A stretch of 64,000 bases of DNA from a virus. Numbering within the stretch: the first letter of the stretch is position 1; the number at the start of each line of letters is the position of its first letter. Both the position numbers and the translations under genes were made by a program. Positions 1-64,000 of this stretch are shown here, piece after piece. The notes beneath the pieces are model-generated. The model was given only the letters and a program-made list of their open reading frames with translations. It was not told the DNA's origin and made no database searches. The stretch spans positions 1 to 64,000 of the IMG/VR virus record IMGVR_UViG_3300034198_017889; one strand, written 5' to 3'.

Positions 1-80
1 ATAAAGAAAAGAAGCAAAAAGCAAGAAAAGACAAGCCAAAGGGCTATGAGGCTGTGCATAAGCAAGTTTCTGAGGAATAA
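1..80 (+). CDS. 3' end of an upstream gene (partial)
   Basis: Frame 3 reads KEKKQKARKDKPKGYEAVHKQVSEE to TAA at 78-80. Frame choice is uncertain. Confidence 0.35.
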   Translation, partial: KEKKQKARKDKPKGYEAVHKQVSEE

Positions 81-88
81 CAAACTAG

Positions 89-116
89 TAGCCTTTTAAA
101 TGGGCTATGCTAGAAT
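89..116 (+). promoter_or_regulatory. Extended -10 promoter, probably giving a leaderless mRNA for the RNAP gene
   Basis: TGcTAGAAT at 108-116; ATG at 123 is 6 nt downstream; no Shine-Dalgarno. Confidence 0.55.
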
Positions 117-122
117 GTTTGG

Positions 123-3110
123 ATGAAAGAGTACAAATTCGTGTTGGACCACGGAAAACTCAAAAAAGTCCCTAAGTCAGCCAAAGTAGATTATAAGATT
201 CCGAGCACCACGGACTTCTTCTCTCCTGTTACTAATCTTATTCCCTCCCTGAGTAGTGTATCAGGTGCTCGTGTACTTATCGGAGATAAGAGCTCATTAC
301 AGGCAATGACTCTGGTTAACAGAGAAGCTCCGTTAGTTCAGTCCAGTGAAAGTCAGGATCACTCAAGTTTTATTGAGGAGTACGGTAAGAAGCTTGTTAG
401 TGTTTCTTCCAAGATAGGAGGAGAAGTGACTAAGGTTACTCCTCATGAGATCGTTATTAAAGGCTCAGATGGAAAAGACACCTCTCATCCATTATATCAA
501 AACTATTTAGTAGGTAGGGAGAGCTATATTCATCATACTCCTCTAGTTTCGGTTGGTGACCATGTTAAAAAGGATGAAATGCTGGCTACCTCAAACTACT
601 CAGACAAGCATGGTCACCTTGCACTAGGCATGAACTTGAAAACTGCGGTTATGCCGTATAGATCATATAACTTTGAGGATGCCCTTGTTATTAGCCATGC
701 CGCAGCTCAGAAGTTAGTAGCCGAGCAGCTTATCCCGGTTAGACTAGAAGTTGCCAGAGGACTTGAAACTGGTAAAGATAAGTATATCTCCTTGTTTCCT
801 AACAAGTACTATAACGACCAGCTAGATAAGCTAGACTCTAGTGGAGTCGCCAAGAAAGGTCAGACTTTGAAAATGGGTGACCCTATTATATTAGCTTATC
901 AACCAAAAACGCTAAAGTCTCTTGAGATTCAGTTAGGTAAGTTGTCCAGAGCCCTTAAGAACGCGTATAGCGACGTTACTCATACCTGGGAATACGAGCA
1001 TGACGGCGAGGTTGTGGATGTTAATAACACAGGTAAACTTATCACTGTTACTATCAAAACTAGTCGACCTATGGCGCAGGGAGATAAGCTAAGTAATCCG
1101 TACGGAGCCAAAGGTGTTGTTAGAATTGTGTCAGATAGTGAGATGCCTCAAGGAGAGGATGGTAAACCTATTGATGTTCTACTTAACTCTATGAGTGTTA
1201 CTAGTCGTGTTGCTCCTGGGTTAATTACCACAATGGCCACAGGAAAGGTCGCCCAGAAGTTAGGCAAGATAATCAAAACTACGCCTTTTACTGATGGCTC
1301 TACTGTTGACCAAACTATCAAGCTATTAGCTCATCACGGAATCAAAGATACGGAGAGTCTCTACGACCCCACCTCTGGAAAACATATCGAAGTGTTTACG
1401 GGTCCTTCATACTATACTCGTCTCCACCATATCGCTGAAGACAAGATCTCTGCTCGTAGCGCTGGAACTACATACGATATTAACATGCAGCCCTCTAAGG
1501 CAGGTTCAGTAGAGAAGAGTAAACGCCTTGGAAACTTAGCTACCACTGTTGCACTGTCTAACGATGCTAAAGAAGTTTTGAAAGATGTAGCAGTTATCAG
1601 AAGCACAAAGAACGACGAGTTCTGGAATGCTATCAAGCTAGGGTACACCCCTCCACCACCTAAGGTTCCTTTTATCTTTAATAAGTTCATTTCTCACCTT
1701 GAAGGCTCAGGTGTTCATGTTCGCCAAGAGGGATCAAGATTTAATATCTTACCGCAGACTGACAGAGACATTGAAAAGAACAGCCAGGGAGAAATACATG
1801 AACCACTCACATACAAGCTTAAGGGTGGTGAGTTAGTAGCCGAGAATAATGGGTTATTTGATCCTGTTAACACCGGTATTTATGGTGATAACTACAATCA
1901 TATTGAGCTAGCCGTTAAGATCCCTAACCCAGTTAGTGAGGAACCACTACGTAAGATGATGGGTGTTACCAAAGCTAAGTTTGAGGAGCTCCTTGCTAGT
2001 GGTGAGTTAGAGAAGCAACTAAAGAAAGTCAATCTTGATGATAAGATCACAGAGCTTCGAGGATATATTAAATCTAATAAAAAGACCGGAAGAGACGACG
2101 CAGTTAAAGTCTTATCTTTCTTAACTATGCTAAAGAGAGAGAACTTAAAGCCTGGAGACTTACTCCTTTCTAAGGTTCCTGTTATTCCATCACAATACCG
2201 CCCGATTACAGCACAAGGTAATCAGATTATGAGTGCTGATGTTAACGAGCTCTATAAAGATCTTATGCTTGTTAACAAGTCTTTCAAGGGAATTGATGAA
2301 CATACACCGGTAGAGCTAACTGGTGAAGCTCGTAAAAAGTTATATGAGGGAGTAAAGGCAATCTATGGGTTAGGCGAGCCTATCTCTGTACGAAGCAAAG
2401 AAAAAGGCTTCAAAGGCTTATTAGCCACAACATTAGGAACCCAAGGAGGAAGTGCAAAGTCCTCAATGTTTCAGGCCAAGGTAGTTAATAAACCTATTGA
2501 TCTCGTTGGTCGTGGTGTTCTGGTTCCTGATGGTAACCTACAACTCAACCAGGCAGGCATACCTCAATCAATTCTTTGGAGTGTGTATAATCCATTCATA
2601 ATTCGTAGATTAGTCAGACAGGGTGTTCCTGCTACAAAAGCCAGAGATTACGTTAAAAGTAAGCATCCTTTGGCTGGTCAAGCCTTACAGGAAGAACTCT
2701 TAGACCGCCCAGGTATTATTACTCGTGATCCTCAGTTGTCTAAGTACAACTTCCAAGGATTCTACCTAAAAGCTAACCCGGACCCTAAGGACTTCTCTAT
2801 TAAGTTAAATCCCCTAGTGTTCAAGGGCTATGGTGCTGACTCTGATGGAGACCAGCTAAACGTACAGGTTCCCGCTAGCGACGAAGCTAAGGAAGAAGTC
2901 AAAGACAAGCTCTTTCCAGAGAAGAACTTAATATATCACAGAACATTCTCACCCATTTATACTCCTAGCAATGAGGCAGCTGTTGGCTTGTTCGCGGCTA
3001 GTTATGAAGATAAAAAGAATAAACCAACTCATTATACTAATGCTGACCAAGTTGTTTCTGATTTCTTGGCAGGCAAGCTTGACATAGGCGATAGGATAGA
3101 ATTATCTTAA
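123..3110 (+). CDS. rpoBC: Phage RNA polymerase catalytic subunit: C-half of beta fused to N-half of beta'
   Basis: Beta motifs: LIPSL..GARVLIG..QA..EAPLV, LALGMNL..MPYRSYNFEDA, GDKLSNPYGAKGVV, RLHHIAEDKISARS. Then beta' motifs: GLFDP..HIEL, VPVIPSQYRP, KPIDLVGRGVLV, RDPQL, NPLVFKGYGADSDGDQ. Confidence 0.93.
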   Translation: MKEYKFVLDHGKLKKVPKSAKVDYKIPSTTDFFSPVTNLIPSLSSVSGARVLIGDKSSLQAMTLVNREAPLVQSSESQDHSSFIEEYGKKLVSVSSKIGGEVTKVTPHEIVIKGSDGKDTSHPLYQNYLVGRESYIHHTPLVSVGDHVKKDEMLATSNYSDKHGHLALGMNLKTAVMPYRSYNFEDALVISHAAAQKLVAEQLIPVRLEVARGLETGKDKYISLFPNKYYNDQLDKLDSSGVAKKGQTLKMGDPIILAYQPKTLKSLEIQLGKLSRALKNAYSDVTHTWEYEHDGEVVDVNNTGKLITVTIKTSRPMAQGDKLSNPYGAKGVVRIVSDSEMPQGEDGKPIDVLLNSMSVTSRVAPGLITTMATGKVAQKLGKIIKTTPFTDGSTVDQTIKLLAHHGIKDTESLYDPTSGKHIEVFTGPSYYTRLHHIAEDKISARSAGTTYDINMQPSKAGSVEKSKRLGNLATTVALSNDAKEVLKDVAVIRSTKNDEFWNAIKLGYTPPPPKVPFIFNKFISHLEGSGVHVRQEGSRFNILPQTDRDIEKNSQGEIHEPLTYKLKGGELVAENNGLFDPVNTGIYGDNYNHIELAVKIPNPVSEEPLRKMMGVTKAKFEELLASGELEKQLKKVNLDDKITELRGYIKSNKKTGRDDAVKVLSFLTMLKRENLKPGDLLLSKVPVIPSQYRPITAQGNQIMSADVNELYKDLMLVNKSFKGIDEHTPVELTGEARKKLYEGVKAIYGLGEPISVRSKEKGFKGLLATTLGTQGGSAKSSMFQAKVVNKPIDLVGRGVLVPDGNLQLNQAGIPQSILWSVYNPFIIRRLVRQGVPATKARDYVKSKHPLAGQALQEELLDRPGIITRDPQLSKYNFQGFYLKANPDPKDFSIKLNPLVFKGYGADSDGDQLNVQVPASDEAKEEVKDKLFPEKNLIYHRTFSPIYTPSNEAAVGLFAASYEDKKNKPTHYTNADQVVSDFLAGKLDIGDRIELS

Positions 3111-3140
3111 AGCTTTATTAAACACTAAGTATAACATACA

Positions 3141-3341
3141 ATGATTGATGAAGAAATCTGGTCCAAGCTTTCTGCTGAAGAAAAACTGGCTGAACTCGAA
3201 AAGTACCTAAATGAGTTTAGACGGCTTGATTCGGGTGAGCACGAACTCAGAGGAACTTACCATGAAGGTAAAATAAAAACTTTAAAAACAGAGCTTAAGC
3301 AGAAAATAAACAAAATAATAGACTTGGAGTACATCAAATGA
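3141..3341 (+). CDS. Hypothetical protein (66 aa)
   Basis: ORF overlapping the next gene by ATGA; TATAAC just upstream. Confidence 0.65.
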   Translation: MIDEEIWSKLSAEEKLAELEKYLNEFRRLDSGEHELRGTYHEGKIKTLKTELKQKINKIIDLEYIK

Positions 3342-3958
3342 ATATCAGCAACCTAATCGAATCATATGATGCCTTGGTGAAGAAGGCATTCATACCCAAT
3401 CCCCAAGCTCAGCAAGAGCAGGGTCAACTTCAGCAGGCTCAGCAGCAGCTTATGCAGATTGTTCAGCAGCTTCCTCCTGAAGCCCAACAACAAGTTGGAC
3501 CTATGATTCAACAGCTACAACAGCTTCCACCTGAGCAGCAGCTCCAGCAGATCGGTCAGCTTACCCAGCAATTATCTCAAGGTGGACAACAACAACAAGA
3601 TCCATCCGCTCAAGGGGGTCAACCTCAGGATCCATCAGCACAGCGGCAGGATCAATCAGCACCAGCACAAGAGCAGGGAAACCTCAACGCCGAGAATAGC
3701 CTAGACAACACAAAGGTCACTCTCTCAGTACGTGAGCTTCTTGATCTCTCTAATGGTGGTAAAGCTACTCAGAGCTTGCTCAAGGTCAAGCAAATGGCCG
3801 AGGCCCACAATAAGAAAATGGAAGCAGCTCAGCAACAGCAGGACCAACAAGCAGCTCAACAGCAACAAGCACAACAGCAGCAATCCGCTATGGGTCAGGG
3901 TGGAATTTACTCCGCACCTATGGATGGCTCAGCCCCAATCGGAGCACCAGCCCAATGA
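3338..3958 (+). CDS. Gln-rich low-complexity protein, probable virion head protein
   Basis: Poly-Q/QP tracts; N-terminal LVKKAF (K-x-A motif). Confidence 0.75.
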   Translation: MNISNLIESYDALVKKAFIPNPQAQQEQGQLQQAQQQLMQIVQQLPPEAQQQVGPMIQQLQQLPPEQQLQQIGQLTQQLSQGGQQQQDPSAQGGQPQDPSAQRQDQSAPAQEQGNLNAENSLDNTKVTLSVRELLDLSNGGKATQSLLKVKQMAEAHNKKMEAAQQQQDQQAAQQQQAQQQQSAMGQGGIYSAPMDGSAPIGAPAQ

Positions 3959-4287
3959 ACTCATTAGAGAAGATTAGCTCATATTTATCTAGTTTTGGTC
4001 CAGAGGAGCAGAACTACGATTACGTTTGCTATATCAAGACAAAGCTTGCTGATATGCAGGCAACTCAGTCCACAGGTGAAACTAGTAATGAGGATGATCA
4101 GGAAAATACTGATGCCTCAAAAGTAGAAGTAGCCGAGCAAGATAAGTCACAAAAAAATTTAGAGGGTGAGCTGATGGATGGAGCATTTAGAGATCTTGAT
4201 GTTCTGAATGACATTGAAGACGATAAGGTTGTTAAGAAGGCTTCTCCGATTACTGATTTTTTAAGCAAGTTATCTAACAAAAAATAA
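3955..4287 (+). CDS. Acidic hypothetical protein with K-x-A motifs
   Basis: Translationally coupled ORF; KTKLAD and VKKASP motifs. Confidence 0.7.
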   Translation: MNSLEKISSYLSSFGPEEQNYDYVCYIKTKLADMQATQSTGETSNEDDQENTDASKVEVAEQDKSQKNLEGELMDGAFRDLDVLNDIEDDKVVKKASPITDFLSKLSNKK

Positions 4288-4290
4288 GTT

Positions 4291-6153
4291 ATGTCTGTTA
4301 CCACAGTTGGTCGTATACTTTTGAAGCAGTATACGCCTAAACACCTACACTCGCTAATAGACGACGAAGTTCTCGACAAGAAGGGAATTTCAATTTTGTT
4401 TAGTAAGCTTGTTGAACTAGAGCCAGATAATTATAGTAAGATTGCATCTGACTTAACTAGACTTGGATTTGAGATTGCCACGAGACAGGGTACCTCCATC
4501 ACTTTAAAAGATCTAGTTTCTCCTATTAATACTAAGGAGCTTTACGACAAGTTCGATGCCTTCCAGGTTAAGGTAAATAAGACTGATGATTCTCAGAATG
4601 TAAAAAATCAGAGAATCTTTGATAAATATAACACCATGATGGAGGATGTGAATAAGCACATTCTAGACGACGGACTTAAAACTAATAAGTCTCTTGCTAA
4701 GATCATACTTGCAGGCTCTAGAGGATCCCCAGCTCAGTACCGATCTACTATTGCTACTCAGGGTATTGTGGTGGATGCTGATGGTTTACCTAAGATGGAT
4801 ATTCCTGTTAAAAGCTCATTTGCTGAGGGACTTACTCTTCCTGAATACTTAGTAACATCTTTTGGTACGCGCTCAGGCGAAGTAGTTAAAAAGGTTGGTG
4901 TGGCACAAGGTGGATACTCTAGTAAGCAGTTCTCTAGAGCTTTGATGAATCTACAAATAACAGAGCATGACTGTGGAACTGCTAATGGAATATCTGTATC
5001 AACCACAGATAAGGATTCTGTCGGCGCTTATCTCGCTACTGCCATAGGAGGATATAAACGGAATAACGAGATCACTGCAAAAATGTTAAATGACCTGAAA
5101 GGTCAGAACATTGATAAAATCTTAATTCGTTCACCCATGACTTGCAGGGCCAGCAATAATAACCACTTTGGAGCGGTGTGTCAGTTATGCGTAGGTAAGC
5201 GCGAAAAGGGATTACCTGCCCCAGATAGTTATATTGGACTTGTTGCTGCTACTGCTGTTAGTGAACCTCTCACTGAGTATGCCATGAAATTAAGACATGG
5301 TGGAGGAGCAGCTACTAGCCTAGGTGGAGCAAGTGGTTTCAAGATGATTAACCAGCTTGCTAACATCCCTAAAACTTTCTTAAATAAAGCTCCTCTAGCT
5401 AAAGAGGATGGATATGTAACCCGTATCGCTCATGCAGCAGCAGGTGGTTACTTTATTGATGCAGGTACAGAAGAATATTATATTGGAGTTGGACAAGAAC
5501 CCAAAGTGAAGGTTGGTGACCATGTAGAGCAGGGAGATGTATTAAGCTCCGGCCTTGTTGATCCTAGTGAGGTTGTGCAATACAAAGGAATCGGAGAGGG
5601 GCGTAAATATTATGCACAAGCCATGAAGAGAGCCTTTGATGAGGGAAATCTTGGGGTTAACAGAAGAAACTTCGAACTGATCGCTAGATCTGCTATCGAC
5701 CATGTAAAAATTAATGATAACGATGGATTAGGTAATTTCTTACCTGACCAGATTGTTTCATACTCGGCACTAGAGAAGAGTTATGTTCCTAGAACAAACA
5801 GCAAAGATATTAGATCCGATTTGGCCTATGGAAAATATCTAGAGGCCCCCATACTACATTACACCATAGGTACCAGGGTCACTTCCTCTGTGATAGAGGC
5901 TCTTAAGGAGCAAGGAATTGAGTCTGTGCATGTTAACGACGACCCTCCACATTTCGAGCCTCACATGGTTCGACTTCTTGACGTTCCAGAGCATACAGAT
6001 GATTTCATGCATGTACTTTACAGTACCAACCTTGCAAAACGCTTTAGCAACGCCGTGAATGAGGGGGCGTCTTCTGATATTAATGGCCCTAGTCCTATAC
6101 CTGGATTAGCTTATGGTGTGGGGTTTGGAGAACACAGTAACTGGAAAGAGTAG
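4291..6153 (+). CDS. rpoC: Phage RNA polymerase beta' C-terminal half
   Basis: TTVGRILL, GFEIATRQG, GSRGS, SFAEGL..EY (bridge-helix region), EHDCGT, RSPMTC..CQLC (Zn site), EPLTEYAMKLRHGGG (trigger loop), sandwich-barrel hybrid region. Confidence 0.92.
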   Translation: MSVTTVGRILLKQYTPKHLHSLIDDEVLDKKGISILFSKLVELEPDNYSKIASDLTRLGFEIATRQGTSITLKDLVSPINTKELYDKFDAFQVKVNKTDDSQNVKNQRIFDKYNTMMEDVNKHILDDGLKTNKSLAKIILAGSRGSPAQYRSTIATQGIVVDADGLPKMDIPVKSSFAEGLTLPEYLVTSFGTRSGEVVKKVGVAQGGYSSKQFSRALMNLQITEHDCGTANGISVSTTDKDSVGAYLATAIGGYKRNNEITAKMLNDLKGQNIDKILIRSPMTCRASNNNHFGAVCQLCVGKREKGLPAPDSYIGLVAATAVSEPLTEYAMKLRHGGGAATSLGGASGFKMINQLANIPKTFLNKAPLAKEDGYVTRIAHAAAGGYFIDAGTEEYYIGVGQEPKVKVGDHVEQGDVLSSGLVDPSEVVQYKGIGEGRKYYAQAMKRAFDEGNLGVNRRNFELIARSAIDHVKINDNDGLGNFLPDQIVSYSALEKSYVPRTNSKDIRSDLAYGKYLEAPILHYTIGTRVTSSVIEALKEQGIESVHVNDDPPHFEPHMVRLLDVPEHTDDFMHVLYSTNLAKRFSNAVNEGASSDINGPSPIPGLAYGVGFGEHSNWKE

Positions 6154-6173
6154 CCAGCTCTATATTTAGAAGC

Positions 6174-6202
6174 TTGCATGTACGCCAAAAAATACGTAAT
6201 AT
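6174..6202 (+). promoter_or_regulatory. Sigma70-like promoter
   Basis: TTGCAT-N17-TAATAT in an intergenic gap. Confidence 0.6.
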
Positions 6203-6231
6203 TAATTACAAATTCCGGCAAACTATAATTT

Positions 6232-8487
6232 ATGGCAAATTCCTCTAAGACAAAACTAGCCGCAGACGACTCTCTTGAACAGGCGTTCTTCCAACTAGCC
6301 TACAATAAGTTACAGGATAGTTTAAAAAACTTACTTCCTTTCTTGATTGGTTTTGAGATTGTTAAGAAGAACGAGGATAACACCAAGGCTCTTGGAGTCT
6401 TTGGATTTCGTTCACAGTCCGGACAGATTCTATATGTTCCCGCCTTCTTCATTGAGGGTAAGGTAAAGAACCTAGACCTCCTTTACTCTAAGAACAACGA
6501 GCAGTTCTATCCTCTGGATGAGGATTTTGCAGAGATGTTCCTCAAGGACGATATGACCGGCATTGGCGCGGTTGGTGGTGAACCCCGTCACAAGGTTCTT
6601 CAAGACATGACCCAAGGTGATTATCGCCAAATGACCATTCCTCCTCGTACCGGAAAGTACTCTATTGCCTCTGTTATTGATTACGTTAAAGATTCTGATA
6701 ACAAGACCAAGCAAGCTTTCACTAACCTCCTTGAAAAGGACGCTGAGTTCTGCGAGGCTGTTTTACGTTTTTACCCTATTGAGAAAGTTGCTGCTGCTGT
6801 TGTAAAAACAGAGGACGGTACAAAATACCGCAAGGGAAATGATGTTAAAGTTGTTATGAAGGACCAGAAAGCTGATGTTCTTAAGCTCTCCGATAAGGAG
6901 CGTGAAGATGTAATGACTCAAGGATTTGTTGTAGTAGATAAAAGAACAGCTGATAAGAAATCTAAATTTGGGGTAGTAGACTACGTTAAAAAGTTTCATA
7001 ATCCCACAGAATCGGGATTCTATCCTTACGTTACTCGTGTAGGAACTATCAACTATGGTCTTATCTTGGTTCGTCCTAAACAACTACAGCAAAATTTTTC
7101 AACTGACGATGCTATTGTTATCAACCTTGACGCTGATGTAAAAGGAACAGCTTATGTGGAGGATACCCACATGGTTTTCTCTAAAGACCAAATCAAAGTT
7201 GACGATTATTCGTTAGTTCATAAGATGATGGTAGATCCAGCCGAGGCTAAGCCCAGCTACACCTCGACTTACGTGCTTATCAACGAACACTTAAAGTCAA
7301 CCCAACCATTTAAAATCAATGCTAATTTTAAAGATGCTCAAGGGATTAGAAGAATTAGTGTTGAGCCATATTCCCTGTATAGAGATGCCGAGTCGGATTA
7401 CGCTTATCAAGATCATAACCGTGGCCGTGCTGACCGCCCAGGGAGTGTGCATGACTTACCTAGGGGTAATTTTTATAGCCATCCGAAGAAAGCTAAAGAA
7501 ATATTATTGGTTATGACCAAGAAGCCTGGTGACGATTTAGATTATCAGAACTGCACAGTTTACGTCCCCTCAGGCTACAAACTTCTAGAGGTTAAGTTTG
7601 ACGCATTAAACTGTTTTGATTGCAGTACAGATGCTCCGACTGATACTGATAAAGGAGCAACTACCGCAGCCACAGCTAAAGAAAAGTATTTACAGAATCG
7701 CCCAGGTGGAACCCATGCTCTTCATGCATTCTTGTCTAAGAACAACATTGTTCCTATGACTGTACGCACCAACGGGAGCGAGTACTTCAGCAACATTGCT
7801 GGAGTTAAGAAGAAGTATGAGAATCCGATGAAGGCCAAGATTGCTATGACAACTGAGGTTGGTCTTGATTTCAAGCAGGCTTGCGAAATTATTGATGGTC
7901 TTGTGGTTGATAAAACCCTAGAGGGACACGTTAAGCTGGCCTACACTGGTGATAACTATCCAATTCCTTATGACGAAGCTCCATATACCAATCAAATTGG
8001 TCAACCAACCTATACTGGTGTGGGTCAAGAGAGCCGCCTCCCTGGAGATAACACATACACAGGAGATCCCACAGCTCTAGGTTTAGGTACAATGCCTGAG
8101 ATTGAGGGAATTGGTCAAGGTGGGCAAGCTCACGAGATTGATCCTAGATATGTTAATCAAGCTACTCAGATGGCCCAGAATGGACAGAAGGAGATCTTTG
8201 ATGTTCAGACAATGGCAACACTTGCGAAGTATGTAGGAGTATCTGACAAGATCACTGAGTACGTTCCATCTCTTATCGAGGGAATGGATCGCTTAGGTAG
8301 AATTCTTTTCTTACTCAACTGGGACACTGATAAGTTTGTTCAGCTGTACGGCAGAAATGACCTTCCTGAGCTGGTAGAGCTCGTCACTAACGTATTCAAA
8401 AACCTAGGCGACTTAGTCATTTTCTTAAAGCGTAAATCTCCAGAACTCACGATTAACATGAGTAAAGATGAAGCGCTCGATGTCTAA
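6232..8487 (+). CDS. Large hypothetical head-module protein (751 aa)
   Basis: Long ORF with its own promoter; K-x-A motifs (KTKLAA, HVKLAY); no recognised family. Confidence 0.8.
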   Translation: MANSSKTKLAADDSLEQAFFQLAYNKLQDSLKNLLPFLIGFEIVKKNEDNTKALGVFGFRSQSGQILYVPAFFIEGKVKNLDLLYSKNNEQFYPLDEDFAEMFLKDDMTGIGAVGGEPRHKVLQDMTQGDYRQMTIPPRTGKYSIASVIDYVKDSDNKTKQAFTNLLEKDAEFCEAVLRFYPIEKVAAAVVKTEDGTKYRKGNDVKVVMKDQKADVLKLSDKEREDVMTQGFVVVDKRTADKKSKFGVVDYVKKFHNPTESGFYPYVTRVGTINYGLILVRPKQLQQNFSTDDAIVINLDADVKGTAYVEDTHMVFSKDQIKVDDYSLVHKMMVDPAEAKPSYTSTYVLINEHLKSTQPFKINANFKDAQGIRRISVEPYSLYRDAESDYAYQDHNRGRADRPGSVHDLPRGNFYSHPKKAKEILLVMTKKPGDDLDYQNCTVYVPSGYKLLEVKFDALNCFDCSTDAPTDTDKGATTAATAKEKYLQNRPGGTHALHAFLSKNNIVPMTVRTNGSEYFSNIAGVKKKYENPMKAKIAMTTEVGLDFKQACEIIDGLVVDKTLEGHVKLAYTGDNYPIPYDEAPYTNQIGQPTYTGVGQESRLPGDNTYTGDPTALGLGTMPEIEGIGQGGQAHEIDPRYVNQATQMAQNGQKEIFDVQTMATLAKYVGVSDKITEYVPSLIEGMDRLGRILFLLNWDTDKFVQLYGRNDLPELVELVTNVFKNLGDLVIFLKRKSPELTINMSKDEALDV

Positions 8488-9409
8488 TTCAGAACAGCCT
8501 GACGATAGTCTGCTGAAAAGATACTTGGCCCTAAAGGCGCTCAGGGATAACGTACTTTATACAAAACCCCTCGCTGATACCGCTGGAGGCCTTATTGAGG
8601 ACATTCCAGGCCAGTTACGCGCATTAGGGGCCCCACTTGCTGATGCGGCTTCAAGTAGGTTGGTTATATCTCAGAATCCTGAAATACGAAGACAGCAAAT
8701 AGCAGCCGCGGTCGATAAAGTCAGAGGTGCCTCGGGAAGCAATACCGAGATGAAGAACCAGATGCTGGGTAATGCAGCCAGAATGGCTGCAGTTTCCGCA
8801 CCGGTTGGATTAGTTGCTGGGGGTTTGTTAAAATTAATCGGTAGAGGTAAAGGAATTGGGAGTAGGCTGTCTTTACTTAAAGCACCCACAGAAATTCTAT
8901 CTTCAGGTAAACTCAACAGAGCTGGAGCATATAAAAAGGTGTTATTAAATGCAGCTAGCGAAGGTGCTTTACAATCTGGGGCGTTAGGTGCTGTTGGTGG
9001 TGCTATGGGGGGACTAAATGCAGGCACATCCAAACCAGGAGAGGGCGATATAGCCGCGGCATCAAAAATCCTCCAAGACCACCCTTATACCTCAGCACTC
9101 CCAGGAGGAGAGATTTCATCTGTGTTCAATTCTTATGGTGATGGTATAAGCCCCGGGACCGGAGCAGCTATTGGTGCCGGATTAGGTGTAGGAGCAGGTA
9201 CCGCAGCTACATTCTTACCTCCCACCATAAAAGCAGTATCCAGAACTTTAGATAATCCTTTTAGACGGAATCCAAAGGCGGTAAATCTTCTTGATTGGTA
9301 TGCCAGGGCTGCAAAGGGACCAATGGCTAGAAACGCCCTAATCCTCGGAGGACTTGGCGGGCTTGCTGGTTACACAGTATCCAAACACACAAAACCTACA
9401 GATGCATAA
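8480..9409 (+). CDS. Gly/Ala-rich protein with glycine-zipper hydrophobic segments, putative ejected virion protein
   Basis: Segments such as GALGAVGGAMGG, GAAIGAGLGVGAG, LILGGLGGLAG. Start may be 8468 or 8480. Confidence 0.7.
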   Translation: MSNSEQPDDSLLKRYLALKALRDNVLYTKPLADTAGGLIEDIPGQLRALGAPLADAASSRLVISQNPEIRRQQIAAAVDKVRGASGSNTEMKNQMLGNAARMAAVSAPVGLVAGGLLKLIGRGKGIGSRLSLLKAPTEILSSGKLNRAGAYKKVLLNAASEGALQSGALGAVGGAMGGLNAGTSKPGEGDIAAASKILQDHPYTSALPGGEISSVFNSYGDGISPGTGAAIGAGLGVGAGTAATFLPPTIKAVSRTLDNPFRRNPKAVNLLDWYARAAKGPMARNALILGGLGGLAGYTVSKHTKPTDA

Positions 9410-10487
9410 CAAGAAAGTCATATGCCTCAACAGGGTGGGATCTTATCATAATTTCCCTAATTGGAGATATCAAATATACCTTAACCCAGCTAAAGCTAAC
9501 TTAGCTGACTGCGTTAGAAAACCCACTGACGGATCAGGAGCATTAAAAAGATATTGCGGCTATAAAGAAATGCGCGACGGAGTAGAGGGAAATTACTCCT
9601 TTCCTTCAAGATTTCAAAAAGTAGTTAACTCTATATCAGGTAAGAACCGTGAGGTTTTTTACAAACTACTTAATGATAAACTTAAAAGGGATGGCCATAA
9701 AAAGCTATTTTGCAAAACATTCGAAGATAAGATACTGGTTTGGAATGCTAGGTATATCCCGGCTATGTCTGATGAATATCTTAGAAAGCTACTATACCAT
9801 GTATCAAACATCAAATATGATCATGATATTCAATTTGCTGTGGGTCTAAAGCTATCTAAAGAGCACGCCCATATATTTAGAGCTATCGGATATCATATAT
9901 ACGCAGATCTCGGAGACCGCGAGATTGCTAAACGATTTAAAATGTATCCTGGCCAGATTGAAGCTATTAGAAACTTATTTTTTGACTTTACCGCATCCCC
10001 TAGAGACCCCGCCGCTCAGGCAGCTTATTTTACTCAACTGGTAGATAATAATATTATATCAGAAATGGATAAACGATATTATAAGCTCATTTCTGAATTA
10101 GGTGAGGTGGGACTTAAGGCTCACGCTAACTACCATACACTCACAGCAGAGCAGAGGGTTAAGGTTGAGGCGTATCTAGGTGATAGTATGCTTGAAAATG
10201 TACTGAGCTTAAACTTTGCAGTAACAGACATGAAAGATGCGATTAACTTTAACGGCGTGATCAATAACCTAGCCTCATTTTATATCAAGAAAGAGGAAGT
10301 TAACTACTACCGCTCCAAGGTTAGAAATTTGGATGCTAGCACTGCTAGAATAGTAAGTGATAGCAGTCAAGATGCTGGACTTATTGACTCTGAGGACCAA
10401 GAAGCGCTAAAATTGATAGGCACCCTGGCCCTTAGGGAAAACTCACTACCTGAATATAAATCAATTACGGAATTGAACTCTTTTTAA
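9402..10487 (+). CDS. Hypothetical protein with a possible helix-turn-helix
   Basis: ATG at 9402 overlaps the upstream stop; DREIAKRFKMYPGQIEAI resembles an HTH. Confidence 0.7.
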   Translation: MHNKKVICLNRVGSYHNFPNWRYQIYLNPAKANLADCVRKPTDGSGALKRYCGYKEMRDGVEGNYSFPSRFQKVVNSISGKNREVFYKLLNDKLKRDGHKKLFCKTFEDKILVWNARYIPAMSDEYLRKLLYHVSNIKYDHDIQFAVGLKLSKEHAHIFRAIGYHIYADLGDREIAKRFKMYPGQIEAIRNLFFDFTASPRDPAAQAAYFTQLVDNNIISEMDKRYYKLISELGEVGLKAHANYHTLTAEQRVKVEAYLGDSMLENVLSLNFAVTDMKDAINFNGVINNLASFYIKKEEVNYYRSKVRNLDASTARIVSDSSQDAGLIDSEDQEALKLIGTLALRENSLPEYKSITELNSF

Positions 10488-10501
10488 AAACCTGATATAA
10501 A
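10473..10501 (+). promoter_or_regulatory. Sigma70-like promoter
   Basis: TTGAAC-N17-TATAAA with TG extension. Confidence 0.55.
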
Positions 10502-10516
10502 TGGAAAGATAAAGCT

Positions 10517-11932
10517 ATGGAACAACCGAACTCACTTGTAAAAATTGCTCTCGCCGAAGTTGTGCAGAAAGTAAACAGCGGATCAAATCCCACAGTTGCA
10601 CTTAAGAAAGTGGCTACTGACCTTGATCTGAACCCTAACTATATTCACAGAGTTGGGGAGGCTTTAAACGTAGCTCTGCACTATAATCACTTTAAAACAG
10701 CATCAGACCGTTCATCACAGTTCGATATTGCTGATATCCCTACTGTTGTATCTTCTATTTTTGAAGGAACAGAAAAGACTTCAAGCCAGTACATCGCTGA
10801 TAACTTTGGTAAGAACGAAGCTAACGACGAAGTTTTTAACTACAACCGAGCTATTAGTAATCCTAAGTACAAGCAGGCTTATTTAGAGATCTCTGGAGCA
10901 ACAGCCACAGAGGAGTCTTATGGGCTTAGTATGCAGGGAGCATTTCATAAATCAGCCAACCTTATCAAGGATTTGGAGCAGGCTTTGGATAATTCTCTAA
11001 CTGAGAAGGTTGGCGCAGAACTCGCTGTTAATAGTAAGTTCTCTAAGCTAGCTCAGCATTTCCGTCGCGATGAGGGATACAGGTCATCTTTTGAAGAATT
11101 TGAATCCCAAGTATATAGCAAACATGGCGAGGCAGCTGTACCTTACTTAGATCTTATTTATAAGACTGCAGGAATTTCCGACGAGCGTGGAGTGCATGAC
11201 GACAAGTATGTTATGTTCACTCCTTCGAGTGAGCTGGGTATGTACGACAGCCTTATGAAAGCCGCTGCAGACCTTTTGGTTGCTGAGGAAACAGTTAAAA
11301 CAGCTGAGGCTGATTGTGCCTTTGAAAAGGAATATTATTCGGAGATTGGTAAGTTAGTTGCTGGTAATGGCTCTCTTTCTAAGTCCTCTGAAGATGAGCC
11401 TGTTATTAATTCTAAAAAAAAAAATAAACCTGTAGAGGTTAAAGAGGAGGTTGACCCCATCCTCGAAAGAATTAGCAAGAAGGCGGCATTAAAAAAAGAA
11501 GGGAATGTAGCTAATTTATTTGCTCTTTCCAATATACTAGGCGGCTCTAAAATTAGAGAGAGCGTTATGGAGAATGTCTCCGACCGCTTTAATCTTAATA
11601 GAGGGCCAGTAAGCTCAACCCCAAGAAACAACATGACTCTAGAGAATATGGAGCGCCAGCTTATTTTCCAGGAGCTAGTAATGACTGATCCAATTCTTTC
11701 CAGGGCTAACCCTCAAAAGGTCGCCAAAGCTTATGAGCAAATTTTAAGACTCTCTCCTCAAGTATCCAAAGAGAAAGAGGTTGTTAGGGCAATGCTTCGA
11801 CAAGCGGTGGCTTCTCAAGCTATCGCTCCTCACGACGCAGACCAATGGACAAAGCTTGATATGGATATTCTTAAGAGAAAAATAGTGTCTGATAACTATT
11901 TACGTGGTAAATTAGATGGAACAAAATTTTAA
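10517..11932 (+). CDS. Helical head-module protein with many K-x-A motifs
   Basis: 471 aa; KIA, KVA, KTA, KSA, KLA, KAA, KKA motifs throughout. Confidence 0.8.
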   Translation: MEQPNSLVKIALAEVVQKVNSGSNPTVALKKVATDLDLNPNYIHRVGEALNVALHYNHFKTASDRSSQFDIADIPTVVSSIFEGTEKTSSQYIADNFGKNEANDEVFNYNRAISNPKYKQAYLEISGATATEESYGLSMQGAFHKSANLIKDLEQALDNSLTEKVGAELAVNSKFSKLAQHFRRDEGYRSSFEEFESQVYSKHGEAAVPYLDLIYKTAGISDERGVHDDKYVMFTPSSELGMYDSLMKAAADLLVAEETVKTAEADCAFEKEYYSEIGKLVAGNGSLSKSSEDEPVINSKKKNKPVEVKEEVDPILERISKKAALKKEGNVANLFALSNILGGSKIRESVMENVSDRFNLNRGPVSSTPRNNMTLENMERQLIFQELVMTDPILSRANPQKVAKAYEQILRLSPQVSKEKEVVRAMLRQAVASQAIAPHDADQWTKLDMDILKRKIVSDNYLRGKLDGTKF

Positions 11933-11937
11933 TCAAA

Positions 11938-12312
11938 ATGAGCGCAATACTAAAAGTTACTAGAGATATTGAAAATGAGGTTTGGAAGCTCACCTTTTCA
12001 ATTGACCCATTAAAGCTATCAGAGAGTGATAAAGATCTTATAGCTAAGTTCGGCGAACCAGCGATTAACGTTGGTGGTTTATTCTTAAGTGGAGGAAATG
12101 ATACTTTTACTATTCCAGATAAATACGTACGTGTTCGCACAGATCTACCATTTACTCAAACCTTTGATTCAACAACGGCACCCTTTAATACTAATACTCT
12201 TGTTAAAGCTCAGGCTTTTCAAGATACTTTTGTAGATCGCTATACCACAGCTTTTGTAGAATTAAGAGCGAAAGCTGACACCTTCACGGGCGAGTATCTA
12301 TTTAATATATGA
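11938..12312 (+). CDS. Hypothetical protein (124 aa)
   Basis: Tightly packed ORF in the operon. Confidence 0.75.
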   Translation: MSAILKVTRDIENEVWKLTFSIDPLKLSESDKDLIAKFGEPAINVGGLFLSGGNDTFTIPDKYVRVRTDLPFTQTFDSTTAPFNTNTLVKAQAFQDTFVDRYTTAFVELRAKADTFTGEYLFNI

Positions 12313-12740
12313 ATTTAGAAGATCCTAAAATTAAGGCTGCGTTTATCCGCGGATACTTAAATAAACAGGCTGAATCAGGACTGGAGAAACAGGCATTCCT
12401 CGGTCCTCTGATTGGGCTTTTAGGGGGTGTGGCCGGTCAGACCTTAGCAGGTAAATATTTAACTCCTAAAATTGTGGGGTTTGCTGAGAAGCAATTAGCC
12501 GGAAGAGCAGCCAAAGCAAGTATTAATCCAGGCGCTACATCTAGAATTGGGAAGGGTTATGATAAATTTTTAAACCATTTGGCTAAGCCTGTGGGTCCTA
12601 AGGGTTTAACTTCTAGAGGGGCGGGAGCCTGGGCTGAAAATATTGGATTTATGGGCGGCGGGGCGCTGGGTGGTGTGGCCGGTGAAATGTTAGATGGAGA
12701 ACAACCAAATCCCCAGGAATATCAACAGTACCAAGCATGA
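12309..12740 (+). CDS. Putative internal/ejected virion protein with leader module and glycine zippers
   Basis: AFIRGYLNKQAESGLEKQA followed by FLGPLIGLLGGVAG; C-terminal GGGALGGVAG. Confidence 0.75.
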   Translation: MNLEDPKIKAAFIRGYLNKQAESGLEKQAFLGPLIGLLGGVAGQTLAGKYLTPKIVGFAEKQLAGRAAKASINPGATSRIGKGYDKFLNHLAKPVGPKGLTSRGAGAWAENIGFMGGGALGGVAGEMLDGEQPNPQEYQQYQA

Positions 12741-13300
12741 AAAACAATTTCTTAAACGGATTCATTAAAGCTGCACAGTTCTCAGGATTATCCTCTGAGC
12801 ATACATTATCTTTTGTTAAGGAGGCCTTTTCTGACTTAACCCCTGCAGATATTGCACAGTTGAGAGAATCCCTACACGAGCAGGGAGCGAGCGCACCGTA
12901 CGCAGACCCATATGGCCCTACTAATGTTATGTATAACCAAGCTATTCTTAGTGAGCGTGATAGGAGTAATGCACAAGACCCAAATTTAGCGGCTGCCACA
13001 GAGGCTGCAAAGAAATCAATTAGTGGTGGAGCGGTTGGCGGCGTGGCAGGTAATACTCTTGGACATCTTATAAAAAATTATAAACCTAGTGCAGCTGGGA
13101 GCTTCTCACACGGAGTTAGAGGAAAACTACCATTAGCCCTTGGGGTTGGTGGAACAGTAGCCGGAGCCCTGCTTAGCGCAATTCCAGCCTACAATAAAAA
13201 GCAACAATCAGTTGCAGGTTTCCAAAAATTAAACGATCCTCAGAATATGCAGAGAATGATTGAATCTCTACAGACTGACAAAGCACTCTTAAACAGCTAA
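12737..13300 (+). CDS. Putative internal/ejected virion protein with leader module and glycine zippers
   Basis: NFLNGFIKAAQFSGLSSEHTLSFVKEA leader; GGAVGGVAG and LGVGGTVAGALL segments. Confidence 0.75.
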   Translation: MKNNFLNGFIKAAQFSGLSSEHTLSFVKEAFSDLTPADIAQLRESLHEQGASAPYADPYGPTNVMYNQAILSERDRSNAQDPNLAAATEAAKKSISGGAVGGVAGNTLGHLIKNYKPSAAGSFSHGVRGKLPLALGVGGTVAGALLSAIPAYNKKQQSVAGFQKLNDPQNMQRMIESLQTDKALLNS

Positions 13301-13303
13301 TTT

Positions 13304-14548
13304 ATGCCAAACGAACCTATCTCATTTCAACAAGAAATCGACACACCAGGGGCAGGAACTGATTCTGAACTGTATAGGGCGGTATCTCCGTTGCTTGATT
13401 TAAACCGTATTCCAGAGTCTAAAAATAATTTTGATAGAGCCCGCATTGATAAGCTCAAGGAAGATTTACGTAAAGGTACGCTTGGATTAGAATATCTCAC
13501 AGGCCTAAAGAGCAACAAAGCTGAGACTTTTTACGATAACCACAAAGCTCAGGCTGTTACATCAGATGTATTAGCTAACTCGGGTGGAATAGGTTTAGGT
13601 GTTGGCGCAGGCAGCGCAGCTTTAAACTTCGCTCGTCAACGCGCAAACCTTCTTAAGACTGTACCTAAACATGACGCAAGACGAGGAGACGCAGTTCAAC
13701 GGATGGAGACAAAGCTGTCACCTATAGATCCTAAAGACGGAAGAGCTTTACCTGTTACAGATAACGATGCTTTGCGTATGTTTGGAGATACTTCACCAGG
13801 TACGACGGCAGCTCCAGCAAGTATTGATAATGTTATTAAGAGGGTTGAAAGCCTTGATGATATTGCTGCTGTTAAGGGAGATAAAGGTCCAAAGCCTTAT
13901 AAAGCGCAGCTTGAAAAAATTATAGGAGACGGAAAAGCATTAACGCCAGAACAGATCAAAGAGCTTACACCATTTTTAAGTAGCCTGCGAGGCACATCTG
14001 AGCACGGAACTTTAGGCCAATACGCGGAGCTTCATAAAGATCTTTTAGCTCATGGTAATAGCTTTAAAGCCCCGATGGGTGCCTCTTTAGGTGATAAATT
14101 TTATTCGAGTAGCTTAGGAGATAAGATGCAGCATTTACCTCAGGCTGTTCAAAACATAATTCATTCTCTTGTTCCACACAGCTTTAAGGGTCACGAAGAT
14201 TTAATTAATAAACATATTACTTCACATAATCCCAACGGTGTGAGTCCAGCACTATTGAGAAAAGTTCTAACCGACACAGGCTTAGACGAGGAGCAAATTA
14301 AGGTTGTTGAAAATGGTTTACTTTCCCGGCTTAAAAATCCAGCTAGTAGAAAATCTTATAGTAAGATACTCGAACATGTTGGGCGTCCTGCTCTTATTGG
14401 TGGGGGAATCGCCGCAGGTGGATTAGGTTTAAGCCATGTACTAAAAGCCCTGCAGGGTCAGGTATATGGTAAAGAAAAGATTAATGATTGGAAGCGTAAT
14501 ACTCTTCGCTCACGTGGTGAGTTTGAGGAGGCAAACAGAATTCAATAA
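13304..14548 (+). CDS. Putative virion protein with two glycine-zipper hydrophobic segments
   Basis: GGIGLGVGAGSAAL and ALIGGGIAAGGLGL flank a soluble region. Confidence 0.7.
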   Translation: MPNEPISFQQEIDTPGAGTDSELYRAVSPLLDLNRIPESKNNFDRARIDKLKEDLRKGTLGLEYLTGLKSNKAETFYDNHKAQAVTSDVLANSGGIGLGVGAGSAALNFARQRANLLKTVPKHDARRGDAVQRMETKLSPIDPKDGRALPVTDNDALRMFGDTSPGTTAAPASIDNVIKRVESLDDIAAVKGDKGPKPYKAQLEKIIGDGKALTPEQIKELTPFLSSLRGTSEHGTLGQYAELHKDLLAHGNSFKAPMGASLGDKFYSSSLGDKMQHLPQAVQNIIHSLVPHSFKGHEDLINKHITSHNPNGVSPALLRKVLTDTGLDEEQIKVVENGLLSRLKNPASRKSYSKILEHVGRPALIGGGIAAGGLGLSHVLKALQGQVYGKEKINDWKRNTLRSRGEFEEANRIQ

Positions 14549-15978
14549 TGATTAAATTCAACTCCACTAGCGATTGGAACTTTGATGTTCCTCCTGTTAA
14601 CATTGTAAACGAGGGAGCAGACTTGAAGAAACTAGCTGCTGTACATGATGAGCTTAAAGTAGAGAAGACTGCTAATCAAACTGACGTTCACGTTATTGCT
14701 TTAGGCTCATACGAGGGAATTGGTCAAAACAGAAACGGCGATCTATTCAAAGAAGCTGAATGCTTAGAACACTATAAGACCTTCATTCGCTCTGGTAAAA
14801 AAGGTAAGGATGGAAAATATGATGGAAGAGCCTTAAACCGCCACCACAAGAATAAACCAGAAGACCCTAAGTACGGCAATATCAAAGCCGCTGCTTATAA
14901 TCCTGATATGAAGCGCATAGAGCTGATCGTTGGATTAGACAATGATAAATGTGCTGAGGAAATTCAAAAGCTTTCCAAGGGCGATCAAATCAATGTATCA
15001 ATGGCTGCCAAGGTAGCTAGTGACGTTTGCACCTGGTGTGGTCATAACGCCAAGGATGATAGAGGGCGTTGCGAGCATGTGCCTAACCAGATCGGTGAAT
15101 TAAATAAGCGTGGTGAAATGTGCGGAATGGATAACATTGATCCTCACTGGTTTGAGCTATCAATTGTTGGTAGACCTGCTGATCGTATTGGTATGTCTCT
15201 CAAGCTTGCCTCAACCTATGCCCCGCAATTAACATCTGACTATCTTAAGATCTATTCTGACTTTAATGCTCCTTGTGATGTTCAAGACTTCCTTATTTCT
15301 AAGAAAGCTAGCGACAAGAGAAGCTTAGTAAGTAAGTTAGCTGAGATGGAAAAGCACCTTGAAGGAATAGCCACAAAGGGACCTAAAGATTCTAGCGAGA
15401 AGTATATTTCTAACGAGGCATCTAAAATCAATCATTCAGAGGGATTATCTGAGGAGACAATTGATGAGCTTAGAAAGCAGGACCCCAGCAAGCTATTAAA
15501 AGCATTAGCAGATAAGGGAATTGTTTTTTCTCCAGCTGACTTTGTTAAATATCTGTTTGGCGATAAGCTAGCAGATAATAAGATTATTGATAAGATGAAG
15601 AAACGTCTACCTTCAGGTTTCTCCCATATGGAAGAGGATGAAGACAAGGAAAACTCAGCTGTGAACAGTGAGCGTTTTGACCCTCAAGATTTAGGAATGC
15701 TGCCTCGTGAAATTAAATCGCTTGTCAGTGGGTTGTTTGATGGGCATTCTTTATTTGATCACCCTGCCCATGGAAGAGTAATGCGTATTACTATCATCAA
15801 GAATATTCCTGGTGGTTTAAAAGCAACTCCCCATAAGGAAGAGATCGAAAAAGATGCAGCTGCAGACGAACTAGCTGAGCAATACTTAAGCTATAAGTTA
15901 GCTGCATTACGATATATGGATGAGTGTGGAAAGTTAGATAATCAAACTATCTTGAACGCATTGATACAGAATCGTTAA
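14548..15978 (+). CDS. Prohead maturation protease (HK97/herpes-assemblin fold) with Cys/His insertion and C-terminal extension
   Basis: NRNGDLF, catalytic-type His (RHHKN), VSMA nucleophile motif, FELSIVGRPAD; CTWC..CEH..C insertion; lies upstream of scaffold and capsid genes. Confidence 0.8.
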   Translation: MIKFNSTSDWNFDVPPVNIVNEGADLKKLAAVHDELKVEKTANQTDVHVIALGSYEGIGQNRNGDLFKEAECLEHYKTFIRSGKKGKDGKYDGRALNRHHKNKPEDPKYGNIKAAAYNPDMKRIELIVGLDNDKCAEEIQKLSKGDQINVSMAAKVASDVCTWCGHNAKDDRGRCEHVPNQIGELNKRGEMCGMDNIDPHWFELSIVGRPADRIGMSLKLASTYAPQLTSDYLKIYSDFNAPCDVQDFLISKKASDKRSLVSKLAEMEKHLEGIATKGPKDSSEKYISNEASKINHSEGLSEETIDELRKQDPSKLLKALADKGIVFSPADFVKYLFGDKLADNKIIDKMKKRLPSGFSHMEEDEDKENSAVNSERFDPQDLGMLPREIKSLVSGLFDGHSLFDHPAHGRVMRITIIKNIPGGLKATPHKEEIEKDAAADELAEQYLSYKLAALRYMDECGKLDNQTILNALIQNR

Positions 15979-15985
15979 AAAAAAC

Positions 15986-16014
15986 TTGGAACTATAATAA
16001 ATATAAGCTAGTAT
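15986..16014 (+). promoter_or_regulatory. Sigma70-like promoter
   Basis: TTGGAA-N17-TAGTAT, then GGAGA SD before 16040. Confidence 0.55.
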
Positions 16015-16039
16015 ATAAAACAATCCTCGGAGAAACACT

Positions 16040-16987
16040 ATGAATGAACATTTTTTAACTGGCTTTGTAAAAGCCGCTCAAGCCGCCGGAATCCCCGACG
16101 AGCAAATTGCATCCATGCTTCAACAGCAAGGCGGCGAAGCCCCTGAGGCTGCTATGCCACCTGCAGAAGCTCCTGAGGGATCTCCAGCTGAACAATCAAT
16201 GCTTGGTGGTCACGAAGAGGAGATTGAGCATCTTTTATCACAACTTTCTCCCGAGGAGCTAGAGCAACTTGTTAATGAGGTTACTCAAATGCAGCAGGGA
16301 CAAGGTCAAGGACTTGAGGGTGCAGTTCATGGTGAAGAAGCCGAGCAAATTCCGGGTGTGGCTGCAGGTATTGAGCAGCAGCTTTCTCAACATCCCGAGG
16401 TTGCAGAGCAGACAGCCCCACAACCAAATCCAGATGAGGCAACACTCGCTAAGCAGAGTGCTATTAATTTTATCAAGTCAGCCAACTATGTAGAGGGTTT
16501 CCTCGAGCAGGCTCTTGGTCGTGGTTTAGGCCTCAAGCAGGCTGTGGAACTTTATGACAGTGCGTTCACAACTACTTTCAACCAACTCAAGCAGAGTGAG
16601 CTGAAAGGTGATCAGCATAAGTTAGACGTTGATGGTGATGGAAAGATTGAAGGATCAGATCTTGCTGCTCTTCGTAATGGTAAGAAAAAGACTGAAGATT
16701 CAGTAGATGAAAAGACAGCAGCTTACTATGAGGGTGTTTTAGAGCGCGCTCGTGAGTACGGCATGTCCGACGCAGAAGCCATCCAGGTTGTAAAAGAAGC
16801 AATGGATAAGCAGGCAGGAATTGGATCTGCATTTGAACGTGGCATGACTTCTCTTAAAGAAGTAGGCCACGATACAATCAATTCAGCCAAGGAAATCGCC
16901 AAAAAGAAACCCAGAACTACAGCAGCGCTTGGATTAGGTGCTGCTGGTGTTGGTGGGGTAGCCTTAGGTAGGGCAAGTAAGGATTAA
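16040..16987 (+). CDS. Acidic prohead core/internal protein with three leader-type modules and an EF-hand-like loop
   Basis: FLTGFVKAA, YVEGFLEQA and YYEGVLERA modules; DVDGDGKIEGSD loop; C-terminal glycine zipper. Confidence 0.75.
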   Translation: MNEHFLTGFVKAAQAAGIPDEQIASMLQQQGGEAPEAAMPPAEAPEGSPAEQSMLGGHEEEIEHLLSQLSPEELEQLVNEVTQMQQGQGQGLEGAVHGEEAEQIPGVAAGIEQQLSQHPEVAEQTAPQPNPDEATLAKQSAINFIKSANYVEGFLEQALGRGLGLKQAVELYDSAFTTTFNQLKQSELKGDQHKLDVDGDGKIEGSDLAALRNGKKKTEDSVDEKTAAYYEGVLERAREYGMSDAEAIQVVKEAMDKQAGIGSAFERGMTSLKEVGHDTINSAKEIAKKKPRTTAALGLGAAGVGGVALGRASKD

Positions 16988-17051
16988 TTTAAATATTTAC
17001 AACGAAGTCAACTTTAACTAAAATAAAAAAACCAATAGGAGAAATAACATT

Positions 17052-17960
17052 ATGGGCAAACTAACAAAACACGCCGAAGTATTAACTCAGCTTCATTCGC
17101 TGGTTAAAAAGCAAGCCGAAGAGGCTCAAAAGAACATTTCCGGAGTTCCAGGAGACGAGACCAAGCCAACCAGCGTATCCGCTGAGCACGAAACAACCAA
17201 CAAGAATTCCGTTGGACCTGAGAACGTTGCACAGGGTTATCACCAAAAGCCTAGCTCAGATCCTTCTGAGCCTGTTGCCAAAACAGCTGAGACACTCGGT
17301 AATGAGATTTTAGACATCATCCGTAAGCACGCCGATGTGCAGGATTCAGTATCTGGTGAGCCAGGTAAGGACACAAATCCTGAGAGCACTGATGATAAGC
17401 CTATCGACAAGAACAAGGTTGCCCCAGAAGACAACAAGCCCCAGACAACTGGTGAGCAGAAGCCTTCATCTGATAAGAGTGAGCCCGTTGCTTCCGCCAA
17501 GAAGGCTGAAGACGAGGTTGCTGACTTAGCTAGCAAGGTTGCTTCTTATGAGCTTGGTCGCCAATTCTGTGCAGCTCTGCTCAAGACAGCCTCACAAACA
17601 GTTTCTGATGAATCAACCCTCATGAAGGAAGCCGGTCGTAGAGATCTTGATCTCCTCATTGCACAGGCCGCTGAAGAGCTTGAGACTGAGGCTGCCGTTG
17701 AGTCTGAGAAGACAGCTGAAGCCGCTGGTGCCGCTTACTTTGAGGAGATCCTCAAGCAGGCAGCTCTTGACGAGGCAGTTAACGAGAATGAGTCACTCAA
17801 GGCAAAGATTGCTGAGCTCTCACAGACCGTAGAGCAGACACTCTCAAAAGAAGCCCAGGAAAAGAAGGCACAAGAAGACGCAGCAGCTCAAGTTAAGCTT
17901 GCTGAGTCAGTAGCCGCCATCGTTCTTGAGCGTCTTAAGTCCGAAGCCGGTAAAGAGTAA
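17052..17960 (+). CDS. Probable scaffold/prohead core protein
   Basis: Acidic, coiled-coil C-terminus, about 12 K-x-A motifs, internal duplication, AGGAGA SD, between protease and capsid genes. Confidence 0.7.
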   Translation: MGKLTKHAEVLTQLHSLVKKQAEEAQKNISGVPGDETKPTSVSAEHETTNKNSVGPENVAQGYHQKPSSDPSEPVAKTAETLGNEILDIIRKHADVQDSVSGEPGKDTNPESTDDKPIDKNKVAPEDNKPQTTGEQKPSSDKSEPVASAKKAEDEVADLASKVASYELGRQFCAALLKTASQTVSDESTLMKEAGRRDLDLLIAQAAEELETEAAVESEKTAEAAGAAYFEEILKQAALDEAVNENESLKAKIAELSQTVEQTLSKEAQEKKAQEDAAAQVKLAESVAAIVLERLKSEAGKE

Positions 17961-17974
17961 TTAAGTTCCAATTT

Positions 17975-18130
17975 ATGGATAGTTCTACAGAGGTCCAATC
18001 CCCCTTAGAGCTAGAATCTGTTAAGGCACTTACTAAACTAACCGACGCAGACAAAAGAAAAGTTTTAGAGTATATAGAGAGTTTAATTCTCCTAGAGGAA
18101 ACAACAAATGGACAAAGAGACATCCAGTAA
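17975..18130 (+). CDS. Small ORF (51 aa) not in the supplied track
   Basis: MDSSTEVQSPLELESVKALTKLTDADKRKVLEYIESLILLEETTNGQRDIQ fills the gap and overlaps the next start. Confidence 0.55.
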   Translation: MDSSTEVQSPLELESVKALTKLTDADKRKVLEYIESLILLEETTNGQRDIQ

Positions 18131-18503
18131 AATTGAAGAGTTCGTGAAGCAAGCCATGGAAGAAATTTCACAACTTCGCTCAGAACTCAAATCCCTCAAT
18201 GAGAAGAGAGCTGATGAGATTGAAGAGCGTGACGAAGAACTGACTCACGCCATCAAGCAAGCAGCCAATGCTCTGTATGATTCAGATTTTATTAGTGACG
18301 AATATGAAAAGCGCAAGTTCGTCAAGAAGGCAAAAGAAGATCCCAAGTATCTTGCTACAGTGATTCAGAAAGTTTGTGAGGCAGCTGATGTCTCCACATT
18401 CGGATCCGTAGCCTCGATCAAAACAGCAGGGGATAATGGATCTGACCCTGTAATGCGCAAAGCTTTTGGATACGATAATAATTATAATCTCTTAGATGAC
18501 TAG
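18108..18503 (+). CDS. Coiled-coil scaffold-like head protein
   Basis: Helical, K-x-A motifs (KQA, KRA, KTA), immediately upstream of the capsid operon. Confidence 0.7.
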   Translation: MDKETSSKIEEFVKQAMEEISQLRSELKSLNEKRADEIEERDEELTHAIKQAANALYDSDFISDEYEKRKFVKKAKEDPKYLATVIQKVCEAADVSTFGSVASIKTAGDNGSDPVMRKAFGYDNNYNLLDD

Positions 18504-18511
18504 GAATAGTA

Positions 18512-18540
18512 TTGACGTAACCTCAAATATTTGGAATAAT
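18512..18540 (+). promoter_or_regulatory. Sigma70-like promoter of the capsid operon
   Basis: TTGACG-N17-AATAAT. Confidence 0.5.
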
Positions 18541-18653
18541 TTTAGATATAACTTTAGCAATGCAGCTTGCGCTCCCTTGATCGGGACCGGTGTGAGAAAG
18601 CATAAGTGAAAAATCTATTCAGTAAAAACAACAAAATAAAAGGAAAAAAAAAT

Positions 18654-26806: not shown

Positions 26807-29221
26807 ATGAGCGACGCCAAAACACTATTCTCAGATTTCCAAAGACTGTATAATGAGCAGCAGGGAGGAAACAAAGGGGAACTAAGCCTATTCACTGGAG
26901 TTGTAACAGCCTCCACAGCCGGGTCATACACAGTCTCTATCATGCCTGAAAGTTATATTACTAATCGGGCAGATGGCGGTAATACCATACAAGGAATAGT
27001 TGTATCTTCTCATCTAGCTTCATTCATAGGCTTCAAGGAGGTATCAATTCCTCAACCAGGAAGCCGTGTACTCTGCGCCTCAGCCGCATCAGCAATCATT
27101 TGCTATGTAGTTGGTATTATTCCTCAGGAAAACTTAAGCTCCGAGTTTGCACCGGGCAGGACAAATATAGGCCCAGGATGCGCCTCACAAGACGCAGCCA
27201 ATAGGATTGGACATACAGACAAGCACGCAGTTATACCTAACAATAGAAGACCTACTGACGTTGTGGATGGGGAGTACGTGGTAGCTAATGAGTTTGGGGT
27301 GTTAGTCGGTTTATTTCAACAACTAGCAACTTTGAAGGCTTCAGAGCTTGCCCAGGTTCAATGTTTCTTGTTGGACGATTTGGTCAGAGTAATTAGCCAT
27401 AACTTCCAGCACTACACAGCGATAGGCGAGTATAATATCTGGCACGACGGTAAATCATTAATGTCTGAGTTTGGTGCAACACATCTACCAGCAGAAACAT
27501 ACGGAAGGCCCTGTGTAAAATCAGACTCAGGTGGATCTCCAGTATTTGAAAAATCAGGAAATAATAAAGCTGACGACAGTGAGGACTTTTATAAAATCTC
27601 AGAAGATGAACGAATTAAATCAATTGAAAGATTCAAAGTATTCCTTGGAAGATTGGGGGATTTCTTACATATTTTCTTAGTTCGTCCTGACGAGGATGAA
27701 ATACGCACACTGAACCCTGATAAGAAGCCTACAAAGCCCGATACGGGGCTTTTTGACCTACACCTAGGTACAGACGGCGGTGTGCATATCCGAAGCGTTA
27801 AAGAGGTGTTTTTAGAGAAAACAAACTGGATCCGTGTGCCTACTCGCTACAGTGCTCCTGAAGACTCAAAAGGCGATGACGCGAACGAGATAAGCTACGA
27901 TAAGAAAGAAAAGTTTGAGTGGGATGACAGCTATAAATATGTGGGTAATCCTATGGCTTACTTCTTACAACTTAGAGACTATGTAGCCTATGCCTCGGAA
28001 AATAAGGCTTATAAGAATTTTAAAAAGCATGAAAAGGACTTCTACGTTAATGATGACATCGGTAATGAGAAGAACATTAAAGAAATTTCAGAAGTAGATG
28101 AGCACACCAAACTAGAGCAGGAACAGTATAAATTAAGAACTGCCGGTATATATCTAATGCCTAATGGTGGGATAACTATTAGAGATGCCTGGAATAGCGC
28201 TATTGTGTTAGAGGGTGGAAACATTTATCTTCAACCAGCTAAAGATTTTGTACTTCAACCCCTACGTAACTTCATAGCTAAGGTTGGAGGTTGGACCAGT
28301 ATTGCCTCTAAAGAAGATATCGACTTATCTTCCTCTGAAAAGGGATTTAGGCTTAAAACAGAGAAGTCACAGTACTTCTATAGTGATAACGCAGGTATTG
28401 TTATAGAAGCCCATAACGCAGGCGGTGGAACAGGAAGCCCAGACCCAGCCACTGAAGCAATTAATAATATTAACGGAATTGTATTTAAATCAGATAAGGG
28501 CATCTACAGTTATGCTGAAACTGAGATTGTTAATTATGCTACAAAAAATCTAGTTCTTCAGTCTGGTGAAAATGTATTTGTGGAGGCTGATAAGTTGCTA
28601 GGATTAAACTCTAAGAAAGAAATGGTTATGCATAGTACGGGCTCTATGATTATTGATGGAGAGAAATCTGCACTATTCATATCTTCAGCTGGATCAGGTG
28701 TGTTTGCTGGTCTCAGTAGCTCAGCTTTTGGTAATAAAGATGATTACCTAGGTATTGAATACGATACCAAAAGTATGTTTATTGACGTATTAAAGGGAGC
28801 TGTTCCTTTGAGTGATGTAATTCCTCAACTAGCCCCTATCTACCCAACAATAGAAAACCCAATCAGTTTCACCACATTCCAGAGTATCGATGACTATAAG
28901 AAGCTTAAGTTTAAATTCTTAGATTCATCTAGGTACGGTAACCTGGACCCACAGAAGGATGCAATTCCATCCACTATGGCTCAGCAGGATGACGAATTAA
29001 CTGGTCTATATAGTTTATCAGCCTGGGAAGAGAAAGAAGTAAACGAAACATTACCATTCCCCGGTAAAGATAAGTTTGAGAATTTCTACATGCATGGAGA
29101 AGCCCCCAAGAACTTAGAGAGTAATCAAACAGGCGATAGTTATTCAAACAAAGCAAAGTCAGAAACAAAGCCAGGTAAGATAGAGTTAAAATCTCTTAAA
29201 GAGTATAAGATACAAAAATAA
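26807..29221 (+). CDS. Probable baseplate central spike (gp5/gpV-like OB fold plus beta-helix)
   Basis: N-terminal GVV..YTV..PQPGSRVL..YVVG OB-fold pattern; later short beta-strand repeats (GIYLMPNGGITIRD..IVLEGGNIYLQP). Confidence 0.6.
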   Translation: MSDAKTLFSDFQRLYNEQQGGNKGELSLFTGVVTASTAGSYTVSIMPESYITNRADGGNTIQGIVVSSHLASFIGFKEVSIPQPGSRVLCASAASAIICYVVGIIPQENLSSEFAPGRTNIGPGCASQDAANRIGHTDKHAVIPNNRRPTDVVDGEYVVANEFGVLVGLFQQLATLKASELAQVQCFLLDDLVRVISHNFQHYTAIGEYNIWHDGKSLMSEFGATHLPAETYGRPCVKSDSGGSPVFEKSGNNKADDSEDFYKISEDERIKSIERFKVFLGRLGDFLHIFLVRPDEDEIRTLNPDKKPTKPDTGLFDLHLGTDGGVHIRSVKEVFLEKTNWIRVPTRYSAPEDSKGDDANEISYDKKEKFEWDDSYKYVGNPMAYFLQLRDYVAYASENKAYKNFKKHEKDFYVNDDIGNEKNIKEISEVDEHTKLEQEQYKLRTAGIYLMPNGGITIRDAWNSAIVLEGGNIYLQPAKDFVLQPLRNFIAKVGGWTSIASKEDIDLSSSEKGFRLKTEKSQYFYSDNAGIVIEAHNAGGGTGSPDPATEAINNINGIVFKSDKGIYSYAETEIVNYATKNLVLQSGENVFVEADKLLGLNSKKEMVMHSTGSMIIDGEKSALFISSAGSGVFAGLSSSAFGNKDDYLGIEYDTKSMFIDVLKGAVPLSDVIPQLAPIYPTIENPISFTTFQSIDDYKKLKFKFLDSSRYGNLDPQKDAIPSTMAQQDDELTGLYSLSAWEEKEVNETLPFPGKDKFENFYMHGEAPKNLESNQTGDSYSNKAKSETKPGKIELKSLKEYKIQK

Positions 29222-29226
29222 AAAAT

Positions 29227-29736
29227 ATGGAAAACGAGAACACAACAAACGAATTAGTAAATACCTCAACAACAGGAGGGTCATATATCTCAGAAAAGGA
29301 CAAAGAGAACTTCTTCAAGTCTGTTATTGGAGACATTCCATTCAAGGAAACAATCAGCTTTTTTGGAGGCAGAATGACAATGACTCTTCAAACGATGACG
29401 GTATCCCAGAACAGCGATATCGTGCAGCAAATTAATAATGATAAAGAACAAGGACTAGCCGAAAATAATGATGCTTATTTTATTACTATTGCAATGTACA
29501 GGCTCGCTGTTTGTTTAGTCGATATAGACGAAAAACCATTTAGTGATATTGATAAAGCCACGTTTAAAGAAAGCACGGAGGGTGTTACATATATCAGAGC
29601 TAGATCAGAATTAATGAGAGAATGGCCAACCTTCAAGTTATCCGCAATGTTGGAAGCTTTTAATGAATTTGAGGCTAAGGTTGTAAAGTTAACCAAAGAA
29701 GTAAAAACTGAAAATTTTTGGACGGCCAGCGCGTAA
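29227..29736 (+). CDS. Tail assembly chaperone (gpG-like)
   Basis: Upstream of the tape measure gene; ends in slippery heptamer A AAT TTT. Confidence 0.7.
   Translation: MENENTTNELVNTSTTGGSYISEKDKENFFKSVIGDIPFKETISFFGGRMTMTLQTMTVSQNSDIVQQINNDKEQGLAENNDAYFITIAMYRLAVCLVDIDEKPFSDIDKATFKESTEGVTYIRARSELMREWPTFKLSAMLEAFNEFEAKVVKLTKEVKTENFWTASA
29712..29718 (+). other. Programmed -1 ribosomal frameshift site
   Basis: X XXY YYZ heptamer A AAT TTT in frame; the -1 frame is the open 29718-30086 ORF. Confidence 0.75.
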
Positions 29737-30086
29737 GATCATTAACCAAAGGTTATCTTCGTGGCTGGCTGGACTTCAATTATACCTTAAAAACATCAAA
29801 ATTAAGGGAAGAGGTTATCTTATACAATATTGAGCAGGAGGAGTATGAGCAGGTATTGCAGACCAGACTCTTGCGCGACGCTGTGCTCGTGGCTGGTGCC
29901 TACGAAAAGACAGAAAAGATGTTTAAAGATATAAATAGGACCTTTGAGTTATACCTTGGATTGAAATTGCCAGATCTCGCTAAGGAGCTTAAAATAGGGA
30001 ATAAAGCTCTGCCTTCTAGTCAGTCTCTCACAGAAATGCGAAAGATATTGGATGCTGCTAAAGCTGCCCCACCTAAATCTAAATAA
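29718..30086 (+). CDS. Tail assembly chaperone frameshift extension (gpT-like)
   Basis: Only a TTG start inside the slippery site; -1 frame relative to the upstream gene. Confidence 0.7.
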   Translation: MDGQRVRSLTKGYLRGWLDFNYTLKTSKLREEVILYNIEQEEYEQVLQTRLLRDAVLVAGAYEKTEKMFKDINRTFELYLGLKLPDLAKELKIGNKALPSSQSLTEMRKILDAAKAAPPKSK

Positions 30087-30098
30087 TTTTAATTAAAT

Positions 30099-33000
30099 AT
30101 GTCAGAATACGGAGATGTATTAAGTTCGCCAGGCTATGAGACATATAGCCAGGTAACTCCGCGCGGTCAATCCTTTGGAAATCCCATAATTGACACGTTG
30201 ATGTATGGAGCTTTCGGTAAGAATTATACCGCACGCCCCGGGGAGCAGCAGGATGTAACTGATGCGGAGATGCAAAAGCTTCGATCAAGGGAGGCCATGA
30301 ATCTCCAGGGAGAAGTATTTGCCAGTAACATGCTTTTTAAGCAGGCTGGATTCAATCCAGAAAATAATTTACTACAGTTTGCCGGTAGGAATGGTGCTTC
30401 CCCAGACAGCGCTGTCTCCAGAATGCTTGCACCGTTAATTGGCGGAAATCCAATGGCTGCTGCTCACCAGATGTATGCAGGACTGCAAGGAGCCAACATT
30501 ATGGGTGCTTTTGGACGCATCGAGGGCGTTTCTCCAAGGGAAACCAAGGAGATGATGGAGGTCTTAGAAAAGTCAGTATATAAAACCAGAGGAATGGATG
30601 ACGATCCAATTACTGGAAAGAAGGGCGTAACTAGCCAAATGAATAGTGAATTTATTGAATCATTAATAGCTGATCCTCAAAAAGCTAGAGATGAGAAGAT
30701 AGGTATGACATTAAATACTGATGGCACCGAAAACACCAAAGCTGCTGATAATTTCAGAAAGCTTGGAGAAGAGAGAAAGAAGAGTGTGGAACATTTACTC
30801 GGTGAAGCCACCACATTGGATGCAAATGAAGCCAAGCGTGGAACAAAAGACTTTAATGAGAAACTATCAAAAGACGTGAATGATAGGATTGAGAAGGTTC
30901 TTAAAGATGCCGGTAAAATTACTGAAGAAGAATTAAAAAAAGGACGTGATTCTCATGGAATACTTCGCCAAGAGGTGATTAAAGGTATAGCTGATAAAGA
31001 CCAAAAACGTGCAGTTGTAGAGAGTGCTGGATTAGACTTTGATAAAATCACAGGAGTAAAGCTTAGCGAAATATCTGAAAAGATCCATAACGACAGAAGT
31101 AAGAGAGATACTCACTTAAACTATGTCAGGATGGCTAGAGAGGACTATGGCAGGGCTGAGGATGAGCTTAATAATCTAGATCCAGCCTTTGATGGAACTG
31201 ACGCCCAGAAAAAGAAAAGAGAAGAACTTCGAGCAACCAAACAAGAATCCATGGTTGAGCTTGAAAAAAGACTTATCGCGGCCGGTGTAAAAGAATCCGA
31301 TATTAAGGCCAATAAGATAGAGAAGGGTGGCGGCTTTCATCTCGGACTCGGTAAGGAGGAGAAAGAAACAATTATTGATCCTAAGTTTCTGGAAGAGCAG
31401 CAATCAAAACTTCAACAGCACTCCTTTGTGGAATACAAAGCTGAGCAATATCGACAGTATAAAAAAGCCGGAGGTAAGTACGATGGAATCAATTTTGAGC
31501 AGACTCGTGGATTTGCTATGGAAGATTTAAGTGCAGGGTTCACTAAAGCTGCAGATCTTCAACTATTAGGTAAAAAGGGAGATCAAAAAGAAAAATTTGA
31601 AGGTTTTTTAAAAAATTCAACAGGAGCCACAGATGCTGCTAGGAGTGTTTTTGGCGATAAATCACAAAGTGAACTTGTAGGCAAAATTAGTGACCTTATG
31701 GGTACAGCCGCAGGAGACATGTCTTCCGCTAAGGGAGGGAGTGACATTGAGAAGTTCTTGAGAGACATGAAAGCTACCGCCAGGGTTGCAGGCACCAGCA
31801 TCAACGCTATGCTCTCAACAATTGACGCAGCTAGAGATTTAGCTAGAAATAACCCAAAGTTAAGCACACTTAGTAGTGGAGCTATATCTGACATGACCGT
31901 GAAGGCGTTTCAGACCACGGCAGCTATGTCTGGTGTTTTAAGCTCTACTGATATACGTAGAGCCGGAGGAACCCAGGAGCTTACAAATAAAGCTATTACT
32001 GAGGAGCAGAAAGTAATGAGTGGAGCGGCAGCCCAAGGATTATTAGGTATACAGCAACTTGTGTCAGGAGACTCAGATAAGCTTAAAGATGTTCAGGATG
32101 TAATGGATGAATATAAGGGTGTTGGATTAGAGGGTAAAAACCTATCTGAGTTTATTTCAAAGATTCAGAAAAAGAAATCAATGCAGGGTGTTTCCACCAA
32201 CGAATTAATGCATGCATTTAATGATCCTAATATGTCTGCACTGGGGGCAAAAAATAAGGACTTCTCAGACAGGGCAAGTGAGCTCACAAACAAGGCCCTT
32301 GATACTAAGTTTTACGATGATATAACTCGGGCACATTTAAACGGTGAGGGCAAAACCCCAGAGGAAAGAAATAAGATTATCGCTGAAGAAAGCCAGAAGT
32401 TTGAAACATCTTACTCAGAGGCCAAAAAACAAAATACTCAAGAGCGGGCGCAGGTAATTGATAGAAATAAAAAAACAGCCGCAGCCCTAACTGAAGCCAC
32501 AGGAGCTAAATTCACATCAAAAGATTTAGAGGATATTCCTGATTTAGACTACTCGCAGTATAGTAGCGGAGCAGCCGCAAAAAAAGAATTTAAAGATTTA
32601 GAAAATAAAACAAACCGAACAGCTGATGAGGATATAAAATATCAGTCCCTAAAAAATCTGAGTGACAAGGGACTGCTTAGTGATGCTGGTTTCGGCATAC
32701 TTAAAAACCTAGATCCCAAAGATAGGAAACAAATGCCAGAGGAATTAACTCGTAGAGATTTCTCCACAACCTACAAGCAGAAACAATTTAGTGACGCTTT
32801 TGACGTAGCCAATAAAAAAAGAAACGAGGAGATTGAGCAGGCTAAAAAAGAAGGTAGAAAGGGTCCAGAAGAACTGACTATGACTGACTTCGCCACGACT
32901 TACGCTCATGGGGACCGTCAAGTGATGATGCAGTTGAAAGACCTTGAAAGTAAGAAGCTGCTCAGTATGGCTAAACTCAAAGATCCTGCATACTTTAAGC

Positions 33001-34010
33001 GGCTTGATGAGAAGGTTAAAAGTGAATCAAAGATGGATACAGAGATGGCTAAAAAATATGCCAGTAGAAATGCTCCTCTAGTCACCCAGGCTATGTCTGC
33101 CCTCATGAGTGGAGACGCGATGGGTGAAGGTAAAACAAGGGATCTACTAAGTATATTCGGAACAGAGAATGGCTACTCAGCAGCACAATCTGAGAAACTA
33201 CAGACTCAGTTTGGTACAGCTATAAAAACCGCACACGAACACGACTTTAAGGGAACAGCTGCCGCTCTAAGCAGCGCCACAGGTAACAAATACTCAGAGG
33301 CCAGTTTAAAGGAGGCTGTTAATTTTGATGTTACAGGAATTGATAACGGAAAAGAAGCCAGAAAAGAGCTGCAAAATCTAAAAGATAACAAACATAGAAC
33401 AGCAGACGAAGAGCAAAGATTCAAAGCTCTTGATAATATGGATAAGCAGGGGTTTCTTTCTGACTCCGCCTTTAAGGTATTAAAAACAGCAACACCAGAT
33501 CAGAAAGCTAAAGCTGGAGCCTCAGTAGCCACCGCCGCAGCTATTGCCGCAGAGAAAGAAAAGAAGATTGTTGAGGAATTTGATGGCGCTGGTGGGTATG
33601 GTGCGAAAAGACTAAGTGAGGAGCAGCAGTTTTTGGAGAAGAGTGCAAAAGAGGCCACAGATCCTGAAGTTAAAAAAGATTTTCAATTCATACAAGATTA
33701 CTACAAGGGTAATACTAAGAAGATGTTTGAGGATGAGGCCGCTGGTGAGGGAGCCTTTAGTAAGTCGAACGAAAAAGCTAAGGCCGCTGGAATTGACCTG
33801 GGTTCTGAAAAATTTAAAGCTTACAGGGATAATATTAAAGAATCCGGAGATAAATACGAAAGCGCAAAACAGGCAGCCATAGGTGGAGGACCAACCTCAG
33901 CAAAAGATGGGGCACAAGACGACATGACTAAGCAAATGTCTAAATTAACAGAGGTCTTCTCAAAGAGCCCTCTAACAAACGCCATTGTAACTCTAGCGGG
34001 AAAGGTATAA
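30099..34010 (+). CDS. Tape measure protein (1303 aa)
   Basis: Long helical K/E/A-rich ORF directly after the frameshifted chaperone pair. Confidence 0.75.
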   Translation: MSEYGDVLSSPGYETYSQVTPRGQSFGNPIIDTLMYGAFGKNYTARPGEQQDVTDAEMQKLRSREAMNLQGEVFASNMLFKQAGFNPENNLLQFAGRNGASPDSAVSRMLAPLIGGNPMAAAHQMYAGLQGANIMGAFGRIEGVSPRETKEMMEVLEKSVYKTRGMDDDPITGKKGVTSQMNSEFIESLIADPQKARDEKIGMTLNTDGTENTKAADNFRKLGEERKKSVEHLLGEATTLDANEAKRGTKDFNEKLSKDVNDRIEKVLKDAGKITEEELKKGRDSHGILRQEVIKGIADKDQKRAVVESAGLDFDKITGVKLSEISEKIHNDRSKRDTHLNYVRMAREDYGRAEDELNNLDPAFDGTDAQKKKREELRATKQESMVELEKRLIAAGVKESDIKANKIEKGGGFHLGLGKEEKETIIDPKFLEEQQSKLQQHSFVEYKAEQYRQYKKAGGKYDGINFEQTRGFAMEDLSAGFTKAADLQLLGKKGDQKEKFEGFLKNSTGATDAARSVFGDKSQSELVGKISDLMGTAAGDMSSAKGGSDIEKFLRDMKATARVAGTSINAMLSTIDAARDLARNNPKLSTLSSGAISDMTVKAFQTTAAMSGVLSSTDIRRAGGTQELTNKAITEEQKVMSGAAAQGLLGIQQLVSGDSDKLKDVQDVMDEYKGVGLEGKNLSEFISKIQKKKSMQGVSTNELMHAFNDPNMSALGAKNKDFSDRASELTNKALDTKFYDDITRAHLNGEGKTPEERNKIIAEESQKFETSYSEAKKQNTQERAQVIDRNKKTAAALTEATGAKFTSKDLEDIPDLDYSQYSSGAAAKKEFKDLENKTNRTADEDIKYQSLKNLSDKGLLSDAGFGILKNLDPKDRKQMPEELTRRDFSTTYKQKQFSDAFDVANKKRNEEIEQAKKEGRKGPEELTMTDFATTYAHGDRQVMMQLKDLESKKLLSMAKLKDPAYFKRLDEKVKSESKMDTEMAKKYASRNAPLVTQAMSALMSGDAMGEGKTRDLLSIFGTENGYSAAQSEKLQTQFGTAIKTAHEHDFKGTAAALSSATGNKYSEASLKEAVNFDVTGIDNGKEARKELQNLKDNKHRTADEEQRFKALDNMDKQGFLSDSAFKVLKTATPDQKAKAGASVATAAAIAAEKEKKIVEEFDGAGGYGAKRLSEEQQFLEKSAKEATDPEVKKDFQFIQDYYKGNTKKMFEDEAAGEGAFSKSNEKAKAAGIDLGSEKFKAYRDNIKESGDKYESAKQAAIGGGPTSAKDGAQDDMTKQMSKLTEVFSKSPLTNAIVTLAGKV

Positions 34011-34018
34011 CATAAATC

Positions 34019-34465
34019 ATGGCAGCTACATTTTATACATCACAGGGTGGAGATTTATTCAAGGGTCAGGCCGGTGGAGCCGACACCCTAGTACAGATAC
34101 CATCAGTAAACGACATTATAGGGGAATCCGGCTTAGCCGTATACTCCGAGGTTAGTGTACAGTTATCTGAAACTATTCAGTATTTTTTAACTTTTGATGA
34201 TGTGATTAAATTTATTCATTTTGGTAAAGGCTTAGGAAATATAACAGTAACAGGAACACTATTTTCTGATTGTTCTAACGCTATGCCTGGTCTAACTAAA
34301 TATTTTTCTGCATTTAGTGAATTGAGAGGAGAGGTCAAAACACTAACTATAGGCGGGCAGGCCTTTAAGGCTGTGGTAGCCAACACTAATTTAAATATAA
34401 CCTCAGAACCTGATACAATGGCTCAGTTTCAACTTGTATTTTCCGTGTTAGACCATAACCTGTAA
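34019..34465 (+). CDS. Probable tube-initiator/baseplate hub protein
   Basis: Tube-like fold pattern (FGKGLGNITVTG) immediately after the tape measure gene. Confidence 0.5.
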   Translation: MAATFYTSQGGDLFKGQAGGADTLVQIPSVNDIIGESGLAVYSEVSVQLSETIQYFLTFDDVIKFIHFGKGLGNITVTGTLFSDCSNAMPGLTKYFSAFSELRGEVKTLTIGGQAFKAVVANTNLNITSEPDTMAQFQLVFSVLDHNL

Positions 34466-34470
34466 TAGCT

Positions 34471-35304
34471 ATGGTTAACCACTACGCCTCATTACTTTTA
34501 AACCTTCCTGGTGAAAATACCCCTGGTGGTGTTAGATCCTACCTAGTAAATAAAGACTATCTTCCAGTAAACCTACCTGTAAATCTCAAGCAATTTTATA
34601 GTATTCTTTTCCCTGACGGGGTTTCTGACTACCAGAAACAATTCCTGTGTTTTGCTTATCTAAGAATTCTAGAATCAACAGGATTAACAGACTTAGTTTA
34701 CTCAATGGATCCTAGAGTAACTTATGACCTGGACAAACTAACTGAGTATTTCAGAATAAGTCAAATATCCACACCCACAGCAACTGATGGTAATTTCAAC
34801 CTCTCAGTTTCAGGAACGTTCACCCCATCAATTAAAAATAACTACTATTATAATTCATTCACAGTCACACAGCAGGGATATGATTCCTCTTTGGTTGTTA
34901 GGTCTGATATCGATAAAGTATATTTAAATGGAAACATAACCAGGGATAATGTAAGCACAGATGTAACTATCCCTATAAACTATAGTAGCTCAGGTGGAAT
35001 GACTGATAGCATAGCTGTGGGCGGTACCGGATTGAGCTTCGTGATAACCGGACCAATCCAACTCTTCACACAAACTGCAAATAAGTCATGGAATTTCATA
35101 GCTGAAGCTCCATTCATTTTTAACTTTCCAGCTATTTTCAAGACCTTACAGACTAGACAGAACACTATTGATTATATGCTAAAGTATAGTCAACCATCAC
35201 CAGATATGACTAATGAGAACATCTGGAACAATCACTTTAATGATCTTTATAAATTTGCAGGATTATTAAACTGCTACGTAGCCAGAGTTAATAGCTTAAT
35301 TTAA
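34471..35304 (+). CDS. Probable baseplate protein
   Basis: Position only. Confidence 0.5.
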   Translation: MVNHYASLLLNLPGENTPGGVRSYLVNKDYLPVNLPVNLKQFYSILFPDGVSDYQKQFLCFAYLRILESTGLTDLVYSMDPRVTYDLDKLTEYFRISQISTPTATDGNFNLSVSGTFTPSIKNNYYYNSFTVTQQGYDSSLVVRSDIDKVYLNGNITRDNVSTDVTIPINYSSSGGMTDSIAVGGTGLSFVITGPIQLFTQTANKSWNFIAEAPFIFNFPAIFKTLQTRQNTIDYMLKYSQPSPDMTNENIWNNHFNDLYKFAGLLNCYVARVNSLI

Positions 35305-35306
35305 AG

Positions 35307-36986
35307 ATGAGCCAGAAAAAGACAGACGTAAAGCTCACTGTTTCCCCTCTTCCGGGCGTTACCCCGATTGGTATTAGCTTAAACTTTAGTGTGGGTGCAA
35401 TTCCTGTCTGTCTTGTTGATTTCGCACCAGGACTACCTAGCGCTGTTAAGATAGAACCTGGAGTTGGTCTAGGGGTACTCCAGAATCCAGATCAATATAA
35501 GCGACTTGAGGAGATTGACGTTGATATAAATGTTAAATCTAGAACTGGTTCAGGCTCTGAAATATCCCACAGCCTTAAATGGAAAGGACTTCTTGATGGT
35601 ATAAATTTAAGTAATAATATTGGAGGTAATACCTACCAGGCTGTACTCAAGGGAAAAGCTCAAACATTACTAGAGCTAACCACTATGACTCCAGGGCTTA
35701 TCCCGGGATCTATTGATATTTATAAAAATCCATACACATCATTTTTATTAGACTGTAACTCAGGACCTGATAATGCTTATATGGCTTGGTCGGAATTTTC
35801 TGTACAAGAAGGATTAAACTTAGAAACAAATCCACTAGATTTTTATGTTAAGTTGATGGGGAAAGTGATTGAGGATCAGCTCGGTAAATACTCTCAATAC
35901 CTAGGTAAAGAGGAAACAGTTTATGAAAGTCAAGTTCTTGAGAAGCTATTCACTGAGAATAGGTATCAAAAAGCTCTCCAAAAGGGGAAAGATCTTATTG
36001 ATAAAATTGATATAAGTGCAGTTCAGTCGGGCACGATAATGGGTATAACCACAGCTTCTGTTGGTGTGGGTGATGTTGTTAAGGATTATTTCTTTTCAGG
36101 TCCGCCTGTTATTTTAGAGAATTTGATGAATTTTTTAAACTTTCTTGGATGCACACTTGTTTTTGGTAGTGAAAAAATTTGGGTAGTTCCTGAGAGATCA
36201 TTCATAAAGCAACAAGGTCCTAAACCTGGAGAAAAAGAAGAATCAACACTTTATAACGCAGCATATCCAGCAGACTACAACGGTTATAACTATAGCGATA
36301 ATGGATATAAAGATACCATGGCAGTGGTGCTTAGCCAAACTGTTACTGTCGGAGGTGTAGCTCTAGCCTCAATCCCAAAAGACCCCGCCCTCGTGGGATT
36401 CTATAAAGACGAGAACGAATTAACCAATGCTTCTGGGGTATTAGTTCTCCCCGACCATCCGTTCGCTTTATCTGCATTTAATAACAATGCCAATCCTACT
36501 AATTCCAAAGAATTTAAAAATAAGGCTGACGGGGATGAGTCATACATGCCTGAGCCTAAAAAATATGGCGATAATGAGACTAAAGAAGCCCAGTCTCAAA
36601 AGGCTGATGAGAATAAAGAAGAGTATGTTTCTACACTATCCCCTAGCCTTAATAACTACGCAGAGATCAAATTTTATCAGGCACGTTATGGAGACAGGCG
36701 TGGAAGTATAAATTTATCTTTTAATCCAAATTGGATACCTGGAACAGCAGGAACCCTGTTTGTAAGAGAGACAGGCTTTAATTTAGACTTCTGGGTAGAG
36801 AGTGTAACACACAGGATAGATGTATCCCCACCAGCCGGAGGATCAGCTATGACTATTGTTAACTTCTGCTGTGGTAGAATGGGTACATCTCCTGTGGGTG
36901 TTGAAAGTGATAAATTTTTAGGTTATGATCGCGGAATGGAATCAAGTGTGCAATCCGCCTTCGTCTCCGACATAGGAGGAAACTAA
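35307..36986 (+). CDS. Probable baseplate hub protein (gp27/gpD-like)
   Basis: C-terminal FNPNWIPG..FWVESVTHRI motif typical of hub proteins. Confidence 0.6.
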   Translation: MSQKKTDVKLTVSPLPGVTPIGISLNFSVGAIPVCLVDFAPGLPSAVKIEPGVGLGVLQNPDQYKRLEEIDVDINVKSRTGSGSEISHSLKWKGLLDGINLSNNIGGNTYQAVLKGKAQTLLELTTMTPGLIPGSIDIYKNPYTSFLLDCNSGPDNAYMAWSEFSVQEGLNLETNPLDFYVKLMGKVIEDQLGKYSQYLGKEETVYESQVLEKLFTENRYQKALQKGKDLIDKIDISAVQSGTIMGITTASVGVGDVVKDYFFSGPPVILENLMNFLNFLGCTLVFGSEKIWVVPERSFIKQQGPKPGEKEESTLYNAAYPADYNGYNYSDNGYKDTMAVVLSQTVTVGGVALASIPKDPALVGFYKDENELTNASGVLVLPDHPFALSAFNNNANPTNSKEFKNKADGDESYMPEPKKYGDNETKEAQSQKADENKEEYVSTLSPSLNNYAEIKFYQARYGDRRGSINLSFNPNWIPGTAGTLFVRETGFNLDFWVESVTHRIDVSPPAGGSAMTIVNFCCGRMGTSPVGVESDKFLGYDRGMESSVQSAFVSDIGGN

Positions 36987-36987
36987 A

Positions 36988-37620
36988 ATGAATAACTCAA
37001 TAAATAAACTATTAGATGAGCATAAAAAACTCATAGAGTCTGAGGCTAAGAAATATAGTACGAATATTCCTCTCATAACTGCACAGATTGAGGCATACAA
37101 ATTAGCCAGGCAGGCTGCTGAATCATATTCACCATCTGTTGGTAAATTCAGCACCCACCTAGTAAATAACCTTAAGAAGCTTTCAAGACTATCAACCCAG
37201 TATGGCAGCTCAATACGTCTCCCAGAGAACACACAGTTTGGGATAAATAAGATAAACCAAGTAGAGAAGCAATTAGAAAGTGAGTTTGGCAGGTCTCCCA
37301 CAACGGCAGAGATAGCCGACTATGCGGGGATGAATATAAAGATGGTGGACAGTCTACTTAAAAACAAAAGGTCTATTATTTCTTTTACGAATATGCTGGA
37401 AACCCCCACCATCATGGACAGCTCTAATGATGAGTGGGCTACTTTTGTTTATCATGACCTAGCGCCTAGAGATAAATTAATTTTTGAACACATGACTGGA
37501 TTTGGTGGTAAAAAAATAATCGAGTCTGACAAGATAGCTAAGAAATTAAAAATCACTCAACCTCAGATAAACCAAAGAATTAAAATCATTGGAGACATGC
37601 TCAACAAGGGCTGGAAATAA
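36988..37620 (+). CDS. Sigma-70 family sigma factor (regions 2, 3, 4; FliA/SigF-like size)
   Basis: AAESYSPSVGKFSTHL (region 2), IRLP..LESEFGRSPTTAEIAD (region 3), LAPRDKLIF..IAKKLKITQPQINQ (region 4). Confidence 0.88.
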   Translation: MNNSINKLLDEHKKLIESEAKKYSTNIPLITAQIEAYKLARQAAESYSPSVGKFSTHLVNNLKKLSRLSTQYGSSIRLPENTQFGINKINQVEKQLESEFGRSPTTAEIADYAGMNIKMVDSLLKNKRSIISFTNMLETPTIMDSSNDEWATFVYHDLAPRDKLIFEHMTGFGGKKIIESDKIAKKLKITQPQINQRIKIIGDMLNKGWK

Positions 37621-37622
37621 AT

Positions 37623-38045
37623 ATGAGTGATATTACGAAACTAGATGAACTGATGAGTACCATTAAAAAATGGTACCAAGAGGATATCCCAGAGGCCAGA
37701 ACGTCAAAGCTGGACGGAAATGGACGAAAATGGTTCTTGGATAGTATTAAATGGGATAAGACATTAAAGATGGAGGATCTGAGGAAGGCCACCGACAGAA
37801 AAGAATTAAATTCAACTTACACTGAAAGGTACAAGGAAACAGACCCCAAGGCCAGGAAAGGAATTGCAGCCATTAAAATTGAAATCGGTCAGCTATACTC
37901 ATATAATAAGTGCTTCGTACAGAGATATAAATCCAGAATGCAATACTACAAAGACGACTTATCTCAGAAAGGTGGAAGAAATATGTATAATGTTTGGCAA
38001 TCCGTGGCTACATTTAACACGTTTAAAACCAATTTAGATTCATAA
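37623..38045 (+). CDS. Hypothetical protein (140 aa)
   Basis: Tightly packed ORF. Confidence 0.7.
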   Translation: MSDITKLDELMSTIKKWYQEDIPEARTSKLDGNGRKWFLDSIKWDKTLKMEDLRKATDRKELNSTYTERYKETDPKARKGIAAIKIEIGQLYSYNKCFVQRYKSRMQYYKDDLSQKGGRNMYNVWQSVATFNTFKTNLDS

Positions 38046-38049
38046 ACTT

Positions 38050-38529
38050 ATGGCTATTCTAGCTGAAACCTCAGATTATACAGATAGAACTGTGGATGTT
38101 AGCATCTTACAGTATCCTGAGGCATTGGCTGTTGGAACCCAGGTGATGACCCCCTCTTTTGGTAACCCATCTAATCTCTGTGCAGGTCCTCAAAAGCTAA
38201 TACAGAGATATACAATATTAATGCTAACCAATGTGGGGTCTCAACCTGAGTACCCTGAGTTTGCAGCTGATTTCCTTTGGCGGCTCCAGGCAGGTATAGG
38301 TCCCACAGACACAATCAGAGCTAGGCAGATATTTACGTTAGCTGACTTTGATGTGGTTAACATTATAAAGCGATATCAAATAACAAACCCAAATTTACCA
38401 TTAGACGAGCAGTTGGCTAACACAAAACTGGTTAACTTGAAGCTGGCCAACAGTTATGTAGGATTCGACGTACTACTCACAACATTGGCTGGCTCCTCTG
38501 TAAATTTCCTGGTACCATTACCTAAATAA
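38050..38529 (+). CDS. Baseplate wedge/sheath initiator (gp25-like)
   Basis: GPQKLIQR..MLTNVGS..YPEF motif typical of gp25/W; precedes baseplate J. Confidence 0.7.
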   Translation: MAILAETSDYTDRTVDVSILQYPEALAVGTQVMTPSFGNPSNLCAGPQKLIQRYTILMLTNVGSQPEYPEFAADFLWRLQAGIGPTDTIRARQIFTLADFDVVNIIKRYQITNPNLPLDEQLANTKLVNLKLANSYVGFDVLLTTLAGSSVNFLVPLPK

Positions 38530-38531
38530 AT

Positions 38532-40145
38532 ATGAGTGAACCAGTACAATCAACCGCAGATAGGTTAACTACCTTTATAGCTAATAATTACAGCAATGCT
38601 GATACCTCTCCAGGATCAGTAATAAGTGAGCTTGTGGTTAAGCTGGCTGCGTCACTACAGAATGCTCAATACAACACAATAGTAGGTATTTCACAGAGCT
38701 CTGCAATCAGTCAAGCACTCGACTCCACAACAGACACTTATTCTAACCAAATAGACTTAATTGCTTCTAATTACAACACCTCAAGAAGTGAAGGAAGGTA
38801 TTCCACGGGTAATATACAAGTAAGGGTTTCTTCACAGAACACCTACAACATAGGCGCAACCCTACAATTCACCCAACCTGCATTAGGTTTAACATACAAG
38901 GTGAACAAGCAATTCAAGGTATCGCCCACACCAGATCTTAACCTAGGGGAGCTTCAACTATTTAGTGAGAATGGTCAGTACTACTTTATACTTCCGGTTA
39001 CCGCCACAGAAGTAGGAACAACCTCACAGGTTTCCTCAGGAACCACATTCTCTGTATTACGCCCTAGCTCAATCTCTAGCTTTGTATCCGCCAAGGCTTA
39101 TGGCAACTTTACATCAGGCCTCCCAAAAGAAACCGACAAGCAATTAATATCTAAATTTAAAAATACTCTAGGTAGTAGCCGGTTTGAATCCCCCGCAGGC
39201 ATGGCCAACAGACTATCTAAAGATTACCCTACATTTCAGACACTCTCAATCTGTGGAGCTAATGACCTAGAGATGACAAGATCAAAGCAGAATGCCTTAG
39301 GAATTTCAACCTTTGGTATGGCAGATGTTTACGTAAGAAACTCAGTAGGACCAGAGACATACAGCACAGCAGTACCAGCCACAAAGACCGGACCCGGAGT
39401 TTGGGAATTAAACTTAGATTCTTCATACTGTGCAGGATTTTACAACGTTTTCTCTATCATACCCAACACCTCAAAGTTAACTGGTGGTACTCTTCCTATC
39501 ACAAACACATCTTTTAGCTACAGACTTTTTACCGATACTAAAAACAATGTAATTACCTCCGCATCCGATGCCAGGTTCTCTAAATACCAAACAGCCAAGA
39601 TCGTATTTACGTATAATGAAGCGCCTGAACTTGAAGTTGGTTCAACGGCGAGTTTTATAGTTTCAGCAAACTATCAACCAAACATCGGAGATATCCAGGA
39701 TCTCATCACATCTAGCGACGAGCGTTTAGCTTGTGCGGACTATCTTGTGAAAGCTGCTCTTCCTTGCTTTGTATCACTAAATATCCCCCTGGTTCTTAAA
39801 AACCCCAACGACACATACGACTCACTCAAGCTCAACAATCTTAAGCAGGAAATATTCAATTACGTTAACACCATCCCCTTCGGAGATGACCTGTATGCAT
39901 CTAAAATTATAACAATTTGTCATAACTACAATATCTCTAGAGTTGATCTACCTATAACTTTAAAAGGTAATATTTTATGCAATGACGGAACCTCTATAAA
40001 CATCGTTGATAATGACTATTTAAAAATACCTACCAATATCCCGGTAGGTGTTTCACCCAAGACTACTCAATTTTTTATAAACTACTACGACACCTCTATA
40101 GGTGGAACAAACGTACTAGATAATATAGGTCTTGAATTACGATAA
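38532..40145 (+). CDS. Baseplate J/gp6-like wedge protein
   Basis: SPGSVISEL, IDLIASNY..R..STG, ATEVG, FTSGLPKETDKQL, GMADVYV motifs. Confidence 0.85.
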   Translation: MSEPVQSTADRLTTFIANNYSNADTSPGSVISELVVKLAASLQNAQYNTIVGISQSSAISQALDSTTDTYSNQIDLIASNYNTSRSEGRYSTGNIQVRVSSQNTYNIGATLQFTQPALGLTYKVNKQFKVSPTPDLNLGELQLFSENGQYYFILPVTATEVGTTSQVSSGTTFSVLRPSSISSFVSAKAYGNFTSGLPKETDKQLISKFKNTLGSSRFESPAGMANRLSKDYPTFQTLSICGANDLEMTRSKQNALGISTFGMADVYVRNSVGPETYSTAVPATKTGPGVWELNLDSSYCAGFYNVFSIIPNTSKLTGGTLPITNTSFSYRLFTDTKNNVITSASDARFSKYQTAKIVFTYNEAPELEVGSTASFIVSANYQPNIGDIQDLITSSDERLACADYLVKAALPCFVSLNIPLVLKNPNDTYDSLKLNNLKQEIFNYVNTIPFGDDLYASKIITICHNYNISRVDLPITLKGNILCNDGTSINIVDNDYLKIPTNIPVGVSPKTTQFFINYYDTSIGGTNVLDNIGLELR

Positions 40146-41938
40146 TGGACTTTGGGTTTTTATCATCTCAATATCCCGCTAAAGACTATACCAGCGGAGA
40201 TAGACTCCTTTTGTCATTAGGGTCGTTTTGGACCCAGATATTCCAGGAGCAGGGTACATTACGTGGGTACACCCTAGGTATGGCTGAGGAACTAATCCAG
40301 AGCTACTATACATTAATAGAGACTCTGAATAGTTACTCTATTAAAGATATCCCTGTACTCTCAAAAACCAAATGGCAGCCAATAATCATAAAGCGCTCTA
40401 CATTTAACCAGACTCCTTTTAAGTTTAAGAGTAACGAGGCTGTATTCGGGTCCCAACCAGAAAGTGATAAGTTTTACAGGAACGAGACATTTAGATTCGG
40501 TAAACCCCAAAGCCCCACTGGAACTGTTTTTAGTTTTACTCCAGACTTCCAGCTCCGTAAGTTTTCAATCATAGCCGATAGAATAATTAATCCTACTTGT
40601 GTTTTCACGAACGGTGTAGACATCACGATGGATGAGTCAAATAATTTATATTTCAACGTAGACTTATTTAGTAATTTAACAATTCCTAGAGCTTCCCTAG
40701 TAGATTCGTCTGGAACTCCTGAAAAATATATACTTCCTGACGGAACAATAGGTAATGACGAATTCATAATTCTATGGTGCTATAACTCTGAGAGTGATAC
40801 AGAATACGTATATTCTAATTTTGGTAAACTGTTCGACTTTAAACTACCCTCTAGTGAGGTGTACAAAGGGATGCTCAAATCTATTTTCAATCTTTTTGTA
40901 TCTGGCCCTACAGTTAACTCTATTAAGTCAATAATGGCGGCGTTTAACGGAATCACTCCAGTTATATCCCCAGTGGAGACAATAGAAGGAATACACAGTG
41001 ACAATCTACTCAACTATGTAATTACTGATAAGCATGTTTATAAGTTCGAAACTCATCAAGAGTTAAGGTCAGAGATCAAAGTGGGAGATGTGGTTTATGG
41101 TGGCGATATTCTTGTTAACACAGTGGAATATTACGACAACATGACCGACTACGAGTGGTGGAAGACAGCCATAGCCACCCCCAAACTAGGTATATCCTCT
41201 CATGTGTTTTTAGGTAACTATAAGCACCAGCTTTTCTTCTCTACCTCTCCAGAGATGGCCACTCTTTCCGCTGATGACAAAGTAAACTTTCCTGTGCATG
41301 GTGAGATAGAGGATGTAGCGGAATTTCAAAAATATATAAACCTACCTGCTAATAAGTCAGCGGTTAAAAAATCTCTAGGCCTCAAGAATCCTGGTAACGT
41401 AGCAATTATTACTCCCCTAAACTTCTTGTTTGATAACTTTTTTAAAAATAACACAGCACTACTAAAATTTAACTTTTATAGCCCGGAAGAACTTGCAGTT
41501 TTCTTTAGTTATTTTCCAATGATGAAGAACTATCTTCCATCACACGTTTATATTCTATTGTACGTTAATCTTAATTTACCATCATTGGAATATGGTAGAA
41601 TGAACTCCAGATATAGTTTACCTCAGTTCAATAACGCTAAGTTGAGCTTAGATGGCTCAGATAGCTCAGGTTTACGCCCAGAGTTATTGCCTGCCGATCC
41701 AGAGTACTACAAAAGCTACAAAGACAGATTGTTCTGTATAAGTGAGTCACCCCAGGCTATGGATCGCAATCCATTATTTCACCCCTCTAACTTGGAACGC
41801 GTTACATTAGCAAATAATGAAAGAATGGCTGGTATTACTAGGGCGATAGATGGTAAAGTTTTTACAGCTATTCCTAACACCGTACCTACCCCTACAAATA
41901 AAGAAATTCCTACAGTGTTATTAATCGACTTTTCTTAG
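40145..41938 (+). CDS. Baseplate wedge protein (gp7/gpI-like)
   Basis: Follows J; YKGMLKSIF..GPTVNSIK and YLPSHV motifs. Confidence 0.6.
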   Translation: MDFGFLSSQYPAKDYTSGDRLLLSLGSFWTQIFQEQGTLRGYTLGMAEELIQSYYTLIETLNSYSIKDIPVLSKTKWQPIIIKRSTFNQTPFKFKSNEAVFGSQPESDKFYRNETFRFGKPQSPTGTVFSFTPDFQLRKFSIIADRIINPTCVFTNGVDITMDESNNLYFNVDLFSNLTIPRASLVDSSGTPEKYILPDGTIGNDEFIILWCYNSESDTEYVYSNFGKLFDFKLPSSEVYKGMLKSIFNLFVSGPTVNSIKSIMAAFNGITPVISPVETIEGIHSDNLLNYVITDKHVYKFETHQELRSEIKVGDVVYGGDILVNTVEYYDNMTDYEWWKTAIATPKLGISSHVFLGNYKHQLFFSTSPEMATLSADDKVNFPVHGEIEDVAEFQKYINLPANKSAVKKSLGLKNPGNVAIITPLNFLFDNFFKNNTALLKFNFYSPEELAVFFSYFPMMKNYLPSHVYILLYVNLNLPSLEYGRMNSRYSLPQFNNAKLSLDGSDSSGLRPELLPADPEYYKSYKDRLFCISESPQAMDRNPLFHPSNLERVTLANNERMAGITRAIDGKVFTAIPNTVPTPTNKEIPTVLLIDFS

Positions 41939-41962
41939 CCTTAAAGTATAATTAAAGAAAAT

Positions 41963-42532
41963 ATGGGAACCCTAGAAAAAAGTAATTTAAACAAGTCAAT
42001 CTCAGGTTTTGTGAAGATTTGGAAGTCCTGCCCTGTAACTGGAGCAGTGGAAGTTGTTGTAGATCAACCTAATATGATTCTTTATGGCGGTGCCAGGCTT
42101 ATGGCTTATGCCCTTGGAGGTAAACCCAATACAGGAATTTGGGGTATGTATATCGGATATAATAATAACCAAACATTCAGCAGACCAACTATTGACACTG
42201 CTTACTCTCAAACATTCGCAGGTTTCGACGCTGCCCAGGGTTTTGGATATCTAAGAGAACCCCTTACATTTACCCCTAATTACCTGTCTGACGCCAGTTA
42301 TCAAGACAACACGGTTTTGTTTAGCACAATGATAACATCCTCCACCTCAGCTGGTGGTGCCTTATTCCAAGACGGTGTTAGTAATATTTACGAGGTTGCC
42401 TTGGTGGGCGCACAAGACCCATCGAATAGTAACAAGGATATTGTGTTTTCTAGAACAGGATTTAACACAATTAAATATGATTCCACGTTTAACTTTACCA
42501 TAACCTGGGGAATTAAGTTCCTCGTAGATTAA
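41963..42532 (+). CDS. Baseplate/tail-collar fibre attachment protein
   Basis: NMILYGG..IYEVALV..VFSR..IK..TITWGI pattern of collar/fibre N-terminal domains. Confidence 0.6.
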   Translation: MGTLEKSNLNKSISGFVKIWKSCPVTGAVEVVVDQPNMILYGGARLMAYALGGKPNTGIWGMYIGYNNNQTFSRPTIDTAYSQTFAGFDAAQGFGYLREPLTFTPNYLSDASYQDNTVLFSTMITSSTSAGGALFQDGVSNIYEVALVGAQDPSNSNKDIVFSRTGFNTIKYDSTFNFTITWGIKFLVD

Positions 42533-42537
42533 TATTT

Positions 42538-44682
42538 ATGTCTGTAACACCCTGGGTACCTACGGTACAACTAATTCAAGATGGTCAGGACGTTTCACAA
42601 GCTGTAGTAAACGTTCCATTAGAGCAGCTCATTCAAAGAGACCAACATCTCTACGACGAATTTGCTGAGCTTCAGGGTAAGTCTGTACTTATCAGCTTTG
42701 GTGACCCTGTATACCCGGGAGATACGCAGGGAAACAGCCCCATTTTGGACGGTGAGTTAAATGTAGTTTATTTTAGAGATGACCAAGGTGGTAAGGGGTT
42801 ATCTAGGGCACAGACTGGGTTTTCGTCCTCTAATACATCAAGCATGTTCTCTCCTAACAAGTCTAACTACGCTTTTGGTATTGTTAAATCAGTTAGCTCT
42901 GATAATTTGGTGGATTGCTTTATAGAGGGTGTGTGTGAGTTTAATACTCCTATGGATGACCCTATAAATGGCATACTCGAAACTTCCAGGGACATAAATG
43001 GTAACCCTGTATCAGAGGTTTTTGAGACTGGTCCATACTATCTCTCAAGAAAGCTTCCAGGTAAACTCACTAAGAATCCTGACGGTGTGCCAGTGTATGT
43101 GGGCTATGCATTATCACCTACTAAGTTCTTACTACACCCGTCTGTTGATGAATTCTCTCAGTTCTTCATAAACTATAGGTATACCGTTTTAGACCGTCCG
43201 GTGTATCCTCCTGTTCTGAGTGAGGATGGAACAACTTGGACAATACCAACACCACCAGGCCAGCCAGCTAACCCAAACAGACTAGGCTGGATAGCTGCAA
43301 GCCAAGCTAATCTTCCTGGCTATACAATTCCTACAAGCCCTCTAGGTGTGCAGGCTAAGTTTTTCTATCACATACCTAATAACATAAAAGACCCGGCATC
43401 TCCTGACTTCATTCATTTAAATAATGACGAGAGAGTTGAGGCCGCTGAGCTAGGTAGTTTGCTTCCTCCGGTTCCTTCTAATTTTGTTGAGCTTATGTCT
43501 AATGGTGTGGATCAACGCTACTGTGATGTTTACTCCCCTGACGGCATTTACTCAGTTGATGACTATGGTATATGGTGGTTCACCGATCAGGCTGGTTTGC
43601 AACCCTGGGCGGACGATATTCTTTCACAAGGTAACTGGGATCCCACAGACTGGGATACCTACAAGGGAAGCAACTTCAGAAGACCAAGATTATTCATATC
43701 TTTTGCTAAATTTAATCCCGCCCTTAGAACACAATTAGTAAGCTCTCTCAGACCATTTAATAATTTAGCAGATCAATCTATAGGCGTGGGGCAAACTCGC
43801 AATAATAGCTCAAACTTCATAACTTTTTACACAAAAGATAACCCTAGTGTTATTTCTCCTACTGGTGACTTACTTGTAAAGGTTAACCCTCAGTTCATCC
43901 CTGCTGGGTTATCCGCTAACTTAGCCTCAGTCCCGTCTAGTGTTGTTAATAATCAATATACTACATCTCCAGGGTATACCGCAGGAAGTGCTGTAGCTGA
44001 TATCACTTTTGATCAAGTCCAAGGCAAGTTTATCAAGACCGTGACTCCAGTTGTATCCAAGCTTTCAGGTGTTGGAGGAATTAATGTTTCCCCTGTTTCG
44101 GGTGAACCAGGAGCTTATAATGTATCTTATCTAACCAGGGGAATATATGGCCTTGTGGATTCTATCGAACCTGTTAACTCTAGGTTAGAATTCAGGGGAT
44201 TAAACTCATATATCAGGCTACCATATTCAAAACCTGTGACTGTTCCTTACGGACTTATAGGCAAGGTGGTTCTCACAAAAGAAGCTATTAACAATGTACC
44301 ATTAAACCTAACTATGCAGGTTTTTGGTAATTCTGGATATACCTCAGGTAACTCTAACACAACACTCACATTCACTTTTGAATATTCTGCAACAACAGCT
44401 CAAAATTCATCAGCCCCTAGTGGAACATTAGGTATTAATAACTTAGTAAGTTTGACCTCTGTTGGAACATCAACCATAACTTTAAATATGCCAACCTCTG
44501 GAGGGTATGTCGCTTACACACCTATCAATTTGGAGGGTGTATTAACAATCCCAGCTCAGTACATAGCGGAGGACACAGTTGTTAATTTTAAAATTGTAAG
44601 AATCTTCTCCAGCACCGGAAACGATTATGCGAGTGATATAGGTATTCTCGGCATATACTGGGGTATCACCAACGTTCAATAA
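42538..44682 (+). CDS. Virion structural protein, probable tail fibre/baseplate component
   Basis: N-terminal DGQDV..VVNVPLEQLIQRDQHL resembles fibre attachment segments; beta-rich. Confidence 0.55.
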   Translation: MSVTPWVPTVQLIQDGQDVSQAVVNVPLEQLIQRDQHLYDEFAELQGKSVLISFGDPVYPGDTQGNSPILDGELNVVYFRDDQGGKGLSRAQTGFSSSNTSSMFSPNKSNYAFGIVKSVSSDNLVDCFIEGVCEFNTPMDDPINGILETSRDINGNPVSEVFETGPYYLSRKLPGKLTKNPDGVPVYVGYALSPTKFLLHPSVDEFSQFFINYRYTVLDRPVYPPVLSEDGTTWTIPTPPGQPANPNRLGWIAASQANLPGYTIPTSPLGVQAKFFYHIPNNIKDPASPDFIHLNNDERVEAAELGSLLPPVPSNFVELMSNGVDQRYCDVYSPDGIYSVDDYGIWWFTDQAGLQPWADDILSQGNWDPTDWDTYKGSNFRRPRLFISFAKFNPALRTQLVSSLRPFNNLADQSIGVGQTRNNSSNFITFYTKDNPSVISPTGDLLVKVNPQFIPAGLSANLASVPSSVVNNQYTTSPGYTAGSAVADITFDQVQGKFIKTVTPVVSKLSGVGGINVSPVSGEPGAYNVSYLTRGIYGLVDSIEPVNSRLEFRGLNSYIRLPYSKPVTVPYGLIGKVVLTKEAINNVPLNLTMQVFGNSGYTSGNSNTTLTFTFEYSATTAQNSSAPSGTLGINNLVSLTSVGTSTITLNMPTSGGYVAYTPINLEGVLTIPAQYIAEDTVVNFKIVRIFSSTGNDYASDIGILGIYWGITNVQ

Positions 44683-45572
44683 TGCCCTGGGTAGACTCAC
44701 TAGACTATTTAGACTTAAACTCACTACGGCGCTACCCAATAAGGGAAAACACCTCTGTAGTGAGTCAGGATGGTGTATTTCAAATTCCTGACAACCTTAT
44801 TGTTGATTTCTCGCTATCAGCGTCTAACGATATATCTAAAAGATTCTACATTTCACGAATATTCAATAAACTGTTTTCGTGTACGATCGATATAGCTGAC
44901 TATAGCAATTATTCTATTGTTGGTAGTTTTGAAATAGATTTTAATAAACATAAACTTAACGATACCTATTATCTATCTGGTGTGGGTGACTATGTGGGGG
45001 CTAATGGTAAAATTACCATAGGTAGAGGGAATGATTTACAACTACAACCTGCAGGTAATTTCACGTTCAACCCTGAGTCTACTGAGTTTGAGACCAGGAC
45101 AATTATTCCTGGTTTGGCTGGAGTGTCTAGTATCAAGTATATAGACTCCAAGGGTAGCAGTAGAACTCTCACAGGAGCCGTTACAATGCAGGCTAGATCA
45201 AACATGGCATTCTCATTTGACGCCCTTAGTAACACGGTAGCTATGGATGTAGGTGATAACTTAGGGCTTAACAAGATTTGTACAACGAACAATTGCGTTA
45301 AAAGAATTAACGGTGTTGCTCCAGAGCCTACAACAGGTAATATCAGCTTTATCGGGATGGATTGTATGCAGGTATCCAGCAGCGCTGCCTACACTATTAA
45401 GTTTGAGGATACCTGCTGTACTCCCTGCTCAGGTTGCTCAGATCTATCAACACTCACAACCAGGCTCACAAGTCTGGAGAATAGTTTTATTGACTTAAAG
45501 AATTATTATTCTACCCTCAATGGACAGCTGACCAATTACTTAACAACTGTTAATTCTAATTGTTCTTGCTGA
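44682..45572 (+). CDS. Fibre-anchor family paralog 1 (Cys-rich C-terminus)
   Basis: LDYLDLNSLRRYP start; VKRINGVAP; CCTPCSGC; coiled-coil end. Confidence 0.7.
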   Translation: MPWVDSLDYLDLNSLRRYPIRENTSVVSQDGVFQIPDNLIVDFSLSASNDISKRFYISRIFNKLFSCTIDIADYSNYSIVGSFEIDFNKHKLNDTYYLSGVGDYVGANGKITIGRGNDLQLQPAGNFTFNPESTEFETRTIIPGLAGVSSIKYIDSKGSSRTLTGAVTMQARSNMAFSFDALSNTVAMDVGDNLGLNKICTTNNCVKRINGVAPEPTTGNISFIGMDCMQVSSSAAYTIKFEDTCCTPCSGCSDLSTLTTRLTSLENSFIDLKNYYSTLNGQLTNYLTTVNSNCSC

Positions 45573-45588
45573 TAATTAGACTAACAGT

Positions 45589-48500
45589 ATGCCTGCACTA
45601 GAGTATCTAAGTGGAAACAGTTTAATCTCTTACCCGTTCAAAGATGGGAGAGCCGTTAATTCTTATCTACCTTTAGGAGATGATACATTTCTCGACGCTC
45701 TTTTCGTGATTAGTGGTGAAGTCGGAATTTCACGACCATATATAAGCCACATCTCAACAGCTCAGAGTGTTATAACCTTCGAGCTTAGTGACGTTGTTGG
45801 TGGTTTATTCGGTGTAGTTGAACTTCCAACTAGCTCAGCAGTAAACCACCTTGATAGTGTGGGGGATAATTTTTTCCATGTAACCAACTCCACTTGGTCG
45901 GCTAAGTTTGTATTTGGTCCGGGAATTTTTGAACTACATACTCCAGGTATAAACATACAATTCACCCCGGACGAGACTGAGTTCTCGCCGTCTGTAGTAA
46001 TTCACACTGTACCTATGGTGACTGCTCTTAATTTTGAATCATACCATAATGACGGTACACTCGCAGCACAAACACCCGAGGCTGTTCATATATACTCACC
46101 CGGTGAAGAGGCCAAGATGACCAACGGGTCTAATAATGTTTTTAATTTCTTGTCTCCTGAGACTATGTATCTAGATATACAGCGAGGAGCAGGAACAGGA
46201 TTACATGACCCATGCGCCTCTGGAAATATCACCGATATTTACAGTATTAATAGAATCACTCCGGACAGCCAGGGTAGTATGTTTTTCTCTGCATCTGATT
46301 GCTACTCTATGGAGCTTCTTACGTATAATGACACTCAACTATACAGCTTCATACCAGATATCGCTAGCCGATATGGAGACTTTGCAACACCTATACCCCA
46401 GATAGGAAATACCCCTGGATATACCCAGTATTTTAATGCTATTGCTCCTGAGATGGGTGGTCACGGCCTTGTGATGCAGAACCACTGCCAACCAAAATGT
46501 CCCCCGCAAAATTTAAACGCTTTTGCTGAATATCTTAACCGAGTTACTGATGGAGCAGCTGAATTATATAAGTTTGTAAGTAATTCATATGAAACATATG
46601 GAACAGGTACGTTATCAGGTGATATTTTCACGGTAGAAGTATTCTGCGGTACAACTCTTCCAGATAACTGGGTTTCAGGTGTATGTAGTGGATCTTTTAC
46701 AAAATACTTCCACGAGGGCAAAACACTGCAAATTAGATATGACTCAACCACAATAAAGTCATACAAAATTTTGGATGTTCTTAGTAATAGTGCTGTAAGA
46801 CTAAATCTTGAAGCTACAAACCCACCCACCATTAATGTTTCCGGACCAGCACCATTTAAAATCTTAGAGCTTGGTATAAAAAATAAGCTAAATTCGGCCA
46901 TTCTTACTAACAATGAAAAGCTTCTTACAAAAAATGTACCATCTATAGATATTAACTACGGAACAGTTGAGGCATACAACGCAGTTAAGGATTACGGAAC
47001 ATTCATAACGGCTATTGTTGTTATTTATAACCCCACCCCAGCACCACTTAACTTTTCAGTGAGCTGGGACACAAACAATATTACGAAAGTCGTGCCTAGC
47101 TCAATAAAAACTAAAACCAGTTCTGGTGTGATTAGTTATGGTGGCACCGTAGGAATTATAAATTGCAAAGACTACGCAACTTTTGAGGCAATCTTCTTCA
47201 TACCATGCTCAACTTCCGAAAATAGTCCTAACGAGGGAAGCGTAACTTTCAATGTACTGAATACCGCCGATAATCTAGACCTGGAGAATTCACCCAAATC
47301 AGTAATGGCAACCGCCGCGACATGCGTATCTGCGGACCAAGCTATAATTTATGTAAAAGCTTTAGAGGGTGCACCTTTCTCATATTATCTACCAGTTGGT
47401 CCTGGTGTTACTTCCTTATCGTTTTCGGGAAATGCGCCCAATTGGCTAACCTTTGATAACTCAATCACACCAGGAGCAGGCAATCTACACGGAACTCCCA
47501 CAGGAAGCGTAAGTGGGTCATACACGATAAGCGCAGGAATAAACTCAGCTGGTGGATCAACAGCACAAACCATTGTGCTTACGTACGTGGCTAAACCTAG
47601 GATTGTGTACCCTGAGGATTCTTCTACCATACAGATCTACCCACCAGACACAAATAGCAGAACATACACAGAGGGAGCCCCACTCACACCTATAGTGGCC
47701 ACAAATTCACCGAGCGGTTACTCTATAGTGGGTGCGCCTCTAGGGCTAAGACAAGTAGGAAATGGGCTTATCGGTCAGATAACCCTAGGATCAAATCCCA
47801 CCTTCCCAATTAACTATGTGCTCACCATGTCTGCCTCTAACGAGGCCGGTGAATCTCTACCGGTTACGGTTAATCTGGAATTAACCAATGTACCTATATC
47901 CACACCTGCGGCCACATATGGAACACAATTTTGCTATTCTATTATATCCGGGCCAGAGGTGTTATCTCAGTCTGTTATCACGTCACTACCTAATTGGCTA
48001 TCATTTAATCCGGCCGTAAACCTAGTCTCAAGTACCACTCCCCCAGTATGTTCCCTATCCGGGATGAATACATCATACTCAGGAAAACCAGAGATAGTTA
48101 TAGTTAGACAAAATCTTAAAGGTGGAAGCTACAGATTAGTACAATATATAATTCCATACTCATCAATTCCCAACATAACATACCCAACACCAGGGGCAAT
48201 ATTCAACGTATACCCACCTAACTTTGTTAATAGTGGCGACGGCGCTACCGTGTTCACCGCAGCATACCCGCTATTAAAGGTATACTCCACGAACACCACA
48301 ACGTCATTTAACGCCACCGGATTACCCTTAGGGCTATCTATAGATAACTCTGGTAATATAGTTGGAAAAATTACCTCAGGAGCGGGAATATACAGCACCA
48401 CAATTACCGCCACAAATTCAGTTGGCACATCTCCTCCGGTTACTTTTAGTTTTGATCTTTTAGACCAAGTACCCACTATTAACGCATATCAAGGAAAAGC

Positions 48501-51500
48501 TTTCTGTTATAAATTTCCTATACTTAATAACGCCAGCTCCTTCTCTATCTCTGGGGATATTCCACCATGGCTGACTGTTTCATCAAGTGTTAACACATCA
48601 TGCCATATCAGCTCGGCTAAATTGAGTCAACCGCAAAGTCAGAGTTACAATTTGCTAGTTAGTGCCGACATCAACAAAGCAAACATATCTCAAGCGCAGA
48701 TCATTAATTATGTAGCTCTCCCGAAAATTTCTTATCCTACCTCAGGCCAAGTTATAAACCTAACAGCTGCAGATTACCAAAATATATTATTCACTACCGA
48801 TTTCCCACTGGCAACAATCATAGCTTCTAACTCCCCAACCTCTTACTCCGCCTCCGGCTTACCTACCGGACTATCAATTACGCCGAATGGGAAAATCATA
48901 GGAAAAACATCAGCAACAGCTGGTGATTATGATGTTGTATTAACTGCCACCAATGGTGCAGGCAGCGAATCCATTTCTGTAACTTTTCATATATCCAGTT
49001 CCGGAATTAGGGATTTAGCTTTCCCGAATATGCCTTACTGCTACAAGATCGCGGGATTTGGGGCGGTAGATCGTTACGAATATTCAGGAACCCTACCAGA
49101 CTGGTTAACTTTTGATGGAAGCCCTACCGCACTGTGTAATTTATATGGAACAGGCACAGGTACCACCGGCGAGGTTTATGATTTAACGCTAACGGGCTAC
49201 AATGGAACCAGCTCTACATCCCTGCCGTACACATTGAGTTATGCTATTACTCCCACCATAACATATCCCATTGCTGGGTCCATATTCACAATTACTCCAC
49301 CAGACTACAACAGTAAGGTGTTCACATTGAATTCACCCCTCTTCAAGGTTACGGCGACTAATAACCCAACCACATTTAGAGCCACAGGTTTCCCATCTAA
49401 TACATTCAGTATAGATCCAGCCACAGGGTCTATTATAGGTTCCACCAGAACCGTGACCACCAACACACCAACACCCATAACAATAACCGCAGTCAATGCC
49501 GCTGGAACATCTGAGTCTATCACAGTTTATTTGGTTGTGAGTTCCACAAGTCAAACACTAGGCATAGACGGATCAACAGGTGAAGTTTGTTCATTATTAA
49601 GTTTAGCTGATAATCCAACCGGACTAACTTTGACAGGCTTACCGTCTTGGCTTACGTTCAGCTACCCCGCCGTTAATAATTGCAACATTTCTGGAACCAT
49701 TCCCACCGGTCAGGTATCAACACAATCATTTACTGCACAGTTAACGAGAATTTATGGAACTGGATCTACCGTCCAGAATTTATTAATTAGTATTACACGA
49801 CCACCTGTAATTACTTCTCCAGATCAAAACATCTACGATATAGCTCCGCCTGATTTTAATAGCAGAATATACACCACGCTATTACCACTATTAACAGTTC
49901 AAGCCACTAACAACCCGACGAGCTTTAGCGCCACAGGGCTTCCTCCGGGATTAACTATAAATTCTTCAGGTAGAGTAATTGGTGGACCCGTTACAGTGGT
50001 AGGTGATTATGCTGTGAGTATAACAGCCACAAATTCGGTAGGCTCATCATCAACAGCCCTATGCACAATATCAGTTACTAACAGCATAAAAAACATCACG
50101 GTGGCAAGAGAAACAGCGATATGTGAAAAGATCATTACCGCCGACGGTGCCACGGTTTACTCCACTGTCGGTAAGTTACCATCAGGAATATCCTTTAATG
50201 GCTCTCCAAATATTAACTGCAATTTTTCGGGGACTCCATTGGTAAGTAACCCTGTGGGTGTGTACCCGATTAATATAACTAGTAAATATCTTGGAGGATC
50301 TAGCACCAGCACTACGAATTTAAACCTAATAGCTGTACCTAAGATAACTTACCCGATCAGCTCAGCCATATTTAAAATATACCCACCAGACTTCACCGCT
50401 GTATCTGGGGATTCAACAACATTCACTGCGGGATACCCACTACTTACTGTACTAGCCACGAACTCACCCATTTCCTTCTCAGCTACTGGATTACCATCAG
50501 GATTAACCATAGATAACTCCGGAAATATAGTTGGAAAAATTACCTCAGGGGTTGGAACATTCAATGTTTCAGTTATTGCAACAAACTCAGTAGGTACATC
50601 TTCAGCATTATCATTTAGTTTATCTCTAGTCAACACAGTTCCAATTATCAGCGCATACCAGGGTAAGGATCTCTGCTATAAGTTTCCAATTCTAAGTAAT
50701 GCTACCGCGTATTCATTATCTGGTGATGTTCCACCCTGGGTTACGGTTAATACATCCGCCAGTGCAGCCTGCCACATTAGTGCAACAAATCCATCTTTAA
50801 ACGCTAGCACCACTTATGAGCTTGTATTGAGCACTGTGATTGGTGGCGCAAATATCAAGCAAAGCCAAGTTATTAAATACACTGCATCGCCGAAGATAAG
50901 CTCACCACAGGCTAATTTGGTAGTTAGCGTATCTGACTTAATAACTTTCACAGAAAACTATCCAGCTGTGGCTGTTTTTGCATCTAACTCCCCAACTTTA
51001 TACTCCTGCACCCCAGGATTACCAGCAGGATTAAGTATCACAAAAACAGGCAAAGTTATAGGTAAAGTGGGTGCGACGGCAGGTAATCATAATGTAGCAA
51101 TATCAGCTACTAATGCAGCCGGTAGTGACTCTGTTGTTGTAACTTTTAATGTTGTGCGAAGTTCAAATAACACGCTGTCTTCAGCTGCTATATTTGGAGA
51201 ATCTTATTGTTTCAAGATTCAAGGTATGGGGACCGCAACTAGCTACGGGTACTCAGGAACACTACCAGAGTGGTTAACATTTAATAGTGATGTTGGTGCA
51301 ACCTGTAATTTATATGGAACAGCAACAGGGCTAACTAATGAAATCTATAATATAACATTAATAGGCTACTATGGAGATTCATCGGTATCCTATAACTTCA
51401 GTTTGCAGTATTCAGCCAAGCCAACTATAACTTATCCAATTGCTGGATCTGTATTTACAATTACTCCCCCAGACTACAAAAGCAAGACATTCACGCTAAC

Positions 51501-54500
51501 TGCACCACTATTTAAAGCAGCCGCAACTAATAATCCAACATCTTTTACAGCTACCGGATTTTCTGAAAATACACTTACAATTGATGCGTCTTCAGGAGCT
51601 ATTATAGGATCCACCAGAACCGCGACCACTAGCTCACCCATACCTATAACAATAACTGCTATTAACGCAGCTGGATCATCTGCACCTGTTATAGTTTACT
51701 TGGTCGTGAAATCCACAACCCAAATACTGAATATTAATGGAAGTAATGCCACGATCTGCCAACTATTAGATAACACAGATAATCCAACCGGACTAACTTT
51801 GACGGGCTTACCATCTTGGCTTACATTCAACTACCCAGCCGTTAATAATTGCAATATATCTGGGACTATTCCCACCGGTCAGGTATCAACACAATCATTT
51901 ACTACTCAGTTAACAAGAATTTATGGAACTGGGTCCACAGTCCAGAATTTATTAATTAGTATTACACAACCACCTGTAATTACTTCTCCAAATCAAAACA
52001 AATACGACATAGCTCCACCTGATTTTAATAGCAGAGTATACACAACCAGTTCACCATTACTCACAGTTCAAACCACGAACTCACCCATTTCCTTCTCAGC
52101 TACAGGTCTCCCACCAGGATTAACCGTGGATTCTCTAGGCAGAGTAATTGGTGGACCTGTTACAGTGGTAGGTGATTATGCTGTGAGTATAGCAGCCACA
52201 AATTCAGTTGGTTCCTCCGCACTAGCTTATTGCACAATAGCTGTTACTAGTAACTTAAAAAACATAACATTAACTAAAGAAACTCCCGTCTGTGAGAAAA
52301 TTAATACTGAAGATGCTGCAACAATATACTCCATTTCAGGTAAGTTACCATCAGGAATATCCTTTAATGGCTCCCCAAGTATTAACTGCAATTTCTCGGG
52401 GACTCCCCTGGTAAGTAATACCGTGGGTGCATATCCAATTCTTATAACTAGTAAATATCTTGGAGGATCTAGCACTAGCACTACGAATTTAAACCTAATA
52501 GATGTACCTAAGATAACTTATCCTGTTAGTGCAACTACATTTAAAATATACCCACCAGACTTTACTACTTCAGGGGCGGACACAACCACATTCACAGATG
52601 TATCCCCGCTCCTGACTGTACTAGCCACAAACTCACCCATATCTTTTGCGGCCACCGGGCTTCCATCCGGTTTATCCATCACCAACCAGGGAAATATAGT
52701 TGGAAAAATTACAGAGAGCAGCGGAACATTCAATGTTTCAGTTGTTGCAACAAATTCTGTAGGAGCGTCAGCTTCATTAGTATTCAATCTGTCTCTCTCC
52801 AATGTTTCCCCAACTATAAACGCTTATCAGGGTAAGGATCTATGCTATAAGTTTCCAATTCTAAGTAATGCTACCTCGTACTCATTATCTGGTGATGTTC
52901 CACCCTGGATAACAATAAACCCGTCCACAAAGGCAACCTGCCACATCAGCGCCACAAGCCAAACCATATCAGCTAACAACGTTTATAACTTTGTGCTAAA
53001 CGCTGTGATTTCTGGCGCGAACATAAAGCAAAACCAAACCCTTAATTACACAGCAATACCACAGATATCCTCACCTTCTACTAATTCTACCGTTGGTGTG
53101 GTTGATTTAGTGACTTTTACAGAGAATTATCCAGCAATTGCTATTACAGCTAATAATAACCCAACAACATACACATGTAACCCTAGTTTGCCGGCAGGCC
53201 TTAGTCTATCAACATCTGGAAAAGTTATAGGGAAAGTATCAGCCGCTGCAGGTAATTATTCAGTTACATTAAGCGCTACTAACTCAGCCGGCAGCAGTTC
53301 AGTTGTTGTTAATTTTGTTGTGTCACGAACCACCAACAATACTTTATCGTCAGTCGCAACCGAGAATAACCAATACTGTTACAAGATCTCAGGTCTGGGG
53401 TTAGCAACAAGCTACGGATATTCAGGCACATTACCACCATGGCTAACTTTTGATGGGGGTGTGAGCGCAACCTGTAATTTATATGGAACCGGAGAGGGAG
53501 CTACTAACGAAACATATAATCTAACATTAATAGGCTACTATGGAAATTCATCTGTGTCTGTTAACTTTAGTTTGCGCTACTCAGCTAAGCCAACCATAAC
53601 ATATCCGATTGCTGGGTCTATATTCACAATTACACCACCAGACTACAACAGTAAGGTGTTTACTCTGGCGTCCCCACTTTTTAAAGCTGCGGCAAGTAAT
53701 AATCCGACTTCATTTGAGGCCACCGGATTTAATGCGAATACACTTAGAATTGACTCAGCTTCAGGGGCAATCATAGGGTCTACCGGCCCATTGGTGATCA
53801 ACACCCCAGTACCTATATCAATCACAGCGATTAATTCAGCTGGACGCTCACAGCCTGTCACAGTTTATTTGCAGGTGAATTCCACAAGCCAAACAATAAA
53901 CATTGATGGGAGTAGTAACTCTGTTTGTTCACTATTAAACTTATCGGATAACCCCACGGGTTTAACCATCACAGGTTTACCCAGCTGGCTTTATCTCAAT
54001 TACCCAGCTATTAATAATTGCACTATCTCTGGGACTATTCCTTCGTTAATAACCACCAATCAGACATTCACAACCCAACTCACTAGAAGTTATGGGGTTG
54101 GAGCAACACTACAAAAGATAACATTTAATGTGGTGAGACCGCCCGTGATCACTTCCCCAAATCAAAACAAATACGACATAGCTCCACCTGATTTTAATAG
54201 CAGAGTATACACAACCAGTTCACCATTACTCACAATTCAAACCACGAACACACCCACAACCATAACCGCTACAGGTCTCCCACCAGGATTAACCGTGGAT
54301 TCTCTAGGCAGAGTAATTGGTGGACCTGTTACGGTTACGGGTACTTATAACCCAGAATTCACAGCACATAACTTCGCAGGATCTTCCACAGCTAGCTGTG
54401 AGATATTAGCCACCAATATTACGGAAGTAATCAGCGCCTTGGAGGGTGTGGCTTTGTGCAAATCAATAATAACCCGTGATGGTGCAACAAGTTATTCACT

Positions 54501-57237
54501 CTCAGGAGCTTTACCAACAGGCTTGGTATTTGACGGTTCACCGGCTGCCCCATGCTCCTTCTCAGGAACTCCCACAGGTGCCAGCAATACTGGAGTATTT
54601 CCTGTGGATATATTAAGTACATATATAGGAGGATCCAGCAAAACCACAGTTAATTTTAATTTCGTGGCTGTTCCCAAAATAACCACAACAACCGCCACAT
54701 ATAGGATTTTACCAAGTACTTATATTTCAGGATCACCCTATACAGACAGTCAACCAATCATAAGTATATCATCTTTAAACGACCCAACCGCATTCTCCGC
54801 AACGGGGCTTCCACCAGGATTAACCGTCACATGTTACGGTAACATAGTTGGGTCACTGTCCGCACAGTCTGTGGGGCTATACTCTGTATCGGTAACCGCA
54901 GCAAATAGTGCGGGAACTTCAAAAATTTATAAATTCAGTTTAGACTTAACTAAGAAAAAATCAATTATATCTTGGTCTAATCCTCAACCGATGGTTTACG
55001 GTACGGCTCTCAGTGAAACCCAATTAAACGCCGAAGCCAAAGACTCAGCAAATATCGCTATACCTGGGATATTCACATATTCACCTTCTGCAGGTCAGGT
55101 GCTCTCAGCTGGAACAAAAACGCTGTCTGTTACGTTCACACCAAATAACTCCGTAGATATAGACATAGCCACAAAGTCAGTAAGTATAAATATCTCAAAG
55201 ATAACTCCTACTATAACTTGGGCTAACCCAAACCCGATAGATTTCGGCACCTTACTCGGAGACACACAACTTAACGCCACGGTTGATGGTGCTGTGGTGG
55301 GTGGTCAAAATATTTCTATAGCCGGAAAAATGGTTTATTCACCTGCTCCGTTATCCACGCCAAACGCCGGAACGGACACCCTCACGGCCACCTTTACCCC
55401 TACTGACACACTCAACTATAGCACTGCAAGAAAGACTGTGACTATATTAGTTGAGAAGATACATCCATATGTGAGTTGGCCAACACCCTCAACCATTATA
55501 TACGGAACAGCCCTAACCAATAGTCAGTTAAATGCTAAAGCTTATTTATCTGAGTCGAATACCGCAACAACAGTATCCGGCACTTTTACGTATAGTCCGA
55601 TATTAGGTTCAGTTCTTGATGCACCAGCTCAAACCTTAACTACTACTTTTATACCTACCACGCCAAGTAATTACCTCCCTGATCCTGTTGTCAAAACTGT
55701 GCAAATTACCATAGAGAAAGCTACTCCAACAATTGTTTGGCCTTCACCAGCTAGTCTAACATATGGAGAATTTCTAAGTTCAACCCAACTCAACGCCTCA
55801 GAGAAAAACTCAGTACCTGGAGTTTTCTCTTACTCTCCAGCCTCTGGGGTAAAACTTAACTCAGGATCATCCCAAACACTATCAACTACATTCACACCCA
55901 CAGCCTCAAATAACTATAAAACAGTTAGTACTACCACAAAAATTACTGTAAATAAAGCCACTCCAACCATAAACTGGGACACACCTTCTCCTATATCCTA
56001 CGGAACACCACTTAGCACAACTCAGCTGAATGCATCAGTTCAGGAAGCTGTTCCTGGGGTGTTTGAATATTTGCCAGCTATAGGAACCGTGCTTGCGGGT
56101 GGGTCTAAATCATTACAAGTTACTTTCACCCCTGAAGATCTTTTAAATTACAATAAGGTGACTAGAACTGTCTCAATACTTGTAAATCCAGCTACCCCGG
56201 TGATCACGTGGCCCGCAATCACTAGTATAACGTATGGAACATTGATTGGTGTTACCCAGTTAAACGCTGAAGCCAGAAACCCTAATGGAGATAACTCGAT
56301 TGCCCCTGGAACTTTAACATACTCGGTGAGCTCTGGTACAAAATTAAATGCGGACACATACAGCCTAACCGTCTCCTTCACACCATCAGATATAAAAAAC
56401 TTCAACTCAGTCACAGGTACAAACACATTAATTGTTAATAAAGTGATTCCTAGATTATTGTGGGGTAGCCTTAAAGATATTACATATCCTAAGGTTTTAA
56501 CAACAGAACTCAACGCCACCGCCGTTGAGGGTACCTCCACAACCGTATCAGGTACTTTTGAATATACTGATAGCGGAAATAATATTTTAACCACAGGATC
56601 GCTACTCAACGCCGGATATAACACAATAACAGCAAAATTCTCACCCACCGATACAGTTAATTACGCAATACCAGCTAATATAACAAACACTCTCCAAGTA
56701 CTCAGGGGCTTTCCTTATGTTACTTGGGAGACTAGGTCCCCCTCTACCTTACCGTACTCAAGTAAATACCTGGGACTGGACCATATCCTAGGAGCTTATA
56801 CTGCATCCACAGGAGCCGTCGCTGTTCCTGGTGTTTTTTCAAAATCCCCAGAATCACTCACAAAAAATACAACCAGCATAACTCCACCAAACAACACCCT
56901 GCAAATCTCAGGAGGTTTCACACCAACAGATACCGCAAATTGGTACTCTGTGAGTAAAGCACAAACAATATATTCTAGTATATGTTCTCCCACAGTTACA
57001 TGGAGTACACCGGCTCCATTAAGTTTAGGAGGCAACACATCAGTAACTCTCACAAGCGCACAATTAAATGCAGTTGTGACTGACTGTGGTGGCGACCCCG
57101 CCTTGGGTACGATTGTGTATACACCACCAATAGGTTCAACTATTTCCGAAACAACAGTTGTTTATATGGAATTCACATCATCCAACGATAAAATCCTGAA
57201 TGCTGTGGTGTATCGTACTGTTGCGGTTACCTCTTGA
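45589..57237 (+). CDS. Giant 3882-aa fibre/adhesin: anchor domain, about 28 He_PIG-like Ig domains and 9 MBG-like domains
   Basis: LEYLSGNSLISYP start; repeated ATNxPTSFSATGLPxGLxI..GxIIG; C-terminal PTIxW..P..IxYGTxL...QLNA repeats. Confidence 0.85.
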   Translation: MPALEYLSGNSLISYPFKDGRAVNSYLPLGDDTFLDALFVISGEVGISRPYISHISTAQSVITFELSDVVGGLFGVVELPTSSAVNHLDSVGDNFFHVTNSTWSAKFVFGPGIFELHTPGINIQFTPDETEFSPSVVIHTVPMVTALNFESYHNDGTLAAQTPEAVHIYSPGEEAKMTNGSNNVFNFLSPETMYLDIQRGAGTGLHDPCASGNITDIYSINRITPDSQGSMFFSASDCYSMELLTYNDTQLYSFIPDIASRYGDFATPIPQIGNTPGYTQYFNAIAPEMGGHGLVMQNHCQPKCPPQNLNAFAEYLNRVTDGAAELYKFVSNSYETYGTGTLSGDIFTVEVFCGTTLPDNWVSGVCSGSFTKYFHEGKTLQIRYDSTTIKSYKILDVLSNSAVRLNLEATNPPTINVSGPAPFKILELGIKNKLNSAILTNNEKLLTKNVPSIDINYGTVEAYNAVKDYGTFITAIVVIYNPTPAPLNFSVSWDTNNITKVVPSSIKTKTSSGVISYGGTVGIINCKDYATFEAIFFIPCSTSENSPNEGSVTFNVLNTADNLDLENSPKSVMATAATCVSADQAIIYVKALEGAPFSYYLPVGPGVTSLSFSGNAPNWLTFDNSITPGAGNLHGTPTGSVSGSYTISAGINSAGGSTAQTIVLTYVAKPRIVYPEDSSTIQIYPPDTNSRTYTEGAPLTPIVATNSPSGYSIVGAPLGLRQVGNGLIGQITLGSNPTFPINYVLTMSASNEAGESLPVTVNLELTNVPISTPAATYGTQFCYSIISGPEVLSQSVITSLPNWLSFNPAVNLVSSTTPPVCSLSGMNTSYSGKPEIVIVRQNLKGGSYRLVQYIIPYSSIPNITYPTPGAIFNVYPPNFVNSGDGATVFTAAYPLLKVYSTNTTTSFNATGLPLGLSIDNSGNIVGKITSGAGIYSTTITATNSVGTSPPVTFSFDLLDQVPTINAYQGKAFCYKFPILNNASSFSISGDIPPWLTVSSSVNTSCHISSAKLSQPQSQSYNLLVSADINKANISQAQIINYVALPKISYPTSGQVINLTAADYQNILFTTDFPLATIIASNSPTSYSASGLPTGLSITPNGKIIGKTSATAGDYDVVLTATNGAGSESISVTFHISSSGIRDLAFPNMPYCYKIAGFGAVDRYEYSGTLPDWLTFDGSPTALCNLYGTGTGTTGEVYDLTLTGYNGTSSTSLPYTLSYAITPTITYPIAGSIFTITPPDYNSKVFTLNSPLFKVTATNNPTTFRATGFPSNTFSIDPATGSIIGSTRTVTTNTPTPITITAVNAAGTSESITVYLVVSSTSQTLGIDGSTGEVCSLLSLADNPTGLTLTGLPSWLTFSYPAVNNCNISGTIPTGQVSTQSFTAQLTRIYGTGSTVQNLLISITRPPVITSPDQNIYDIAPPDFNSRIYTTLLPLLTVQATNNPTSFSATGLPPGLTINSSGRVIGGPVTVVGDYAVSITATNSVGSSSTALCTISVTNSIKNITVARETAICEKIITADGATVYSTVGKLPSGISFNGSPNINCNFSGTPLVSNPVGVYPINITSKYLGGSSTSTTNLNLIAVPKITYPISSAIFKIYPPDFTAVSGDSTTFTAGYPLLTVLATNSPISFSATGLPSGLTIDNSGNIVGKITSGVGTFNVSVIATNSVGTSSALSFSLSLVNTVPIISAYQGKDLCYKFPILSNATAYSLSGDVPPWVTVNTSASAACHISATNPSLNASTTYELVLSTVIGGANIKQSQVIKYTASPKISSPQANLVVSVSDLITFTENYPAVAVFASNSPTLYSCTPGLPAGLSITKTGKVIGKVGATAGNHNVAISATNAAGSDSVVVTFNVVRSSNNTLSSAAIFGESYCFKIQGMGTATSYGYSGTLPEWLTFNSDVGATCNLYGTATGLTNEIYNITLIGYYGDSSVSYNFSLQYSAKPTITYPIAGSVFTITPPDYKSKTFTLTAPLFKAAATNNPTSFTATGFSENTLTIDASSGAIIGSTRTATTSSPIPITITAINAAGSSAPVIVYLVVKSTTQILNINGSNATICQLLDNTDNPTGLTLTGLPSWLTFNYPAVNNCNISGTIPTGQVSTQSFTTQLTRIYGTGSTVQNLLISITQPPVITSPNQNKYDIAPPDFNSRVYTTSSPLLTVQTTNSPISFSATGLPPGLTVDSLGRVIGGPVTVVGDYAVSIAATNSVGSSALAYCTIAVTSNLKNITLTKETPVCEKINTEDAATIYSISGKLPSGISFNGSPSINCNFSGTPLVSNTVGAYPILITSKYLGGSSTSTTNLNLIDVPKITYPVSATTFKIYPPDFTTSGADTTTFTDVSPLLTVLATNSPISFAATGLPSGLSITNQGNIVGKITESSGTFNVSVVATNSVGASASLVFNLSLSNVSPTINAYQGKDLCYKFPILSNATSYSLSGDVPPWITINPSTKATCHISATSQTISANNVYNFVLNAVISGANIKQNQTLNYTAIPQISSPSTNSTVGVVDLVTFTENYPAIAITANNNPTTYTCNPSLPAGLSLSTSGKVIGKVSAAAGNYSVTLSATNSAGSSSVVVNFVVSRTTNNTLSSVATENNQYCYKISGLGLATSYGYSGTLPPWLTFDGGVSATCNLYGTGEGATNETYNLTLIGYYGNSSVSVNFSLRYSAKPTITYPIAGSIFTITPPDYNSKVFTLASPLFKAAASNNPTSFEATGFNANTLRIDSASGAIIGSTGPLVINTPVPISITAINSAGRSQPVTVYLQVNSTSQTINIDGSSNSVCSLLNLSDNPTGLTITGLPSWLYLNYPAINNCTISGTIPSLITTNQTFTTQLTRSYGVGATLQKITFNVVRPPVITSPNQNKYDIAPPDFNSRVYTTSSPLLTIQTTNTPTTITATGLPPGLTVDSLGRVIGGPVTVTGTYNPEFTAHNFAGSSTASCEILATNITEVISALEGVALCKSIITRDGATSYSLSGALPTGLVFDGSPAAPCSFSGTPTGASNTGVFPVDILSTYIGGSSKTTVNFNFVAVPKITTTTATYRILPSTYISGSPYTDSQPIISISSLNDPTAFSATGLPPGLTVTCYGNIVGSLSAQSVGLYSVSVTAANSAGTSKIYKFSLDLTKKKSIISWSNPQPMVYGTALSETQLNAEAKDSANIAIPGIFTYSPSAGQVLSAGTKTLSVTFTPNNSVDIDIATKSVSINISKITPTITWANPNPIDFGTLLGDTQLNATVDGAVVGGQNISIAGKMVYSPAPLSTPNAGTDTLTATFTPTDTLNYSTARKTVTILVEKIHPYVSWPTPSTIIYGTALTNSQLNAKAYLSESNTATTVSGTFTYSPILGSVLDAPAQTLTTTFIPTTPSNYLPDPVVKTVQITIEKATPTIVWPSPASLTYGEFLSSTQLNASEKNSVPGVFSYSPASGVKLNSGSSQTLSTTFTPTASNNYKTVSTTTKITVNKATPTINWDTPSPISYGTPLSTTQLNASVQEAVPGVFEYLPAIGTVLAGGSKSLQVTFTPEDLLNYNKVTRTVSILVNPATPVITWPAITSITYGTLIGVTQLNAEARNPNGDNSIAPGTLTYSVSSGTKLNADTYSLTVSFTPSDIKNFNSVTGTNTLIVNKVIPRLLWGSLKDITYPKVLTTELNATAVEGTSTTVSGTFEYTDSGNNILTTGSLLNAGYNTITAKFSPTDTVNYAIPANITNTLQVLRGFPYVTWETRSPSTLPYSSKYLGLDHILGAYTASTGAVAVPGVFSKSPESLTKNTTSITPPNNTLQISGGFTPTDTANWYSVSKAQTIYSSICSPTVTWSTPAPLSLGGNTSVTLTSAQLNAVVTDCGGDPALGTIVYTPPIGSTISETTVVYMEFTSSNDKILNAVVYRTVAVTS
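48160..54680 (+). repeat. Three tandem copies of a 2169-nt (723-aa, 8-domain) unit
   Basis: Equivalent codons at 48211/50380/52549, 48472/50641/52810 and 49621/51790/53959. Boundaries are approximate. Confidence 0.9.
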
Positions 57238-57278
57238 GGTTAATCAAAAAACACATATTAACTATAAAAAAATACAAT

Positions 57279-57306
57279 TTGATGTTGTGCTATGTGCGCG
57301 TATAAT
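57279..57306 (+). promoter_or_regulatory. Sigma70-like promoter
   Basis: TTGATG-N16-TATAAT. Confidence 0.6.
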
Positions 57307-57320
57307 CAATATTTAAGACC

Positions 57321-58646
57321 ATGGCAATTAACACTCTAAATTTTTTAAACAAGAACCAGTTTAGGAACTACCCCATCAAGGCGGAATCCGAGTTAATGGC
57401 TATTGATGGTAAGAAGATAACCACGGAACTTTTAGTGGGCTGCAGCATATCTACCACCAAGAACAGGCGTAATCTATTCATACACCAGGTCACTGTATCT
57501 TCTAATAACATATCTATTGTTGTTGCCGCACACTTAGATAACGGAGATTTTGAGAGTTTGGGTATTTTTTCTGGTCTGGTGGTTTCAGATTTCACAGAGT
57601 TACAATTGAGCGCTTTTTCTCCTTTCGTGAGTGGGAGTATAATAATTGGCTCTGTTGAGGCTATGAGAGCCTTGAGTGGGGTGTATACTTTTCCTGAGGA
57701 CGCTCTACCTCTAGAGGAATCAACTATTTTTTACTACACACCGCCCGCCGTAACCAGTGTTGTTAATAACCATTTGAGTCTCAGGGGTAATGTAAAATTT
57801 GGAGTATTGAACAATCTAGTAAAATCTAGGGATGGTAACAATATTCTTTTTGGTGTTATTGATTCAGCGAGTGTAGCCAGCTTGGCAGATACACACTCAT
57901 CGTTCAATAACTGTAGTACACCAGTTATTAGATATGTGAATGGTGCTGTGCCATTCTATGACAATTCTGAAAATTACGAAGATCTACAGGGAAATCTTTT
58001 TATGGTGGGTGTGTCGCCAATTGTTTTCTACGGCAAACAAGGTGAAAATACCACAAATGGTGAAAATTTACCTGTATTTAATGGTAGTATAGCCACAGGT
58101 ACTGTAGCAATTTCTGGAGCCCCACTAACACTACAATCGCTATGCACCACACGTAATTCAGTTCTACCACCTATATCTCCAACGTATATCCACAATATGC
58201 CAAATGATATTAGTGACAACCCAACCTTCATAGGTAAGAAGAATTATTATTCCAAGTCAGAATATACTCCGGTTAATTTCATTGACGCAGATATGCCTGA
58301 GTTTTCGTGGTGGCCTCAATTCTTAAAAGGAATAACTCCATTAAGGCCAGTAACTGCTAGTCAGCTATCATCAGCCACCATAGGTACAGCGCCAGTTCTC
58401 ACAGATACCAAAAAAATTCTGGCTGTTACACTTATAAACACCGGTGAGGCCCAGATTTCTGTAACAATTAAAATGGACGGACTAGCCCTGCCGGATTACA
58501 CAGAGATAATTTTAGAGCCTCATAGATCCACCACAATTAAAGGAAAACTAGAGACTCTGGTTGTATCAGGTAGTTTGTTTACTATATACTTCAATAGTGT
58601 GACTGGTGGGAATTCTTTCGTACAGCCATACGTATTCTATAGATAA
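57321..58646 (+). CDS. Fibre-anchor family paralog 3
   Basis: LNFLNKNQFRNYP start; IRYVNGAVP. Confidence 0.7.
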   Translation: MAINTLNFLNKNQFRNYPIKAESELMAIDGKKITTELLVGCSISTTKNRRNLFIHQVTVSSNNISIVVAAHLDNGDFESLGIFSGLVVSDFTELQLSAFSPFVSGSIIIGSVEAMRALSGVYTFPEDALPLEESTIFYYTPPAVTSVVNNHLSLRGNVKFGVLNNLVKSRDGNNILFGVIDSASVASLADTHSSFNNCSTPVIRYVNGAVPFYDNSENYEDLQGNLFMVGVSPIVFYGKQGENTTNGENLPVFNGSIATGTVAISGAPLTLQSLCTTRNSVLPPISPTYIHNMPNDISDNPTFIGKKNYYSKSEYTPVNFIDADMPEFSWWPQFLKGITPLRPVTASQLSSATIGTAPVLTDTKKILAVTLINTGEAQISVTIKMDGLALPDYTEIILEPHRSTTIKGKLETLVVSGSLFTIYFNSVTGGNSFVQPYVFYR

Positions 58647-58648
58647 TC

Positions 58649-64000: not shown

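Follow-up and report, generated by a model that had tools for sequence, protein, structure and literature searches.

A fused β/β′ gene of bacterial type

The window analysed here is a 64,000-nucleotide stretch of DNA from an uncultured lake-water phage with a genome of about 200 kb; its contig is an estimated 53% complete, and the 5′ end lies 122 nt ahead of the gene under study. That gene (positions 123–3110, plus strand, as are all RNA polymerase features of the window below) is one open frame of 995 aa (P0001) with a stop codon 9 nt 5′ of its ATG. It joins the C-terminal half of an RNA polymerase (RNAP) β subunit (aa 1 to ~550) to the N-terminal half of β′ (~aa 552 to 995). The 3′ end of a further open reading frame, truncated by the contig start (3–80, plus strand), contributes 25 lysine-rich codons and no RNAP piece; in relatives, small open reading frames of 108–157 aa are found directly 5′ of the fused gene.

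The first-pass annotation had read this frame as running from the middle of β into β′ without a stop, and the domains, both catalytic lysines and the Asp motif were recovered where it had placed them. Pfam assigns Rpb2_6 to aa 97–459 (E 5.2e-57), Rpb1_1 to aa 667–740 and Rpb1_2 to aa 856–927 (E 9e-14). Residues 20–534 align to positions 628–1157 of the 1250 residues of a bacterial β chain (8i23_C, E 4e-45) and residues 605–993 to positions 174–561 of the 1188 residues of β′ (8i23_D, E 1e-34). When the AF2 model of the chain (mean pLDDT 77) was searched with Foldseek, bacterial β chains came out on top (E 1e-34). The layout is real and far beyond chance. The assignment to the bacterial type likewise held: a bacterial β chain matches P0001 with 157 bits, more strongly than any PHROG RNA polymerase subunit family does (at most 75 bits for those with the annotation 'RNA polymerase beta subunit'). 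Among PHROG families as a whole, two full-length ones that carry no annotation match it best. By contrast, the capture of a bacterial rpoBC remains a proposal, identity to bacterial enzymes in structural alignments being only 22–26% and the family tree being midpoint-rooted.

The motifs of the active site are well preserved. The conserved fork block of β, FSPVTNLIPSLSSVSGARVLIGD / LIPSLSSVSGARVLIGD (219–287), corresponds to the bacterial IPFLE(H/N)DDANRALMG block by alignment to 8i23_C. The active-site motif of the β double-psi barrel, GDKLSNPYGAKG (1080–1115), aligns to bacterial GDKMAGRHGNKG and contains both lysines, K322 and K330, which are invariant in 58 sequences. In the β′ double-psi barrel the Asp triad GADSDGD (2832–2852; aa 904–910) takes the place of bacterial NADFDGD, with Gly instead of Asn before the triad; no variation was seen at D906, D908 or G909, and at least 90% of the aligned rows keep D910. 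Homologues bear inserts at aa 324, within the lysine motif, and large inserts at aa 907–919; an insert-bearer of the first kind (P0020) has a Pfam match to LAGLIDADG homing endonucleases, and one of the second kind (P0091) has matches to intein-splicing and LAGLIDADG domains. The family carries a very heavy insertion load at its active-site motifs, at least some of it inteins. Invariant catalytic residues, together with large inserts placed precisely where the Lys and Asp motifs are, suggest that the function of the fused chain is retained.

The junction between β and β′

The junction had been predicted at about 1700–1800 and was found at approximately nt 1720–1750. It lies in a stretch (1668–1931) that consists of the β C-terminal end, PFIFNKFISHLEGSGVHV, and some 50 residues with the motifs GLFDP and HIEL. 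Profile alignment assigns P0001 to β up to aa ~550 and to β′ from aa ~602; compared by eye, the ~50 residues between look like a β′ N terminus minus its Cys4 zinc ribbon. This ribbon was not found in the fused chain, which is devoid of cysteine.

Since the window is a single metagenomic contig of partial completeness, one might suspect a decaying pseudogene or an error of sequencing or assembly. However, the same frame is uninterrupted in 12 related IMG/VR contigs (995–1009 aa, 67–86% identity) and in at least 120 protein clusters (53–95% identity), all of which have PF00562, PF04997 and PF00623; contigs and clusters were drawn from JGI, ENA, NCBI and Logan. In addition, nt 1373–1945 are bridged without gap or indel by contigs of four independent runs on lake or freshwater samples (four studies). 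The catalytic residues are invariant and pN in the junction region (0.08) is far below pS (0.80–0.88), that is, the region is under purifying selection. On this evidence the artefact and pseudogene readings were rejected, and we consider their probability negligible.

It might also be argued that the 995-aa product is a precursor, cut near the junction by, for instance, the head maturation protease, so that the mature β-C and β′-N parts are separate proteins, as they are in other split phage polymerases. A homologue of such a protease is encoded in the same module (14548–15978; phrog_18299, E 8e-8), and packaged head proteins are commonly processed in large phages. Yet the junction is as conserved (0.65–0.72) as the rest of the protein including its catalytic domains, and in the AF2 model it is built of strands and a helix with pLDDT 70–91, which does not resemble a loose linker. 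Moreover, in bacterial RNAP the C-terminal end of β is next to the N-terminal start of β′, and a tether between them therefore needs no cutting, as the natural RpoBC fusions of Helicobacter illustrate. We thus regard processing as quite improbable.

The remaining polymerase chains

The remainder of β′ is encoded at 4291–6153, as had been suggested. The 620-aa product begins with MSVTTVGR, its residue 3 aligns to position 571 of E. coli β′, and it matches Pfam Rpb1_5 (E 1e-15); against T. thermophilus β′ it aligns to positions 914–1129 and 1179–1395. PDB alignments locate the bridge helix at 4819–4944 and the trigger loop, in which the His is kept, at 5236–5307, and the positions of four Cys mark the second zinc site at 4966–5196.

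Three conserved genes on the plus strand separate the two RNAP genes. The first (3141–3341) encodes a 66-aa helical protein that occurs at the same place and with the same length in 10 relatives (41–88% identity) and matched no Pfam or PHROG family. The second (3338–3958) encodes a glutamine-rich low-complexity protein of 206 aa (198–313 aa in relatives), and the third (3955–4287) an acidic 110-aa protein that is conserved in relatives. Two lake runs show a variant of the second gene that differs in length by 6 nt, in frame, at nt 3829.

The N-terminal half of β is missing from the window because the contig begins 122 nt before the fused gene. In four relatives (G001–G004) it is encoded by two separate genes (218–226 and 237–260 aa) that lie on different strands, at distances of 8 and 15 kb on the upstream side of the fused gene. 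The pieces match residues 10–250 and 232–472 of gp206 of Salmonella phage Arash (E 1e-17 to 1e-24) and map to bacterial β ~60–210 and 404–597, with the fork and rifampicin-pocket region on the second, β-N2. The order anticipated for the chains, namely β-N, then β-C with β′-N, then β′-C, therefore holds, but the idea of a single-chain catalytic core was an overstatement since bridge helix and trigger loop are on β′-C, and fork and rifampicin pocket on β-N2. By its gene content the enzyme would consist of four polypeptides, the complete four-gene set being seen in relatives only. Each genome has one RNAP set, with a single match per RNAP region also in genomes that are at least 90% complete.

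That neither α nor β-N was recognized in the window is accurate for both; judging from the relatives, β-N would lie beyond the contig start as two genes. Searches with PF01000 (RNA_pol_A_bac) and PF01193 (RNA_pol_L) at E ≤ 0.1 found no α in five genomes, namely that of the window and those of four relatives, of which three are at least 90% complete; in controls, the test with both models matched in 14 of 14 genomes. A divergent α-like or ω-like protein may exist, for example among the three conserved genes at 3141–4287.

Cultured relatives and history of the family

The same joining of the β C-terminal end to the β′ N-terminal start occurs in Salmonella phage Arash (gp206 and gp216; OQ632216; PMC10585845) and in Vibrio phages D69, D148 and D181 (for example VPHD69_0261 and _0264). 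Over 94–98% of its length P0001 is 31–32% identical to these chains (32% over 98% for the 1525-aa gp206, where it starts at about residue 483), and its alignments to gp206 and D69_0261 run through the junction in one piece. Their β′ is split after the barrel at the same point as in the window's phage, and the β′-C chains share 26–29% identity with that of the window. By contrast, the cultured phages have the entire β, with ~480 more N-terminal residues comprising Rpb2_2 and Rpb2_3, on one chain of ~1525 aa, whereas in the window's clade, as judged from the relatives, β-N has become two genes at other locations. Likewise, only this clade has the three conserved genes that separate the RNAP genes.

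A search for P0001 homologues yielded 1496 representative proteins at E ≤ 1e-30, which may include cellular β and β′; the best 150 of these are all fused phage chains. In 152 representatives examined as the family the junction is spanned without exception. The fused chain includes β-N in 121 of them and lacks it, as in P0001, in 26. The C-terminal end falls within ~25 aa of that of P0001 in 150 of the 152 (one, P0244, ends 72 aa earlier), while P0239 (+813) and P0249 (+270) are exceptions that run on. The family of phages is very large and almost unstudied.

In the family tree (FastTree, midpoint root, no outgroup) the window's 12-row group is uniformly β-N-split and lies behind a branch that has a length of 0.51 and an SH support of 100. 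Polarity was argued from the majority state and from the contiguity of bacterial β. On these grounds the ancestral state looks like a whole β fused to β′-N, from which β-N was split off in the window's clade. Of the scenario of fusion followed by re-splitting put forward in the first-pass annotation, the fusion and a later β-N split are thus retained, while the fused ancestor appears to have joined whole β to β′-N.

Location of the genes and probable packaging of the enzyme

Head-module genes are syntenic among the window's phage, Arash and D69, and in all three lineages the RNAP genes are part of the head-gene block and share its strand. Presence in virions is known within the family for Arash, by mass spectrometry: gp206 gave the most spectra (3516), compared with 1210 for gp216 (β′-C), 467 for the σ factor gp10 and 1333 for the major capsid protein (PMC10585845). 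Arash shares only 32% identity with the window's chain and has a different β-N layout, which bears on its use as a model for packaging.

Alternatively, the polymerase might be real and yet remain outside the virion, being made after infection for middle or late genes while host RNAP, perhaps with the phage σ factor, transcribes early genes. Nothing in the window itself points to packaging, and the Arash authors raise the point that abundant enzymes of the infection phase could contaminate virion preparations (PMC10585845). Furthermore, there is one RNAP set per genome, and phages of the phiKZ type have separate virion and non-virion enzymes (PMC7598289). On the other hand, 3516 spectra for the fused chain against 1333 for the major capsid protein are hard to explain by carry-over, and the location in the head-gene block is shared by three lineages. 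We therefore think it unlikely that the enzyme stays unpackaged, and favor packaging.

A σ-like protein

A σ-like factor of 210 aa is encoded at 36988–37620 (plus strand), within the tail/baseplate gene block. It matches Pfam Sigma70_r3 above the cut-off (E 7.5e-12) and phrog_351, 'RNA polymerase sigma factor' (E 1.2e-12), and its gene is conserved in all five genomes searched. In addition, the RNAP neighborhoods of Arash and D69 each contain an annotated σ factor gene.

Both surfaces on which such a factor would dock are present in the fused chain. The flap-tip helix of β, KTLKSLEIQLGKLSRALKN (906–962), and the coiled-coil clamp helices of β′ (2232–2369) align to their bacterial counterparts, as the first-pass annotation had surmised; in bacterial enzymes the former is the docking site of σ region 4 and the latter the main docking site of σ region 2. 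In a predicted complex of the σ-like protein with the fused chain, σ residues 24–41 contact the clamp helices (P0001 aa 695–757). The ipSAE was 0.79 versus 0.00 for the best control, the mark applied being attained by 58 of 80 solved complexes and by 2 of 110 mismatched pairs. At least 60% of the contacts are shared between runs, and pLDDT of the partner is 75–77. Complexes of σ with β′ have been solved, and the score may stem from likeness to known holoenzymes.

The prediction is consistent with the σ-like protein probably being the initiation factor of the phage polymerase. It could equally redirect the host polymerase, in the manner of T4 gp55 and SPO1 gp28, which are phage σ factors acting on host core, and the complex score fits either use. 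Many phages that encode no RNAP have σ factors which redirect that of the host (PMC7824862), and RNAPs of the phiKZ type operate without σ (PMC7824862, PMC7598289). In this reading the phage polymerase would rely on another initiation factor or on none. However, the retention of flap-tip and clamp helices, the contrast between the predicted complex and its controls (with the reservation on solved holoenzymes) and the occurrence of a σ factor beside the RNAP chains in Arash virions all speak against a protein serving host core only, and we judge this reading to have a low probability. We thus prefer a σ factor that serves the phage's own enzyme.

Comparison with other RNA polymerases

Natural end-to-start fusions of β and β′ are represented by RpoBC of Helicobacter and Wolbachia. 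These are full-length proteins of ~2900 aa with an intact zinc ribbon in α2-containing cellular enzymes, whereas the window's chain is trimmed at both ends and lacks the zinc ribbon, and α was not found.

RNAPs of the phiKZ/AR9 type, encoded by jumbo phages, are also α-less, have β and β′ distributed over several polypeptides and split β′ after the Asp-triad barrel (PMC7598289, PMC7824862). They differ from the window's phage in having β-C and β′-N as separate proteins, two paralogous sets (virion and non-virion, one of them packaged) and no encoded σ factor (PMC7598289, PMC7824862), compared with one RNAP set, a fusion and a σ-like gene here.

The RNAPs of mReC (multisubunit-RNAP-encoding Caudovirales), too, come from uncultured tailed phages of many aquatic and other habitats and can be recognized with cellular β/β′ models. 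They comprise separate β (~960–1365 aa) and β′ (~900–1200 aa) proteins, selected by an NADxDGD motif and a length of at least 800 aa (Weinheimer & Aylward 2020, PMC7481178), as opposed to the fused genes and the GADSDGD motif of the window's phage. None of the contigs compared here is in the mReC RNAP list (PMC7481178).

The RNAP of the yeast cytoplasmic virus-like element pGKL2 (K2ORF6p and K2ORF7p), compared by description, has the same topology: one chain combines β with part of β′, a second contains the C-terminal β′ regions, and there is no α (PMC6211774). This enzyme lacks most of the clamp (β′ a1–a10), is split between a15 and a16 as in archaea and has a small subunit of 132 aa; the authors group it close to the RNAPs of poxviruses and eukaryotes (PMC6211774). 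The phage enzyme, by contrast, is of bacterial type, retains the clamp helices and has its split immediately behind the barrel.

Finally, both barrels are on one polypeptide also in the single-chain RNAPs of crAss-like phages (gp66), YonO and P23-45 (fused to the tape measure), some of which are delivered with the virion. P0001 matches the Pfam β domain with an E value of 5e-57 and still needs further β and β′ chains, whereas β/β′ profiles barely or never detect the single-chain enzymes (PMC7481178).

A model for assembly and origin

Taken together, we assign a probability of roughly 80% to the following reading. The phage would encode a multisubunit RNAP of bacterial type, with two of its four genes in the window, that assembles from four chains, uses its own σ factor, is packaged in the virion and arose in two steps. 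The lysine barrel and the Mg-binding Asp-triad barrel would be covalently tethered on the 995-aa chain (β C-half plus the N-terminal third of β′), the 620-aa chain would provide bridge helix, trigger loop and the rest of β′, and β-N1 and β-N2 would supply the β protrusion and fork. These four chains could form an active core in which the tether between β and β′ partly stands in for the α dimer during assembly. The σ-like protein would bind clamp helices and flap tip and direct the enzyme to phage promoters, and by analogy with Arash the polymerase might be packed in the virion and injected, enabling a host-independent start of transcription. As to origin, an old read-through fusion of adjacent β and β′ genes and a split after the β′ barrel would be common to the whole family, and the fission of β-N would be a later event in the window's clade.

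Multisubunit RNAPs are usually pictured as β and β′ held together by an α dimer. Here, both barrels are on one chain, α was not found, the first zinc ribbon has been lost and the other parts are spread over three more genes, whereas the σ-docking surfaces and a σ-like gene are kept. Since the phiKZ/AR9 type has no σ factor, the use of one would be a novelty among multisubunit RNAPs encoded by phages. It is tempting to go further, with odds that we place clearly below even: this may be a natural σ-dependent RNAP of bacterial type that assembles without α, its tether replacing the α platform, and that is carried in the capsid with σ and injected, making a large and widespread group of phages of ~150–300 kb outside the phiKZ lineage independent of the host enzyme from the first minute. 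If true, the repeated re-cutting of chains, as in the β-N fission and the unsplit β′ of P0239, would show which covalent links a two-barrel polymerase needs. As the family includes cultured Salmonella and Vibrio phages, its assembly rules, promoter recognition and delivery by the virion are open to bench experiments.

The question raised at the outset of whether the arrangement is already known has a divided answer. The fused gene has been deposited in GenBank for cultured phages (Arash gp206, Vibrio D69_0261) but has not been characterized; in the literature we found no discussion of the fusion, including the Arash paper, which has the labels 'subunit beta' and 'beta-prime' only (PMC10585845). 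The labels that fused genes bear at present are 'subunit beta', 'hypothetical protein' and, in places, even 'biotin carboxyl carrier protein'.

Domain architecture of the fused chain

ORF 123–3110 (+) is a single open frame encoding 995 aa (P0001), with a stop 9 nt upstream of its ATG. Pfam places Rpb2_6 (aa 97–459; E 5.2e-57), Rpb1_1 (aa 667–740) and Rpb1_2 (aa 856–927) on this one chain. When aligned to solved structures, aa 20–534 correspond to residues 628–1157 of a bacterial β subunit of 1250 residues (8i23_C; E 4e-45) and aa 605–993 to residues 174–561 of a β′ subunit of 1188 residues; in a profile built from 58 homologues the β match reaches approximately aa 550 and the β′ match begins at approximately aa 602. 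The β motif GDKLSNPYGAKG of P0001 pairs with GDKMAGRHGNKG and the flap-tip helix with its bacterial equivalent; the clamp helices also align, and GADSDGD is the counterpart of NADFDGD. The best Foldseek matches of an AlphaFold2 model of P0001 (mean pLDDT 77) are bacterial β chains (E 1e-34). At 4291–6153 (+) a second chain of 620 aa, β′-C, begins with MSVTTVGR, its residue 3 being equivalent to E. coli β′ 571; it holds the bridge helix, the trigger loop with its histidine and the four cysteines of the second zinc site.

The first-pass annotation, made from sequence alone, had proposed a fusion of the β C-half with the β′ N-half on ORF 123–3110, with an HMM scan as a check, and had assigned the rest of β′ to ORF 4291–6153. 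The Pfam domains found on one chain and the structure alignments agree with the former proposal and the match of residue 3 with the latter, and the motifs that it quoted were located where it had put them in the alignment to solved bacterial RNAP. Several homologues carry the JGI name "biotin carboxyl carrier protein", presumably a systematic mis-annotation of the fused-RNAP family caused by its hybrid-motif flap domain.

The β/β′ junction

The β portion ends with PFIFNKFISHLEGSGVHV (nt 1668–1721, +), followed by about 50 residues with GLFDP and HIEL, which by eye are the two motifs that in bacterial β′ lie on either side of the N-terminal Cys4 zinc ribbon. When the junction segment (nt 1722–2000) was searched alone against the PDB no match was obtained. 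Since the whole of P0001 contains not a single cysteine, the N-terminal Cys4 zinc ribbon itself is certainly absent. Column identity across the junction (0.65–0.72) is the same as in the catalytic domains, the AlphaFold2 model shows strands and a helix there (pLDDT 70–91), and comparison with three close relatives gave a non-synonymous difference of 0.08–0.16 as opposed to saturated synonymous sites (0.80–0.88); the segment is thus no loose linker.

The fusion is real. An uninterrupted ORF of 995–1009 aa is present in 12 related IMG/VR contigs (67–86% identity), and a search of 5.8 billion proteins yielded at least 120 clusters (53–95% identity; approximately 990–1000 aa; sources JGI, ENA, NCBI and Logan), all of which combine β and β′ Pfam domains. 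Moreover, contigs of four lake/freshwater runs from four studies span nt 1373–1945 without a gap, and the sole difference in length across 6.2 kb consists of 6 nt inserted in frame at nt 3829, within a glutamine-rich ORF. Among the public runs listed as carrying the phage, none is an RNA data set. Neither a stop nor a frameshift, either of which would have spoken against a fusion according to the first-pass annotation, interrupts the junction in relatives, clusters or independent contigs. A "2146-aa open frame" in one related genome, G004, was discarded as a read-through artefact; the ORF listing gives the usual two-gene arrangement, here of 1001 and 616 aa.

Subunit composition and a sigma-like protein

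The contig begins 122 nt upstream of the fused gene, and no match to the N-half of β (β-N) was found across its 104 kb. Two small ORFs with similarity to the first 480 residues of gp206 of Salmonella phage Arash (E 1e-17 to 1e-24) occur in four related genomes, three of which are at least 90% complete. β-N1 (218–226 aa) lies about 8 kb upstream of the fused gene on the opposite strand, matches gp206 aa 10–250 and corresponds to positions 60–210, approximately, of bacterial β. β-N2 (237–260 aa) is encoded on the strand of the fused gene, about 15 kb upstream of it, matches gp206 aa 232–472 and corresponds to E. coli β 404–597, Rpb2_3 included. The β lobe between these stretches is mostly without counterpart. 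No match to the α subunit (PF01000, PF01193) was detected in five genomes, while 14 of 14 control genomes were positive, and each genome has one RNAP gene set. Given β-N1 and β-N2 in the relatives, the RNAP of this clade is, to judge from gene content, composed of four polypeptides encoded by scattered genes, two located in the window and the β-N pair known from relatives.

The absence of a β N-half from the window, as originally reported, extends to the entire contig, in the remainder of which neither α nor β-N was detected by Pfam and homology searches. The original three-part scheme of β-N, fused chain and β′-C holds, with β-N itself split into two genes in the relatives. Overall, the initial observation was confirmed, whereas its interpretation is supported only in part.

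A sigma-like protein of 210 aa (36988–37620, +; Sigma70_r3, E 7.5e-12; phrog_351, E 1.2e-12) is encoded in five of five genomes. Complex prediction with P0001 aa 540–995 scored 0.79, the best of three controls 0.00; 58 of 80 solved complexes attain this mark, as do 2 of 110 mismatched pairs. At least 60% of contacts are shared between the runs (partner pLDDT 75–77), and sigma residues 24–41 are predicted to contact the clamp helices (aa 695–757). Because sigma/β′ complexes have already been solved, we take the predicted contact as a likeness to the textbook interface and not as proof of binding; use of the host core would be equally compatible with it.

Gene surroundings

The window corresponds to positions 1–64,000 of an IMG/VR record of 103,844 bases, which is classed as linear and is approximately 53% complete. 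Every large ORF in its first 60 kb is on the plus strand. A head maturation protease homologue (14548–15978, +; by homology), a baseplate wedge subunit (38532–40145, +) and the sigma-like gene lie in the same block, and both RNAP genes therefore head a virion-structure block. The three genes between the RNAP genes encode a helical protein of 66 aa, a glutamine-rich one of 206 aa and an acidic one of 110 aa; they are kept throughout the clade, belong to no Pfam or PHROG family and are not similar to the small ORFs that occupy the equivalent place in Arash and Vibrio phage D69. Their clade-wide conservation and the lack of a Pfam or PHROG family led us to reject a mobile insertion (homing endonuclease or intron). 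The glutamine-rich, low-complexity protein (3338–3958) ranges from 198 to 313 aa across relatives, and the insertion at nt 3829 is an in-frame CAGCAA found in contigs from two lake runs.

At 85–122 a small hairpin (TAGCC...GGCTA) is followed by TGCTAGAAT, 6 nt ahead of the ATG of the fused gene, an arrangement kept in the three nearest relatives. Within the window TGCTAGAAT has 14 matches versus 22.6 expected, the longer pattern 12 versus 6.3 (3 of 100 shuffles being as high, which we count as not enriched), and a scan for sigma-70-type promoters remained at background level (9 versus 11.7). In the absence of enrichment in the window, TGCTAGAAT was dropped as a recurring phage promoter motif. 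Just upstream of the fused gene, and overlapping it, Arash and D69 encode proteins of 92–97 aa (gp205, 13284–13562 of the Arash RNAP neighbourhood; D69_0260, 10278–10571 of that of D69) which by eye share PGM.PA and IGG.D.D motifs; nothing comparable was seen upstream of the fused gene in the window. ARAGORN predicts a tmRNA gene at 63136–63570 whose tag peptide, ANSNEMLAPSLAEADAILNQFGYADRELLAA, is unusually long. The 3882-aa ORF at 45589–57237 contains many Ig-like repeats (He_PIG, E 5e-68 in 8 stretches; PKD; CFAP65-type Ig) and probably encodes a giant fibre or decoration protein.

Comparison with known polymerases

In Helicobacter and Wolbachia full-length β and β′ are fused. The RNAPs of phiKZ/AR9-type phages resemble the window's enzyme in lacking α and in having split chains; they differ in that they come in two sets, keep β-C and β′-N separate and are not accompanied by a sigma factor (PMC7598289, PMC7824862). 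Unlike in the window, the β and β′ genes of mReC phages are separate (PMC7481178), which rules them out as the same group. The closest topological analogue is found on the yeast cytoplasmic element pGKL2, where K2ORF6p comprises β plus part of β′, a fusion termed unique by its authors, and K2ORF7p the C-terminal β′ regions; however, most of the clamp is missing and the split is at another point (PMC6211774). In the yeast enzyme the covalent tether was found to be required. Literature searches revealed no description of a β/β′ fusion in phages; the "moraphage" paper deals with RNAP-less phages (PMC12619734). On the sequence evidence, the window encodes a multisubunit phage RNAP in which β and β′ are naturally fused.

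The wider family

The nearest cultured relatives are Salmonella phage Arash and Vibrio phages D69, D148 and D181 (31–32% identity over 94–98% of P0001), and the head genes of the window are syntenic with those of Arash and D69. Arash gp206 (1525 aa) and D69_0261 (1527 aa) each comprise the entire β joined to β′-N, whereas the window's chain lacks β-N; both phages encode β′-C as a separate chain of about 606 aa, as in the window (620 aa). In Arash virions gp206 tops the spectra (3516), with gp216 at 1210 and a sigma factor at 467; gp206 is annotated there plainly as "subunit beta" and the fusion goes unmentioned (PMC10585845). The fused phage RNAP is widespread and experimentally untouched, and the cultured relatives allow it to be tested.

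When 1.84 billion representatives were searched exhaustively with HMMER, 1496 matches were obtained at E ≤ 1e-30, the best 150 of which are all fused phage chains. β-N is part of the fused chain in 121 of 152 sequences, absent from 26 and intermediate in 5. Nearly all 152 end as P0001 does, exceptions being P0239 (+813 aa), P0249 (+270 aa) and P0244 (about 72 aa short). P0239 (1818 aa) and P0249 (1264 aa) are sister representatives that start as P0001, without β-N; β′ may be unsplit after the barrel in this small clade, and apparently is so in P0239. In a FastTree phylogeny of the fused-RNAP family only (979 columns, midpoint root) the window's group of 12 uniformly lacks β-N (branch length 0.51, SH support 100), and the remaining forms without β-N are dispersed over the tree, with at least seven forced changes. 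Because the root is a midpoint, we can only infer the polarity of fusion and fission: the fusion and the β′ split would be old and family-wide, and loss of β-N from the chain would be derived in the window's clade.

The window's own fused gene has no inserts. Among the 152 representatives, more than half have between one and three, each 140–700 aa long, at recurrent sites (P0001 numbering: aa 112–142, 180–199, 324 within the Lys motif, 363, 439–461, 585–593, 772–834, 907–919 within the Asp triad, and 938–963). Insert-bearing homologues include P0020, P0031, P0079, P0091, P0119 and many of P0126–P0271; Pfam LAGLIDADG and intein-splicing domains are on record for P0020 and P0091.
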